This document shows, in pieces, positions 1 through 64,000 of a stretch of 64,000 nucleotides of DNA. Under the pieces are notes generated by a model, which did not search any database, had not been told where the DNA came from, and saw only the letters and a program-made list of their open reading frames with translations. The position numbers and the translations under genes are program-made. The stretch's first letter is position 1; each line of letters begins with the position of its first letter. This stretch comes from Gammaproteobacteria bacterium. GTDB lineage: Bacteria > Pseudomonadota > Gammaproteobacteria > JBCCGL01. The stretch covers positions 352,001-416,000 of the forward strand of contig OZ255836.1 in assembly GCA_965277715.1 (NCBI GenBank). Reading direction: 5' to 3'.

Positions 1-240
1 AACGCGAAAGAAATTGGACGTAAAGCAGGCAGGATACTCGAATTCCATTTACCTGATCACTGGATATTTAGATCACAAGAAGATCAAGAGGATTACGGTA
101 TAGATGGTGAAATTGAACTTGCTAATGAATCTGACAATGCAACCGGTTTTATCTTTAAAGCTCAAATAAAAGGTCAGAAAGCAGTTTCCATAATCGAAAA
201 TGGAACCATTGCATATTTGGTTCCTCCCCGGTTTGTGTGA
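1..240 (+). pseudogene. 5'-partial DUF4365-like PD-(D/E)xK nuclease-domain gene, truncated by ISL3 insertion at 219
   Basis: Frame 1 reads ...WIFRSQEDQEDYGIDGEIEL...GFIFKAQIKG..., matching the D-x-G-I-D...Q-x-K pattern of DUF4365. The frame runs into the IS inverted repeat and stops at 238-240. Confidence 0.7.
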
Positions 241-1536
241 GGTTATAGTATTTCCTCCCCCTTTGCTATTGAGAGACTCCGGTGCTATCGAGCCTTGAAG
301 AACACTACAGCCAGCTCCTGGGCCTGACAGATGACTGGTCAGTGACATCAGTTGATTTAGACCCTTCAGGGTTAAAAGTATCCATTTCGTTGGCGTTTAG
401 CGGCAACCACGGCCCTTGCTCGCACTGTGGAGAAGTGAGTCCGTTCTATGATCACCGTTCACAAGAGCGATCCTGGAGACACCTGGATATTATGCAGTTT
501 GAAACGCGCCTACACAGTCGCATTCCCCGAGTAAATTGTCTGGAGCATGGTGTTAAAAGTATGATGTTACCCTGGGCAAGCAAGAGCAGTCGTTTTACGT
601 TGTTGTTTGAATTATTTTCCATCAGGGTGTTGCAAGCCTCACGTAGCGTCGAAGAGGCGCGTAAGTTACTGGGACTTAGCTGGAACGCAGTGGAAGCCAT
701 CAAAGCCCGCGCTGTCGAACGGGGACTTTCGCGTCGGGAATTGGTGACAATTGAGTACCTGGGTATTGATGAGAAGTCCCACCGTAAAGGGCATGACTAT
801 GTGACGCTCATCAATGATATCGATGGAGGGCGAGTATTGGATGGAGTGAAAGATCGCACCCAGGCAGCGTGTGAGGAGGCGTTGGAGGTTGCGCTGACGG
901 ATAACCAGCGAGAACAGGTGAAAGCTGTCGCTATTGATATGTGGCCTGCGTTCATTAATGCCGTTGAGGTAAAACTGTCAGACAGTGCGATTGTTCACGA
1001 CCGTTTTCATATTAGCCAACACCTGAATAAGGCGGTGGATCAGGTCCGTCGTGACGAACATAGAGACCTTTTGTCACAGGGTGATACTCGATTGAAAAAG
1101 AGTCGTTATCACTGGTTAAAAAATGAAGAAAATTTGTCTAACAAAGCAGCCGAGCACTTTGAGTCACTCAAGCATGATCAGTTATTGACAGCCCGAGCCT
1201 GGGCGATAAAAGAACTGTTTCGTGATTTTTGGACGTATAAGACAGCGGGTTGGGCAAAGCGTTTCTTTAGCGCATGGTATGCGTGGGCAATTCGGTGCCG
1301 ATTGGACAGCATAAAGAAAGTGGCCAAGATGATAAAAACGCACATGCCGAACATATTGACATGGTTTAAGCACACAATAAGTAATGCCGTGTCAGAGGGT
1401 TTGAATTCAAAAATTCAGACAGTCAAATCGAATGCAAGAGGGTTTCGTTCGTTTGAAAGTTACCGGCGGAGTATTTTGTTTTACTGTGGAAAGCTGGATA
1501 GGGAACCAGTGGCTTCACAATAATCGGGGAAGAACC
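219..1536 (+). mobile_element. ISL3-family insertion sequence, apparently intact
   Basis: Imperfect terminal IRs GGTTCCTCCCCGGTTTGTGTGAGG (from 219) and GGTTCTTCCCCGATTATTGTGAAG (reverse complement, ending 1536) enclose an ISL3 transposase. No matching 8-bp target duplication. Confidence 0.92.
282..1523 (+). CDS. ISL3 family transposase
   Basis: Zn-finger CSHC/C-x2-H, GIDEKS, VAIDMW, DRFH, SNAVSEGLNSKIQ and ARGFRSF motifs. Confidence 0.95.
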   Translation: MLSSLEEHYSQLLGLTDDWSVTSVDLDPSGLKVSISLAFSGNHGPCSHCGEVSPFYDHRSQERSWRHLDIMQFETRLHSRIPRVNCLEHGVKSMMLPWASKSSRFTLLFELFSIRVLQASRSVEEARKLLGLSWNAVEAIKARAVERGLSRRELVTIEYLGIDEKSHRKGHDYVTLINDIDGGRVLDGVKDRTQAACEEALEVALTDNQREQVKAVAIDMWPAFINAVEVKLSDSAIVHDRFHISQHLNKAVDQVRRDEHRDLLSQGDTRLKKSRYHWLKNEENLSNKAAEHFESLKHDQLLTARAWAIKELFRDFWTYKTAGWAKRFFSAWYAWAIRCRLDSIKKVAKMIKTHMPNILTWFKHTISNAVSEGLNSKIQTVKSNARGFRSFESYRRSILFYCGKLDREPVASQ

Positions 1537-1707
1537 GGTTTTTTAGTAGAATCGATGAGTCAAAAAGGCAATGCTGAACCCGCCAACACAAGTTAGGCGG
1601 TGTACTAAGTAGAACAAAGTAACCCTACAGGCGCGTTAAGTGCTTGCACACTATCCAATGAAGCTTGTAAGATACTGATATATAGTGGGAATAAGGACTT
1701 AATAAGT

Positions 1708-2256
1708 ATGTTTACGATAAAAAAAGTATTATTCAGCAGCGCGGTTGTTGTGGCGTTGGTCGGTGTCTACGCACTGGTAACCAGCGGCATTATTACCCAT
1801 AGTAATAATATTCCCGCCACGGCTGTGTTCAAACCGGAAGTCCTGTCCCAGGATTACCTATCGAAGAATCTTCTCCAGAAAACACCTGAACCCACTGTTA
1901 TAGAACAAAGTGCTGATGGACGCGGTGTTATAAAAGGTGCTTTGCCGCCTGAGCTGGTGCCAGTAAAAGCATCGCTTGATCAGCTTGATGCCACTGTCAT
2001 CCAGGCAAAACAAACACTTGAGCAACAAGCCGTCGATGCAGAAGGTTATCAACAGTTTCAGCGTGCTGACAGCACCGTCGATAATATGCAGGCACTGATC
2101 GCCGGTATTATTACCCGTGAAGGTATCGATGCCGCCGCACTCAGCCGCGCCGATCAAGAACAAAACAGGGTCTATCCCAAAACGGCTGAAGCACAGGCGC
2201 TTCTAGACGATCTGGCGAGCACTAAACAAAAACTGGAAAATATCGGTAAACCCTAA
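1708..2256 (+). CDS. Hypothetical membrane-anchored/exported alpha-helical protein upstream of the RHS toxin
   Basis: 182-aa ORF with AAGGA RBS, N-terminal hydrophobic segment, Pro-rich linker and helical Q/A/E-rich C-terminus. Confidence 0.7.
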   Translation: MFTIKKVLFSSAVVVALVGVYALVTSGIITHSNNIPATAVFKPEVLSQDYLSKNLLQKTPEPTVIEQSADGRGVIKGALPPELVPVKASLDQLDATVIQAKQTLEQQAVDAEGYQQFQRADSTVDNMQALIAGIITREGIDAAALSRADQEQNRVYPKTAEAQALLDDLASTKQKLENIGKP

Positions 2257-2348
2257 GATTCGCTCAAGCAACTAAAAATCATCGGTACGCTCGGTTGCGC
2301 AAAGCACCGATACGGTAGCCGGGAAATACAACGACAGGAATACAAGGC

Positions 2349-5300
2349 ATGTATAGTTTTATTAAGATCATAGCTAAAACCCTTCTGACATTCGCCGCAC
2401 TGTTGGTGATACAAATCACCCCATCGCTTGCTGAAGAGCAACTGTTAGTTGGCAAGCTCAGTGGTGATGCTGAAGTGCGACAGGGTATGCTTAGCTACAG
2501 TCTGCCGCTGGAATTACCGGCTGGAGTCCATGATATGCGCCCGGCGTTGTCACTCAATTACCAGCAGGGAGCCAGCAACGGTGTTTTCGGCCTTGGCTTT
2601 GCACTCGGTGGTGTCTCTTCTATTCAGCGCTGCGCGGCGGATGAGGACAACGACGGTTTTCAGGGTGCGATTCGTTTCGATAGCAATGATCGCTATTGTC
2701 TCAACGGCCAGCGATTGATAGTGGTTGCCGGTACTGACGGTGGTAATGGCAGCGAATACCGTCTGCGCTACTCGCCCGGTACCAAGGTCACTGCACATGG
2801 TCAGCAGGCATCGGGGCCTGAGTACTGGGAAGTAAGATCGGCAGATGGTTTTATCCACCGCTATGGGCAAGGTGGCGACAGCATTAAACTTATCGCTGGC
2901 AAAGCCCAGCAGTGGTATCTACGCGAACAGCGTGATCGATTTGACAACACGCTTACCTATACCTATCAGAATCAAAATGGACTAATACAACTAAAGGACA
3001 TAGAGTACTCCAGTTACACCGTCGAGTTCGTCTACCAACAGCGTCCCGATGTGATGACCTCCTATCAGCTCGGTGAGGCTACTACACAGGATAACCGTCT
3101 AAGTCGTTTGCAGGTAAAACGCCAGAGTCAATTGATCTACGAATACCGTTTCGGTTACTCGGATAGCCCTGATGATGCATTCATTCCACCGGGTATAGCA
3201 CGCGACAACAGCCAGACGAAACTGGAGCACGTAGCTCGGTTGCGCGTTCAGGCAGACAGTATCGATGAGCTCATTGAGGAACGACGTAGCGAGCGTGCTC
3301 AGCATACCGATCAACTCGATGAATACAGTGCACAAAGTGCTGATCTGGAAGAAAAAATTCAGAATGCCGAGGATGATGCCACTAATAAACAGAATGCCGC
3401 GACGCTATACCGCAGCAATGCACTGCAATTGCAGCAGGAGGCTATGCAGATATACCAGCAGCACACCACGACGACCACTGAAGCCTACCCAAATCCGGTG
3501 CCTATTTCGGTTGGCGATATTATGTTTTTTGTCCACGAACACACCAACACCACCTTCAATAGTTCTTTCTGGGAAACTGCCCATGAGGATAAACTGGCGC
3601 AGTCAAATAGTTACATGCGATTGGCTAGTAGCCACGAAGATCTCGCACAAGCCAGTACTGAAAGCGCTCAGGGCTATAGCGAGGCGATAGCGGAAATCGA
3701 GGCTGCGCGCACTCTGCCACAACACGCCGCCGAACTGGCCAACGCAAGTATCAGCAAACTCGAAGCCTCGGCTGCCAGCCTGCGCCAACAGGCGGACACC
3801 CTTGAGGATGATGTGGCCACCACTCTCAACCAGCAGGTACAGACCAACACCACTTCGACAGCCAGCGAGTCGCGCTACAGTCGCCTGTCGAAAGTAACGC
3901 GCTGCGATGCGCAAGGCAACTGCCTTGCCCCATTGCAGTTCGACTACCACTCAGAACCTGCGGAAATTAGCGCCCCCAGCGCTATTCAGCAGGTGTTACT
4001 TGCCGCCTCGGATGAACCTCTTACCTATGTTGTTGGCGATCTGAATAAGGATGGTAACAATGACCTCTGCTACTATGAGGATGGTCTGTACTGCTCACTG
4101 AATGCAGGTGACGGTAACTTCTCCACGGCCACTAAGTGGACAACCGCGTTGGATCCGGGTGCTGGCGGTGAAAACTGGACCAACTCCAACGACGATGACC
4201 GTGGCGAAGAAGAAAAACTCATTACCTTGAGTTTGATTGATATCAACCGTGACGCACAACCTGATTATTGCCTGCTCGGTGACAACGGCATTTTCTGTGG
4301 TATCAACGAAAACGGCGAGCGCTTTGTTGATAGCAGTTATAAGGTGAGTGACCTCACTATCGACAATGCCGTACGCTTTATTGATATAGACCGTGATCGG
4401 TGGGTGGATTTTTGCGCCTTTAAAGAGGACGGCCTGTACTGTGCACGCAACCTGGAAGGCACGTCAGTGACTGAGACCGTCAAAGTGCCCGGTACTGATT
4501 TTGGCTTTTTGCTGGAGCATGCCGTCAGCAAAACCACTACTACCATACATAAGACTAAAGGCGATGACCGTATTGAAACCAGCACCACAACCGAAACCAG
4601 CACCACAACCGAAACCAGCAAAACCCCCCAGCCCTCCCGCATGGATGTCAATGGCGATGGCTATGCGGATATCTGTGGTCTGAAACGCGATCCAGATTCA
4701 TCTGATCTGGACTATCAGTGCGCCCTGGGCCACGGTTATGCCAGCGTAGATGGAGTTGAATACCCTGAGTTTGGTAGTCCTGAGGTATGGGCCGCTAGTT
4801 TGCCAGCACTCAGTACCACACAGGAATTTATCGAAACAAGAGTCCTGAACCGCACGTTTCGCCACGCTGATATCAACGCCGATGGTTTGGCTGATCTCTG
4901 CTACCGGCGTGGTGGTGACTATATGTGCCGAATCAACACTGGGGCAGGTTTTAACGCTGAGACGAGTTGGTTTACTTTTAGCGGGGCAGACTGGGCCGAG
5001 AGTGTATGGTTGCCGGTCATTGAGGCCTCAATCAGCCTGACCGACAGGAATGGTGATCAGCTGGCAGATTTCTGCACCCTGGTTGCCGACGAACAAAAAT
5101 GCGCCTATAGCGACGGTGGGGCGTTTACCAATTATGCCGCCAGGATGCCAGTATTGGCCGACTATGAGATTGAAGATAAGAGCGAATCACTCTACCTGCA
5201 CTCGCTAAAAAGACTATTTGGGCTAAAAACCCATATCCACACAGTCATCATGCGTGCCGCCTATGGCCCCTTCAAGCAAGTGTCGGATATTGACGGTGAC

Positions 5301-8300
5301 GGCTACCCGGATGATTGCTACCGTAGCCACGACGGCATTAGCTGTGGTATCGCCGTCTACCAACCACTGGCGCGCTTGGTGTCAGTTACCGACGGCTATG
5401 GTTTGCGCACGGACTTCAACTATTCCAATCTCGCCAGCCCCGCAGTCTACACCCCAGAAAGTGATGCGGTGTCACCACTGCTTGATATCACACCGGCAAC
5501 ACTGGTGATTAACAGCATTGTCTCGGACAACGCTATAGGTGGTAAAAACACGCTGGAATTCCACTACCAGGGCTATAAAACCCACCGTGAAGATGGTGCT
5601 GTTGGTTACCACAAGATAGAGAAACGCAATCTCACCAGCGGCCTCACTACCTTGACCGAGTACAGCACCGATGAGCTGCTAAAAGGCACGCCAGTGCGCG
5701 TGACCCAGCATTCTAACGGCCAGCTGATAAGCGAAACCGCCTCCACTCACGAAGAAATAACCGACCCACTTACCGGTCGGGAGCGCGCTCGTGTTAGCTA
5801 TTCTGTAGAGCACGATTACGCACTCGACGGCAGCCTGATAAAAACCGAGGAAACCCACTACCACGCATACAACGCTTTCGACCAGCTGCTGCGCTTGGAA
5901 ACGGTTACCCGTGGTGCCGATGGTATCGAGTATCGTCAACTTACTGAGAGTAATTACCTCAACGATGAGGCCGAGTGGGTACTGGCCAAACCCTTAACAA
6001 TAGAAGTTACCCACTCTGTGCCAGGTGATACCAAAAAACGCGCCACCGCGTTCAGCTACTACCCCAACGGCGCCCTGCGTACTGAAACCATACAGCCCGG
6101 TCATCCATTGGCCCTGGAAAGTACCTTTAGCTATAACACCGAAGGTAATCTCACACAGACCTTCATCAAGGGCGTTGAGAGTAGCGAAACGCGTACTAGC
6201 AGCCTGGGTGAATACGACGTCGATGGCCGCCCTGGGCTTGCCACTAATGCACTGGGGCATACCAACCGCACGCAGTACCATGCACTGTGCGGGCTGCCGG
6301 TGGCACAAACCGATGCCAATGGCCTGAGTGTCTTGTGGGAGTACGATGGTGCCTGTCGAAAAATCAAGGAAACCCTGCCAGATGGCCAGGTGACCGAGTG
6401 GTTTTACCAGTGGAGTGACGGCGCCGACGCAGGGCTGGATTACCAGTCCCTGGGGCTGCCGCTGGGGGATCGCAGCGTGTATATGATTACCGAGCGCAAC
6501 AACACGACCGGTGCCTGGTCACGCATATACTACGATGCCCTGGATCGCGAAGTGCGCACTATGCACCTGGACGGCAATTACAAATACGTGATTACCGATA
6601 AGGTATACAACCACCGTGGTCAAATTGCCGCTGCCACCCTGCCGTATTTTGAAGGTCATTTCCCCGGTGATAACACTTTCTGGTCGACCATTGAGTATGA
6701 CCAACTGGGCCGACAACTGGCGCAACATATGCCATCCAGTGATGGCCCTATTACCACCCGCTATGAATACCAGGGGCTGACTACTACCGTTATTGAACCC
6801 AATGATTATCGTAAGGTCACGGTAAGCGATGTGCGCGATAACCCTGTTTCCATTGATGAAAATGGTGCGTCCACGGTCAGCTATCAGTACGATGCCTTGG
6901 GTAACGCTATTCAAACCAATAGTAACGGCTATATCACCACGCTGGAGTACGACCAGCTGGGCAATAAAATAGCGATGAGCGACCCCTCGATGGGGCGTTG
7001 GGAATACCGCTACAATGCCTTCGGCGAGCTGATTTACCAAAAGGATGCCAAGGGCCAGGAAGTTGTATTGCAATACGATGTGCTGGGCCGTAAAACGGCC
7101 AGCCAACAGGTCGATGGAAACTACCATTGGCGTTACGACAGTGCCGAAAACGGCCTGGGCCAGCTCAGCGAGCGCGAAGGGCCGGAATCGCTGCGTCGCT
7201 ACACCTATGATGATCTCGCCAGACCAGACAGCGAAACCCTGAATATCGATGGTCGCCGCTTTACCACGCGCAACAGTTACGACCAAGCCAGCCGTATCGA
7301 TAAGGTTGAACATGCCGACGGCGTTGTGCTTGAGCACGACTACACATTGGATGGCAATCTCAAGCGGGTCAGCATCCCCAAAAGCGTTATCTGGGACTAT
7401 GACTACCTACAAATTGAAGATGCCTTTAGAGCGATTCTGCAGCGCATAGCCGGGTTGGAAAGCATCGCCACTGAATATGAAAGTCGAGCCGGTCACTATG
7501 CAGGTCAGCTGGAGAAATTTCGCACACTGGCCAACCAGCTCTACGCACAACAGGCTACCACCTTAACTGAAACCCAGCAGATACAAGCGGGTATCGCCGA
7601 GCTGGAAGCCGCGTTGCGCCACGCTCAGGATCGCGCCAGCAATTATCGCACAACGGCGGACGTAGCCTGGCAGGCCTTCGGCAGCAATTACCTCGAATAC
7701 CAGCGCACTACCAACGGTTACCACCTCTACAGCAATACCGAGTGTACCAATAGTAACTGGAAAAGGCATTGCAAGAATCGCAACAGTTTCCACCAATGGA
7801 TAGAGGCCAACCTGATTCAGGATACCGATAATTGCACTAGCTACGTTCGCAGACTCGGCAAGAGTCAGGATTTTGCGGAGATCACTGTTACCCACTGTGT
7901 ATGGGGGCCAAAATCGCGTATTAATGTATCAGAAGTGTATCTGCAAGCGGCCAGCCAATGGCAGTCAGAAGCGGATGCAATAGCTGAACAACTCGACGAT
8001 TCCAATGCGCAGCTTGCCCATTTTGATGGCGTTGCCGATGAATATGGTGCACTGGCCAGTAACTATATGGCGCTGGCAACGATTTATGCGGACATGGCGC
8101 GCCGTCAAACCGATATGCTTGCGGCTATTAGCACAGAGTTGGAAGATCTGAGAAATGCCGCGCAGGAACTGGAAACAGTATTGGGTGACGATACTCAGGA
8201 TGATAAAACAGTATTGTTATGGGCGTCGACCAGCCGTGATGCGGCGGGCCGTTTGCAGGGCGAATTGTATGGCAATGGCCTGCTGACTCGGCGCGAGTTT

Positions 8301-10349
8301 GATCGTAACACCGGGTGGTTGAACAGCATCAAAACTGGTATCGGCAACGATTTGCTGCGCAACCTGAGCTACAGCTACGACAAACGTTATAACGTCACCA
8401 GCCGACACGATACGCTGGCAGGTGTAAGTGAGCACTACGGCTACGATAGCCTGGATCGCCTGCAAAGCTGGCAATATAGCGATCCACAGCGGCAGTTGGC
8501 GCGCAGCTACAGCTACGATAGCCGAGGCAACATCACCCACAAGAGCGACGCGGGTTCGATGAGTTACGCGGCCAACAATCGTCTGCAAAGTCGGGTAGAC
8601 CCAACCGGAGCTAATCATACCTATCTTTACGACGCCAATGGCAATATGCAGTCGGGTGACGGCAGAAGTTACACCTGGACCAGTTTTAACAAAGTGGCAC
8701 GCGTCAGCCAGTCGGGCCACCAGGTCGATTACCGTTACGACAGCGAACAAAACCGCGTATCGCGTCAGGCTAATGGGCAGACCACCTACTACATCACCCC
8801 CGGTTTGGAGCTTGTGACCGAAACGGATGCCAACGGCGAGGTGATAAACCGTGCCAGACACAATATTTTTGTTGATGGTCAGGTCGTGGCTACCTACGAG
8901 AAGACGCTGGTGGGCACGACCGAAACGCCCGATAAGGTGGCCTATATTCACCGTGACGCCTTGGGTAGCGTCGATACGGTAACCGACAGCCACGGTAATG
9001 TGGTGATGCGCAATCAGTTTGCACCGTATGGTGAAAACCTGAGTGCGAACAAACCAAGCCCGGCGTTTAAACGACACGAGCTACGTGGTTACACCGGGCA
9101 CGAATCGGTAGCGGAAACTGGCTTAATTAATATGAATGCGCGTCTGTATGATCCGGTAATTGGGCGGTTTATCAGTGCCGACAGCGTGGTGCCTGAACCG
9201 GGTATGGGGATGGCGTATAACCGCTATATGTATGTGGTGGGGAATCCGCTGAAGTACAGTGACCCTACCGGGCACTGGTGGCACTTTGTCGTTGCGGCGG
9301 TGCTTTATGTTATCGGGTCCACTACGGATGACCCAACGATTCGCACGGTGAGTTTTGCTGTGGCCAGTGCGTTGTTGATAGCCAATCCTGTATTTTCGGC
9401 AAATACTGTTGTCAGTACGACCATAATAGAACCGGGCCTGGCAATCTCAACGACGTTAGGTGCGACTGGAGCAGCGGTAGCCAATGGTGCTTTGGTGGGG
9501 TTTGTGAACGGCTATTTCGCCAGCGGTGGTGATTTTGGTGCGGCGCTTCAGGGAGGGATTATTGGTGGTGTGAGTGGAGGGGTTACGGATCAAATAGGTC
9601 ATGGTGGCATTTTTACTGGAGAGAATGCGTGGTTTTCGCAGGCGTTGGCGCATGGGGTTTTTCAGGGATTGATTAGTGAAATTCAGGGAGGGGAGTTTCA
9701 GGCGGGGCTTGCCAGTGGGTTTGTTGCGAAGGTTGGGGGGCATTATTTAGAAGGTACAGCGCTGGATAATATAGCGGGTATATCTATTTTGGGTGGTTTG
9801 GCGAGTAAGGCGGCTGGAGGGGATTTTTTGCAGGGGGCAATTCAGGCGGCTTTTGTTTATATGTATAATGACAAGAATGCACAGAAGAGACCGAGTTATT
9901 CGAAAATGGAAAAGAACTATCCTAGTGGTGACGCGGAAGATGTCTTTGGTGCAGTTGGAGGTAAAGTAGCCATCAATGGAAAGATACCAGCTGATCAAGG
10001 TGGTTGGGAGAATTCCTGTACGGTTAGGATTTCCGTTTGCATGAATGCTAGTGGTGCTGATATTCCTTTTATGAAGGGAGAGACAAGTTCAGGGGCAAAT
10101 GGCAAATGGCATATTTATAGGGTTAAAACACTGGAAAGATATTTGACTGATATGTGGGGGGCTCCAGATATATTGAGTACGAATAAGGCCGATTTCTTTG
10201 GACATAAAGGCATAATTATTTTCGATACTATGGGGACTTGGGTCAATGCATCTGGTCATGCGACTCTATGGCATGGTTCAGGGACGGTTGATGGTAGCAA
10301 TTATTTTGATGAGTCTAGTCGAATTATGTTATGGGCTTTACCGGACTAG
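2349..10349 (+). CDS. Secreted SpvB/TcB-TcC-like RHS (YD-repeat) polymorphic toxin with FG-GAP repeats and C-terminal Tae4-like amidase
   Basis: Signal peptide (..PSLA/EE), SpvB-like start (YSLPLELPAG..PALSLNY..NGVFGLGF), seven D-x-N/D-x-DG FG-GAP repeats, many YD repeats, RHS core (RGYTGHE..MNARLYDPVIGRFISAD..NRYMYVVGNPLKYSDPTG), then a toxin tip with NSCTVRIS and SGHATLW. Confidence 0.92.
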   Translation: MYSFIKIIAKTLLTFAALLVIQITPSLAEEQLLVGKLSGDAEVRQGMLSYSLPLELPAGVHDMRPALSLNYQQGASNGVFGLGFALGGVSSIQRCAADEDNDGFQGAIRFDSNDRYCLNGQRLIVVAGTDGGNGSEYRLRYSPGTKVTAHGQQASGPEYWEVRSADGFIHRYGQGGDSIKLIAGKAQQWYLREQRDRFDNTLTYTYQNQNGLIQLKDIEYSSYTVEFVYQQRPDVMTSYQLGEATTQDNRLSRLQVKRQSQLIYEYRFGYSDSPDDAFIPPGIARDNSQTKLEHVARLRVQADSIDELIEERRSERAQHTDQLDEYSAQSADLEEKIQNAEDDATNKQNAATLYRSNALQLQQEAMQIYQQHTTTTTEAYPNPVPISVGDIMFFVHEHTNTTFNSSFWETAHEDKLAQSNSYMRLASSHEDLAQASTESAQGYSEAIAEIEAARTLPQHAAELANASISKLEASAASLRQQADTLEDDVATTLNQQVQTNTTSTASESRYSRLSKVTRCDAQGNCLAPLQFDYHSEPAEISAPSAIQQVLLAASDEPLTYVVGDLNKDGNNDLCYYEDGLYCSLNAGDGNFSTATKWTTALDPGAGGENWTNSNDDDRGEEEKLITLSLIDINRDAQPDYCLLGDNGIFCGINENGERFVDSSYKVSDLTIDNAVRFIDIDRDRWVDFCAFKEDGLYCARNLEGTSVTETVKVPGTDFGFLLEHAVSKTTTTIHKTKGDDRIETSTTTETSTTTETSKTPQPSRMDVNGDGYADICGLKRDPDSSDLDYQCALGHGYASVDGVEYPEFGSPEVWAASLPALSTTQEFIETRVLNRTFRHADINADGLADLCYRRGGDYMCRINTGAGFNAETSWFTFSGADWAESVWLPVIEASISLTDRNGDQLADFCTLVADEQKCAYSDGGAFTNYAARMPVLADYEIEDKSESLYLHSLKRLFGLKTHIHTVIMRAAYGPFKQVSDIDGDGYPDDCYRSHDGISCGIAVYQPLARLVSVTDGYGLRTDFNYSNLASPAVYTPESDAVSPLLDITPATLVINSIVSDNAIGGKNTLEFHYQGYKTHREDGAVGYHKIEKRNLTSGLTTLTEYSTDELLKGTPVRVTQHSNGQLISETASTHEEITDPLTGRERARVSYSVEHDYALDGSLIKTEETHYHAYNAFDQLLRLETVTRGADGIEYRQLTESNYLNDEAEWVLAKPLTIEVTHSVPGDTKKRATAFSYYPNGALRTETIQPGHPLALESTFSYNTEGNLTQTFIKGVESSETRTSSLGEYDVDGRPGLATNALGHTNRTQYHALCGLPVAQTDANGLSVLWEYDGACRKIKETLPDGQVTEWFYQWSDGADAGLDYQSLGLPLGDRSVYMITERNNTTGAWSRIYYDALDREVRTMHLDGNYKYVITDKVYNHRGQIAAATLPYFEGHFPGDNTFWSTIEYDQLGRQLAQHMPSSDGPITTRYEYQGLTTTVIEPNDYRKVTVSDVRDNPVSIDENGASTVSYQYDALGNAIQTNSNGYITTLEYDQLGNKIAMSDPSMGRWEYRYNAFGELIYQKDAKGQEVVLQYDVLGRKTASQQVDGNYHWRYDSAENGLGQLSEREGPESLRRYTYDDLARPDSETLNIDGRRFTTRNSYDQASRIDKVEHADGVVLEHDYTLDGNLKRVSIPKSVIWDYDYLQIEDAFRAILQRIAGLESIATEYESRAGHYAGQLEKFRTLANQLYAQQATTLTETQQIQAGIAELEAALRHAQDRASNYRTTADVAWQAFGSNYLEYQRTTNGYHLYSNTECTNSNWKRHCKNRNSFHQWIEANLIQDTDNCTSYVRRLGKSQDFAEITVTHCVWGPKSRINVSEVYLQAASQWQSEADAIAEQLDDSNAQLAHFDGVADEYGALASNYMALATIYADMARRQTDMLAAISTELEDLRNAAQELETVLGDDTQDDKTVLLWASTSRDAAGRLQGELYGNGLLTRREFDRNTGWLNSIKTGIGNDLLRNLSYSYDKRYNVTSRHDTLAGVSEHYGYDSLDRLQSWQYSDPQRQLARSYSYDSRGNITHKSDAGSMSYAANNRLQSRVDPTGANHTYLYDANGNMQSGDGRSYTWTSFNKVARVSQSGHQVDYRYDSEQNRVSRQANGQTTYYITPGLELVTETDANGEVINRARHNIFVDGQVVATYEKTLVGTTETPDKVAYIHRDALGSVDTVTDSHGNVVMRNQFAPYGENLSANKPSPAFKRHELRGYTGHESVAETGLINMNARLYDPVIGRFISADSVVPEPGMGMAYNRYMYVVGNPLKYSDPTGHWWHFVVAAVLYVIGSTTDDPTIRTVSFAVASALLIANPVFSANTVVSTTIIEPGLAISTTLGATGAAVANGALVGFVNGYFASGGDFGAALQGGIIGGVSGGVTDQIGHGGIFTGENAWFSQALAHGVFQGLISEIQGGEFQAGLASGFVAKVGGHYLEGTALDNIAGISILGGLASKAAGGDFLQGAIQAAFVYMYNDKNAQKRPSYSKMEKNYPSGDAEDVFGAVGGKVAINGKIPADQGGWENSCTVRISVCMNASGADIPFMKGETSSGANGKWHIYRVKTLERYLTDMWGAPDILSTNKADFFGHKGIIIFDTMGTWVNASGHATLWHGSGTVDGSNYFDESSRIMLWALPD
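4575..4620 (+). repeat. 18-bp in-frame tandem repeat (GAAACCAGCACCACAACC, ~2.5 copies; ETSTTT)
   Basis: Directly visible in the sequence. Confidence 0.85.
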
Positions 10350-10354
10350 TAAGT

Positions 10355-11002
10355 ATGGTTTTTTTTAAAGAGGTAAAAAGGAAGCTGATCGCTGTGCTGT
10401 TATTTCTTTTTTTGAGTTCTATAGGCGCTGTGCTCCATGCAGAGGTAGAAAAGGAGTACATTGAAGAGCTTGGGCAGACTCACTATAGCTACAAAAAAGG
10501 TAACTGTTTTTTTAAACTTATTTCTTTTGATTCTAGTTCGATTAATTCTAATATTTTAAATGTACGACGTTCTTGTTCATTTGGAGCTGTAGAGCAAGCG
10601 GGTTTGTTTGGTGTATTATTTTCTGAGATGAAACTGGATGGAAAGGTTGATCTAATTAATAGGATATCTTGGGGGAAAGTATCAAATTATGAAATAATAA
10701 AAAGACTGGCTGTGTCGGCAGTTAATTCATCGAGCTGGCGTGTTATTACTGGAAATAATACAAAGAAAATACTTGCTAAAAATATTCCAGAGGTGGCTAA
10801 TATTTTAAACAACTCATTGGTTTTTCGAGAGTTGGTTAATATATCAAGAGCACTCGGTTTTCAATTAAGTGTGAAATCAACCGAAGGTATTTTGGTTGCT
10901 AGAGTGGAAGAGATTGATGAATTTTCTGAGTTGATTTTACCTAAAGAATCTATAGTGCCATTTTCTGTAAATGTCTGGTTTTCCATTAGTGTTCTTGAAT
11001 AA
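10355..11002 (+). CDS. Putative exported immunity protein for the RHS tip toxin
   Basis: Begins 5 bp after the toxin stop, is AT-rich like the toxin tip, and has a Sec-type signal peptide (KRKLIAVLLFLFLSSIGAVLHA/E). Confidence 0.7.
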   Translation: MVFFKEVKRKLIAVLLFLFLSSIGAVLHAEVEKEYIEELGQTHYSYKKGNCFFKLISFDSSSINSNILNVRRSCSFGAVEQAGLFGVLFSEMKLDGKVDLINRISWGKVSNYEIIKRLAVSAVNSSSWRVITGNNTKKILAKNIPEVANILNNSLVFRELVNISRALGFQLSVKSTEGILVARVEEIDEFSELILPKESIVPFSVNVWFSISVLE

Positions 11003-11172
11003 AAAAATTTAAGCCATTGGCGAAGAAAGATAGGACAGATACTGTATTAATTGTAGCGTGCCATTTTCTGATCGTATAAATTCCCAAATCATTTATCATG
11101 ATGTTTTTCATTTTTCCGACATTTTTGCCACACTCTGATCATAACAAAAAATATTTTTACCATATTAAAACC

Positions 11173-11257
11173 GGTTCCTCCCCGGTTTGTGTGAGGTTAT
11201 AGTATTTCATCCCCCTTTGCTATTGAGAGGCTCCGGTGCTATCGAGCCTTGAAGAAC
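11173..11257 (+). mobile_element. 85-bp left-end remnant of the same ISL3, cut by IS66
   Basis: Matches 219-303 with 2 mismatches and is followed directly by the IS66 IR GTAAGCGCC. Confidence 0.92.
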
Positions 11258-11343
11258 GTAAGCGCCAAAGAATAGGCGTCTACCAAATAGTCTGATCCTC
11301 CTTCACACTGCACCACAGCAATCCAATACCCGCTAGGTGTAAT

Positions 11344-11661
11344 ATGAGTAATAAAGAACGTGCGTTGTACTGGCGCAATCAAATTGAACAATGGCAAGCA
11401 TCCGGTTTGAGTGGTGCGCAGTTTTGCCAGGATAACGGCATCAACTTGAAGCAGTTTTACTATTGGAGCCGTAAATGTTCGCGTAAAACTATTCAAGCAG
11501 TGCAGAGTAACATGCCTGTAGCAGGCTTTACCCAAGTGATGGTGGCTGATAGGCAAAGGGCTGATCCGGGTTTGTGTTTTACGCTGGCCAATGGCTGTGC
11601 CATTTCTGGCATTACCGCCGCTAATGTGACGTTAGTTAGCGCGTTACTGGCGCAGTTATGA
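11344..11661 (+). CDS. tnpA: IS66 accessory protein TnpA
   Basis: W..QIEQWQASGLSGAQFC...FYYW HTH pattern; first ORF of the IS66. Confidence 0.88.
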   Translation: MSNKERALYWRNQIEQWQASGLSGAQFCQDNGINLKQFYYWSRKCSRKTIQAVQSNMPVAGFTQVMVADRQRADPGLCFTLANGCAISGITAANVTLVSALLAQL

Positions 11662-12026
11662 CGGCCCGTTATTTGCGGCCATCGCTCGATGTTCCAAAGG
11701 TGTTTTTATACCGAGAGGCGGTGGACTTTCGTAAGCAAAGCAATGGCCTTGTGGCCATTGTTGAGCGAGAACTTGGCCACAACCTGTTTGATGGTGGCCT
11801 ATATGTGTTCACCAACAGGCACCGCAACAAAATCAAATGTCTGATGTGGGAGGACAACGGTTTTGTACTGTATTACAAAGCCTTGGCCGAAGAGCAATTT
11901 AAGTGGCCTGATCTCGATGAGGAAATCATTTCACTGACCGGCACAAAAATAAATTGGTTGCTTGATGGCTATGATTTAGCCGCAATGAAAGGCCACAAAG
12001 TATTGCATTACGAATCTGTTTTTTAG
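11658..12026 (+). CDS. tnpB: IS66 accessory protein TnpB
   Basis: VDFRK..NGL, YVFTNR..KIKCLMWEDNGFVLYYK.L...FKWP, WLLDG. Confidence 0.93.
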   Translation: MTARYLRPSLDVPKVFLYREAVDFRKQSNGLVAIVERELGHNLFDGGLYVFTNRHRNKIKCLMWEDNGFVLYYKALAEEQFKWPDLDEEIISLTGTKINWLLDGYDLAAMKGHKVLHYESVF

Positions 12027-12093
12027 CCTGCTAAAGGGTGAAAAAGTGTTTGATTTTAATGATCTTTAGACAGCTATTTGGTATTATTACGCG

Positions 12094-13385
12094 ATGGTTT
12101 TGGCATCGGAAATTCAACAAAAACAACGCAATTACACCGGCTTAACGGCTGCTGAATTAGTGACCGTGCTGGCAGAAAAAGAAGCCGAATTAGCGCACCA
12201 TAACCAAATTATTCAACGTCATAAAAACACTATTCGACGTCACACAAACAGCATTAAAAACCGCGATCACTACATTCGTTTGCTGGAAGAACGGTTGCGT
12301 CTTTCCAAGGTTCAGAGGTTCGGTGCTAACAGCGAAAAGCTTGCCTTCCAGATTGACTTGTTTGATGAAGCGGAACTCGAACAAGCCATTGTCGACATTG
12401 ATAGCCAGCTACCGGATGAGTTGCTACCTCAGCCTACGGTCACGAACAAGAAAAAACGTCAACGCGGCTTCTCCAACCACTTACCCCGTGTGCGCGTTGA
12501 GCTGGCCTTAAGCGATGAGGAAAAAGCAGGTGCTACACGTACTTTCTTCGTTAAAGTCAAAGAAGAACTCCAATACATTCCCGCACAACTCAACGTTTTA
12601 GAGTACTGGCAAGAAAAGGCCGTCTTCAGCTACGCAGGTGATGACCACATCATCGCCGCACAACGCCCCATACACCCTTTGGGTAAGTGCTTTGCCAGCA
12701 CGGCCTTGCTCGCCAACATCATGGTGTCCAAATACGCCGATGGGTTGCCCTTGTAGGGTATAACGGGGTGTGCGAGCAGCAAAATCTGACACGTATCGGT
12801 TGCTGGGATCATGTGCGCCGAAAATTCATTGATGCCATTAAAGCCGCCGATAAAGCAAACACGAAAAAACCCCGTGCCTCGAAAGCCGATGTCGCCATCG
12901 GTAAAATCCGCAAGCTCTATCTCATTGAGAAAAAGATACAAGCGCTTGAACCCGCAGAAAAACAAACACTTCGCCAAGCACTCAGCCAACCGGTGTTGGA
13001 AGACTTCAAACAATGGCTGGATAAGCATATTACTAAGGTGGCTAAAAAGTCCCTTACGCGTAACGCCATGGACTATGCACTGAATCAATGGCATACCCTC
13101 ACAGGCTACTGTGATGATGGACGGTTACACATCAGCAACGTGCTGGCTGAAAATGCCATTAGGCCTTTTGCCGTGGGTAGAAAAGCCTGGTTGTTTGCCG
13201 ATTCAACCCGTGGCGCCCATGCCAGTGCCACATGTTACTCATTGATCGAAACGGCCAAAGCTAATGGTCTTGAACCCTATGCGTACATACTGCACGTCCT
13301 TAATCATATCGGTAGTGCCGATACTCTTGAAAAGATAGAGGCCTTGCTACCTTGGCATGTCGTTTTGGACATTACCTTGGAATAA
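12094..13385 (+). pseudogene. tnpC: IS66 transposase TnpC, internal deletion plus frameshift near 12755
   Basis: The N-part ends at KYADGLPL* and the C-part resumes in another frame at GYNGVC..CWDHVRRKF..ISNVLAENAIRPFAVGRKAWLF. The segment carrying the first catalytic Asp (DET motif) is absent. Confidence 0.88.
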
Positions 13386-13528
13386 AGGCTGTGATTTAAG
13401 GGCGCTTACGTTGAATCGTAGCGAGGGCATCTTCAGTGCATTAGGTGCTCACAAAAGCAGTGAAGCTAATACGATCAGAATGTGGTGGAAAAACGACGGT
13501 CTGAGGAAGGAATCGAGGCATCAAATAA

Positions 13529-13605
13529 TGGCGCCCCGAAGAGGATTCGAACCTCTGACCTTCCGCTTAGGAGGCGGACGCTCTATCCAGCTGAGCTACC
13601 GGGGC
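13529..13605 (-). tRNA. tRNA-Arg(CCT)
   Basis: Reverse complement GCCCCGGTAGCTCAGCTGGATAGAGCGTCCGCCT-CCT-AAGCGGAAGGTCAGAGGTTCGAATCCTCTTCGGGGCGCCA folds as a 77-nt cloverleaf with CCA end. Confidence 0.96.
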
Positions 13606-13705
13606 TTTAGGTGTTTGTAGTGTAGACGATCATGGTTTGTGTTGGTACTACTTCAGGTGTTGTGTTGAAGTACGCCTGCTAAACTGACCGTTAGCCCAGT
13701 GATGC

Positions 13706-14563
13706 CTATGCTCGCCGCCAACCAAAACTAACCCGCTCTAATTTTTGCAAATCGCGTTGAGACTGCACGCCGATAAACCCCTGTTGTTGGAATATCGCCC
13801 TAACCGTTCTTCCTTGATTAAAGCTGTGCTCGACGGCCAATACTCCCTTGTTCGCCAGAAAAGGCATGGCGTTGACGACAATATGGCGAATGGCGTCCAG
13901 GCCATCGTGGCCACTAACCAATGCATTGCGCGGTTCATGCATTACGTCACCAGCATCCAGGTGTCTGTCTCCCTGGGCGATATACGGCGGGTTGCTGAGG
14001 ATGATGTCGAAACGATCATCGGCCAGTGCGCTGAACCAATCACTGAGTAAAAAACGCACATTACTGATACCGAGCGACTGGGCATTTTGCCGGGCGATGA
14101 ACAGGGCCTCTGCTGAGTTATCACAGGCGCAGATGTTGGTTTGTGGGCACTCTGTGGCAATGGCCAGTGCAATAGCGCCACTACCTGTGCCGAGATCAAG
14201 AATGCGCCGGGTTGACTGTACGCCCGGTTGTGCCTGTAGGTGGTTTAGCGCAACCGCTACCAATAGCTCGGTTTCCGGGCGTGGGATTAGGGTGTCCTGC
14301 GATACCTGTAGAGGCAGCGACCAGAACTCTTGTTTGCCGATCAGGTAGGCGATTGGCTGGCCTTTTTTGCGCTGCGCAATGAGCGTATCAAAGTGGTGCT
14401 GTTGTTCGGTGTTGAGTGTTTTTTCAGGCCATGCAAACAGGTGGCTGCGCGGTTTATCGAGCACATGCGCAAGCAGAATTTCTGCCTCCAGGCGCGGGTT
14501 GTCGCTGCCGAGTGTGGTAGTCGCCGTTTGCAGGGCAACGGCGATGCAGTGTAAATCAATCAC
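13706..14563 (-). CDS. prmC: Release factor glutamine methyltransferase
   Basis: [19 protein letters not shown] and NPPY motifs; downstream of prfA. Confidence 0.96.
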
Positions 14564-15638
14564 CCAGTTCGGCGAGCAGGTCGGCCTGGTGTTCGGTGAC
14601 CAGGGGGGATACTACCTGGTCGAGGCCACCGAGCATAATCTCGTCCAGCTTATAGAGGGTTAAGTTGATGCGGTGGTCGGTAAGGCGGCCCTGGGGATAG
14701 TTGTAAGTACGGATGCGCTCCGAGCGGTCACCTGAACCGACTTGTAGGCGGCGCGATTCTGATTGTTCGGCTTGTTGCCGGGACACCTCGACATCGAGCA
14801 GGCGCGCCTGCAATAAGGACATGGCGCGTGCGCGGTTCTTGTGTTGACTGCGTTCGTCCTGGCACTCGACTACTATGCCGCTGGGTGTGTGGGTAATACG
14901 GATGGCCGAATCGGTTTTATTGACGTGCTGACCCCCCGCACCGGAAGCGCGAAATGTATTGATACGCAGATCCGCAGGGTTGAGGTCGATTGCCTCAACA
15001 TCTTCAACTTCAGGCAAAATTGCAACGGTGGCCGCTGAGGTGTGCACACGACCCTGTGACTCTGTTTCGGGTACACGCTGTACGCGGTGCGCGCCGGATT
15101 CAAACTTTAACTTTGAGTAAGCCCCCTGGCCGATTAGCCGTGCAATCACTTCTTTATAACCACCGTGGTCACCTTCGCGCTCATTGAGTAATTCGACTTT
15201 CCAGCCAAGGCTTTCTGCATAGCGGGTGTACATACGCATCAGATCGCCGGCAAAAATTGCCGCTTCATCACCGCCTGTACCGGCGCGAATTTCCAGAAAT
15301 ACATTGTTATCATCGCGTGGGTCCCTAGGTAATAGCAGTTTTTGCAGCGCTTGCTCAAGCGATTCTATTGTGTGCTTTGCACTGTCTATTTCCTCTTCTG
15401 CCATGGCGCGCATATCTGTGTCACTGTCCTGTGCCATTTCCCGTGCCGCTTCGAGATCGGCCTCGGCGGCGCGAAATTTTTGGTAGTTATCGACCGCTGG
15501 CTCCAGGTGCGCGTACTCGCGTGATAAATCGCGAAACTGGTTTTGGTTGGCGATAACCTCAGCCTGCCCAAGCAGCATCGCGATTTCTTCGTGGCGTGCA
15601 CTGACGTTTTCAAGTTTTTGACGAATTGAATCTTTCAC
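14556..15638 (-). CDS. prfA: Peptide chain release factor 1
   Basis: GAGGQHVN (GGQ), PET motif, in the hemA-prfA-prmC operon. Confidence 0.98.
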
Positions 15639-15657
15639 TTACAGAGTCTTTACCCGG

Positions 15658-16911
15658 TTAGGTCGTAAATTTAAACAGCGTTCGCGCAGCCGTCAGTATG
15701 GTTTCGTCACCCTCTTCAGCGGCTGTGCGCAATTGCGTAGAAGGGCCGTGCAGCAATTTATTACTTAGCCTGTGCGCCAACGCATCAATAACCGCCTCGG
15801 GTGGCTTGCCTGCGAGAAGGGCTTTTTTGGCTTTTTCGATTTCTGTTTGTTTTATACCATCGGCGTAGTGGCGATAGTTGCGAATAATATCGGCTGATGC
15901 GAGCGAACGCGTCTGGCGCATAAACACATCGACCTGTGAGTCGATAATCTGCTCTGCCTGAGCGGCGGCATCAAGCCGTTTTTGCTGACCTTCCAGCACG
16001 ACCTTGTGCAAATCGTCAACTGCGTATAAAAAGACATCTTCCAACTCACCAACCTGCGGCTCAATATCACGGGGCACGGCGAGGTCAATCATGAAAATCA
16101 TACGGTGTTTGCGTGCCTTGAGTGCCTGCTCGACAGCACCTTTACCTAAAATAGGTAGCTGGCTGGCGGTTGACGATACCACGATATCGGCGTGCTCAAG
16201 CAATGCGGGTATCTGTTTGATCTCGACGGCACTGGCGGCGAACTGCTTGGCCAGTGTGGTGGCGCGGTCAATACTGCGGTTGGCAATAATCATTTTGCCA
16301 ATACCCTGTGCCCGTAAATGGCGGGCGGTCAGTTCAATGGTTTCGCCCGCGCCGATTAGCAAGGCTGTCCGGTCATCCAGTTTACTGAAAATTTGCCTGG
16401 CCAGGGTGACCGCTGCAAAGGCGACAGATACCGGGCTGCTGCCGATGGCGGTGTCGGTGCGCACTTGCTTGGCGACGCGAAAAGCGTGCTGAAATAGTTG
16501 TGTTAAGCGGTTGCCCAGCGTGCCGAGACGGCTGGCTTCGGTAAATGCCTGTTTGATCTGGCCGAGGATTTGTGGCTCGCCCAGTACCATTGAATCCAGC
16601 CCGCAGGATACTCTTAGCAGATGGTGAACTGCGTCACGATTTTCTCTCTGGACAAGGTACGGTGCGAAGTGACTGGGGGGGCGTCGATGGTAGTTGTGAA
16701 ACCATTGTGCGATCTTGTGCTCAGAACCACTCTCCAGCCCGCAGTATATTTCCGTTCGGTTGCAGGTAGAAACAATCGCCGCCTCGTGGACGCCGTCGAC
16801 CAATTTGAGCTCGCTGAGTGGCTCATACAACGACTCACCGACAAACGCGACTTGCTCGCGCACGTCGACAGGGGCAGTATTGTGGTTGAGTCCAAGAGCG
16901 ATAATAGGCAT
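15658..16911 (-). CDS. hemA: Glutamyl-tRNA reductase
   Basis: STCNRTE, GLDSMVLGEPQILGQ, GAGE and DLAVPRDI. The start could be 16917. Confidence 0.97.
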   Translation of the reverse strand: MPIIALGLNHNTAPVDVREQVAFVGESLYEPLSELKLVDGVHEAAIVSTCNRTEIYCGLESGSEHKIAQWFHNYHRRPPSHFAPYLVQRENRDAVHHLLRVSCGLDSMVLGEPQILGQIKQAFTEASRLGTLGNRLTQLFQHAFRVAKQVRTDTAIGSSPVSVAFAAVTLARQIFSKLDDRTALLIGAGETIELTARHLRAQGIGKMIIANRSIDRATTLAKQFAASAVEIKQIPALLEHADIVVSSTASQLPILGKGAVEQALKARKHRMIFMIDLAVPRDIEPQVGELEDVFLYAVDDLHKVVLEGQQKRLDAAAQAEQIIDSQVDVFMRQTRSLASADIIRNYRHYADGIKQTEIEKAKKALLAGKPPEAVIDALAHRLSNKLLHGPSTQLRTAAEEGDETILTAARTLFKFTT

Positions 16912-17125
16912 AACCATTTATTTTATCAGAACATTGCGCAGTATTTTTATTTTACGGTTTTATGGTGTTGGTATCTTGGCAATGGCGGCTAATGCGCCTA
17001 GAGTTGTGATCAGTAGCTTGTGATTAATGCAGACAGAATTACGATACTGAAACAGCGCGGTGGTGTAATCTGTGAATAATGAAGTGGCAATTTGCTGTTT
17101 AGAAGATAACGTTTAAGAGATTGGA

Positions 17126-18895
17126 ATGATGCGTATCACTATATTACCGGCATTACTGTTTGGGCTGACCGTTACTGCATGTAGCGCGCCCGGCACATTG
17201 TCTGATAAATCGACATTGCCAACACAGGCCAAGCGTGATGCGGGCAGCCAAAGTCAATCGAATCAAGGTACGCAAACAATACGACCGATCCAACCGGGTA
17301 GTGGTGATAACAACTTTGACTTGATGTACTACATGCTGGTAGCTGAATTGGCGGCGCGGCGCGGCGCACTCGATATGGCCTATCAAAATTACCTTGACGC
17401 CTCAGCATTATCCGACGATCCGCAATTACCTGAAAGGGCAGCGCGTATCGCTGTGTTTGCCAAGGCCTGGAACAAGGCCGTCGTCGCGGGTAAAAAGTGG
17501 TTGGCGCTTGACCCCACCAATATCGGCGTGCGCCATATTCTCGCCAGTAGTTATATGCGTTTAAAAAACAAGGCGGCGGCAGTTGAGCAGTTTATGGCCA
17601 TCATCGAGAGCCACCCAGGTGGCATCGACCAGGGCGCATCAGTCAGTTATGCACTGCTCAGGCACGAAGCTAATCAGCCGCTGACCCACGCTATCGCACA
17701 AACACTTGCCAATCGATTTACAGATAGCGCTGTGGCGTACTTTACGCTCGCCCGCCTAAGTGCTGCGATGGGTGATAAAACCACGACAATCGACGCATTG
17801 AACAACACACTGATCCTACAGCCAGATCACCCCGAAGCAATTCTGCTACAGGCGCAAACACAGATAGAAATGGGCGAGGGTGAACAGGCGTTTACCCATC
17901 TGCGGCAGGCACTGCAACGGTTGCCGGATAATATTGCGCTCAACTCTGGGTATGCGCGGTTGTTGGTGCAGTCGGGCCACCACAATCAGGCAATTGAGGC
18001 GATGGAAAAAACATTCAAACTACAACCCAACAACGCCACGGTTGTGCTCAACTTGGGGCTGATGGCACTCCAGGCGCGGCGTTTAAACGAAGCTAAAGCG
18101 TACCTCAATCGTGTTGTCTCACTTAAACAGCGCGTTTCTGAAGCCAATTATTACCTGGGGCGAATTGCAGACAGTCAGCGTGAATACCAGGTGGCGATCA
18201 AACACTACGCAAAAGTGGCTGATAACAACCTACAGCTCGACGCACAGACGCGCATTGTTGAATTACTGGCGTTACTGGGGCATGTTGACCAGGCGCGCTT
18301 TCGACTGCAACGCTTGCGCGAGCTCAATACCGAAGAGGCGCAGCAAATTCATTTTATTTTGGTTGAAAATAAAATTTTGCGTGAAACCGGTCAGCACCAG
18401 GAGGCATTGGATGTACTGACTGCCGCGATGGCACGTTATCCGCAAAACGTCGATATTTTATATGCGCGTGCGCTGGCGGCAGAAAAAATGGGGCACGAGG
18501 ATGTATTCGAGCAACATTTGCGTAGCGTGTTACAAATCGAACCCAAGAATGCGCGTGCCCTCAATGCGCTGGGTTACTACCTGGTCGATCGCTCGCGTGA
18601 GCTTGATGAAGCGGAGCGTTATATAAAACAAGCCATCGAAATTATGCCGACAGACCCCGCCATAATCGACAGCCTCGGTTGGCTGAGTTACCGGCGTGGC
18701 AACTACACCGAAGCGCTACAGTTATTGCGCAAAGCTTACCAGTTATTGTTCGACCCTGAAATTGCAGCGCATTTGGGTGAGGTGTTGTGGGTGTCTGGTG
18801 ATCGACAGAGTGCCAATGAAATTTGGGATGATGCGCTTAAACAGCGTCCAGGCGATGCATTGTTGAAACGCGTTATCAAACGTTTTCGCCCATGA
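17126..18895 (+). CDS. TPR-repeat lipoprotein
   Basis: Lipobox VTAC, TPR repeats, ALNALGY and DSLGW; conserved position between hemA and lolB. Confidence 0.9.
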   Translation: MMRITILPALLFGLTVTACSAPGTLSDKSTLPTQAKRDAGSQSQSNQGTQTIRPIQPGSGDNNFDLMYYMLVAELAARRGALDMAYQNYLDASALSDDPQLPERAARIAVFAKAWNKAVVAGKKWLALDPTNIGVRHILASSYMRLKNKAAAVEQFMAIIESHPGGIDQGASVSYALLRHEANQPLTHAIAQTLANRFTDSAVAYFTLARLSAAMGDKTTTIDALNNTLILQPDHPEAILLQAQTQIEMGEGEQAFTHLRQALQRLPDNIALNSGYARLLVQSGHHNQAIEAMEKTFKLQPNNATVVLNLGLMALQARRLNEAKAYLNRVVSLKQRVSEANYYLGRIADSQREYQVAIKHYAKVADNNLQLDAQTRIVELLALLGHVDQARFRLQRLRELNTEEAQQIHFILVENKILRETGQHQEALDVLTAAMARYPQNVDILYARALAAEKMGHEDVFEQHLRSVLQIEPKNARALNALGYYLVDRSRELDEAERYIKQAIEIMPTDPAIIDSLGWLSYRRGNYTEALQLLRKAYQLLFDPEIAAHLGEVLWVSGDRQSANEIWDDALKQRPGDALLKRVIKRFRP

Positions 18896-19530
18896 GGGCG
18901 TATTTTTTATGCATTATCGTAACACTACTGACCGCTTGCTCGACGTTACCATTAGATGAACAACAGGCACAGCGCCGGGCGCTCTGGGAAACGCACCTTG
19001 CTTCGCTGGATGGTTTTACGCACTGGCGTGCCAGTGGACGTATGGCGGTTAGCACAGCGCACGATGGGGGAAGCGCCCGGTTACTTTGGGCACAGCGTGG
19101 CGATAACTTTACATTGCGGCTCAACGCCGGTCTTGGCCAGGGCACGTTGCAGCTCAGTAGGAACGCCTGGGGCGCCCGGTTGATCCCCCCCTCTGGTGAG
19201 GTGTTGGTCGGCAGGCATGCAGATGCATTGTTATATCGCCACCTCGGCTGGCATGTGCCTATCGACCAACTGCGCCAGTGGCTCACTGGTCGGCCTGGTA
19301 GCGCCAGCGATTATATTATCGGTAGTCAGGGCCTGTTAGAGCGCATTCAGTTTGAAGGTTGGGTGGTTGTGTTTGAAAAGTACCGGGATGATATATATCC
19401 CGCCCTGCCATCGAAGGTATCGCTCAAGAAAGCGGATATTAAAGTGCGTGTCATCATTGATGGCTGGAGTCACAGCAAGCAAACCATTACCTCAAAACGC
19501 ATTGCCCTGCCAGCAGCAACACCGGAATGA
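18892..19530 (+). CDS. lolB: Outer-membrane lipoprotein insertase LolB
   Basis: Lipobox LTAC, W.ASGR, LGWHVP...LRQWL.G.P; upstream of ispE. Confidence 0.9.
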   Translation: MRAYFLCIIVTLLTACSTLPLDEQQAQRRALWETHLASLDGFTHWRASGRMAVSTAHDGGSARLLWAQRGDNFTLRLNAGLGQGTLQLSRNAWGARLIPPSGEVLVGRHADALLYRHLGWHVPIDQLRQWLTGRPGSASDYIIGSQGLLERIQFEGWVVVFEKYRDDIYPALPSKVSLKKADIKVRVIIDGWSHSKQTITSKRIALPAATPE

Positions 19531-20417
19531 CCCCATTTGATAATACCGGTTTGCCGCGTTTTTGGCCGGCACCGGCAAAGCTCAACTTGATGTTGCGCGT
19601 TACCGCACGCCGGGCAGACGGCTACCACCTGTTACAAACCGTATTCCAGTTACTGGATATTGGTGATGAGCTCATCATTAACCCATTGAGCTCAGGGGAA
19701 ATTAAAAGGGTTAACCCGATTGCCGGTGTGGATGAGCAGGATGACCTCACCTTGCGGGCGGCAAAACAACTGAAACAAGTGACCGGCTCATCAATGGGCG
19801 TTGTGCTCTCTGTGAGGAAACGCCTGCCGATGGGGGCAGGGCTGGGTGGTGGCAGCTCTAACGCGGCCACAGTGTTATATGCACTGAATCATTTGTGGCA
19901 GACGGGATTGAGCGTTGACGAGCTGGCCACTATTGGTTTGACATTAGGTGCGGATGTCCCTGTCTTTGTTAAAGGGGCGTCGGCCTGGGCCGAAGGTGTC
20001 GGTGAACAATTGGTTCCCATTGCGTTGCCGGATCGATGGTTTTTGGTGCTACTTCCAGGGGTTCATGTCACCACAGCAGAAGTCTTTAGCGATCCCACGT
20101 TGACACGCAATAGCGCAGCAATCACAATACGCGCCTTTCTGGACAAGCAGCTTGATGGCGTTGTACAAAACGACTGTCAGGCAGTGGTTGTTAAGCGTTA
20201 TCCAGAGATAGGCAAGGCACTTAATTGGCTTGAAGCCAACGCTGTTTCACGCTCTATTGGCATGACGGGAACAGGCAGTAGTTTATTTGCCGTATTTATC
20301 GATGAGTGCTCAGCACGTGATGTGCTTGAGAAAATACCTACACCCTGGACGGGCTTTGTCGCCAGAGGTGTCAATACGTCGCCACTGCATACAATGTTTG
20401 GCGTTGAAAACAGTTAA
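19527..20417 (+). CDS. ispE: 4-diphosphocytidyl-2-C-methyl-D-erythritol kinase
   Basis: PAPAKLNL, PMGAGLGGGSSNAA, GADVPVF and MTGTGS. Confidence 0.96.
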   Translation: MTPFDNTGLPRFWPAPAKLNLMLRVTARRADGYHLLQTVFQLLDIGDELIINPLSSGEIKRVNPIAGVDEQDDLTLRAAKQLKQVTGSSMGVVLSVRKRLPMGAGLGGGSSNAATVLYALNHLWQTGLSVDELATIGLTLGADVPVFVKGASAWAEGVGEQLVPIALPDRWFLVLLPGVHVTTAEVFSDPTLTRNSAAITIRAFLDKQLDGVVQNDCQAVVVKRYPEIGKALNWLEANAVSRSIGMTGTGSSLFAVFIDECSARDVLEKIPTPWTGFVARGVNTSPLHTMFGVENS

Positions 20418-20424
20418 CGATAAT

Positions 20425-20499
20425 TGGGCCGTCGCCAAGCGGTAAGGCACCAGGTTTTGATCCTGGCATGCGCAGGTTCGAATCCTGCCGGCCCAGCCA
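20425..20499 (+). tRNA. tRNA-Gln(TTG)
   Basis: TGGGCCGTCGCCAAGCGGTAAGGCACCAGGTT-TTG-ATCCTGGCATGCGCAGGTTCGAATCCTGCCGGCCCAGCCA; typical ispE-tRNA-Gln-prs order. Confidence 0.96.
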
Positions 20500-20579
20500 T
20501 TAACTTAGAACATATTGACCAACACATGCCAAAGACCACTCGTATGATCGATCGCCACAGTAACCCACCCTCTGAAAAA

Positions 20580-21518
20580 ATGATGGTTTTCGCCGGTAGC
20601 GCGAATACTGATCTGGCCAAACGGGTCTGCGATCACCTGAATTTGCCACTGGGGAAAGCGCAGCTCGACACTTTCAGTGATGGTGAACACAGCGTAGAGA
20701 TACTCGAAAATGTGCGTGGCCGTGACGTTTATATAATCCAGTCGACCTGTGCACCTACCGACAGTAACCTGATGCAATTGCTGGTAATGGCCGATGCATT
20801 AAAGCGTGCCTCGGTGGGCCGGGTTACCGCTGTAATACCCTATTTTGGCTATGCGCGCCAGGATCGCCGGGTGCGCTCACAGCGTGTGCCGGTAACCGCC
20901 AAGCTGGTGGCAAACTTATTGTCGACAGCCGGTGTCGATAGTGTGTTGACCATTGATTTGCACGCCGATCAAATTCAGGGTTTTTTCGATATGCCCGTCG
21001 ATAATGTCTATGGCTCACCCCTGTTGCTGGGCGATATTTGGCGGCAGAAATACCCCGATTTGATTGTGGTATCACCCGATGTTGGTGGCGTTGTGCGCGC
21101 ACGTGCGGTAGCCAAACGTCTCGATGATGCCGATCTGGCGATTATCGATAAGCGTCGCCCACAGGCAAACCAGTCTGAAGTGATGCATATTATTGGTTCG
21201 GTTGAAGGTAAAACCTGTGTGCTGGTCGATGATATGGTGGATACGGCGGGTACACTGTGCGCCGCCGCCAGTGCCCTGAAAGAGCATGGCGCAAAAAAAG
21301 TGGTCGCCTATGCAACACACCCCGTGTTGTCAGGGCCCGCTATTCAGCGGATTAGCGATTCTGCCATTGACGAGCTGGTCGTCACCGACACAATCCCATT
21401 GAATGAAGCGGCAAATGCCAGTGGGATAATTCGCCAGCTTAGTGTCGCCAGCATATTGGCAGAGACATTGCGGCGCATGCAAAACAACGAGTCGGTCAGT
21501 ACCCTCTACATGGACTAA
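20580..21518 (+). CDS. prs: Ribose-phosphate pyrophosphokinase
   Basis: [27 protein letters not shown] and [10 protein letters not shown]. The start may be slightly upstream (20526), but not inside the tRNA. Confidence 0.96.
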
Positions 21519-21584
21519 TCCTTAGTTTAACCTGGCAGTAGTTTATTCTGCCCACGCAGTAAAAATCTGATAGAATCCGCCGCT

Positions 21585-21636
21585 TTTGCCCGTCTTGGTC
21601 GCGATTCGGGCGTCCACTCTCAATTGGAGAACCTAT
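21585..21636 (+). promoter_or_regulatory. Probable rplY (L25) structured 5' leader
   Basis: Hairpin GCCCG..TGGTCGCGA..CGGGC ahead of the RBS; TGGTCGC-containing leaders are known upstream of gammaproteobacterial rplY. Confidence 0.45.
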
Positions 21637-22266
21637 ATGAGCGTTTCATTTACCGTTAGCGCGGAACCGCGTGCTGACCAGGGGAAAGGTGCGAGCCGCC
21701 GCCTGCGTCGTGCGAATATGGTGCCCGCCGTTGTCTATGGTGCTGGCCGTGAGCCAGAATCGATCATGCTTAAGCACAATGAAGTGCTCAAGCACCTCGA
21801 TCACGAAGCCTTTTACTCGCATATTCTCATTTTGAGTATCGGCAAAAAAAGCCAACAGGTTATTTTGCGCGACATTCAACGCCACCCGCATAAATTACTC
21901 GTAATGCATATGGATTTCCTGCGCATTGAATCAGACCATTCGATTCAGGTACATGTGCCGCTGCATTTTATTGGCGAGGAAGACTGCGTTGGCGTTAAAC
22001 AAGGTGGCGGTATTATTGGCCACATCGAGTCAGAGGTGTTTGTCGATTGCCTGCCTGGCAACCTGCCCGAGTATATCGAAGTTGATGTGACCAACCTTGA
22101 GCTGGGCGCCTCGATACACCTCTCTGAAATCACACTGCCTGAGGGTGTTCGCTCTGTGGACTTATCCCACGGTGAAGACCATGACCGTGCAGTCGTTTCG
22201 GTGCACGCATCGCGTGCATCGAAAGCAGATGATGACGAGAGTGCAGAAGCCACACCAGAAGAATAA
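21637..22266 (+). CDS. rplY: 50S ribosomal protein L25/Ctc
   Basis: GKGASRRLRR, VPAVVYG and HMDFLR, long Ctc form; GGAG RBS. Confidence 0.96.
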   Translation: MSVSFTVSAEPRADQGKGASRRLRRANMVPAVVYGAGREPESIMLKHNEVLKHLDHEAFYSHILILSIGKKSQQVILRDIQRHPHKLLVMHMDFLRIESDHSIQVHVPLHFIGEEDCVGVKQGGGIIGHIESEVFVDCLPGNLPEYIEVDVTNLELGASIHLSEITLPEGVRSVDLSHGEDHDRAVVSVHASRASKADDDESAEATPEE

Positions 22267-22296
22267 CCCTTCGCAATACTTTAACGTGCAGAGAGC

Positions 22297-22920
22297 GTGC
22301 CGGTGGCATCAGTCAGTGCACAAATTGACCTTATTGTCGGGCTGGGTAACCCTGGCCCTGACTATTCAGAAACCCGCCATAATGCGGGTTTTTGGTTTCT
22401 GCAGCATATCGCTGAGGCACAAGGCAAATCCTTTTCGGTCGAGCCACGGTTTTTTGGTGAGGTAGCCAGCGTGGTGATTGATGGCCACACGGTGCGGTTA
22501 CTGAAGCCCACGACATTTATGAACCGCAGTGGCCAATCGGTGGCAGCGTTAGCGCGTTACTTTAAAATTCCGCATGAAAACATCCTGGTTGTACACGATG
22601 AGCTCGACCTGCCAACCGGTGATGCCCGTATCAAATTCGCGGGTGGGCACGGCGGGCACAATGGATTGCGGGATATCATCAGCCATTTTGGTGATGCGAA
22701 TTTTTGGCGGGTTCGCTTGGGCATAGGCCATCCTGGTAAACAATCTCAAGTCGTGGATTACGTGTTGAAACGCGCCACAAAAAATGAACAGGATTTGATC
22801 GGCGAGGCGATGGCCTCCGTGCTCACTGTATTGTCATGGCTTGTTAATGGCGATATACAAAAAGCCACCAATAAAGTGCATTCGCGTCGCCCCAAGAAAA
22901 CACCGATCAACGATAATTGA
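22297..22920 (+). CDS. pth: Peptidyl-tRNA hydrolase
   Basis: [27 protein letters not shown] and GHGGHNGL. Confidence 0.96.
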
Positions 22921-22939
22921 TAACATTTCAGAGAACATC

Positions 22940-24031
22940 ATGGGATTTAAATGTGGAATAGTAGGTATGCCAAATGTGGGCAAATCGACTTTATTTAATG
23001 CGTTGACACAGGCTGAAATAGCCGCTGAAAACTACCCGTTTTGTACAATCGAACCGAATGTTGGCATGGTGCCAGTACCCGATCCGCGTTTGCAGGCGCT
23101 GGCAGATATTGTTTCGCCTGAGCGGATATTGCCCACTACAATGGAATTTGTCGATATTGCCGGTTTGGTTTCCGGTGCCTCGAAAGGTGAAGGGTTGGGC
23201 AATCAGTTCCTTGCGCATATCCGCGAAACGGATGCCATTGCGCATGTAGTGCGCTGTTTTGACGATGATGATGTCGTCCACATCAACGGGCGGGTTAACC
23301 CACTCGATGATGCAGAGGTGATCAACACAGAACTGTTATTAGCCGATGTCGATACCGTCGACAGAGCGGTTCAGCGCATTAGCAAAACAGCTAAATCGGG
23401 CAATAAGCCTGCTATTGCAGAAAAAGCCTTTTTGGAACGATTATCAGAACACCTTGATGGTGGTAGTCCGGCGCGCACTATTGACGTCACCGATAGTGAA
23501 AAAGACCTTTTGAAACATTTGCACCTGCTGACCAGTAAACCGACGATGTACATTGCCAATGTCGATGACAGTGGTTTTACCGATAACCCCATGCTGGATG
23601 CACTGCAAGCACATGCGGCGACTGAATCTGCCAACGTAGTGCCGGTGTGCGCTGCAATTGAGGCTGAAATTGCCTTGCTGGATGATTCTGAAAAAGCAGA
23701 GTTTCTGGAAGACCTGGGTTTACAGGAGCCGGGTCTGGATCGTGTAATTCGTGCGGGCTATGCGCTCTTGGCATTGCAGACATTTTTTACTGCGGGTGTA
23801 AAGGAAGTGCGCGCCTGGACAGTGCGTAAAGCGGCGACTGCGCCACAGGGCGCTGGTCGTATCCACACTGATTTTGAGAAAGGCTTTATACGCGCTGAAG
23901 TCATTGCCTATGGCGATTTTATCCATTACAACGGCGAGCAGGGTGCAAAGGAAGCGGGTAAGTGGCGGCTGGAGGGAAAAGACTATCTGCTGAAAGAAGG
24001 CGACGTTGTACATTTTCGGTTTAATGTTTAA
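22940..24031 (+). CDS. ychF: Redox-regulated ATPase YchF
   Basis: [27 protein letters not shown] and GEGLGNQFL. Confidence 0.97.
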
Positions 24032-24063
24032 TTTATTGCCTGTTGGCCTCGTTTGGCCCGCCC

Positions 24064-24100
24064 TTGACAGCGTTGAAACAAGCCGTCAAAATCGCGCCCC
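24064..24100 (+). promoter_or_regulatory. Sigma70-type promoter for tRNA-Met with GC-rich discriminator
   Basis: TTGACA, 17-bp spacer, CAAAAT, then CGCGCCCC. Confidence 0.55.
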
Positions 24101-24110
24101 TTATTTCTAT

Positions 24111-24187
24111 GGCTATGTAGCTCAGTTGGTTAGAGCACAGCATTCATAATGCTGGGGTCCCTGGTTCAAGTCCAGGCATAGCCACCA
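24111..24187 (+). tRNA. tRNA-Met(CAT), elongator type
   Basis: GGCTATGTAGCTCAGTTGGTTAGAGCACAGCATT-CAT-AATGCTGGGGTCCCTGGTTCAAGTCCAGGCATAGCCACCA. Confidence 0.95.
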
Positions 24188-24256
24188 TTTCTCCATTCTT
24201 TAACGTCAATAGTTGTAGACCCAATGTAGCTTGTTTAAATTTGGGCTGATTACCTT

Positions 24257-24645
24257 TTACTGCCAGCAAATAAAATAGTCGGCTTTTTTACCTACTATTG
24301 TCTCTGCAATTGCTTTTTGGCAGCCCATTGCATCAACTGTAATCAAACACCTTTCTAAAATCAGCGATTGGAACAGCTCGGGAATCGCTGTAATTTCATT
24401 GGATTTCGCTGACGTTTTTACTTGACCTGGCACCAAACCGCTTGCCGTTGCCCAAGCACTTACTCTATAGATGGCGGCTTTATTGGCCTCATTAGGCAGC
24501 AATCAGAATGTCGATGAGTTCGTTCCGTTTATTGGCATTGTCTCGCCTATAATCTTCAATTTCTTCAAAATAATCAAAAATACTGCTCTGGTATTTTTCC
24601 ATTTGTGCACTTCTGTCGTGGTCGAATCGCAAAAGTAAGACCCTG
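24257..24645 (-). pseudogene. Degenerate ISAs1 (H-repeat) transposase remnant with left end
   Basis: Fragments IFDYFEEIEDYR..KRNELIDIL and VSAW..GQVK...KSNEITAIPEL...ITVDAMGCQKAIA..I..KKADY; CAGGG end at 24645 on the minus strand. Confidence 0.85.
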
Positions 24646-24709
24646 TACACAATACAGCGTATTGGTATGGATGTTGCTGCCAACGACTAAGTTTTACCAG
24701 GAGAGCATA

Positions 24710-27700
24710 ATGACCACGCTTTACCCTCGTACCCTTTGGTTTTTTTTACTGCCATGTCTACTCTGCGCCTGTGATTTCGGTGCCTCATCATCACCATCGG
24801 CGCCATCAAGCCGGGTAATTTTGGGGCCGATTGTCGGAGCACAAATAACGGCTGTACGAGCCAGTAGTGTGTCCACCGCGATTGAGACCACCACCACCCT
24901 GGTATCCAATGACCTGAATACGGCTGGTGGTTTTACCTTGTCATTACCCGGTGTTGCTGACTCGGAGTTCATACTGGTAACGGTGATCGGTGGTCGTGAT
25001 ATTGATGCCGATGGCGACGGAACGCTGGATGCAACCCCCACACCCAACAACGGTGTTATCCGCGCCCTGGCGACCGCAGCAGACTGGAGGGCGGGAGTGC
25101 ATGTTACCGTCTTCACTGAAATACAGGTGCAACAACTGATCGGCAACAATTTGCAAGCGTTGCAAAACCTCACCTCTACAGCCATTACCCAGAGCCTGGA
25201 CACAACGGCTCAACGATTATTGCATTCAGATGCGGATGTTAATGGAGACGGTCAAACCAACTATCGGGATACACTCCAGTTTACCCCCACCAACAATAGT
25301 TTCCCCCTGTCGGTATCCCGGAATCAGATCAATCAAATCGCCCAACGTATCAGGCAGGGCGAAAGCGCAGATGCCAGCCAGTTGATTGATAATCTTATCT
25401 CATTGAATGTTGCTGCCGGAGCAGACCAGACCGTAGAACCCGGTAACACCGTCACCCTGAACGGAAGCGCCCAGAGCAGTCGCACTGGCGCAATTCTTAG
25501 CTATGCCTGGACACAAACCGGCGGCACCACATTAACACTCAACAATGCAAATAGTGCTGATGCCAGTTTTACCGTCCCCAGTGTTTCCACCACACAAACC
25601 CTGATTTTTTTGCTGACCGTCGCCGATGGCCTCGGCATCACAGCCACCGATAGTGTGCGCATCCAGGTAGACCAGCAACCGGTGCCCAACGCACACCCCA
25701 GCGTTGCTGCCGGTGCTGACCAGACCGTGACAGAGGGAGCCAGTGTCAGCCTGAGCGGTACCGCTACTGATAGTGATGGCACGATAGCGCGGGTTCAGTG
25801 GTCGCAAACCACCGGTCCCAGTGTTACGCTGAACACTGCTGAGAGTATAAATGCCAGTTTCACAGCCCCCCAGGTAGACACATCAGGTGTTTCGTTGAGC
25901 TTTACTGTCACCGCAACTGATGATAACGGAGCCAGCAGCAGTGACAGCATTACTGTCACCGTCAACGATATCCCCCCGCCAGCGAATATAATACCGGTGG
26001 CCACAGCGCAAGCTCTCAGTGTTGATGAGGATGGCAGCGTGAGTGTAACCCTGAGTGGCACGGATGCAGACGGCAGCGTAACAGGGTTTGCTATCAGTGC
26101 CGCACCAGCCAATGGCAGCCTTAGCGGCACTGCGCCCAATCTCAGCTATACCCCCAATGCCAACTTCAACGGCAGTGATCAATTCACCTTTACCGTCACC
26201 GATAATCAAATGGCTGTCTCCAGCCCGGCTATGGTCAGCATTACAGTCAACTCTGTTAACGATTTGCCCACTGCAAACGCAGGCCCCGATCAAGCTGTAG
26301 GCGAACAGACCATCGTAGCACTCACGGCAACCGCCAGCAGCGATAGTGACGGCACCATTGCCAGCTACGCCTGGGTGGAAACCAGCGGCAGCGGCATAAC
26401 ATTAAGCAATGCAGCCACTGCCACCGCCAGTTTTACCGCCCCGACCTTTGCCACCGATACAGCGCTGACCTTCCGGTTAACGGTAACGGATAACCAAGGT
26501 GGTGTATCGACCGACGATATTGCAGTCACCGTACAGGATGTTAACAATCAGGCGCCTGTTATTACCAGCGCCAATAGCGCCAGCGTCGCCGAAAATACCA
26601 CAGTGGTACTGACGCTGACCGCTACCGACGCCGATACCACCGGCGAGGCCACGGTTTTCACTCTGGGCGGTGATGATGCCAGTCTGTTTACCGTTACTGG
26701 CAGTGCATTGGCATTTACTGCCGCACCGGATTTTGATACCCCGGTTTGCGGTGGCGATAATGCCTGTACTATCACCGCCACACCCAGCGATGGCATCAAT
26801 ACCGGTGTGGCGCAGGCTATTACCATAACGGTGACCGATCTTAACGATACCGCCCCGGTAATAACCAGCGCCAATAGCGCCAGCGTAGCGGAGAACAGCA
26901 CTATCGTACTGACGCTGGTGGCGACTGACGCCGATACCACCGGCGAGGCCACGGTTTTCACTTTGGGCGGTGATGATGCCAGTCTGTTTACCGTTACTGG
27001 CAGTGTATTGGCATTTACTGTCGCACCGGATTTTGAAACCCCGGTTTGCGGTGGCGATAATGCCTGTACTATCACCGCCACACCCAGCGATGGCATCAAT
27101 ACCGGTGTGGCACAGGCCATTACCATAACGGTGACCGATCTTAACGATACCGCCCCGGTAATAACCAGCGCCAATAGCGCCAGCGTCGCCGAAAATACCA
27201 CAGTGGTACTGACGCTGACTGCTACCGACGCCGATACCACCGGCGAGGCCACGGTTTTCACTCTGGGCGGTGATGATGCCGGTCTGTTTACCGTTACTGG
27301 CAGTGCATTGGCGTTTACTGCCGCACCGGATTTTGAAACCCCGGTTTGCGGTGGCGATAATGTCTGTACTATCACCGCCACACCCAGCGATGGCATCAAT
27401 ACCGGTGTGGCACAGGCCATTACCATAACGGTGACCGATCTTAACGATACCGCTCCGGTAATAACCAGCGCCAATAGCGCCAGCGTCGCCGAAAATACCA
27501 CAGTGGTACTGACGCTGACCGCTACCGACGCCGATACCACCGGCGAAGCCACGGTTTTCACCCTGGGCGGTGATGATGCCAGTCTGTTTACCGTTACTGG
27601 CAGTGTATTGGCATTTACTGCCGCACCGGATTTTGAAACCCCGGTTTGCGGTGGCGATAATGTCTGTACTATCACCGCGACACCCAGCGATAGCGTCAAT

Positions 27701-29083
27701 ACCGGTGTGGCACAGGCCATTACCATAACGGTGACCGATCTTAACGATACCGCCCCGGTAATAACCAGCGCCAATAGCGCCAGCGTAGCGGAGAACAGCA
27801 CCATCGTATTGACGCTGGTGGCGACTGATGCCGATACCACCGGCGAGGCCACGGTTTTCATCCTGGGCGGTGATGATGCCAGTCTGTTTACCGTTACTGG
27901 CAGTGTATTGGCGTTTACTGCCGCACCGGATTTTGAAACCCCGGTTTGCGGTGGCGATAATGTCTGTACTATCACCGCCACGCCCGGTGATAGCGTCAAT
28001 ACCGGGGTGGCGCAGGCGATCACGATAACGGTGACCGGTCTGCCCACACTTACCCTTGTCGACGCCAGCACTCCAGAGGGAGATACCGGTACCAGCACTG
28101 CGAATATCACTGTCACCCTGGCACAATTTGACCAAAGTGCCGATGTGAGCTTTACCGTGACCGATGGCACGGCCACCTTGACGGACAACGACTACAGCGC
28201 CACCGCCAGCGGCACCTTGAGCTTTACCGGCGGTGCTACCACGGCGACTATTCCCATTACCGTAAATGGTGATACACGCATAGAAACGGATGAAACGGTG
28301 ACGATCACCCTCAGCAACCCGGTCAATGCCGAGCTGGCAGTCGATACCATGGCGACACTCACCATCACCAACGATGACTTCGCCGCCCTCAACGACACCG
28401 GTATTCAATTTGCCGGGGTTTTCCCCAATGGGAACAACAGCAATTGTAGCGATAACCCCGCCACCAACACCGTGCTGGCGCAGCAAGACTGTACCAATGG
28501 CAGAGACGCACAAGCGACAGCGGGCACACTGATAAAAGTCGGCGGTGGTCAAGCCGGTTTTGACTTTACTAAGCTGGGGGGCGACGGCACCCCGCTGACG
28601 ATTCAAAATGCCACCTACAGCGATACTGGCAATGAGGCGAACGGCACCATGTGGTCATGCGTGAGGGATAATCGCACTGGTTTGGTCTGGGAGGTAAAAA
28701 CTGCCGCCAATCGAAACACCACCTACCGTTGGGGTGGCTTGACGGCGGTGGGCCGCACAAGCCTTGATCGCCAAGGCAGCTATTTTGACGACTGGAATAC
28801 TCTGGTAAACACGGCTAACGCCAATACCGGTCTGTGCGGTTTCACCGATTGGCGCGTGCCGAAGCTGTATACCCTGCAAACTATCGTAAATAAAGGCAGG
28901 TTTAACCTCGCTATAGACAGTAGCTATTTTCCCAACATCGGGAGCGGTAGTTTTTATTGGTCTTCTTCCCCGCTGGCCCGGCTTAGTAACAGTGTCTGGT
29001 TTATCGATTTCAATAATGGCAATGATTTTAACTTCAACCGCGATAGCGCCCTAAGGGTTCGATTGGTTCGCGGCGGACAGTAG
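24710..29083 (+). CDS. Large surface lipoprotein adhesin: PKD/Ig-like domains, five cadherin-like repeats, Calx-beta and C-terminal DUF1566 (Lcl-type) domain
   Basis: GGAG RBS before ATG 24710, lipobox LCAC, repeated AGADQTV...W.QT.G PKD units, APVITS...VAEN cadherin units, GDT.IE.DET Calx-beta, LNDTG..QDC..GRD, CVRDNRTGLVWE, DWRVP and YWSSS..VRLVR. Confidence 0.88.
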   Translation: MTTLYPRTLWFFLLPCLLCACDFGASSSPSAPSSRVILGPIVGAQITAVRASSVSTAIETTTTLVSNDLNTAGGFTLSLPGVADSEFILVTVIGGRDIDADGDGTLDATPTPNNGVIRALATAADWRAGVHVTVFTEIQVQQLIGNNLQALQNLTSTAITQSLDTTAQRLLHSDADVNGDGQTNYRDTLQFTPTNNSFPLSVSRNQINQIAQRIRQGESADASQLIDNLISLNVAAGADQTVEPGNTVTLNGSAQSSRTGAILSYAWTQTGGTTLTLNNANSADASFTVPSVSTTQTLIFLLTVADGLGITATDSVRIQVDQQPVPNAHPSVAAGADQTVTEGASVSLSGTATDSDGTIARVQWSQTTGPSVTLNTAESINASFTAPQVDTSGVSLSFTVTATDDNGASSSDSITVTVNDIPPPANIIPVATAQALSVDEDGSVSVTLSGTDADGSVTGFAISAAPANGSLSGTAPNLSYTPNANFNGSDQFTFTVTDNQMAVSSPAMVSITVNSVNDLPTANAGPDQAVGEQTIVALTATASSDSDGTIASYAWVETSGSGITLSNAATATASFTAPTFATDTALTFRLTVTDNQGGVSTDDIAVTVQDVNNQAPVITSANSASVAENTTVVLTLTATDADTTGEATVFTLGGDDASLFTVTGSALAFTAAPDFDTPVCGGDNACTITATPSDGINTGVAQAITITVTDLNDTAPVITSANSASVAENSTIVLTLVATDADTTGEATVFTLGGDDASLFTVTGSVLAFTVAPDFETPVCGGDNACTITATPSDGINTGVAQAITITVTDLNDTAPVITSANSASVAENTTVVLTLTATDADTTGEATVFTLGGDDAGLFTVTGSALAFTAAPDFETPVCGGDNVCTITATPSDGINTGVAQAITITVTDLNDTAPVITSANSASVAENTTVVLTLTATDADTTGEATVFTLGGDDASLFTVTGSVLAFTAAPDFETPVCGGDNVCTITATPSDSVNTGVAQAITITVTDLNDTAPVITSANSASVAENSTIVLTLVATDADTTGEATVFILGGDDASLFTVTGSVLAFTAAPDFETPVCGGDNVCTITATPGDSVNTGVAQAITITVTGLPTLTLVDASTPEGDTGTSTANITVTLAQFDQSADVSFTVTDGTATLTDNDYSATASGTLSFTGGATTATIPITVNGDTRIETDETVTITLSNPVNAELAVDTMATLTITNDDFAALNDTGIQFAGVFPNGNNSNCSDNPATNTVLAQQDCTNGRDAQATAGTLIKVGGGQAGFDFTKLGGDGTPLTIQNATYSDTGNEANGTMWSCVRDNRTGLVWEVKTAANRNTTYRWGGLTAVGRTSLDRQGSYFDDWNTLVNTANANTGLCGFTDWRVPKLYTLQTIVNKGRFNLAIDSSYFPNIGSGSFYWSSSPLARLSNSVWFIDFNNGNDFNFNRDSALRVRLVRGGQ
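26551..28036 (+). repeat. Five near-identical 300-bp tandem units (100-aa cadherin-like domains)
   Basis: Units start at about 26551, 26851, 27151, 27451 and 27751. Confidence 0.95.
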
Positions 29084-29166
29084 TTTTTATTTTTCTTATG
29101 AGTATTTACTTGAGTTGAAAGCAATGCCAGTTGCGTGAATTATTGATTATAAAGTGAGAGAGCACC

Positions 29167-29691
29167 ATGAAAAAAACCCTGTTAACCCCTGTTTTAGTTT
29201 TACTGATTGGCCTTTTTGCGCTGCACCAGGCCGCCATGGCACAAACCATCGTCAGTTATATTGACGATGACTGGCCAAATAGCCGCTATAGCGTGCAAAC
29301 GAATGGCACGGTGATCGATACCGTGACGGGGCTACAGTGGATACAATGCAGCGAAGGAACCAGTGGGAGTGACTGTGCCACCGGCTCGGCAGCAGGCTTA
29401 AATTGGCAGGCCGCGTTGCAACGTGCGCAAAACAGCAATTTCGCAGGTTTTACTGATTGGCGTCTACCGAATGTGGAGGAGTTGCGTTCGATAGCGGCGC
29501 TTAACCGCTTTAACCCCAGTATTAATGCCACGGCTTTTCCTAATACGCTGAGTATATTTTATTGGTCTTCTTCCCCACTGGCCCGCTTTACTGGCGATGT
29601 CTGGGTTATCGATTTCTCTGATGGCAATGATGGCGACAGCGGTTTTCGCATTAGCAGCTTTAGGGTTCGACTGGTGCGCGGCGGACAGTAG
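29167..29691 (+). CDS. Small secreted DUF1566 (Lcl C-terminal-like) protein
   Basis: Signal peptide (AMA/Q), GTVIDTVTGLQW..C..G, WQAAL, DWRLPNVEEL and YWSSS..VRLVRGGQ. Confidence 0.88.
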   Translation: MKKTLLTPVLVLLIGLFALHQAAMAQTIVSYIDDDWPNSRYSVQTNGTVIDTVTGLQWIQCSEGTSGSDCATGSAAGLNWQAALQRAQNSNFAGFTDWRLPNVEELRSIAALNRFNPSINATAFPNTLSIFYWSSSPLARFTGDVWVIDFSDGNDGDSGFRISSFRVRLVRGGQ

Positions 29692-29806
29692 TTTTTTTCT
29701 TTTTTTAACGACGATACCGGGGCGAAGGCGCTGAGGTTGAAGAACGACAATAGAACAGTATCCAATGGTCTAAAGGGATTGGCCACACAGCAGGCAAGGG
29801 AGGGTG

Positions 29807-29908
29807 TTACAGGAACTTAACCAGCGTGGCGACTACAGCGCCCTGGGCCAGTAGTAAGCCTGCCATCCACTTGATGAGGTCCAAACTTAATGGTCTCTAT
29901 CTTTGCGC
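29807..29908 (-). pseudogene. 3' remnant of a DUF1640/CCDC90-like membrane protein gene
   Basis: Minus strand reads (KIETIK)..LDLIKWMAGLLLAQGAVVATLVKFL*, with no 5' part. Confidence 0.55.
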
Positions 29909-30139
29909 CTATTGAGGAATTTAGGTTCAAGCGTAGCCAGTGAAGCTGTGACTCTTAGTGGTTCTCTTTGACGAAACAGGGCCAAATCGTCTTTTCCGCA
30001 GTAGAGTAGACCCACAAGCCAAGGAAGAGAACCGGCTGTATGAAATGCTGTCGCTTGAATGAGAAACACCTTGTTACCCAGTGCGTCAGTGGTAGAATAC
30101 GCGCTCCAAAATTCAGCTCGTTTTAGAGGAACATTGTTA

Positions 30140-30412
30140 ATGTCATGTTTAAGCGCCGCGCAAACGGCAGAGATTATCGACGAATATAAAACCGACTCTA
30201 CGGACACAGGGTCTCCAGAAGTTCAGGTTGCATTGCTGTCCGCCCGTATTACCCACCTGACCGAACACTTCAAACTACATACCCATGACCACCACTCGCG
30301 TCGGGGTTTGATACGCATGGTCAACCAGCGTCGCAAGTTGCTGGATTATCTGAAACGGAAAAATCAGGATCGCTATCAAGACCTGATTAAACGTCTCGGC
30401 CTGCGCCGTTAA
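30140..30412 (+). CDS. rpsO: 30S ribosomal protein S15
   Basis: [21 protein letters not shown] and LGLRR. Confidence 0.97.
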
Positions 30413-30436
30413 GCGCGCCAACAGTAGGGAATTCCA

Positions 30437-32536
30437 GTGACTATACATACTAAAACTTTTCAATACGGTGACCACGAGGTCACGATCAAAACCGGCGAAA
30501 TTGCCAGGCAGGCCACTGCCTCTATTGTTGTCAGCATGTCTGATACAGTGGTACTGGTAACTGCAGTGGGGAGAAAGAATGCGGAACCAGGGCGCGATTT
30601 TTTCCCACTCACCATCAACTATCAAGAACGTACTTATGCCGCCGGGAAAATACCCGGCGGTTTTTTTAAGCGCGAAGGTCGGCCAAGTGAGGCTGAAACA
30701 CTGACCTCACGCCTGATCGACCGGCCACTGCGCCCGCTATTTCCCAAGGGTTTCAAAAACGAAGTGCAGATTATCGCGACAGTGATGTCGTTGGATGCTG
30801 AAGTCGATCCCGATATCGTCTCGTTGCTGGGAGCCTCTGCGGCATTGGCCATTTCCGGTTTACCGTTCCAGGGGCCGATTGGTGCAGCACGCGTTGGCTA
30901 TAGCAACGGCGCCTATCAGCTCAACCCAACGCGCAGTGCGCTGGTCAGCTCTGATCTCGATCTGGTGGTTGCAGGTACTGATCAAGCGGTATTAATGGTT
31001 GAGTCGCAAGCGAATATTCTCTCTGAAGAAGTGATGCTCGGTGCGGTTATGTACGGTCATGAGCAGATGCAGGTGGCAATTAATGCCATCAAAGAACTGG
31101 CGGCGGAAGTGAATACGCCTCTGTGGGATTGGCAGGCGGTTGAAGCCAATCAGGTATTGGCAGATGCCGTTGCCAGCGCAATCGGTGACGGCTTACAACA
31201 AGCCTATACCACAGCCGATAAGATGGAGCGCCAGGGTCAGGTGGGCGAGCTGCGCAACCAGGTCGTCGCCGCACTGGCAAACGAAGACAGCGAATGGTCA
31301 GAGGAGGATGTACGCGGTGCATTCTCCAAACTGGAAAAATCACTGGTGCGCAGCCGTGTGCTCGATGGTCACTCGCGTATTGATGGTCGTGATACCAGCA
31401 GTGTACGCCCAATTAGTGTGCAAACCGGTTTGCTGCCACGCACCCACGGTTCAGCGCTGTTTACCCGTGGCGAAACCCAGGCGATTGTCGCCACGACTCT
31501 GGGCACAGGGCGCGATGGCCAGATTATTGATGCGCTGGAAGGCGAGCGTCGTGACAATTTTATGTTGCACTACAACTTCCCCCCTTACTGTGTCGGTGAA
31601 ACCGGTTTTGTCGGTTCACCCAAGCGCCGGGAAATTGGCCATGGAAAACTGGCCAAGCGCGGGGTACAGGCGGTTATGCCTGCTGAAGAGGATTTTCCCT
31701 ATGTTATCCGTGTCGTTTCTGAGATTACTGAATCAAACGGTTCCAGCTCAATGGCCAGTGTTTGTGGTAGCAGCTTATCGATGATGGATGCCGGTGTGCC
31801 TTTGAAAGCACCGGTTGCCGGTATTGCGATGGGTTTGATCAAAGAAGGTGATAAATTTGCCGTATTGTCTGACATTCTGGGTGATGAAGATCACCTCGGT
31901 GATATGGACTTTAAAGTGGCAGGCACCAATGAAGGTATCACCGCCCTGCAGATGGATATCAAAATTGATGGCATTACCGGTGAAATTATGCAGACCGCGC
32001 TGGATCAGGCCAAAGAGGGGCGTATCTATATACTGGGTGAAATGGGCAAAGTGATTTCCTCACCCCGGTCAGAACTGTCTGAGTTTGCACCGCGCTTTAT
32101 CACCGTCAAGATTGACCCGGAAAAAATCGCCGCCGTTATCGGCAAGGGTGGTGCGGTGATTCGTGCCATGACCGAAGAGACCGGCGCCACTATCGATATT
32201 GGTGATGATGGTTTGATCAAGATTGCCTCGGCAGACCGCTCGGCAGGTGAAGAAGCCAAACGCCGCATCGAGCTGATTACGGCTGATGTTGAAGTGGGTT
32301 CTGTCTACGAAGGCAAAGTGCAGAAAATCATGGATTTTGGGGCATTTGTTAACATCCTACCGGGCAAAGACGGTTTAGTGCATATCTCGCAAATCTCTGA
32401 AAAGCGTGTACAGAATGTCACTGATGAACTATCTGAGGGCCAGGTGGTACGTGTCAAAGTACTCGAAGTGGACAGGCAGGGTCGTATCCGGCTCAGCATG
32501 AAAGCACTGCTTGAAGATGCGGCTGCTGTGGGATAA
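30437..32536 (+). CDS. pnp: Polyribonucleotide nucleotidyltransferase
   Basis: [37 protein letters not shown], and KH and S1 domains. Confidence 0.98.
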
Positions 32537-32567
32537 GCGATTGGATCAAAACGGAAAATAAGAGTAG

Positions 32568-32600
32568 AAAAAAAGGGGGGCTTTAGTCCCTCTTTTTTGT
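32568..32600 (+). terminator. Rho-independent terminator after pnp (bidirectional form)
   Basis: AAAAAAAGGGGGG-CTTTAG-TCCCTCTTTTTT stem with a U tract. Confidence 0.8.
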
Positions 32601-32636
32601 TGAGCTAGTTGGGCTATTTGTTCACAGTTATAAAAA

Positions 32637-33083
32637 ATGAATGACGAAGACTACATGTTGCAGGCTCTGCAATTGGCACAGCAGGCCGAGTTGGCGAGTG
32701 AAGTGCCGGTAGGTGCGCTGGTCGTTTTGGCGGGAGCAGTCATCGGGCAGGGCTGGAACCAACCAATTGGTCAGTGTGACCCCACGGCGCACGCTGAAAT
32801 CGTCGCACTGCGACAGGCTGCACAGCTAATCGACAACTATCGACTGCCAGGCACTACGCTATACGTCACCCTCGAACCCTGTGTAATGTGTATTGGCGCG
32901 CTGGTTCACGCACGCGTTGAACGTCTGGTGTTTGGTGCCCATGAACCACGTTCGGGGGCGGTTTGTAGTGCATTTACCCTCCTGGAACCGCATGCACATA
33001 ATCACTCGGTTGAGGTGGTAGAGGGGGTGTTGGCTGAACAGTGTGCGTCAGTGATGCGCGGGTTTTTCGCCAGGCGCCGTTGA
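32637..33083 (+). CDS. tadA: tRNA adenosine(34) deaminase
   Basis: EVPVGA, DPTAHAE, TLEPCVMC and FF..RR. Confidence 0.95.
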   Translation: MNDEDYMLQALQLAQQAELASEVPVGALVVLAGAVIGQGWNQPIGQCDPTAHAEIVALRQAAQLIDNYRLPGTTLYVTLEPCVMCIGALVHARVERLVFGAHEPRSGAVCSAFTLLEPHAHNHSVEVVEGVLAEQCASVMRGFFARRR

Positions 33084-33085
33084 CA

Positions 33086-33571
33086 TTAATCTGAAGGGTC
33101 ATCCAAACCTGCTTCACCACCAAACAAGCCCAGCGTTAATCCCAAATCTACAGGTGCGAGGCCGGGGAATTCCGCTGCAATCACTTGTTCCAATATCGCA
33201 GGGTAAGATGGTGTACAGGAAATCGTATTGATATTTAGTTCCTGAATCACCTTAATTAAGCTTTTTGTACTGCCCACCCCATAGGGGATTACCATGGCGC
33301 CCGTTGCTTCAAGGCAAGCATGGTCGGTGTATCCACCCATCCGTAACTGATAATTCAGACAGTGAACGACACGGTGTTCGGCGGTAAGCCCGGACGCTTT
33401 TTGTGCTCGTCCGCCAACTGTAGCCGTCATTAGCGCATCGGGCATTGTCAGTGCGAGATTCATCACCGTTCCTGTTGTGCCTGAAGTGCGATGCAGCTTA
33501 ACCACTTTACTGTCCGACACTGCCAGGTAGCTTCCAAACGGTGGGTTGTTACGTTGATCCTGGCGTAGCAT
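33086..33571 (-). pseudogene. Fragment of a phenylacetate-CoA ligase (PaaK-like) family gene
   Basis: HRTSGTTG AMP-binding motif, VIPYGVG, TPSY and FGGEA. Only ~160 aa of a typically >400-aa enzyme, broken at both ends. Confidence 0.75.
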
Positions 33572-33765
33572 TTCCTTAATCTTATCGGCTATCGTTGTGC
33601 CGCATTTGCCCCATAGTGGAATTTAGGTTCAACCCAGCCGAATACGATTAAAATTACTGTGTAAAGATTGGGGCTGTGGAAAGAATCAAGGCGCAAGAAC
33701 CGGGTGGTTTGTGATTTACAACCTCGCTAAATTAGCGCAATTATTTACTGGCAACACGTGACCGT

Positions 33766-34674
33766 ATGACCCAAAAACAACCCCCGAGTATCGACTTGAC
33801 ATCCGGTTTATTGTTGCTTGCACTGGCCACTGTGTGGGGAGGGTCATTTTTCTTCGCCGAAATAGCCCTGAGGGAAGTCCCGCCGTTAACGATTGCTCTT
33901 CATCGTGTCTTCTGGGCTGTCCCGGTGCTGTTTCTCGTTGTCTGGTGGCAGGGCATCAAGATTCCCCGGTCAATTTCAGCGTGGATATGCTACCTGGTGA
34001 TGGGTGCATTGAACAATGCCATTCCATTTTCGCTGATATTTTGGGGGCAGGTGACTATCGATAGTGGCCTTACTTCTATTTTGAACGGCACAACGGCGGT
34101 TTTTGGGGCAGTCGTCGCGGGTGCATTACTTGCCGATGAGCCGCTGACAGCACGTAAAATTATCGGTGCCATATTCGGTGTTTTTGGTGTGGCTGTGATC
34201 ATGGGCCTCAATGCGTTGACCAGTTTCGATCTACACAATCTGGCTCAGCTCGCTATTCTGGGGGCTGCCTTATCCTATGCATTCGCCGGTGTTTGGGGCA
34301 AGCGTTTTCTTTCGCGTTACCCGCCGGTTATGAATGCCTTTGGAATGTTGGTCGGCGGCACTGTTCTCATGCTCCCTGTTGCAATTTTTACTGAAGGGTT
34401 GCCGGTTCTGACACTCTCGACGGAAGTGTGGGCTTCTCTCATCGCTGTCGCAATATTTTCAACCGCCGTGGCTTATCTCCTCTACTTTGAGATTCTTGTG
34501 CGGGCGGGGTCTTCAAACCTTATGCTGGTAACGCTGTTGATTCCACCCATCGCGGTTGGTCTGAGCGTTACATTTCTCGGGGAGGAACTGGAGTATGAAG
34601 CATGGATTGGTTTTGGATTAATCGCTGTCGGTCTCGCCGTGACCGATGGCAGGCTGTTGGATCGGCTACGTTGA
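33766..34674 (+). CDS. DMT/EamA family transporter
   Basis: LATVWGGSF, NNAIPFSL, about 10 TM segments in two repeats. Confidence 0.9.
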   Translation: MTQKQPPSIDLTSGLLLLALATVWGGSFFFAEIALREVPPLTIALHRVFWAVPVLFLVVWWQGIKIPRSISAWICYLVMGALNNAIPFSLIFWGQVTIDSGLTSILNGTTAVFGAVVAGALLADEPLTARKIIGAIFGVFGVAVIMGLNALTSFDLHNLAQLAILGAALSYAFAGVWGKRFLSRYPPVMNAFGMLVGGTVLMLPVAIFTEGLPVLTLSTEVWASLIAVAIFSTAVAYLLYFEILVRAGSSNLMLVTLLIPPIAVGLSVTFLGEELEYEAWIGFGLIAVGLAVTDGRLLDRLR

Positions 34675-34700
34675 CACCGTTAAGATCTCACCCTACCGCC

Positions 34701-35059
34701 TCACGATGTGCATCTCTCATACCTTTTCCTTAAATGCCAGCAGCCCCCACCAAACAGGCGCTCTCCCTCTGGCTCTTTACGCATTTCGAGCACTTCGGGA
34801 ATGCCTTCGGCGTATATCACGCCCTGATCGCTATGGTGGCAAAACAATGGGCCAAAATGACTGACAAAATCGCGCAGTGCGGCGGCGCTGAGTGCTTGTC
34901 CGGGGAGTGCCAATACCAGGTATTGGTCCAATGACTGGTTAATGTAATCAACGAGCTGTTGGCTGGGGTCAGCGCTTAATTGCAGCCCTTTAACCTAAAT
35001 TCTGCACCCAATGCCGGGGTTATCGGTGAGAGGTCACTGGATACACGGGGTTTACACAT
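34701..35059 (-). pseudogene. TauD/TfdA-family dioxygenase 5' fragment, frameshifted and truncated
   Basis: SPITPALGAE / VKGLQL...YLVL..PGQAL...FVSHFG...FGGGCWH, then lost. A 5-bp insertion near 34995-35000 shifts the frame. Confidence 0.7.
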
Positions 35060-35087
35060 TCTTAAAAGTAAAACAGTTCAGGGGTTT

Positions 35088-35372
35088 TTATGCCGGGGCT
35101 GGTGATATATCTTCGGTTGAAATAGTAATGGCCCTGTCTTTATCAAAACCACCCGAGAGGATTTTACGCCTGGCCATTTCCCGAATGTGTAATTGGTTTT
35201 CCATAAAGTACGCCTGCACGTTTTTTTCTTCCTCATCGCTTTGTGCAAAGCTGTTTAGGGTGTGCTCGTCGACCCAGCAAATGTGGGGTTCACCATCGAT
35301 CAGCGCCCAAAACTTCATGGCATTGCGGGCGGCGCTCCATTCGTACTGTTCGTAAAATGTAATTTCTTGCAT
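35088..35372 (-). CDS. DUF1488-like small protein
   Basis: ITF...W.....MKFWALIDG..IC.V....L...F..N...I...A...I pattern. Confidence 0.6.
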   Translation of the reverse strand: MQEITFYEQYEWSAARNAMKFWALIDGEPHICWVDEHTLNSFAQSDEEEKNVQAYFMENQLHIREMARRKILSGGFDKDRAITISTEDISPAPA

Positions 35373-35546
35373 CGTCGTCGCCAGTGTCGATTTGCGTGGC
35401 GCCAATCCTAACAGAGAAAACCAGCAGTGTAACAACGCTTAAATCGTCAAATAATACCCTCTACAACCCGCTAATTTAGCAATATATTTTGTTAATTAAT
35501 AAGTTAAGTCCTATAGTTAAATTCAATTATATAATTGAGAATACCC

Positions 35547-37097
35547 CTAATAATAGGCCCTGTCCGGCATACTGGCTTTTCGCTCAGCGATATAGGCTTG
35601 TAATGCTTCGTCAATCGCTGGGTCCAGCCCTGGGTCCTGGTATTGTTCAAGCTGCCGTTTCCACTGAGTATTAGCGCGGGTGGCGGCATCCTTGCTCCCC
35701 TCCGCAACCCACTGTTCGTAGGCGTTGCTATCGCTGGATTCTGACGAGTAGAAGGCACTGAGAAAGTTGTTCTGGGTGTGCGCGCTGGAGAGAAAGTGCG
35801 CACCAGGCCCCACTTCGCGAATAGCATCCATCGCCAGCGCATTGGTCGATAAGTCGACTCCGGCAAAGAAACTGGCCACTTTGCCACATAGGTCGGCATC
35901 GATCAGGGTCTTTTCAAAGCTGGTTACCAACCCACCCTCTAACCAACCGGTCGCATGGTTAATCACGTTGGCCCCGGCCAACATCGACATCAACAGTCCC
36001 CAGGTGGCTTCTTGCTCCGATTGCGCATCGGGGACTTTTGAAGAAGACAAGGTGCCCACTGTGTGCAGCGGGACACCGAGTCGCCGCGCCAACTGACCAG
36101 AGGCCAATACCATTTTCCCCGCCTCCGGTGTGCCGAATGTGGGGGCGCCGCTTTGCATCGAAATAGTGCTGGCGAAGCTACCCATTAAACACGGCGCGCC
36201 GGGGTTTATCAGTTGTACTAATGCCAGGCAGGCGAGTGCCTCGGCCAATACCTGGGTGAGGGTGCCCGCGACTGTACACGGGCTCATCGCCCCGGCCAGT
36301 GTCCAGGGTGTGCAGGCCACCGGTTGGTTATTGCGGGCATAGGTTTTCAGCGCCCCGGACATGTTTGCATCCAGCACCAGCGGTGCATTGGTGTTACTGA
36401 CACAGTAGAGCACCGGGTTATCGCGCACAAAGTGTTCGCCAAAAACTATCCTGGCCATGTTCACCGAATCCTGGGCGCGCTCGGCGCCGATCAAGGCACC
36501 AAAACAGGCCCTGTCTGAATAGCGGAAATGGGTGTACAGCATATCCAGATGGCGCTTATTGGCCGGTAGGTCGACCGGCTCGCAGACCACCCCACCGGAG
36601 TGGTGCAAATAGGGAATGGTGTGGTGCAACTTGACCAGTGTGCGAAAATCATCCAGCGTGCCGTAGCGCCGCCCCCTATCCAGATCAGAGACAAAAGGCG
36701 GCCCCCACGAAGGGCACAGCACCGTGTTGTCACCACCGATAATCACCGTATTGTCTGGGTTGCGTGCGTGTTGTTTAAATTGCCGGGGGGCGGTTTTCTG
36801 CACAATGGCGCGGCACATGCCAGGTTCGAAGCGCACGCGGGTGTTTTGTACATCGGCGCCAGCCTGATGAAACAGGTGCAGAATTTCAGGGTCGTCGTGA
36901 AACTCCATGCCGGTTTCCTGTAACAGCCTATCGGCATTGTGTTCGATCAATGCCAGGCCCTCTTCGTCGAGTACATTGAAGGTGCCGAGTTTGCGCTGGA
37001 TATAGGGCGAGCGAACAGCGCTGGATGTAGCGCGCTCGACTTGTTTTTGGCTGCGCCCGCCCGCCCGTCGCTTGCGCGGTTTAAGCTGTTTAGACAT
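35547..37097 (-). CDS. Trimethylamine methyltransferase (MttB) family protein, no pyrrolysine codon
   Basis: L.ETGMEF, GPPFV.D...GRRYGT, CEPVDLP, GAMSP.T.AG, SGAPTFGTPE and GWLEGGL..SFEK; uninterrupted ORF. Confidence 0.88.
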   Translation of the reverse strand: MSKQLKPRKRRAGGRSQKQVERATSSAVRSPYIQRKLGTFNVLDEEGLALIEHNADRLLQETGMEFHDDPEILHLFHQAGADVQNTRVRFEPGMCRAIVQKTAPRQFKQHARNPDNTVIIGGDNTVLCPSWGPPFVSDLDRGRRYGTLDDFRTLVKLHHTIPYLHHSGGVVCEPVDLPANKRHLDMLYTHFRYSDRACFGALIGAERAQDSVNMARIVFGEHFVRDNPVLYCVSNTNAPLVLDANMSGALKTYARNNQPVACTPWTLAGAMSPCTVAGTLTQVLAEALACLALVQLINPGAPCLMGSFASTISMQSGAPTFGTPEAGKMVLASGQLARRLGVPLHTVGTLSSSKVPDAQSEQEATWGLLMSMLAGANVINHATGWLEGGLVTSFEKTLIDADLCGKVASFFAGVDLSTNALAMDAIREVGPGAHFLSSAHTQNNFLSAFYSSESSDSNAYEQWVAEGSKDAATRANTQWKRQLEQYQDPGLDPAIDEALQAYIAERKASMPDRAYY

Positions 37098-37102
37098 AGT
37101 GT

Positions 37103-39595
37103 TTAACCTCGCATACGCGTCCCATCGGGATCATAAGCCGCTTGTGCCAAAGGCTGTAGCGGGTAGCGTTTACCGGCGACAGCGATCTCATAGTGTTTAC
37201 CGAGTAAGTGTTGTTTGGAGGTGCTAGGCTCACAGGCGATATACGCCATGCACAGGGTCTTGCCCGTGCGAAAACCGCGCCCGCCGGAAGTGGTGTGGCC
37301 AAGTAATTGGCCGTCGCTGTAGATAGGCTCGTCGTGCAACAGTATGGGAGGGTGTGCGGTGTCTATCGCAAACGACAATAAACGTTGGCCAGGGCAGTTT
37401 TTACGCTGTTCCAGCAGTGCCGCCTGGCCGCTGAATTCATCGGGCTTATCCCACGCCACGGCAAAATCCAGCCCGGCCTCCAGCGGGGTCTCCCGTGGGC
37501 CTATATCGTGCCCCCAGTGGCAAAACCCCTTCTCAATACGGCAGGCATCCAGGGCCAGGTGGCCTGCGTGCAACAAGTCAAACTGCCTGCCTGCATCAAT
37601 AATCGCGTGGTATACCGTCAATGCCCACTCGGTGGGAATGTAAAGCTCCCAGCCCAGTTCACCGCTAAAACTGACCCGCATAGCGCGCACTATGGCATTG
37701 CCAATATCGATCAATTGGGTTGTGGCAAAAGGAAATGATGCCTTGGATAGGTCGACACTGCTCAAGGATTGTAACAACGCACGGGCGTGCGGGCCGACCA
37801 CTCCCAGCACCGCCTCAGTCGATGTGGCGTCAAACACACTGGCGTTGAATGGCCGTGTGTCGCGTTGCCGGTGTAACCACTGTTGATCGCGGTAACGGGT
37901 GGCCGCCCCGCTGATAACCCGAAACGTGGTTTCACCATGGCGGGCGATAGTGACATCGGCCTCTATACCGCCGTGGCGGTTGAGAAACTGGCCATAAACG
38001 GTTTGCCCGATGGCTATATCCACATCGTTTGCACACGTGTACTGCAACAAGGCCAGCGCATCATTGCCCGCTATATCGAGCTTAGTGAAAGGGGACAACT
38101 CCAACAGCGCGACGCGATCGCGCATTGCATCGCATTCCCGCTGTGCGGCAGGCCACCAGTTTTGTTCCTTATAACTGTAGTGAATAGTGTGTTCTGCAGG
38201 GGTTTTTGCAAACCACAGTGGGCGCTCCCACCCCGTTGGGGCGCCAAAAAAAGCCCCGTTATCACTCAGTACCTGGTGTAGGGTCGAGCGGCGCAGGTTG
38301 CGCCCGGCCAGCGCCTGCTGGTGTGGCCAATGCATGGCAAATACATCGGCAACGGCCTCTTGCATACGCGTCTTCAGGTAAACGGGGCTGGCGACATGGC
38401 GATCAAACCGCGCTATATCCACCGCCCACAAATCCATCGATGGTTCACCGTTCATTAGCCACTCGGCCATCACCCTGCCAACACCAGCCGATGACATCAT
38501 CCCGGTGGAATTCATCCCGGCGGCAACAAAGAAATGCTTTAGAAAAGGCGATTCGCCAAGCAATTGCCGCGAGTCCGGTGTAAAGCTTTCAGGCCCATTC
38601 ATAAAGTGCTGGATACCGGTATCGGCTAACACGGGCAGGCGTTCCAGTGCCGCCGTCATAAAGGGTTCAAACTGATCCCAATCTTCCGCCATCTCCAGAA
38701 AGGCGTGATTACCTTGTGGGCCGTTGGCGGGCCAGGGTTTTGCATTCGCTTCAAAACCGCCGATAAGCAACCTCCCCGCGTCACCTTTGATATACGTGCC
38801 GCGATCCAGGTCGCGCATAACCGGGTAGGGTGTTGGCAAACCTGTGACCGGCTCGGTGACCACATACATATGCTCGACAGCCTGCAAGGGAATAGGCACA
38901 CCTGCCAATACACCAATATGGTGCGCCCAGACACCGGCACAATTAATTAATTTATCGCAGCGAATCGTCTCACCGCCTGTCAACTGAACACTGTGCACTG
39001 CACCGTTTTGTGTATGAATAGCGGTAACGTCAGTGTGTTCGCGCAATTCGATACCATTACCCCGCGCCGATTTCGCATAGGCCATACAGATATCGACGGG
39101 GTTTGCCTGCGCATCGGTGGGTACATACAGCGCACCTGCAAGATCATCAGTGCGCAAATAGGGTTCCCGGATCGCCAGCTCAGTAGCACTGACAATTTCC
39201 GCTTCAATGCCCGTCATCTCACCTATCGCCGCCACACGGCGCAGTGCGTGCAAACGATCCTGAGTACGGGCTAACCAATACCCCCCCGTTTGCCGGTAGC
39301 CGGTTGACTGACCTGTTTCAACTTCAAGTTGCGGCAACAATTCACTGGCATAAGCGGCGATACGCGTCATATTCATACTCGCACGCAACGGGCCGACAAT
39401 CCCTGCTGCGTGCCATGAAGTGCCGCTGGTCAACTGATTCCGCTCCAGCAACAACACATCGTCGGCCCCCAGCTTACCGAGATGGTAGGCTACCGACAGG
39501 CCGATAACCCCACCACCGACAATGACTATCTTTCTCGATTCCCGATTTGCCACGAAACCTTGCTGCGCGTAAAAAGTAATACCGCTATTTTCCAC
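37103..39595 (-). CDS. Dimethylglycine/sarcosine dehydrogenase-like FAD oxidoreductase with GcvT domain
   Basis: VIVGGGVIG, LTSGTSWHAAG, NGPESFTPD, GWERP.WF, GELGWELY and RIEKG. Confidence 0.9.
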   Translation of the reverse strand: MENSGITFYAQQGFVANRESRKIVIVGGGVIGLSVAYHLGKLGADDVLLLERNQLTSGTSWHAAGIVGPLRASMNMTRIAAYASELLPQLEVETGQSTGYRQTGGYWLARTQDRLHALRRVAAIGEMTGIEAEIVSATELAIREPYLRTDDLAGALYVPTDAQANPVDICMAYAKSARGNGIELREHTDVTAIHTQNGAVHSVQLTGGETIRCDKLINCAGVWAHHIGVLAGVPIPLQAVEHMYVVTEPVTGLPTPYPVMRDLDRGTYIKGDAGRLLIGGFEANAKPWPANGPQGNHAFLEMAEDWDQFEPFMTAALERLPVLADTGIQHFMNGPESFTPDSRQLLGESPFLKHFFVAAGMNSTGMMSSAGVGRVMAEWLMNGEPSMDLWAVDIARFDRHVASPVYLKTRMQEAVADVFAMHWPHQQALAGRNLRRSTLHQVLSDNGAFFGAPTGWERPLWFAKTPAEHTIHYSYKEQNWWPAAQRECDAMRDRVALLELSPFTKLDIAGNDALALLQYTCANDVDIAIGQTVYGQFLNRHGGIEADVTIARHGETTFRVISGAATRYRDQQWLHRQRDTRPFNASVFDATSTEAVLGVVGPHARALLQSLSSVDLSKASFPFATTQLIDIGNAIVRAMRVSFSGELGWELYIPTEWALTVYHAIIDAGRQFDLLHAGHLALDACRIEKGFCHWGHDIGPRETPLEAGLDFAVAWDKPDEFSGQAALLEQRKNCPGQRLLSFAIDTAHPPILLHDEPIYSDGQLLGHTTSGGRGFRTGKTLCMAYIACEPSTSKQHLLGKHYEIAVAGKRYPLQPLAQAAYDPDGTRMRG

Positions 39596-39699
39596 GTGCC
39601 ACCTGCGTTTACAATGAAAATAAGAACAAAAATTTTGCTACACGAAGACACAACCCCCACACCACCAGCAACCTGCTTTCCACAGAAACAGTTGGCGTA

Positions 39700-39746
39700 C
39701 GACTGTATGGATACAGGAGCTAGAGCAACGCAGGAGCAGTTGCCGA
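39700..39746 (+). repeat. Short interspersed palindromic repeat (GACTGTATGGATACAGGAGCTAGAGCAACGCAGGAGCAGTTGCCGA)
   Basis: Two internal hairpins; partial inverted copy at 47930-47947. Resembles a repeat I recall from other marine Gammaproteobacteria (not verified). Confidence 0.55.
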
Positions 39747-39930
39747 CACCTGCATTGATTGGCTAGGTGTTACTTGCAGTGCGCCTAGAAAATGCCAATA
39801 AGAACACTGACTTTTAGCGCACTGGGTTTAAACACCACGAGCGAAACCCTATAGAAACTACGCCCCACCTTGAAACAAACTCCTCACCAATTCAGAATTG
39901 ACAGCGCATCAAAAAATAAATGAGAACCCC

Positions 39931-40440
39931 ATGCCTGAAATAACCAGCTACCGCTCACCAAAAATAGAGGTACGCAACACCAGCCTAAGTGGCCGGGGCG
40001 TATTTGCCCGCGAACCCATTTGTGCCAAAGAAATTATCGCAATCAAAGCAGGGCACATCGTCAACCGCGAACAAGTCGAGCGCATCACCCGTGAGATCGG
40101 TGACTACAGCCTACAAATTCACGATGACTTCTACCTAACCCCCATCAGCGAAGAAGAAGTCACGCAAACCACTATCTTTATCAACCACTCCTGCGATGCC
40201 AACGTCGGGTTTCGCGGCCAGGTCATCTATATCGCTATTCGCGACATCAATGCCGGTGAAGAGCTATGCCACGACTACGCAATGGCGCGCACCGACGGCT
40301 ATACCCTCGACTGTCACTGCGGCGCCGCCGACTGCCGTGGCACAGTGACCGGAAAAGATTGGCAGCGCCCCGATGTGCAGGCAAAATACGGCGAGTATTT
40401 CATCGATTATGTGCTCGAAAAAATCCGCTCAGGCATATAA
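39931..40440 (+). CDS. SET-domain protein with post-SET Zn motif
   Basis: GRGVFA, INHSCDAN, DI.AGEEL.HDY and CHCG..DCRG. Confidence 0.92.
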   Translation: MPEITSYRSPKIEVRNTSLSGRGVFAREPICAKEIIAIKAGHIVNREQVERITREIGDYSLQIHDDFYLTPISEEEVTQTTIFINHSCDANVGFRGQVIYIAIRDINAGEELCHDYAMARTDGYTLDCHCGAADCRGTVTGKDWQRPDVQAKYGEYFIDYVLEKIRSGI

Positions 40441-40547
40441 CCTCGCTGAAGGTAAGCTTATTGGGACATTTCAGCGCTAAACCCGCATAATTGACTATTT
40501 TACATTCACCGTCTATTTACACCTTTAAAAACAATAGGATTCAATCC

Positions 40548-41555
40548 ATGCATCTAGCACGCTTTAACAAAGTGACCCTGGGTCATTTTCCAACCCCGTT
40601 AGAACCCCTCGAAAACCTGACACGCTCGCTCGATGGCCCCAATATTTTCATTAAACGCGATGATTGCACCGGCCTGGCCAGTGGCGGTAACAAAACCCGT
40701 AAGCTCGAATTTTTGGTTGGTGAAGCGATTGCACAAGGTGCCGATACGCTGGTAACCCAGGGCGCCACACAGTCTAACCATGTGCGCCAAACGGCGGCGG
40801 CGGCGCGCCGGGTGGGAATGAAATGCCACGCTTTGCTGGAGCGCCGGGTAATAAACCAGGGTGACGATTATGAACGCGCTGGCAATGTGTTACTCGATGA
40901 CATTCTGCAATGCAGCTATGAGTTCCTTGACGAAGGCCCGGATATGAATGCCGAAGCCATTGCCTGTGGTGAAAAGCTGCGCGAACAAGGGGCTAAGCCC
41001 TACGTGATTCCCGGCGGTGGCTCCAACCCGATTGGTGCCTTGGGCTATGCTGCCTGTGCCGCTGAGCTGGTTGCCCAGGCCGATGCGCGTGGTTTGAAGA
41101 TTGACAAAATCGTCCAGGCGACAGGCAGCGCAGGCACCCAGGCCGGGTTGGTTGCCGGTCTGCACGCCATCAACGCCCCGATTGATGTCATTGGTGTTTC
41201 AGTGCGCGCACCGCGCCAGACACAAATCGACAATGTACACCGCCTGGCCTGCCTGACCTCTGAACTGCTTGGCGTCAAAACCCCACCTGAAAAATCCCTG
41301 TTTGAAGTCTACGATGGTTATGTGGGGGATGGCTACGGCCAGCCGACAGCGGGTATGGTCGAAGCGGTACAAATGTTCGCCCAACAGGATGCTATTTTGC
41401 TCGATCCGGTTTATTCCGGTAAAGGGGCCGCCGGTATGATCGACCTGATTCGCAAAGGCGTCCTTAAAAAGGGCGAGAACGTTGTCTTCCTGCACACAGG
41501 TGGCGCAGCCGCATTATTTGCCTATTCGGCACAGTTTTCTGCGAGTGGTATGTAA
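40548..41555 (+). CDS. PLP-dependent D-cysteine desulfhydrase / L-cysteate sulfo-lyase (CuyA-like)
   Basis: MHLARF..PTPLE, KRDDCTGL..GGNKTRKLEF, QGATQSNH, IPGGGSN, ATGSAGTQAG, LLDPVYSGK and FLHTGG. Confidence 0.88.
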   Translation: MHLARFNKVTLGHFPTPLEPLENLTRSLDGPNIFIKRDDCTGLASGGNKTRKLEFLVGEAIAQGADTLVTQGATQSNHVRQTAAAARRVGMKCHALLERRVINQGDDYERAGNVLLDDILQCSYEFLDEGPDMNAEAIACGEKLREQGAKPYVIPGGGSNPIGALGYAACAAELVAQADARGLKIDKIVQATGSAGTQAGLVAGLHAINAPIDVIGVSVRAPRQTQIDNVHRLACLTSELLGVKTPPEKSLFEVYDGYVGDGYGQPTAGMVEAVQMFAQQDAILLDPVYSGKGAAGMIDLIRKGVLKKGENVVFLHTGGAAALFAYSAQFSASGM

Positions 41556-41642
41556 CTGAACCCGTCAATATAAGGTAGACGGTGTACTAGTCACTGCAAT
41601 ATCCCTGAAAACAGTTTTACTACAGCTTTACTACGGTGTGTA

Positions 41643-41697
41643 TCTAAAAGTGCATTTTTAGACCTACACTGAATAAGCAGGTAAGCTACCTGCTTAT
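41643..41697. promoter_or_regulatory. Two dyad-symmetry elements upstream of the betaine-type ABC operon
   Basis: TCTAAAAGTGCATTTTTAGA (41643-41662) and ATAAGCAGGTA-AGC-TACCTGCTTAT (41673-41697). Confidence 0.5.
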
Positions 41698-41760
41698 CTT
41701 TCGAGTAAAAACAGTCGCGCAGTGCGACAACAACTTAAATCCTAACTAGGAGGAATAACT

Positions 41761-42726
41761 ATGCAACGTAGCCTAATCAGTACACTGTGTGCCGCGACAC
41801 TTGCGGTCAGTAGCTCAGCCGGTTTTGCCGCTGAGAAAATCAACATCGGCACCCCCAATTGGACGGGCGCCAAAGCTATCGCCAACCTGGTGAAAGTCAT
41901 TGTTGAAGAAAAAATTGGCGGTGAAGCCAACTTAGTACCCGGGTCCAATGCCACGATCTTTCAGGGTATGGACGCCGGTAAAGGTGATATCGATATGCAC
42001 CCCGATGTCTGGCTACCCAATCAACAAAACTTTACCAAAGAGTATGTCGATGAAAAAGGCACCGTAGTATTAAGCAGCAATCCCTATCAGGGTAAGCAGA
42101 ATTTCTGCGTATCCAAGCAGTTTTCTGAAGCCAACAATGTCACCTCCATATTTGACCTGGCACGCCCTGAAGTGGCCGCAAAAATGGACAGCGATGGCAA
42201 CGGTAAAGGTGAAATCTGGATCGGTGCGCCGGGTTGGGCGTCTGCCAACGTCAACGAAGTCAAAGTCCGTGACTACGGCTTGATGGCGTTTATGGAGCCA
42301 GTGCGTGCAGAGCAAAGCGTTATGGTCGCCACCGTTGGTGACTCCATCGCCAAAGACCGTGGCTATGCATTCTACTGCTACGCACCCCACGCCATTTGGT
42401 TTATGCACGATGTCGTTGCGCTGGAAGAACCCGCTTTTGACCCGGCCAAGTACACCATGATCCAGCCAAAGGAAGACCCGGATTGGTTTAACAAATCAAA
42501 CGTGGAAACCGAAGATGCGCTCAAGCAAATTCAGATTGCCTACTCAAAAACCCTGCCGGAGCGTTCGCCTGTGATCGCCGGTTTGCTGGCCAATATCAGC
42601 CTGACCACCGACGACGTCAGTGGCTGGGCATTTGAAATTGCAGGCAAAGGCCGCTCTGAAGCCGAGGTGCTGAAAGAGTGGGTCGCCAATAACGGTGCAC
42701 GAGTGGATAAATGGCTCGGCCTGTAA
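41761..42726 (+). CDS. Glycine betaine/proline-type ABC transporter substrate-binding protein
   Basis: Signal peptide, GDIDMHPDVWLPNQ, WIGAPGW and YAPH; first gene of a ProX/V/W-like set. Confidence 0.88.
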   Translation: MQRSLISTLCAATLAVSSSAGFAAEKINIGTPNWTGAKAIANLVKVIVEEKIGGEANLVPGSNATIFQGMDAGKGDIDMHPDVWLPNQQNFTKEYVDEKGTVVLSSNPYQGKQNFCVSKQFSEANNVTSIFDLARPEVAAKMDSDGNGKGEIWIGAPGWASANVNEVKVRDYGLMAFMEPVRAEQSVMVATVGDSIAKDRGYAFYCYAPHAIWFMHDVVALEEPAFDPAKYTMIQPKEDPDWFNKSNVETEDALKQIQIAYSKTLPERSPVIAGLLANISLTTDDVSGWAFEIAGKGRSEAEVLKEWVANNGARVDKWLGL

Positions 42727-42769
42727 TTTAATTATCTCTCCAGTTGGTCCACGAAAAGGGCCACGGCAC

Positions 42770-42792
42770 CCCCGCTGTACAATACAGCGGGG
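42770..42792. other. Intercistronic GC-rich hairpin (CCCCGCTGTA-CAA-TACAGCGGGG)
   Basis: Perfect stem between the binding-protein and ATPase genes; probably stabilises mRNA. Confidence 0.6.
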
Positions 42793-42872
42793 GTATTACC
42801 AGAAGAGAGCACCTCCTGAGTTAACAAACAAAACACCCCACGCTGAAACAGCGCTGTGCCTGAGGTTTTACT

Positions 42873-43958
42873 GTGAATAAGCAAAGTGACCAACCGGTTG
42901 CCGATAGTGCCTACGCGATAGAAATTGAGGGCGTGTGGAAAATATTTGGCGACCGTGCAAAACAGGCGCTCGATGATATAAAGACCAATCAGGTTTCCAA
43001 GAAAACGATACTGGAAAAATACAACTGCGTTATCGGTGTCGCCGACGCCAGCTTTCAGGTAAAGCGCGGCGAAATATTTTGTGTGATGGGTCTCTCGGGG
43101 AGTGGTAAGTCGACCCTGGTGCGCCATATCAATCGACTGCTCGAACCCACTGCCGGAACCATTCTTGTGAATGGCGTCGATGTTATGTCGATAGGGCAGG
43201 GGGATCTTCGCCGCTACCGCAATGAGCACATTGCCATGGTGTTTCAGAATTTTGCCCTGATGCCACACCGCAGTGTACTGGATAATGTTGCCATGCCGCT
43301 GGAAATTCGCGGGATGAACAAAAATAAACGCATGGAAATTGCCGAAAAAACCCTGGCGATGGTCGAGTTGAATGGGTGGGGTAATAAATTTGCACACGAA
43401 CTTTCAGGGGGGATGCAACAGCGCGTGGGTCTGGCCAGAGCCATCGCCGCTGACCCTGAAATTCTCTTGATGGACGAGCCGTTTAGCGCGCTCGACCCAT
43501 TGATTCGCCGCCAGCTACAGGGTGAGTTTATGCAGCTTGCCTCGATCATGAAAAAAACCACCGTATTTATCACCCACGACCTCGATGAAGCTGTGCGCAT
43601 CGGTGACAGGATTGCCATTATGCGCGATGGCCGCGTTGTACAGATCGGCACCCCGGAAGATATCGTCATGCACCCTGCCGATGATTACGTCGCCGATTTT
43701 GTCGCCGGTATTTCACGCCTTAAAGTCGTGCGCGCCCACGCCGTGATGCAAGCCATCGAAGACTATGAAAAACAACACGGCGCGGTGGATGGCAATGCCC
43801 CCGCCTTTAACAAAGACGCTAACCTGAGTATGTTAATCAACACCGCCATCGAATCGGAATCGGTACTTGTTATCACGGATGAAAACCAACAGCGGGTTGG
43901 CGTGGTGACCCGCACAGACCTGCTAAAAACCGTCATTGAAGGGACGGAAACATCATGA
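42873..43958 (+). CDS. Betaine/proline ABC transporter ATP-binding protein (ProV-like)
   Basis: MGLSGSGKSTL, LSGGMQQRVGLARA, DEPFSALDPLIR and a CBS-like tail. Confidence 0.93.
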   Translation: MNKQSDQPVADSAYAIEIEGVWKIFGDRAKQALDDIKTNQVSKKTILEKYNCVIGVADASFQVKRGEIFCVMGLSGSGKSTLVRHINRLLEPTAGTILVNGVDVMSIGQGDLRRYRNEHIAMVFQNFALMPHRSVLDNVAMPLEIRGMNKNKRMEIAEKTLAMVELNGWGNKFAHELSGGMQQRVGLARAIAADPEILLMDEPFSALDPLIRRQLQGEFMQLASIMKKTTVFITHDLDEAVRIGDRIAIMRDGRVVQIGTPEDIVMHPADDYVADFVAGISRLKVVRAHAVMQAIEDYEKQHGAVDGNAPAFNKDANLSMLINTAIESESVLVITDENQQRVGVVTRTDLLKTVIEGTETS

Positions 43959-45469
43959 ATACACCCACAACAGATGAAGCTGACACGCTGGAAACCAACC
44001 GCGATCTGGTCGATAAGTTTGTCGGCGTCAGCGCGCAATACTACGAACAGCAATTCGCCAAAATCGGTGCCACCTCGCACTTCACCTGGACATTTAATCT
44101 GATCGCTGCACTGCTTGGGCCTATATGGTACGGCGTTAGAGGTCTATGGAATTGGGGCTTACCTTTTGCCATCGTCGAGGCGTTTGCCTATGTGCAAATC
44201 GCCCGTGGTTTATGGGGTGATCTGGCCGCCGATGCCCGCTTGCGGATTGCGCAAATCGAAGGGACGCTGGAACTTCGCTACAAACAATTACAGGCCGCCA
44301 TTGATAACAACGCAAATAATATCGATGTGTTCAAACGCGCCGTGGAATCACTGGAAAATACCATGGATGGTTTTCGCGCTGAAATACAAACGGCTGAAGC
44401 CTCGTGGATCTGGGTTACCTTATCGGGCGTCGCCCTATTAATTTTTATCAAGGGCGTTCAAGGCGTGCTGGCCAACGTTACCCTGGAGCGGCGTTTCTCT
44501 GACTGGCTGTCAGACCGCTCTGTCAACTCGGGTTTGAGCTCCTCACGCACCGCATTGAGCATCGGGTTTATACTTTTTGTGTACACCATTAGCGTGATTC
44601 ACTTTGGCTTTCCCGGCACCCTGGATGTGGTGGCTGTATTTCCAACCGACCCGGATTATCGCTTAACCGCGATTGCCTGGATCAAGGCATTTTTTGAGTG
44701 GTCACGCATAAAAGGCGAGTGGGTATTCAACCTCATCACGTTTAACATTCGTTTTGTCCTGGATCATTTAGAGCTGGTGTTTGTTAAAACCCCCTGGCTG
44801 GTTATGGCCAGCTTTATTATCCTGTTGACTGGTTTATCGGCGGGCAGGCGCGCCGCCATTTTCTGTGCGGCCTGCCTTGCGTACATCGGGCTATTGGGGT
44901 TTTGGGAGAAGTCCATGACAACTCTGGCACTGCTGGGCACGGCGGCATTTATCAGTATTATTCTGGGTATTCCACTGGGCATGTTTTGTGCCCGCCGCCC
45001 GCGTTTTTATGCAGTCATCAGGCCCATTATGGACTTTATGCAAACCATGCCGGCGTTTGTGTTTATGATTCCCGTTATCGCCTTTTTTGGCACAGGTAAA
45101 CCGGCGGCGGTGATTATCACTATGATCTTTGGTGGCACCCCCGTGGTGCGCCTGACGGTACTGGGCTTGCTCGGTGTGCCGGAGACAGTGCGCGAGGCCG
45201 CCATTTCCTACGGGGCATCGAAGTGGTATTTGCTGTTTAAAGTCGACCTGCCACTGGCGGCGCCATCGATCCTGGCCGGTATTAACCAAACGATTATGTT
45301 GAGCCTGGCAATGGTGGTCGTGGCATCGCTGATCGGTGCCAAAGGTCTGGGTGAAGATGTACTGGAAGCCTTGCAATACGCCTCGGTAGGGCAGGGCATT
45401 CTCGCGGGGTTTGCGATATTGTTTTGCGCGTTGATACTAAACCGGGTGGTGCAGGGGGAGAGTAAGTAG
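43955..45469 (+). CDS. Betaine/proline ABC permease (ProW-like) with long N-terminal extension
   Basis: DFMQTMPAFV, EAA..YGA and GINQTIMLSL.MVV.ASLIG. Confidence 0.92.
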   Translation: MNTPTTDEADTLETNRDLVDKFVGVSAQYYEQQFAKIGATSHFTWTFNLIAALLGPIWYGVRGLWNWGLPFAIVEAFAYVQIARGLWGDLAADARLRIAQIEGTLELRYKQLQAAIDNNANNIDVFKRAVESLENTMDGFRAEIQTAEASWIWVTLSGVALLIFIKGVQGVLANVTLERRFSDWLSDRSVNSGLSSSRTALSIGFILFVYTISVIHFGFPGTLDVVAVFPTDPDYRLTAIAWIKAFFEWSRIKGEWVFNLITFNIRFVLDHLELVFVKTPWLVMASFIILLTGLSAGRRAAIFCAACLAYIGLLGFWEKSMTTLALLGTAAFISIILGIPLGMFCARRPRFYAVIRPIMDFMQTMPAFVFMIPVIAFFGTGKPAAVIITMIFGGTPVVRLTVLGLLGVPETVREAAISYGASKWYLLFKVDLPLAAPSILAGINQTIMLSLAMVVVASLIGAKGLGEDVLEALQYASVGQGILAGFAILFCALILNRVVQGESK

Positions 45470-45500
45470 CGTATTGGTTTATCTGGGGGCATAGCAGGCC

Positions 45501-46367
45501 GTGAGTACAATACTCCCTATCCCCACTGTGGTGGATAAGAACCGGTTTGATGAGGATGGTTTCTTAATTGTCGATAAACTGATCGACCCAGCTACACTGC
45601 CCATGCTTAAGGCGGCTTTTACCGATGTGTTTCAAGGGCATTTTGAAACCGGAGTAGTACCGGATGAAGTTAACTGGCAGGCGGGCAACAGTGATCCCAG
45701 TCTAACCCGGCAAATCTGTAATGGCTGGAAGGCAAACCGGGCAATCGCCCGTATTGTATTGGATAAAACACTGGGTGAAGCCATTGCCACATTGGCCGGG
45801 TGGCCCGGCGTCAGGGTTATGATCGATAATGTTATCTGGAAGCCCGCTGGTACACGTGCACTGGGGTATCACCAGGACAGTGCTTTTTTGGCCTGGTACA
45901 CACCTTCAGATCTTCTGACGTGCTGGATAGCCCTGGATGATACCCATGCAGACGGCGGCACCATTGAGTTTGTGCGTGGTTCGCACCGCTGGCCTTTATC
46001 TGAACCTGATGGGGTATTTCACGGGCCGGATGAGTACCGTTGGCCGATGTATAACGCTGCGGCAAAGCAGGGTATTACCCCGGATATTGCCTACGTTGAA
46101 GTAGCGGCGGGTGGTGGCTCTTTTCATCATGGCTGGACGTGGCATGGTTCTGGCCCTAATACCAGTACACAACCCCGGCGTTCGCTGGTATTGCATGCTA
46201 TGCGCAGTGATGTGGAGTATGTGCCAGGGAATTTTAATCAGGGTATTGGCCCCATTTATAGCCGTTATAAGCGATTGGCTGACAATGTGTTGGATGAGAA
46301 TTATTTTCCTGTGTTGTGGCGTGATGATGGGTACCGCACTGCGCAGATTGATGATTATCTGATGTAG
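45501..46367 (+). CDS. Phytanoyl-CoA dioxygenase (PhyH) family 2OG-Fe(II) enzyme
   Basis: WKP, HQD, WIALDD, GSH, HGSGPN and RR.L.LH. Confidence 0.9.
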   Translation: MSTILPIPTVVDKNRFDEDGFLIVDKLIDPATLPMLKAAFTDVFQGHFETGVVPDEVNWQAGNSDPSLTRQICNGWKANRAIARIVLDKTLGEAIATLAGWPGVRVMIDNVIWKPAGTRALGYHQDSAFLAWYTPSDLLTCWIALDDTHADGGTIEFVRGSHRWPLSEPDGVFHGPDEYRWPMYNAAAKQGITPDIAYVEVAAGGGSFHHGWTWHGSGPNTSTQPRRSLVLHAMRSDVEYVPGNFNQGIGPIYSRYKRLADNVLDENYFPVLWRDDGYRTAQIDDYLM

Positions 46368-46418
46368 CCTTTGTCCTTCCGACTGAATAGCCCGATGCGC
46401 TTTCCAGGTTCAAGCACT

Positions 46419-47375
46419 ATGACAATAAAGCCCTATACCTCTGAAGAGGTCGCTTACACCCCTCCGCTACCGATTCAACTGGCGCCTTTTTTACGCTGGC
46501 CGATCAGGCCCGGTGCTTTTTTGCGCTATCTGTTTGATGCCTGGACGCCCTTGGGCGAGCGCACGTTTATCCTGTTTTCAGCCGTGCTGACCTGGTATTT
46601 CACCTCACCGGCATTGGCGCGCACCCATACATTCGCGCTCGACTGGATTGCTCAAATCTGGGTGCGCAATATTGTCCTGGTCGCGGTTATTGTCGGGGGG
46701 CTGCACCTGTATTTCTACACCTTCAGAAAACAGGGGAATCACCTCAAATACGAACTGCGTGATCTGGCGCGCAACAGCCGTATTTTTCATTTTAACAACC
46801 AAGTGCTGGACAATATGTTCTGGACACTGGCGACAGCGCCGTTGCTTGCAACTTTTTACGAGGCGCTGTTGCTTTGGGCCTACGCAAACGGCATCGCGGC
46901 ACATATCGCATTCAGCGATAGCCCGGTATGGTTTATCGCGCTGCTGCTGCTCGTGCCCCATTGGCAGGGAATATATTTTTACTGGACTCACCGCACGCTG
47001 CACTGGCCACCCCTGTATAAATATATCCACTCGTGGCACCACAAGAACGTTAACACCGGCCCGTGGTCTGGCCTGGCGATGCACCCGGTCGAGCAGTTTG
47101 TGCTGATGGGTGATGCGTTGTTGTTTATGCTATTGGCCTCGCACCCGGTGCATGTGATTTACCAGGTTCAATCCCATCTGATTGGTGCGCCGACATCACA
47201 CACAGGTTTTGCTGGGTTGGCGATCACCGAAAAGCGCTCCTTTCGTTTGGGGGATTACTTTCACCACCTGCACCACCGCCATATTGATTGCAACTATGGC
47301 ACCACCGAAACGCCCTGGGATAAGTGGTTTGGTACTTTCCATGATGGGACAGTGGCACCGGCTACAAAGCAATGA
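46419..47375 (+). CDS. Sterol desaturase / fatty acid hydroxylase family protein
   Basis: His boxes HRTLH, HSWHH, HPVE and HHLHH; NYG..WDKWFGT. Confidence 0.9.
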   Translation: MTIKPYTSEEVAYTPPLPIQLAPFLRWPIRPGAFLRYLFDAWTPLGERTFILFSAVLTWYFTSPALARTHTFALDWIAQIWVRNIVLVAVIVGGLHLYFYTFRKQGNHLKYELRDLARNSRIFHFNNQVLDNMFWTLATAPLLATFYEALLLWAYANGIAAHIAFSDSPVWFIALLLLVPHWQGIYFYWTHRTLHWPPLYKYIHSWHHKNVNTGPWSGLAMHPVEQFVLMGDALLFMLLASHPVHVIYQVQSHLIGAPTSHTGFAGLAITEKRSFRLGDYFHHLHHRHIDCNYGTTETPWDKWFGTFHDGTVAPATKQ

Positions 47376-47422
47376 ATCGATGCTGAAATGGTTTAAAAGT
47401 GATTCAATTGGAAGGTACAAAA

Positions 47423-47887
47423 ATGTTTGGCATCGTTATTCTGGTTTTAGTGACTGTTTTGTACGCAGGGTACAATTTGTTCCTGAAAGTGTCGGGAGGG
47501 TATGTACCCGTTTCGGCTACAACAACAGTGCTGGCCACTATTGCACTGCAACTGGGTGCGCTTTTCACTTCGGTTATTTTTCTTAGCATTCTGGTTTTTC
47601 GTGGGGGGCATGTATTTTCTTTGTCGACGCCGTCTTATCTGTGGGCGGTTGTGGCGGGGCTTTGTATTGGTGGTGCAGAAATAGGTTATTTGTATTTGTT
47701 TGGGGGTATTGGGCTTGCCGAGCCGATGCCAGCGAGTGTGGTTATTCCGGTTGTTGTCAGTGGGACGGTTGTTATTTCGTTGGTGTTTTCTTATTGGGTG
47801 TTTAAGGAGGTGATTGGGTGGCATCAGGTGTTGGGGGCGGGGTTGGTTGTATTGGGGATATTTTTTCTGTTTATTCGTAGTAGGTAA
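47423..47887 (+). CDS. Small EamA/DMT-like membrane protein
   Basis: Five hydrophobic segments, LYAGYN.FLK and FKE.IGW.QVLG. Confidence 0.75.
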   Translation: MFGIVILVLVTVLYAGYNLFLKVSGGYVPVSATTTVLATIALQLGALFTSVIFLSILVFRGGHVFSLSTPSYLWAVVAGLCIGGAEIGYLYLFGGIGLAEPMPASVVIPVVVSGTVVISLVFSYWVFKEVIGWHQVLGAGLVVLGIFFLFIRSR

Positions 47888-48219
47888 TGTGGGGTTTTGT
47901 TTGCACTTTGTAGAGCGAGGCTACTGCTTCTCGATAACTGCTCCTGTTATTAAAAAAATTAATGCATTGACGAACCCCGGTGTTTATTTCGTGCACGTTC
48001 CTGGGGAAACTAAGACTGTGACACGTACAGTCGCAGTTCCTAAGGCAAAGAATCGAGCCTGCCCGTTGCGAGGGTGGTGGGTTGGAAATATCAACAAATC
48101 TGGGGGGATGGTAAAAATGCTAATTGACTGAATGACATAAATGTAGTGCCATAACGGCACAAAAAAATTTAACTCATTAGGTTTAATTTGAATTTTTAAG
48201 AATCAGTGTCAAAGATGGA

Positions 48220-48876
48220 TTAAGTGGCAAAAAGACTATCCAATATTGCAACGAAATCGGTTCTGCTGATAACAATAGCCCCCATATGCTGCAAATGTGC
48301 AGAGGGCAACTGGCAGTCGATCAACTGGTAGTTTTCCCGTTGTGCTAGATGTACCAGGGCAATTTTCGATGCATCGGGCACTGCACTGAACATCGATTCA
48401 CCAAAAAAAACGTTACCTATACAGACACCGTATAACCCCCCAACCAACTGCCCCCCATACCAGCACTCAATTGAACGCGCATGACCCTGCGCGTGAAGCT
48501 GGCAATAGGCATCTTGCATCTGTGCTGTAATCCAGGTGCCGGTACTCTCTGCACGCGGCTTTGCACAGGCGCCCATGACCGCTTCAAAGGCGGTATCCAC
48601 ACGCACCTCAATGGCGGTATGGCGCAGGGTTTTTTGTAAACTGCGGGAGAGGTGTATATCGTTGGGCCACAGAATGCAGCGCGGCTCCGGGCTCCACCAT
48701 AAAATCGGCTCGCCTTCGCTGTACCACGGAAAGATGCCGTGCTGATAAGCGTATAACAAACGGGCAACCGATAAATCGCCACCCGCCGCGAGTAAACCAT
48801 TGGGTGATAACAGCGCATCTCCAACCTCGGGAAATGCCTCGATGGGATCATCGGCAAACAACAATGGAACGGGCAT
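48220..48876 (-). CDS. aat: Leucyl/phenylalanyl-tRNA--protein transferase
   Basis: GLLAAGGDLS, GIFPW, WWSPEPR, FFGESMFS and IDCQ. Confidence 0.95.
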   Translation of the reverse strand: MPVPLLFADDPIEAFPEVGDALLSPNGLLAAGGDLSVARLLYAYQHGIFPWYSEGEPILWWSPEPRCILWPNDIHLSRSLQKTLRHTAIEVRVDTAFEAVMGACAKPRAESTGTWITAQMQDAYCQLHAQGHARSIECWYGGQLVGGLYGVCIGNVFFGESMFSAVPDASKIALVHLAQRENYQLIDCQLPSAHLQHMGAIVISRTDFVAILDSLFAT

Positions 48877-48885
48877 TAGCGATTG

Positions 48886-50031
48886 CTACCCAATATGTTC
48901 GCGATGGAAAGGAACGTACTGCATCAGGTGTTGACACTGTGCTTCCATCATCTCGGTTTCCTGTACCAGGTAGCGGCTAATCGCATCGCGAAACTGCGGG
49001 TCTGCTATCCAGTGTGCCGACCAGGTTTTTGTGGGAATAAATCCACGCCAGATTTTGTGCTCGCCTTGCGCCCCTGGCTCAAAGTGTTGAAGCCCGTTGT
49101 TGATGCAATAGTCGATGCCTTGGTAAAAGCAGGTCTCGAAGTGCAGGCTGTTGTAATCCTGATCGCACCCCCAGTAGCGGCCATACAGTGTGTCAGCACT
49201 GCGAAACATAATGGCACAGGCAATGGGGTGCTTATCGATGTGGGCGAATACCACCAGCATCGATTCGCCCATTGTGCGGGCTATTTCCTGAAAGAAGGTA
49301 CAGGTAAGCGAGGCCTCCCCCGATTTTTTATCAAATGTGGATGCGTAATAGTGGTGGGCGCGCACAATCTCTGCATCGCTCAACTGGTTTCCGTGTTGAA
49401 TGCTCAGCTCAATGCCCTGCTCGTGTGGGTGGCGTCGCTCGCGTTTGATTTGTTTGCGCTTCTTGGCGCGCAGCTGTTGAAGAAAATCGTCGAAGTGTGT
49501 GTAGTTATCGTTGTGCCAATGGTATTGGCACCCCAGACGTCGCAGCAGGCCATCTGATTCGAGCAGATCAGTTTCATGTGGCAGTGTAAATAACCAATGC
49601 AAACTGGAGAGGCCCTGGTCTTTGCAATACTCCTGTACTGTGTGGTGTAGGGCGCGGGCAGTCTCCAGATAATCCACCTCGCTGGAGATTAATAGGCGCG
49701 TGCCTGTCACCGGTGTATAGGGCGAGCTAACCACCATTTTGGGGTAATAGCGCAAACCGTGTTTGTGGTAGGCATCCGCCCAGGCCCAGTCGAACACAAA
49801 TTCACCGTAGGAATTGGTTTTTATATAGGCGGGGACAGCGGCGATGAGCTGCTGCTTATCGTCGTACAACACAAAGTAGCGCGGATACCACCCGTGGCGC
49901 TGGCCGAGGCAATCGTTGTTTTCCAGCGCAACGAGAAATTCGTAGCGCAAAAAAGGATTTCCCGCAGGGTTGAGTTTATTCCAGGCAACACAATCGATGC
50001 GTTGCAAGCTGTCGTGTACTTCTATTTCCAC
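48886..50031 (-). CDS. GNAT/FemAB-like protein (DUF482 type)
   Basis: SYGEFVFDWAWA, PYTPVTG, LYGRYWG, LHFETCFYQ and EPGAQGEHK. Confidence 0.88.
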   Translation of the reverse strand: MEIEVHDSLQRIDCVAWNKLNPAGNPFLRYEFLVALENNDCLGQRHGWYPRYFVLYDDKQQLIAAVPAYIKTNSYGEFVFDWAWADAYHKHGLRYYPKMVVSSPYTPVTGTRLLISSEVDYLETARALHHTVQEYCKDQGLSSLHWLFTLPHETDLLESDGLLRRLGCQYHWHNDNYTHFDDFLQQLRAKKRKQIKRERRHPHEQGIELSIQHGNQLSDAEIVRAHHYYASTFDKKSGEASLTCTFFQEIARTMGESMLVVFAHIDKHPIACAIMFRSADTLYGRYWGCDQDYNSLHFETCFYQGIDYCINNGLQHFEPGAQGEHKIWRGFIPTKTWSAHWIADPQFRDAISRYLVQETEMMEAQCQHLMQYVPFHREHIG

Positions 50032-50079
50032 TCGCGGTTTGTATCAGTAATAGGGCAGTTGACGGTCAATACATTATGT

Positions 50080-51165
<1,086 letters not shown>

Positions 51166-51199
51166 TTAGCTTTCCAGACCCACTCAGGCGGATAATCAT

Positions 51200-53521
51200 T
51201 TGGCACAGGCGAGTAAACCCAAGCCCGACATTTTGCAACCGGCGGTGACGCATATTGTGCGTGGTCTGCGTGAGGGGGCATCCATGCTATTGGCGGCACT
51301 GGCGGCCTATTTACTGATCTCCTTATTGAGCTTTGATGCGGGTGATCCCGGTTGGTCCAGCACCGGGCAGCACAGCAATACGGTCAACACGGGTGGCAAG
51401 CTGGGTGCATGGTTTGCCGATGTGGCTTTTTACCTGTTTGGCTATGTTGCGTATTTGGTTCCCGTATTGCTTGTCTACAGCGCCTGGGTGATGTTTCGCG
51501 AGCGAAACGCCCTGCAAACCCCGCTGTATTTTTTGTTGATCCGCTGGTCGAGTTTTATCGTGGTATTGGTTTCTGCCTGCGGTCTTATGGGGTTACATTT
51601 CGCGGTTGCTGAAGGCACGCTGCCAAACGGGTTACGAGCGGGCGGTGTCATCGGCACACTATTGGGTGACCGCCTGATGGTCGCAGTGGATACCCTGGGT
51701 ACCACCTTGTTGTTATTGTCCCTGCTGCTCGCCTCGATCACCTTGTTTACCGGTATTTCCTGGTTAACGGTGATGGATAAAACCGGCGAGTGGGTCTTAT
51801 GGATTGTCGATTGCTGTGTTGCGCGTGTTTACGCTATTGGCACAGCGTGGTCGCAGCGGCGTGACGCCAGTGCCTCGCGTAAAAAGCGCGAACTGGCTGT
51901 CAGGAAAGATCAGCTCGCCCGTGCCAAGCGCCCCCATGCACCGCGTATAGAACCGGTGCTTAAGCCCATCGAAATCAGTGCCCGCGCTGAAAAAGAACGC
52001 CAGATTCAACTGTTTGAATCGCTCCCCAATACAGATTTGCCGCCCATCTCTCTGCTCGATGAATTAAAACCCCAGCCGGGTGGATATACCAATGAATCCC
52101 TGGAGGCCATGTCGCGCCTGCTGGAATTAAAACTCAATGACTTTAGCGTGAGTGCTGAAGTAGTCGCGGTACACCCAGGGCCGGTTATTACCCGGTTTGA
52201 ACTGCAATTGGCACCCGGTGTTAAAGTCAGCCGCATTACGGGCCTGGCCAAGGATATTGCGCGCTCGATGTCGTTAATCAGCGTGCGCGTGGTCGAGGTC
52301 ATTGCCGGTAAATCGACAATAGGGTTGGAAATTCCCAATGAGCAACGGGAAATTGTGCAGTTGAGTGAAATCCTCCAATCCACCGCGTATGACAAATCTA
52401 CCTCACCTCTGACACTGGGTATGGGCAAGGATATCGGTGGCAAGCCGGTGGTTGCCGATCTGGCTAAAATGCCGCACTTATTAGTGGCTGGCACCACCGG
52501 TTCCGGTAAATCAGTTGCGGTTAACGCGATGCTGCTGGGCTTGCTCTACAAGGCGACACCGCAACAAGTGCGCATTATTTTAATCGACCCAAAAATGTTG
52601 GAATTAAATGTGTACGAAGGTATTCCGCATCTGCTCGCACCCGTGGTCACCGATATGAAAGAGGCGGCCAATGCCCTGCGCTGGTGTGTGGGGGAAATGG
52701 AGCGGCGTTATCGACTAATGGCCGCGCTTGGTGTGCGCAATATCACCGGCTATAACCGCAAGGTAAAGGATGCAATCAAAGCGGGCCAGCCGATAGTTGA
52801 CCCACTCTACAAACGCGAGGAGGCATTTGACCCTGAAGCTGAGCCGCCGATGCTCGAACACCTGCCCTATATCGTGGTGGTGGTGGACGAATTTGCCGAC
52901 ATGATGATGGTCGTGGGCAAAAAGGTCGAGGAGCTGATTACACGTATCGCCCAAAAAGCGCGTGCGGCGGGTATGCACTTGTTGCTGGCGACACAGCGCC
53001 CCTCGGTCGATGTGATCACCGGGTTAATCAAAGCCAATATTCCCACACGGGTAGCCTTTCAGGTTTCTTCCAGAATCGACTCGCGCACGATTCTTGATCA
53101 AATGGGGGCAGAGCAACTGCTGGGGCATGGTGACATGCTGTTTTTGCCGCCAGGCACCGCGCAACCCGAACGGGTGCATGGCGCATTTGTCGACGACCAC
53201 GAGGTGCACAATGTCGTGGATTTTTTAAAGCAGAGCGGCAGTGCCAATTACATTGAGGAAATTACCCGCGATTCGGTTGCTATTCCCGGCATGCCGTCTG
53301 AAGATGGTCAGGATCAGGAAATAGATGCACTCTACGACCAGGCGGTCGCTGTTGTGACCGAAACCCGCAAAGCCTCGATCTCTTATGTGCAGCGACGTTT
53401 AAAAATTGGCTATAACCGCGCAGCCAGAATGATTGAGGAAATGGAGTCCAGTGGGGTGGTTAGCCCAGTGCAGCCAAATGGCAACCGGGAAGTGCTGGCG
53501 CCGCCGCCGGTAGATGCTTGA
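51200..53521 (+). CDS. ftsK: DNA translocase FtsK
   Basis: N-terminal TM domain, [30 protein letters not shown] and a gamma domain. Confidence 0.97.
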
Positions 53522-53562
53522 GCGATAAAACCTTTGCAATTACTTAATCGGATGAAAAACCA

Positions 53563-54195
53563 ATGCTGAATAAATACACTTTTATTGCGCTCGTATTCTC
53601 ACTGTTTATTGGCGTGTTCACGACGCCAGTCAGTGCTACCGGGTTGGAGCGCCTGCAAACATTTATCGGTCAACTGGAAACATTTCAGGCCGGGTTTGTA
53701 CAAACCCTCTACGACGAGGACTCGAAACCGGTAACAGAATCCAAAGGCGCGGTTATTTTAAAACGGCCTGGAAAGTTTCGCTGGGATTACCGTGAACCCG
53801 AAGTGCAGTCGATTATTGCCGATGGTGAAAAACTATGGATTTATGATGCCGATTTAGAGCAGGTCACCGTAAAAAAACTTGATCAGGCCCTTGGCAATGC
53901 GCCGATTATGTTACTCAGCAACAACCGGCCACTGGATAAGGACTTTGAACTGCTTGACCTCGGTGCACGCGAGGGTTTGGAATGGGTACAGTTACAGCCT
54001 AAAATCCGGGACACCGAATTTGAACAAATCTTCCTGGGGTTTAGCGAGGCCTCACTGCAAGTGATGGAGCTGCGCGACCAGTTTGGCCAGGCCACACAAA
54101 TCCGTTTCAACGATTTTGAAATGAACATACCAGCCGATGACCGTTTGTTTACGTTTACCCCGCCTGCCGGTGTCGATGTCGTCGGTGATATATAA
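53563..54195 (+). CDS. lolA: Outer-membrane lipoprotein chaperone LolA
   Basis: Signal peptide, KRPGKFRW, WIYD.DLEQVT and FTPP.GVDV. Confidence 0.94.
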   Translation: MLNKYTFIALVFSLFIGVFTTPVSATGLERLQTFIGQLETFQAGFVQTLYDEDSKPVTESKGAVILKRPGKFRWDYREPEVQSIIADGEKLWIYDADLEQVTVKKLDQALGNAPIMLLSNNRPLDKDFELLDLGAREGLEWVQLQPKIRDTEFEQIFLGFSEASLQVMELRDQFGQATQIRFNDFEMNIPADDRLFTFTPPAGVDVVGDI

Positions 54196-54226
54196 ATACT
54201 GCCGGTTAGCGTGAGTACACCATAGG

Positions 54227-55555
54227 GTGCCGGAACAACCTTCACTGTTGCACGGGAATAGCGCACCAGACTCTTTGCGCCCACTGGCTGATCGTATGCG
54301 ACCGACGACGCTGGATGCATTTTACGGCCAAACCCACCTGCTGGGTGAGGCCAGTACATTGCGCCAGGCACTGGAGCGTGATCGTCTGCACTCGATGGTG
54401 TTTTGGGGGCCACCGGGCACAGGTAAAACCACATTAGCCAGGATGATTGCCCACCATTGCGGTGCGCAGTTTATTTCGCTCTCTGCTGTATTATCGGGTG
54501 TTAAGGACATTCGCGCTGCGGTGGAAAAGGCGCGTGAAGCACGCGCTTACAATGGCGAACGCACGGTATTGTTTGTCGATGAGGTACACCGTTTCAACAA
54601 ATCACAGCAGGATGCCTTTCTGCCCCACGTTGAAGACGGTACGGTCTATTTCGTTGGCGCGACCACAGAAAATCCCTCGTTTGAATTAAACAACGCCTTG
54701 CTGTCGCGTGTGCGGGTGTACGTTTTGAAACGCTTGGAAACCGCTGATATTCGCAAAATTATTGATCGGGCGCTCTGTGATAGTGAGAGTGGAATCGGCG
54801 ATAGAGCTATTAACTGCGCGGCAGAAGTGCGTGACAAACTGGCACAGACGGCTGACGGCGACGCACGCCGTGCCTTGATGCTACTGGAAATTGCAGCGGA
54901 TATGACCGAATCCCCTGCGGTTATTGATGACACAATTTTACAGGCCGTTACCCGTGAGAGTTTTCGGCATTTTGATAAAGGCGGCGATATCTTCTACGAC
55001 CAGATCTCTGCGTTACACAAATCGGTACGCGGCAGCAATCCCGATGCTACGCTGTACTGGTTTTGCCGGATGCTCGATGGTGGTTGTGACCCGTTGTACA
55101 TAGCGCGCCGGGTATTGCGCATCGCCTCGGAGGATATAGGTAATGCCGACCCACGTGGTTTACAACTGGCGATGCAGGCCTGGCAGGTATTCGAGCGGCT
55201 CGGCAGCCCGGAGGGTGAATTGGCGATAGCACAGGCATTGGTTTATTTGGCGTGTGCGCCCAAGAGCAACGCCGTGTACACCGCCTACAAGGCGGCGCGC
55301 CAGGCCGTTGTGGAACACGGCAATGCCGAAGTGCCCGTGCACCTGCGCAATGCCCCCACCCGATTAATGGAAACGCTCGGGCACGGTAAAAACTACCGCT
55401 ATGCACATGATGAGAAAGAGGGGTTTGCCGCCGGAGAAACCTATTTTCCCGCATCGGTTGGTGAACAGGTGTTTTATCACCCGGTCGACCGGGGGTTGGA
55501 AATAAAAATTGCTGAGAAGCTTAACTACCTTCGCAATAAAAACGGTAAACCATAA
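54227..55555 (+). CDS. rarA: Replication-associated recombination protein A
   Basis: PLADRMRP, GPPGTGKT, DEVHRFNK, ATTENPSF and ASEDIGNADP. Confidence 0.96.
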   Translation: MPEQPSLLHGNSAPDSLRPLADRMRPTTLDAFYGQTHLLGEASTLRQALERDRLHSMVFWGPPGTGKTTLARMIAHHCGAQFISLSAVLSGVKDIRAAVEKAREARAYNGERTVLFVDEVHRFNKSQQDAFLPHVEDGTVYFVGATTENPSFELNNALLSRVRVYVLKRLETADIRKIIDRALCDSESGIGDRAINCAAEVRDKLAQTADGDARRALMLLEIAADMTESPAVIDDTILQAVTRESFRHFDKGGDIFYDQISALHKSVRGSNPDATLYWFCRMLDGGCDPLYIARRVLRIASEDIGNADPRGLQLAMQAWQVFERLGSPEGELAIAQALVYLACAPKSNAVYTAYKAARQAVVEHGNAEVPVHLRNAPTRLMETLGHGKNYRYAHDEKEGFAAGETYFPASVGEQVFYHPVDRGLEIKIAEKLNYLRNKNGKP

Positions 55556-55862
55556 TCGCGTACCACTTTTGTTTGTCGGTATCTAAACCTGACAATTAGT
55601 TATATCTTCCAGATTAAAGCTTTCCCAGTTTTTGCCGCTGCTAATCCGTATCTAATTACCACAGAAGATTGCGATGTATAACGAAAAGCAAGCGAAGCTG
55701 GAACCCTGGCGCCCCTATGAATTTGTGTTGTTATCCAGAGACTTGCGCAGTGTTCGCTATATCGAACAGGTAAAGCAGCTTCAGGATGGTGTCGCAATAA
55801 TTAATATTGAACTACGGCAAATGTTTGATAGTGAAAATTAATGCACTCGGTGAATATATTGA

Positions 55863-57047
55863 CTATTTTCTATGCTGATCAAGCGCCCAATCAATATGTT
55901 CATTGACCATAGGGGATTCGCAGCCCTTGCGTTTATTCAGCGCCTCGATTGCCATGGCACTGTCTGACGCATTGCCCAGCGCCACCGCGATATTCCTCAG
56001 CCAGCACTGGTAACCGATTCTACGAATTGGGCTGCCTTCAAAACGGCGCAAAAACATCGTTTCTGTCCAGGCGAATAGCGTTGTCAGTGCCGTGCAGTCG
56101 AGCGCGTGGCGCGGCTCGAAGTCGGCTTCGCCAGTGGTCGTTGCAAACCGGTTCCACGGGCAGACTAACTGACAGTCGTCACAACCATAAATACGGTTGC
56201 CCATCGCCTTTCTGAATGCGACCGGAATACTGCTACGCAGCTCAATTGTCAGGTATGAAATACACCGCCTTGCGTCCACCTGATAGGGGGCAACAATAGC
56301 CTGTGTTGGGCAGGCATCAATACAGGCGCTGCATTTTCCACAATGATTGTTAGCTTGCCCCGGATAGGTAGCCTTTGAAACAGGCGACGCTGAAACAGCG
56401 GGCGGTGCATCACACGGCAGGGGTAAATTGGTGTACAACTCAGCGAGAAAAAACCATGACCCGGCCTCGCGACTGAGTAAATTACTGTGCTTGCCAATCC
56501 ACCCCAATCCGGCTTTTTCTGCCAGTGCTTTCTCCAGTACCGGCGCGCTATCGACAAATACCCGGTAGCAGAAGTCGTTACCTTTATTGGGATTGTTTGC
56601 AGCGGTATCGATTTCAGCGGAAATATAATCGGCCAGTTTTTGTAGGCGTTTACGCAACAATTTGTGGTAGTCACGCCCCAGTGCGTAGCGGGATACATAG
56701 GCCAGGTTATTATCACTCAGCGTCGCCTCGGCACTGGCGACATGTGCGGGTAGGTAGTCCATCCGTGCACTGATTACCCGTAAGGTACCGGGCTCCAGTG
56801 CTTGCGGGCGGCTGCGGCGGGTGCCGTGGCGGGCCATATACCCCATTTCACCGTGGTAATCCCGCTTTAACCAGTTTAGGAAATGGGTTTCATGTGCGCC
56901 TAAATCGGTATCCGTAATGCCGATTTGTTGGAAGCCAAGTGCCTGTCCCTGCTGCTTTATTTTTTTTGCTAACAACGTATAGTCGATTGGCGTTACGCCA
57001 CCGCTTACCGTGGTATTACCGCTGAATGTGTTGTCTGTTTTGGGCAC
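55863..57047 (-). CDS. queG: Epoxyqueuosine reductase
   Basis: SRYALGRDYH, VDSAPVLE, CG.C.AC..ACPT and GCDDCQ..CPWN. Confidence 0.95.
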   Translation of the reverse strand: MPKTDNTFSGNTTVSGGVTPIDYTLLAKKIKQQGQALGFQQIGITDTDLGAHETHFLNWLKRDYHGEMGYMARHGTRRSRPQALEPGTLRVISARMDYLPAHVASAEATLSDNNLAYVSRYALGRDYHKLLRKRLQKLADYISAEIDTAANNPNKGNDFCYRVFVDSAPVLEKALAEKAGLGWIGKHSNLLSREAGSWFFLAELYTNLPLPCDAPPAVSASPVSKATYPGQANNHCGKCSACIDACPTQAIVAPYQVDARRCISYLTIELRSSIPVAFRKAMGNRIYGCDDCQLVCPWNRFATTTGEADFEPRHALDCTALTTLFAWTETMFLRRFEGSPIRRIGYQCWLRNIAVALGNASDSAMAIEALNKRKGCESPMVNEHIDWALDQHRK

Positions 57048-57134
57048 TGCTACTGTCTGATGCTAAAGTTCTAACATGAAGTTTACTCTTTAATGTGTTT
57101 TGATTTTGCCTAATTGATAAGAGGCTTACAGGTT

Positions 57135-57509
57135 ATGTATGAAGTGTTTGCTGTGGCTGCCGGTGGCGCTATTGGGGCAACTGCGCGGTTTGTTATTGTC
57201 AATGCGGTATACGCTACTTTTGGTAAAGGGTTTCCCTGGGGGGTGTTGTTGGTCAATACCCTGGGGTCGTTTTTATTGGGGTTTCTGGGGATGTTGTTTT
57301 TAGTGAGAGTGACGGTTGCCGATGAGTGGCGTGCAGGCATTCTGGTGGGGGTTTTAGGGGCGTTTACTACGTTTTCTACGTTCTCTTTGGATACGCTGTT
57401 GATGCTGGAACAGGGGGATGTGCTTAAAGCAGCGGGTAATGTTGTTTCTAATGTTGTTTTGTGTTTGGTTTTTGTTTGGGCTGGTGTTGTACTGGCAAGG
57501 CAGGTATAG
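57135..57509 (+). CDS. crcB: Fluoride channel Fluc/CrcB
   Basis: GGAIGA.ARF, PWG.L.VN..GSF and GAFTTFSTF. Confidence 0.94.
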   Translation: MYEVFAVAAGGAIGATARFVIVNAVYATFGKGFPWGVLLVNTLGSFLLGFLGMLFLVRVTVADEWRAGILVGVLGAFTTFSTFSLDTLLMLEQGDVLKAAGNVVSNVVLCLVFVWAGVVLARQV

Positions 57510-57633
57510 ACACAACAAATAATCGCTGTAACGGTGGGGCAGCGATCTTAAATTTGGCAGGAAGTTTTGCAGGCATTAGTAGCGCTGCTATGGTACAACC
57601 ATTAATCAGATGTTTGAGTAGGAGGTAGTTATC

Positions 57634-57948
57634 ATGTCTAAATACATTTTTATTTACCACGGCGGTAAAATGCCAGAAACGCCAGAAGAGGGCGCCCGCG
57701 TAATGGCCGACTGGATGTCCTGGTTGGCTGGAATGGGCGATGCCGTCGTTGACAGTGGCAACCCGGTAGGCCCGTCATCGACAGTACAGAGTGATGGCCT
57801 AATAACGAGGGATGGCGGTTCTAATCCAGTAAGCGGCTACAGCCTGGTAACTGCTGATAGTATGGAGCAGGCGTTGAATATGGCAAAAGGCTGCCCTATC
57901 CTGAAAATGGAGGGGACAGTGGAAGTTGCTGTGACTATTGACATATAA
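57634..57948 (+). CDS. YciI-like protein
   Basis: AGGAGG RBS; W..W...MG..VVD.GNP, SGYSLV.A.S and A.GCP.L...G.VEV. Confidence 0.7.
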   Translation: MSKYIFIYHGGKMPETPEEGARVMADWMSWLAGMGDAVVDSGNPVGPSSTVQSDGLITRDGGSNPVSGYSLVTADSMEQALNMAKGCPILKMEGTVEVAVTIDI

Positions 57949-58032
57949 ATGGCAATACGAAACTGATTTTCCCCACAAGCGCTGGAAATTGGATATACAT
58001 AGCGGATGATTGGGCGGGTAACGGTGCTATAA

Positions 58033-59346
<1,314 letters not shown>

Positions 59347-59401
59347 TCACGATACCTATCCACTTCCCGGTAACTAAAATTTCCAATTTCCTGAGGTAAG
59401 C

Positions 59402-60859
59402 ATGCAATTAAATGATAGCCAACTACTCAAACAACAAGCCTACATTAACGGTGAATGGGTAGATGCAGCAAACGGCGACAGCGTCGAAATCCTCAATCCG
59501 GCAACGGCTGAGGTTGTGGGCCGGGTGCCGAATATGGGCGCACAGGAAACGCGTGCAGCAATAGAAGCGGCGGACAGGGCATTTGCCAAGTGGCGTGATG
59601 TACCGGCAAAAAGCCGTGCGGCCACTATGAAAAAGTGGTTTGAATTGATTCTGGAAAATCGGGAAGACCTTGCGGTAATTATGACAGCCGAGCAGGGCAA
59701 ACCACTCGCGGAGGCGCGTGGTGAGGTGGTCTATGGTGCCTCATTTGTCGAATGGTTTGCCGAGGAGGGCAAGCGTGTGTACGGGGAGACTATTCCCTCG
59801 CACATGAATGACCGGCGCATTTTTGCATTGAAGCAACCCGTGGGCGTCAGCGCGGCGATTACCCCGTGGAATTTCCCCAATGCCATGATTACCCGCAAAT
59901 GTGCGCCTGCACTGGCAGCGGGCTGTACCTCCGTGATTAAACCCGCGCCACAAACGCCATTCTCTGCCTTGGCACTGGCTGAACTGGCGCACCGGGCCGG
60001 TATTCCCGCCGGGGTGTTCAGTGTTGTCACGGGAGATGCCGTGGCGATTGGTGGCGAAATGACCGGCAATAAAACTGTGCGCAAATTGTCGTTTACCGGT
60101 TCCACAGCGGTGGGCAAATTGTTGTTGGCACAATGTGCTGATACTGTGAAAAAAGTCTCGATGGAATTGGGCGGTCATGCGCCGTTTATCGTTTTCGACG
60201 ACGCGGATATCGACGCGGCGGTAACCGGCGCAATCGCCTGTAAATACCGGGCCAGCGGTCAAACCTGTGTGTGTGCAAACCGCCTGTATGTACACGATAA
60301 CGTCTACGACGAATTCGTGGAAAAATTTGCCCGCGCATCCTCGGCACTCAGCGTGGGTAACGGCACAGCGGATGGAACCGACTTAGGGCCATTGATTAAT
60401 GCCGCCGCCATTGCAAAAGTCGAGGATCAGGTGGCCGATGCCAAGGCAAAAGGTGCTGCGGTATTGACCGGGGGGGAAAGGCATGAACTGGGTGGTAACT
60501 TCTATTTACCGACTGTCCTGACTAATGTCACTGACGACATGAAAATCACCTATGAAGAAACCTTTGGCCCGGTGGCGCCGGTTATGCGCTTCAACGATGA
60601 AGCCGATGTGATCGCACGGGCGAACAGTACCGATTACGGTCTCGCCGCGTATTTATTTACCCGTGATGTGGGGCGCTTATTCCGTGTTTCCGAGGCACTG
60701 GACTTTGGTATCGTCGGAGTAAATGCAGGTGTTGTGTCGTCTGAATACGTACCGTTCGGCGGGGTCAAACAATCGGGCATTGGCCGTGAAGGTTCACACT
60801 ACGGCATTGAGGAATATGTTGAAGTGAAATATTTATGTGTCGCGGGCATCGATAAATAA
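59402..60859 (+). CDS. gabD: NAD(P)-dependent succinate-semialdehyde dehydrogenase
   Basis: ITPWNFP, SFTGST, MELGG, GQTCVC, EETFGP and PFGGVKQSG.GREG. Confidence 0.88.
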   Translation: MQLNDSQLLKQQAYINGEWVDAANGDSVEILNPATAEVVGRVPNMGAQETRAAIEAADRAFAKWRDVPAKSRAATMKKWFELILENREDLAVIMTAEQGKPLAEARGEVVYGASFVEWFAEEGKRVYGETIPSHMNDRRIFALKQPVGVSAAITPWNFPNAMITRKCAPALAAGCTSVIKPAPQTPFSALALAELAHRAGIPAGVFSVVTGDAVAIGGEMTGNKTVRKLSFTGSTAVGKLLLAQCADTVKKVSMELGGHAPFIVFDDADIDAAVTGAIACKYRASGQTCVCANRLYVHDNVYDEFVEKFARASSALSVGNGTADGTDLGPLINAAAIAKVEDQVADAKAKGAAVLTGGERHELGGNFYLPTVLTNVTDDMKITYEETFGPVAPVMRFNDEADVIARANSTDYGLAAYLFTRDVGRLFRVSEALDFGIVGVNAGVVSSEYVPFGGVKQSGIGREGSHYGIEEYVEVKYLCVAGIDK

Positions 60860-60929
60860 CGCAAGTTTCGGGTCGTCGGGCCACGGGGTCAGCCTGCATT
60901 ATACCGGTATGCCAATCGAGGGTGCCGAA

Positions 60930-61778
60930 ATGAATAACACTGATGATTATGCCCGCGTTGAACGGGCGTTAAATTTTCTCGCTCAACACTTCAAAGAACA
61001 ACCCACACTGGCCGAAATTGCCGCCAGTGTGCACCTCAGCGAATTTCACTTTCAGCGGTTGTTTACCCGTTGGGTAGGTATCAGCCCTAAAAAATTTCTG
61101 CAATACCTAACCCTCGACTACGCCAAACGGTGCCTGGCGAATGCACAAACAGTGCTCGATGCCAGCTATGCATCGGGTCTTTCCACCAGCTCACGGCTGC
61201 ACGATTTGTTTGTGCGCTATGAAGCTGTTTCGCCGGGTGAATACCGCCGTGGTGGCGCGGGTTTACTGATTCGCTACACCACGGTAGATACCTTGTTTGG
61301 CGCCTGCCTGTTAATGGCCACCGAGCGGGGTATATGCGCACTCGCATTTGTTGGTGATGATCCAAAAAATGACTTCGCCGAAATGGCAGCGCGCTGGCCT
61401 GCGGCGGAGTTTATTCACGATACAGAATTTACAGCGGCTTACGCGCATACCTTTTCGACAATAGGGCGCTCGACAGAACAGAGTAAAAGCGAAATTGTAC
61501 TGAACCTCTACGGCACCCCTTTTCAATTGCAAGTGTGGGAAGCACTGCTGCGGATTCCCGATGGGCAGCGGGTTACCTACCAACAAATCGCCGGGGCCAT
61601 TGGTTCACCCAAAGCAGCGCGTGCCGTTGGTACAGCAGTGGCGAAAAACCCCCTCTGTTGGTTAGTGCCCTGTCACCGGGTAATACGGAGCAACGGTATG
61701 CTGGGTGGGTATCACTGGGGCGAGGCGAGAAAACTGGCAATGTTGGGGTGGGAGTCGGCGGTGTGTGGTGAAAGGTAA
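60930..61778 (+). CDS. ada: AraC-HTH / O6-methylguanine-DNA methyltransferase fusion (Ada-like, without N-terminal Zn domain)
   Basis: HFQRLF..WVGISPK HTH, GTPFQ..VW and PCHRV active site. Confidence 0.85.
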   Translation: MNNTDDYARVERALNFLAQHFKEQPTLAEIAASVHLSEFHFQRLFTRWVGISPKKFLQYLTLDYAKRCLANAQTVLDASYASGLSTSSRLHDLFVRYEAVSPGEYRRGGAGLLIRYTTVDTLFGACLLMATERGICALAFVGDDPKNDFAEMAARWPAAEFIHDTEFTAAYAHTFSTIGRSTEQSKSEIVLNLYGTPFQLQVWEALLRIPDGQRVTYQQIAGAIGSPKAARAVGTAVAKNPLCWLVPCHRVIRSNGMLGGYHWGEARKLAMLGWESAVCGER

Positions 61779-61822
61779 AGGGCGGCTTTTTTATTTCACC
61801 CTTCACCCTTCTGCTTACCCTT

Positions 61823-62632
61823 TCACGCAAACGCCGTCCATACCGGGCAGTGATCAGAGGGTTTTTCCATTGCGCGCACATCGTAATCAATACCGGCATC
61901 GATTGCCCGTGCCAGCAGGCTGGGGGTCACCATAATATGATCGATTCGCAGCCCGCGTTTAGGGTCGCGGTCAAAGCCTTTACTGCGGTAGTCAAACCAG
62001 CTAAAAAGTGCCTGGCTGTCCGGGTATATATGGCGGTAGCTGTCTGTGAGGCTCCAATCGACCAGTTTTTGCATCCACGCCCGCTCCTCGGGCAGAAAAC
62101 ACGTCGCCCCATCGCGTAACCAGCGTTTGACATTGGCCTCACCGATACCAAGATCGGCATCCACTGGGGCAATATTAAAATCGCCGATCACCGCCAGGTC
62201 TTTACTGCAATCACAGCAATCATTCAAATAAGTCATCAGGTCGGCATAAAATTTTTCTTTTGCCGGAAACTTTACCGGATGACTGCGGTTCTCGCCCTGA
62301 GGGAAATAACCGTTGATTACCTTCAATAGACCGTGGTCGGTCTCGAAGTCTGCTGCAATCAAACGGCGCTGGGCCTCTTCGGTGTCCCCCGGAAACCCTT
62401 TTTGTACATTAACAGGCACCTGCCTGGACAACATGGCAACGCCGTAGTGCGTTTTTTGGCCAAAATAACTGGCGTGGTAGCCCATTTCCTTTAAAGCATC
62501 AACCGGAAACTCTTCATCCGTTACCTTGGTTTCCTGTATGCCGATAATATCCGGGCTATGGGTGTCTGTCAGTTTTTGCAATTGGTGCAGGCGCAAGCGG
62601 ATGCTATTGGTATTAAATGAGACAATTTTCAC
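61823..62632 (-). CDS. xthA: Exodeoxyribonuclease III
   Basis: SFN.NSIR.R, QETKV, YFPQG, GDFNI, GLRID and SDHCP. Confidence 0.95.
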   Translation of the reverse strand: MKIVSFNTNSIRLRLHQLQKLTDTHSPDIIGIQETKVTDEEFPVDALKEMGYHASYFGQKTHYGVAMLSRQVPVNVQKGFPGDTEEAQRRLIAADFETDHGLLKVINGYFPQGENRSHPVKFPAKEKFYADLMTYLNDCCDCSKDLAVIGDFNIAPVDADLGIGEANVKRWLRDGATCFLPEERAWMQKLVDWSLTDSYRHIYPDSQALFSWFDYRSKGFDRDPKRGLRIDHIMVTPSLLARAIDAGIDYDVRAMEKPSDHCPVWTAFA

Positions 62633-62755
62633 GGTCAGTGTCCGTTGTGTTAATGGTTAAATGGTGTGGCGTGCGCGCAGTTTACCCGATTGAGGATAAC
62701 TATTGGGTGGGTTTCAAATATAAGGCTTTCTACACTTATCTATTGGCCATGACTA

Positions 62756-62780
62756 ATACTTGACTAAAATAGTAGGTTAT
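62756..62780 (+). promoter_or_regulatory. Type 1 IscR binding site
   Basis: ATACTTGACTAAAATAGTAGGTTAT upstream of iscR resembles the type-1 consensus ATASYYGACT-n-AGTCRRSTAT. Confidence 0.75.
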
Positions 62781-62845
62781 GACAGTCTTGCCGCCCAGTT
62801 ACTTCCTCCGGCAATGACCGGCAGTAAAAACGTTCAAGGTGACAG

Positions 62846-63343
62846 ATGAAGCTGACAACGCGTGGGCGATATGCAGTAACAGCAATGCTGGATCTCGCTA
62901 TTCACACAAATGATGGGCCGGTGGCGTTGGCAGAAATTTCACAGCGCCAGCAGATTTCCCTGTCTTATCTTGAACAATTATTCGCCAATTTACGCAAAAG
63001 CGGCCTGGTTAAAAGTACCCGTGGCCCAGGTGGCGGGTATCACTTGATAGCGCCGGTCGACGAGGTTCCTGTCTCGGTTATTATCGATGCGGTGAATGAA
63101 ACAGTCGATGCGACAAATTGTGGTGGTATGCAAAACTGTCACAACCACAGCCGCTGTTTAACGCACGATTTGTGGGCGGGCCTGAGTGCACACATTGAAA
63201 CGTTTCTCAGTGGTGTGTCGCTGGGGGACCTGATCGACAAAAAGCCCCTGCAGTCAGTAACGTCGACGCTGAATGATAAACGCAATGATAAACAAGCCAC
63301 CCGGCCATCAATACAGAATGCTACCCATGTCATGGGTAATTAA
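62846..63343 (+). CDS. iscR: Fe-S cluster assembly regulator IscR
   Basis: MKLTTRGRYAVTAMLDLA, SLSYLEQLF, RGPGGGY and C-x5-C-x5-C-x2-H. Confidence 0.95.
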   Translation: MKLTTRGRYAVTAMLDLAIHTNDGPVALAEISQRQQISLSYLEQLFANLRKSGLVKSTRGPGGGYHLIAPVDEVPVSVIIDAVNETVDATNCGGMQNCHNHSRCLTHDLWAGLSAHIETFLSGVSLGDLIDKKPLQSVTSTLNDKRNDKQATRPSIQNATHVMGN

Positions 63344-63391
63344 CGATAAACCACTATAACCAACGCCTCTTTTTACACGCGAGTAAACACA

Positions 63392-64000
63392 GTGAAAGCC
63401 ACTATTAACCTACCTATCTATCTCGACTACTCGGCCACTACACCGGTCGACCAGCGAGTGGCAAAAATAATGACAGACTGTCTGACCCTGGAAGGTAACT
63501 TTGGCAACCCGGCATCGCGCTCACACCCTTTTGGCTGGCGGGCGGAAGAGGCGGTCGAACAGGCACGCCAACAGGTCGCCACAATGATTGGTGCCGATCC
63601 ACGCGAAATTGTCTGGACATCCGGGGCGACAGAATCGGATAACTTGGCGATCAAAGGCGCCGCCTATTTTAACCAAAAGAAAGGCAAACATATCATCACC
63701 ATGAAAACCGAGCACAAGGCGGTGCTGGACACCTGTCGCCACCTTGAGCGCGACGGTTTTGAGGTAAGCTACCTCGACCCCAAAGCAGACGGCCTGCTCG
63801 ATATGGATACATTTACCGCCGCACTGCGCGAGGACACCATCCTGGTGTCGATTATGCACGTCAACAACGAAATCGGTGTTATTCAGGATATCGAAGCCAT
63901 TGGTGCGATCACCCGCGCACGCAAAATATTGTTCCATGTCGATGCGGCGCAAAGCCCCGGCAAAGTGGCTATCGATGTCGACAAAATGAATGTGGACTTA
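63392..64000 (+). CDS. iscS: Cysteine desulfurase IscS (3'-partial, runs off the window)
   Basis: GTG start, then [38 protein letters not shown] and HVDAAQ. Missing from the ORF track because there is no stop codon in the window. Confidence 0.95.

Follow-up and report, generated by a model that had tools for sequence, protein, structure and literature searches.

How might a very large RHS toxin reach its target when the genes around it encode no recognizable injector, and is such a locus an undescribed system? We address this for three consecutive genes on the forward strand, P0002, P0001 and P0003 (Table 1), lying in a window of 64 kb (the whole stretch of DNA that was analysed). The original prediction had described this trio, the domains of P0001 and the flanking proteins, and all of them were recovered.

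Table 1. Coordinates of the features of the locus within the window
Feature	Position	Strand	Description
85-nt direct repeat, copy 1	219..303	.	upstream edge of ISL3 transposase region
P0002	1708..2256	+	182 aa, predicted bitopic membrane protein (N-in, single N-terminal TM)
P0001	2349..10349	+	2666 aa, fused TcB/TcC-like RHS polymorphic toxin
Predicted Sec signal peptide	2349..2432	+	aa 1-28, ending ...SLA before EEQ
SpvB domain	2481..2987	+	aa 45-213, Pfam PF03534, E 1.4e-12
ins1	3159..3872	+	aa 271-508, 238 aa, SpvB/propeller junction
FG-GAP / integrin-like beta-propeller	3966..5348	+	aa ~540-1000
RHS/YD-repeat shell	5376..9272	+	aa ~1010-2308, split by ins2
ins2	7401..8213	+	aa 1685-1955, predicted antiparallel coiled-coil hairpin inside RHS shell
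RHS-associated core	9021..9275	+	aa 2225-2309, NCBIfam Rhs_assc_core TIGR03696, E 2.6e-18
Pre-toxin segment	9273..9908	+	aa 2309-2520, glycine/alanine-rich, weakly charged, DUF637 (PT637)-like
Tae4 peptidoglycan amidase toxin domain	10005..10334	+	aa 2553-2662, Pfam PF14113
P0003	10355..11002	+	215 aa, exported (signal-peptide-like) candidate immunity protein
85-nt direct repeat, copy 2	11173..11257	.	98% identical to copy 1

A cocoon of the TcdB/TcaC class with an exchangeable cargo

P0001 is an RHS "cocoon" polymorphic toxin of the TcdB/TcaC class that bears a Sec signal and has its TcB and TcC parts fused. It carries, in this order, a signal peptide, SpvB, an FG-GAP propeller, an RHS shell, a DPTG core end, a glycine-rich pre-toxin and a Tae4 amidase. 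Its N-terminus (MYSFIKIIAKTLLTFAALLVIQITPSLA followed by EEQ) shows the n/h/c arrangement typical of Sec signal peptides and scores 2.96 in a hydropathy heuristic; such calls, here and for the relatives, come from inspection and this heuristic rather than from a dedicated predictor. Homology of the relatives to the SpvB region extends to ~aa 270, the SpvB domain has invariant columns in their alignment, and the DxNGDGxxD repeats of the propeller region (FG-GAP_3 Pfam match at aa 631-688, E 9.7e-9) are conserved across the aligned relatives. The shell matches Pfam RHS_repeat (E 4.3e-17) and the NCBIfam models YD_repeat_2x and RHS_core. Parts of it are 43-50% identical to the closest genomic relative (L002; 42% in the SpvB domain), and the best homologue of the protein, P0004, is 29% identical over 61%. 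The core closes with NPLKYSDPTG (aa 2299-2308), presumably an aspartyl autoproteolysis site, by analogy with the Tc and Rhs literature; a pattern search matches this motif in 29 of the 34 fused proteins and in none of the other five.

The cargo beyond the core end (358 aa, a glycine-zipper pre-toxin and then Tae4) is exchangeable. Pairs of relatives are 38-79% identical in the trunk (SpvB, RHS-N, RHS-C) and 4-42% identical in the tail, which could be compared in eight of the nine pairs; tails match PT-HINT, Ntox35, EndoU, Hydrolase_2 or no family. The trio is a real conserved module, with a conserved trunk and differing toxin tails and downstream immunity-like ORFs. An annotated Vibrio campbellii conjugative plasmid also bears it, as a hypothetical 111-aa ORF that fits the HMM of the upstream family (E 1.9e-19), a 2384-aa RHS protein with ins2, and an Imm26-family gene.

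That the toxin is of an antibacterial kind, as had been proposed, is borne out by its Tae4 domain (E 7.7e-19, 68.4 bits for a Pfam cutoff of 27), which matches the solved Tae4 structures 4j30, 4hff and 4jur at E 2e-19, with Cys (ENSCTVRIS/QNACPIRMS) and His (SGHATLW/RGHVTLW) aligned. The pre-toxin segment contains 16.5% Gly, 14.6% Ala and 9% charged residues, with glycine-zipper motifs (GxxxGxxxG) at 2380 and 2402. Segments ~26-41% identical to it are present in ORFs of 17 loci as well as in the homologues P0005, P0014, P0015, P0018 and P0024. The Pfam DUF637 match of P0001 is below threshold (E 0.12); among the relatives, L061 scores above the cutoff (3.5e-7, 30.6 bits) and L034 reaches 1.9e-4, and L070 matches Gly-zipper_YMGG.

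The gene of P0003 is compositionally foreign (GC 0.34, compared with 0.426 for Tae4 and 0.51-0.55, ~0.52, for the trunk) and encodes an exported protein, with a signal-peptide-like N-terminus. Its frame is also open from 10331 (10331-11002, 223 aa), but translation likely starts at M9 (nt 10355), because the 95%-identical homologue P0098 has 215 aa. Homologues at 95% and ~70% identity come from metagenomes only, and no match was found in Pfam, NCBIfam or PDB sequences, Tai4 chains included. A role in immunity is suggested by position, since a small ORF starts -40 to +200 nt from the toxin stop in 25 of 28 fused relatives. Export of the candidate is expected for a toxin that acts in the periplasm.

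Stalk insertions and the upstream bitopic family

P0001 belongs to a distinct clade of the TcdB/TcaC class, marked by a coiled-coil hairpin in the RHS shell and by an upstream bitopic gene. An alignment of 34 fused relatives, P0001 among them, confirms that the two stalk insertions of the original prediction are real when compared with homologues. The hairpin, ins2, is carried by 17 of these proteins (at least 250 aa in 13, a short hairpin of 114-150 aa in four), which all form one clade, and is missing (0-17 aa) from the remaining 17. In P0001 its helices (aa 1684-1788 and 1855-1947) enclose a Cys-rich tip (aa 1789-1854) and show strong 3.5-residue (heptad) periodicity. An AlphaFold2 model of aa 1640-2000 from 16 sequences predicts a helix of 105 residues and another of 93, with RHS strands on either side, at low confidence (mean pLDDT 59.7, below 50 at the tip); a PDB fold search returned generic coiled-coil hairpins, none of them at E<=0.001. 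Vibrio pairs are 44-81% identical in the stalk versus 38-74% in the shell. Within subgroups the stalk therefore evolves about as fast as the shell, a pattern unlike that of a receptor-binding tip under diversifying selection.

The other insertion, ins1, occurs only in P0001, and the site spans 5-8 residues in each of the other 33 fused relatives. Its boundaries were taken from HSPs (for L002, q270 aligns with s268 and q510 with s276). A putative helix (~285-372), a small tip (373-412, motif PVPISVGDIMFFV) and a second putative helix (~413-505) follow each other, the first helix running for 88 aa without Pro or Gly, with a hydrophobic period of 3.5 residues. The insertion is weakly similar to the ins2-module profiles (E 6e-4, 13.9 bits), and the tip motif is 75% identical over 12 aa to P0004.

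In P0002, K5-K6 precede a single hydrophobic N-terminal helix, and the rest of the protein, predicted to be periplasmic, is rich in helices. It matches no Pfam or NCBIfam family, and an exhaustive phmmer search found only P0102 (40% identity, 3.7e-14) and P0104 (32%, 8e-4). Alone, P0002 is not recognized as a member of the family encoded upstream of the relatives (HMM E>10, hhalign 9.7%). Yet the profile of these three proteins aligns with that of the 15 upstream ORFs of relatives (hhalign 91.3%, E 9.4e-7, 81 columns), and P0104 links to the ORF upstream of L001 (1e-6). Judging from these profiles, P0002 is a remote homologue of a fast-evolving family directly upstream of stalk-bearing SpvB-RHS toxins, and gene neighbourhoods uphold the expected conservation of the upstream ORF. 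The family lies directly 5' of the toxin in 14 of the 15 evaluable members of the stalk clade and in none of the 16 evaluable non-members. Among individual loci, L024 has a short stalk and no upstream ORF, and L006 has none in its 229 upstream bases. The co-occurrence of ins2 and the upstream ORF is not independent statistical evidence of coupling, because it amounts to one event in a single clade.

Export and delivery

We consider it fairly probable that P0001 is a Sec-exported cocoon of the TcdB/TcaC class with Tae4 as cargo, P0003 as immunity protein, and a stalk cooperating with the P0002 family at the envelope. P0001 would cross the inner membrane by Sec and form a closed shell that encloses its autocleaved C-terminal fragment of 358 aa, and P0003 would neutralize Tae4 in the periplasm of the producer. 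The P0002 family may work with the stalk, the simplest arrangement being a bundle of the family's C-terminal helices and the hairpin, and this pairing could keep the shell at the envelope, orient it there, or pass it on to an export system such as, possibly, the general T2SS. Subgroup-specific stalk tips might then contact the target cell, and the DUF637-like glycine-rich segment might help Tae4 across the target outer membrane to the peptidoglycan. The stalks may in this way replace a receptor-binding or translocation partner, with P0002 as an "anchor", as had been suggested.

The upstream bitopic protein could instead be a release or export factor (a holin- or spanin-like lysis helper, or a T2SS adaptor) or a second protective factor, the stalk serving separately, e.g. 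in oligomerization or shell gating. The layout of P0002, an N-terminal TM followed by periplasmic helices, is one that we take to resemble i-spanins and GspM, and this likeness speaks for such a role, but the Pfam T2SSM match reaches only E 0.19. T2SS genes adjoin 7 of 75 loci of relatives, mostly outside the stalk clade, and the Tc toxins of Yersinia entomophaga are reported to leave the cell through a lysis-type T10SS (PMC10847048). Against this, there is no lipobox ORF within or beside P0002, and hence no o-spanin partner, no holin or endolysin family occurs among the 59 window ORFs scanned, and no Pfam family recurs in the 15 upstream ORFs of relatives. The upstream family also tracks the stalk clade, not the whole signal-peptide class. 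We regard a release factor as unlikely, and favor cooperation of P0002 with the stalk.

It is much less probable that P0001 depends for delivery on a T6SS or TcA-like translocator whose genes lie elsewhere in the genome, its self-contained look being an artefact of viewing 64 kb of a contig of ~4.29 Mb. The cytoplasm is where T6SS and Tc components are assembled, whereas the cleavable-looking Sec signal would send P0001 to the periplasm, and its N-terminus has no PAAR or prePAAR. Tae4 is by name a T6SS effector family, and one source records tcC and rhs genes that lie as orphans at a distance from their machinery (PMC7861908). However, Pfam found no PAAR, VgrG, Hcp, Eag/DUF1795 or TcA family among the 59 ORFs of the window, and the homologues do not sit beside such machinery. 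None of 243 neighbouring ORFs scanned belongs to TcA or T6SS (0/116 of at least 450 aa in 75 loci, 0/127 of 100-449 aa in 16 stalk-clade loci), and the true TcB homologues P0088 and P0091 lack signal peptides.

The borders of the locus are rich in insertion sequences. The ISL3 transposase ORF (282-1523, Pfam) begins within the first repeat copy, and an IS66-family element (11344-13385; orf1, TnpB and a split transposase, by Pfam) directly follows the second, which matches no Rfam family. The least probable reading, that the module is a decaying, non-functional passenger of this IS-rich island, could draw on the ISL3 and IS66 flanks, the bracketing repeat, the IS66 transposase split in two ORFs and the fragmentation into several ORFs of L001, its closest relative in a tubeworm endosymbiont, but is contradicted by the uninterrupted 8-kb frame with all domains kept, the conserved core motif and Tae4 Cys and His, and the intact frames of P0002 and P0003, with close homologues elsewhere.

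Relation to known toxin systems

The partnerless state is not special to this locus: signal-peptide-like N-termini occur in 31 of 34 fused relatives (hydropathy heuristic), and Zhang, de Souza, Anantharaman, Iyer and Aravind (2012, Biol Direct) catalogued a "TcdB/TcaC" trafficking class of polymorphic toxins. The passages of that paper on the class describe, as in P0001, a signal peptide, SpvB, an integrin-like beta-propeller, RHS, a variable C-terminal toxin and an adjacent immunity gene; they describe neither a coiled-coil insertion in the shell nor a conserved upstream bitopic gene, and they assign DUF637/PT637 to T5SS as a pre-toxin domain rather than to this class (PMC3482391). For these reasons the claim of an undescribed system narrows to the stalk insertions and the upstream partner, the base architecture being known. 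The ins2 hairpin of one clade, the upstream bitopic family and ins1 of P0001 alone look undescribed, and the module, in which an exported shell with its cell-wall-cutting enzyme is accompanied by an antidote and a small membrane protein, would be an undescribed branch of a known toxin class.

Tc TcB-TcC cocoons (e.g. TcdB2-TccC3, YenB-YenC, and VHVP-1/VHVP-2 of shrimp-pathogenic Vibrio parahaemolyticus) share with P0001 the SpvB, propeller, RHS shell and aspartyl-protease-type core end, and a cargo of comparable size (~200-400 aa versus 358 aa). They have no signal peptide and attach to a TcA injector whose gene is close by (the section consulted of PMC10714935 gives VHVP-1 as a 2544-aa TcA), whereas P0001 bears a signal peptide and stalk insertions and carries an antibacterial cargo paired with an immunity gene, and there is no TcA in the window or beside its relatives. 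T6SS-associated Rhs effectors such as RhsA, Tse15 and Tre23-Rhs also combine an RHS cocoon, an autocleaved antibacterial toxin and a downstream immunity gene, but use PAAR/prePAAR or clade domains with VgrG and Eag/Tec partners, and lack a signal peptide, SpvB and propeller; PAAR, VgrG and Eag genes were not found among the window or clade-locus ORFs scanned.

The best functional analogy for a shell with external appendages and a hydrophobic cargo is mosquito SGS1. In the part of its cryo-EM description that we draw on, it is a TcA-less Tc-like Rhs/YD shell with external receptor domains, hiding ~230 hydrophobic C-terminal residues behind an aspartyl-protease site (PMC9935623). It differs in being eukaryotic (of bacterial origin), in its lectin/CBM appendages without coiled-coil stalks, and in lacking a Tae4-type enzyme toxin, an immunity gene and a bitopic partner. 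CdiA (T5SS) likewise places a pre-toxin (PT/DUF637) before a swappable toxin and a receptor-binding module at the tip of an elongated structure, and its toxin goes first to the target periplasm, according to excerpts of one account (PMC9086364). CdiA has no RHS shell, however, but forms a beta-helical filament that CdiB exports, and the DUF637 match of P0001 is sub-threshold.

Finally, Tae4 proteins have otherwise been known as effectors of the T6SS. The Tae4-Tai4 pairs of Salmonella Typhimurium and Enterobacter cloacae share the Tae4 family of P0001, with catalytic Cys and His aligned. P0003 resembles neither Tai4 nor any solved chain in sequence, and Tae4, a free T6SS cargo in those pairs, is fused in P0001 behind a 2,550-aa carrier.

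Class, cargo and relatives of the toxin

P0001 is a real, intact RHS polymorphic toxin of the TcdB/TcaC class of Zhang et al. 2012 (PMC3482391), with a Tae4 cargo. It is encoded in a trio of same-strand ORFs with an insertion sequence on either side, together with an upstream bitopic protein (P0002) and a candidate immunity protein (P0003). It has the features of the class, namely a signal peptide, SpvB and propeller, an RHS core and a variable toxin. By inspection and by a positive hydropathy heuristic, its N-terminus has the n/h/c layout of a Sec signal peptide (SLA|EE), and the same heuristic gave signal-peptide-like N-termini in 31 of 34 fused relatives. DxNGDG repeats are conserved in the propeller region of the alignment, a region that in P0001 also carries a Thr-rich linker encoded by short tandem repeats. 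The RHS core closes with NPLKYSDPTG at aa 2308, so that the fragment presumed to be released comprises aa 2309-2666 (358 aa). The C-terminus aligns with the solved Tae4 structures 4j30, 4hff and 4jur at E 2e-19, and both the Cys and the His column are conserved in this alignment.

Features of the trio and its surroundings (nucleotide positions in the window; aa positions in P0001)
Feature	Position	Strand	Remarks
85-nt direct repeat, copy 1	219-303		98% identical to copy 2
ISL3 transposase ORF	282-1523
P0002 ORF	1708-2256	+	182 aa
P0001 ORF	2349-10349	+	2666 aa
P0003 ORF	10331/10355-11002	+	two possible starts
SpvB domain	P0001 aa 45-213	+	Pfam, E 1.4e-12
ins1	P0001 aa 271-508
FG-GAP_3, integrin-like beta-propeller after SpvB	P0001	+	Pfam, E 9.7e-9
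'ETSTTT' linker in propeller region	4575-4628		three tandem 18-nt units (GAAACCAGCACCACAACC)
RHS_repeat	P0001	+	Pfam, E 4.3e-17
ins2	P0001 aa 1685-1955		271 aa
RHS-associated core	P0001 aa 2225-2309	+	NCBIfam TIGR03696
Tae4 domain	P0001 aa 2553-2662	+	Pfam, 68.4 bits, cutoff 27
85-nt direct repeat, copy 2	11173-11257
IS66-family element	11344-13385		orf1 and TnpB
LZ_Tnp_IS66 ORF	12094-12756
DDE_Tnp_IS66 ORF	12687-13385
tRNA-Arg(CCU)	13529-13605	-
Probable large adhesin pair	24605-29691		1492 aa and 174 aa
Putative quaternary-amine catabolic cluster	35547-47887

The first ~212 residues of the 358-aa fragment comprise 16.5% Gly, 14.6% Ala and 9% charged residues, with GxxxGxxxG motifs. Such a glycine-rich segment behind the core is common to ORFs of 17 loci of relatives (~26-41% identity) and is also found in several database homologues. 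The match of P0001 to DUF637 (PF04830) is insignificant (12.6 bits for a cutoff of 26.6, E 0.12); the segment of locus L061, 35% identical to that of P0001, matches DUF637 above threshold at 30.6 bits, and that of L070 matches Pfam Gly-zipper_YMGG. Sections of Zhang et al. (PMC3482391) treat DUF637 as PT637, a pre-toxin domain of CdiA-type toxins, and sections of a study of CdiA (PMC9086364) have the pre-toxin region entering the target periplasm together with the toxin.

The trio is conserved with swapped toxin tips, a point that the original prediction proposed to check. In eight pairs of relatives the trunk (SpvB, RHS-N and RHS-C) showed 38-79% identity against 4-42% in the tail (nine pairs were compared, one having no tail to compare), and the tail families vary: those of 26 relatives are PT-HINT, Ntox35, weak EndoU, Hydrolase_2 or nothing known. 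A small ORF starts between -40 and +200 nt from the toxin stop in 25 of 28 fused loci, and these ORFs look variously cytoplasmic, membrane-bound or exported. P0003 looks exported, with a signal-peptide-like N-terminus, and starts 6 nt past the P0001 stop; its true start is probably M9, at nt 10355, because its 95%-identical homologue P0098 has 215 aa. Whereas Tae4 effectors pair with immunity proteins of the Tai4 family, P0003 matched neither that family nor any other in Pfam or NCBIfam, and no PDB chain at E<=10. GC content falls from 0.51-0.55 in the trunk to 0.426 in the linker and Tae4 and 0.34 in P0003, the pattern that exchange of a toxin/immunity cassette would be expected to leave.

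The base architecture of signal peptide, SpvB, propeller and RHS is already known and common. A search of 5.8 billion proteins listed 94 relatives of P0001, among which the best match (P0004) has 29% identity over 61%; many of those listed have 2000-2500 aa with SpvB, FG-GAP, TcdB_midN and RHS, and most start with a signal peptide. P0002 matched its own database entry; a self match of P0001 was absent from the matches listed, and the source annotation may lack this ORF. Toxins of this architecture are very common in species-representative genomes, where at least 600 stretches matched the SpvB-domain alignment (A1) and at least 595 were confirmed as relatives. The best 80 of these matches represent 75 distinct loci, with the source genome outside them; among them the closest are the tubeworm endosymbiont loci L001 and L002 (42%), followed by Vibrio, Grimontia, Hahella, Parendozoicomonas, Sedimenticola and Thiodubiliella. 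The toxin gene of the Lamellibrachia barhami endosymbiont (L001, 9995-17431) is split into at least four ORFs, and that of the L. anaximandri endosymbiont (L002) is intact. A match on a Glaciecola plasmid, to a larger YD protein extended at its N-terminus, was set aside as uninformative, and VHVP-1/2 of V. parahaemolyticus were ruled out as characterised relatives because both are classical TcA/TcB.

Stalk insertions and the upstream membrane protein

An alignment of P0001 and P0004 with 32 fused ORFs from the loci, 34 proteins in all, shows that the two insertions of P0001 differ in their distribution. The first, ins1, is present in P0001 only, its counterpart being 5-8 residues long in all 33 other proteins. 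The second, ins2, a coiled-coil hairpin stalk within the RHS shell, is found in 17 of the 34 and missing (0-17 aa) in the other 17. It has at least 250 aa in 13 proteins (P0001, P0004, L002, L006, L010, L026, L030, L038, L044, L046, L061, L065 and L067) and a short version of 114-150 aa in four (L015, L024, L033 and L070). All 17 proteins with ins2 fall into a single clade, in which L002 is the sister of P0001 (FastTree on 1385 well-occupied columns, topology only), and members of this clade come from Vibrio, Grimontia, Hahella, Sedimenticola, chemosynthetic symbionts and a conjugative Vibrio plasmid. P0001 stands out as the sole protein with a second stalk among the 34 aligned.

In an AlphaFold2 model of aa 1640-2000, RHS strands at both ends enclose one helix of 105 residues and a second of 93, joined by a tip of poor prediction quality that includes a beta-hairpin; the mean pLDDT is 59.7, from 16 aligned sequences, so that only the overall hairpin topology of ins2 is credible. 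A hydrophobic period of 3.5 residues dominates both ins2 helices and the first ins1 helix. Searching PDB folds with the ins2 model gave no match at E<=0.001 and retrieved generic coiled-coil hairpins only. The tips differ between subgroups: the ins2 tip is Cys-rich in P0001 and L002, carries duplicated 'VWVPIQVGDITTF'-like motifs in P0004 and L006 and reads 'KQWCNAQGECYL...' in the Vibrio group, and the ins1 tip ('PVPISVGDIMFFV') resembles the motif of P0004 and L006. Stalk and shell are equally conserved within subgroups; in the pair of P0001 and L002 only, the stalk is clearly more diverged (21-25% identity versus 43-50% in SpvB and the RHS shell). The profiles of ins1 and of ins2-type modules match weakly (E 6e-4, 13.9 bits, coiled-coil bias likely), and no meaningful repeats flank ins1. 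That ins1 arose as a paralogous copy of an ins2-type module is an unproven possibility.

The upstream ORF is conserved as well, in line with the original prediction. In relatives, a same-strand ORF of 110-200 aa with an N-terminal TM helix lies directly 5' of the toxin gene, and 15 such ORFs form a loose family (A2) with a TM segment, a low-complexity linker, an [FL]PxPxxxL motif and C-terminal amphipathic helices, for which Pfam gave no recurrent family. Run against 6012 ORFs, the HMM of this family recovered its 15 training members and a partial ORF of L002, and nothing else below E 0.05. The ORF is present in 14 of the 15 stalk-bearing proteins that could be evaluated (P0004 lacks a genomic context, and the 229 bases available upstream of L006 contain no ORF), being absent from the short-stalk locus L024, and in none of the 16 evaluable proteins without ins2 (L017, at a contig edge, was left out), where L054 reached E 0.15 with the HMM. 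Three loci whose toxin gene is broken or truncated, L001, L004 and L055, have it too. An independent, annotated case is a conjugative plasmid of Vibrio campbellii, which encodes a 'hypothetical' 111-aa ORF (family HMM E 1.9e-19), an RHS protein of 2384 aa with ins2 (56% to L044) and an Imm26-family gene. As the stalk and its partner share a single origin, their co-occurrence counts as one event, and their coupling is argued from joint retention over deep divergence, not from statistics.

In P0002 itself, which stops 92 nt 5' of P0001, two lysines precede a single hydrophobic helix at the N-terminus. P0002 has no Pfam or NCBIfam family (T2SSM, at E 0.19, is insignificant), and on its own it failed to match the 15-ORF family (HMM E>10; hhalign 9.7%); BLASTP with P0002 and P0003 against the ORFs of the 75 loci gave no match, and the ESM Atlas no usable one. 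An exhaustive phmmer search of 1.84 billion representatives retrieved P0102 (3.7e-14) and P0104 (8e-4), and the homology became visible only once these two were added to the profile, which then aligned with the family profile over 81 columns (hhalign 91.3%, E 9.4e-7). P0104 also matches the upstream ORF of L001 directly (E 1e-6). On these grounds we count P0002 as a distant member of the family. In the PDB, the P0002-family profile had four weak matches, none meaningful (best E 0.029). Rather than binding the stalk, P0002 could be a release or export factor. The idea of a spanin was set aside, as neither a lipobox ORF nor a spanin partner was found.

Our results thus divide the claim that this system is undescribed. 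It fails for the base architecture, catalogued in 2012 in parts of Zhang et al. (PMC3482391). It holds for the clade combining the stalk with a dedicated bitopic partner, which is apparently undescribed: we found no description of the stalk insertion or of the upstream partner in the literature searched, including few subscription-journal papers.

Arrays of ~110-aa secreted two-cysteine ORFs adjoin stalk-clade toxin genes in Vibrio, Parendozoicomonas and Hahella (L010 16575-18227; L015 5262-8824; L044 17986-20642; L046 18368-20385; L076 5251-5607), with none in the window; one of these ORFs matches DUF5992 strongly (E 1e-33) and three of 25 weakly.

Neighbouring genes and a possible mode of delivery

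The original prediction described a toxin with neither a TcA nor a T6SS partner in the window, and this is what we found. In the window, 64 kb of a ~4.29 Mb contig, none of 59 ORFs (11 + 34 + 14) matched the TcA, VgrG, PAAR, Hcp or Eag families in Pfam, and the remaining genes are housekeeping ones (prmC, prfA, hemA, lolB, prs, pth, pnp, ftsK, lolA, serS and others). Neither do homologues consistently lie next to such genes: TcA and T6SS families were absent from 116 flanking ORFs of at least 450 aa at the 75 loci from the best 80 matches and from 127 ORFs of 100-449 aa at 16 stalk-clade loci, the latter count omitting 15 upstream-family ORFs that had a separate Pfam scan. No TcA gene was thus found among 243 ORFs beside relatives, and VgrG, Eag (DUF1795), Tec and Hcp genes were missing from the window ORFs and the 16 stalk-clade loci. 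An unlikely alternative is that the delivery machinery is encoded elsewhere in the source genome.

These observations set P0001 apart from Tc toxin complexes and T6SS Rhs effectors. Tc (ABC) toxin loci include the gene of the TcA injector, unlike this window and the neighbourhoods of the relatives, and TcB/TcC assemble in the cytoplasm without a signal peptide (the classical TcB-like matches P0088 and P0091 have none), whereas P0001 has a signal-peptide-like N-terminus. T6SS Rhs effectors carry a PAAR/prePAAR or VgrG-interacting N-terminal domain; P0001, in which Pfam detects no PAAR family, has a signal peptide and SpvB instead. T2SS genes (secretin, GspE, GspF) adjoin the toxin genes of L016, L025, L029, L037, L048 and L064 and also lie near L061, hence in 7 of the 75 loci from the best 80 matches, and these seven mostly have separate genes for the TcB-like and RHS parts. 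Only these gene neighbourhoods, in other branches of the family, hint that the general T2SS has a part in release. Tandem arrays of two to six signal-peptide TcB-like genes (~700-1000 aa each) occur at L005, L014, L023 and L037 (Polaromonas) and at L019 and L020, and TcB-like arrays lie beside T2SS gene clusters in several cases (L016, L025, L029, L037, L048, L064).

The toxin most probably works in the following way. P0001 would be exported by Sec and autocleaved, and its 358-aa fragment would stay inside the shell, as the structures of Tc and Rhs proteins and of mosquito SGS1 suggest by analogy; sections of its description (PMC9935623) present SGS1 as a TcA-less shell with external receptor domains and ~230 hydrophobic residues hidden inside. 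P0003 would give immunity in the periplasm. The bitopic partner P0002 would cooperate with the stalk, the stalk tips may touch the target cell, and the glycine-zipper segment could assist passage through the outer membrane of the target, bringing Tae4 to the peptidoglycan. A bolder reading, which we consider unlikely, makes the stalk clade a self-contained machine that delivers antibacterial toxins without TcA or T6SS. Here the bitopic partner would grip the coiled-coil stalk after Sec export and hold the loaded RHS shell within the envelope or at its surface. The stalk tips, of which P0001 has two different ones, would recognise a surface structure on the target cell, and the released glycine-zipper (DUF637-like) segment would itself form the path of the toxin through the target outer membrane. 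If true, interbacterial toxin delivery would have a further, new mode, and the working of the many signal-peptide TcB/TcC-like RHS proteins would be explained. The stalk and the small membrane partner offer two tractable handles on producer exit and target entry without TcA or T6SS, and because the compartment targeted by Tae4 is known (the periplasm), the crossing of the outer membrane can be tested directly with P0001.

A mobile, IS-rich setting

The two copies of the 85-nt direct repeat, at a distance of 10,954 nt, enclose the ISL3 transposase and the trio. The transposase ORF begins within the first copy, and the second is directly followed by an IS66-type end (GTAAGCG...). The repeat, which has no Rfam match, could be an insertion hot-spot element for IS or an island boundary. 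A tRNA-Arg gene, the only Rfam match in window positions 1-14000, lies just past IS66 and separates the island from prmC; islands often integrate at tRNA genes. The trio thus sits in a mobile, IS-rich spot. That the island is decaying is an unlikely alternative.

A scan for promoters and terminators gave counts no higher than chance. The IS66 transposase is split into two overlapping ORFs and is probably frameshifted. Further along the window, a secreted-type protein with PKD, Big_9, cadherin, Calx-beta and Lcl_C domains is followed by a smaller Lcl_C protein, probably as a large adhesin pair. A last group of genes, encoding an MTTB-family methyltransferase, a DAO/GCV_T oxidase, an OpuAC-type betaine ABC transporter and PhyH and fatty-acid-hydroxylase-like proteins, looks like a cluster for the catabolism of quaternary amines of the betaine/carnitine type.
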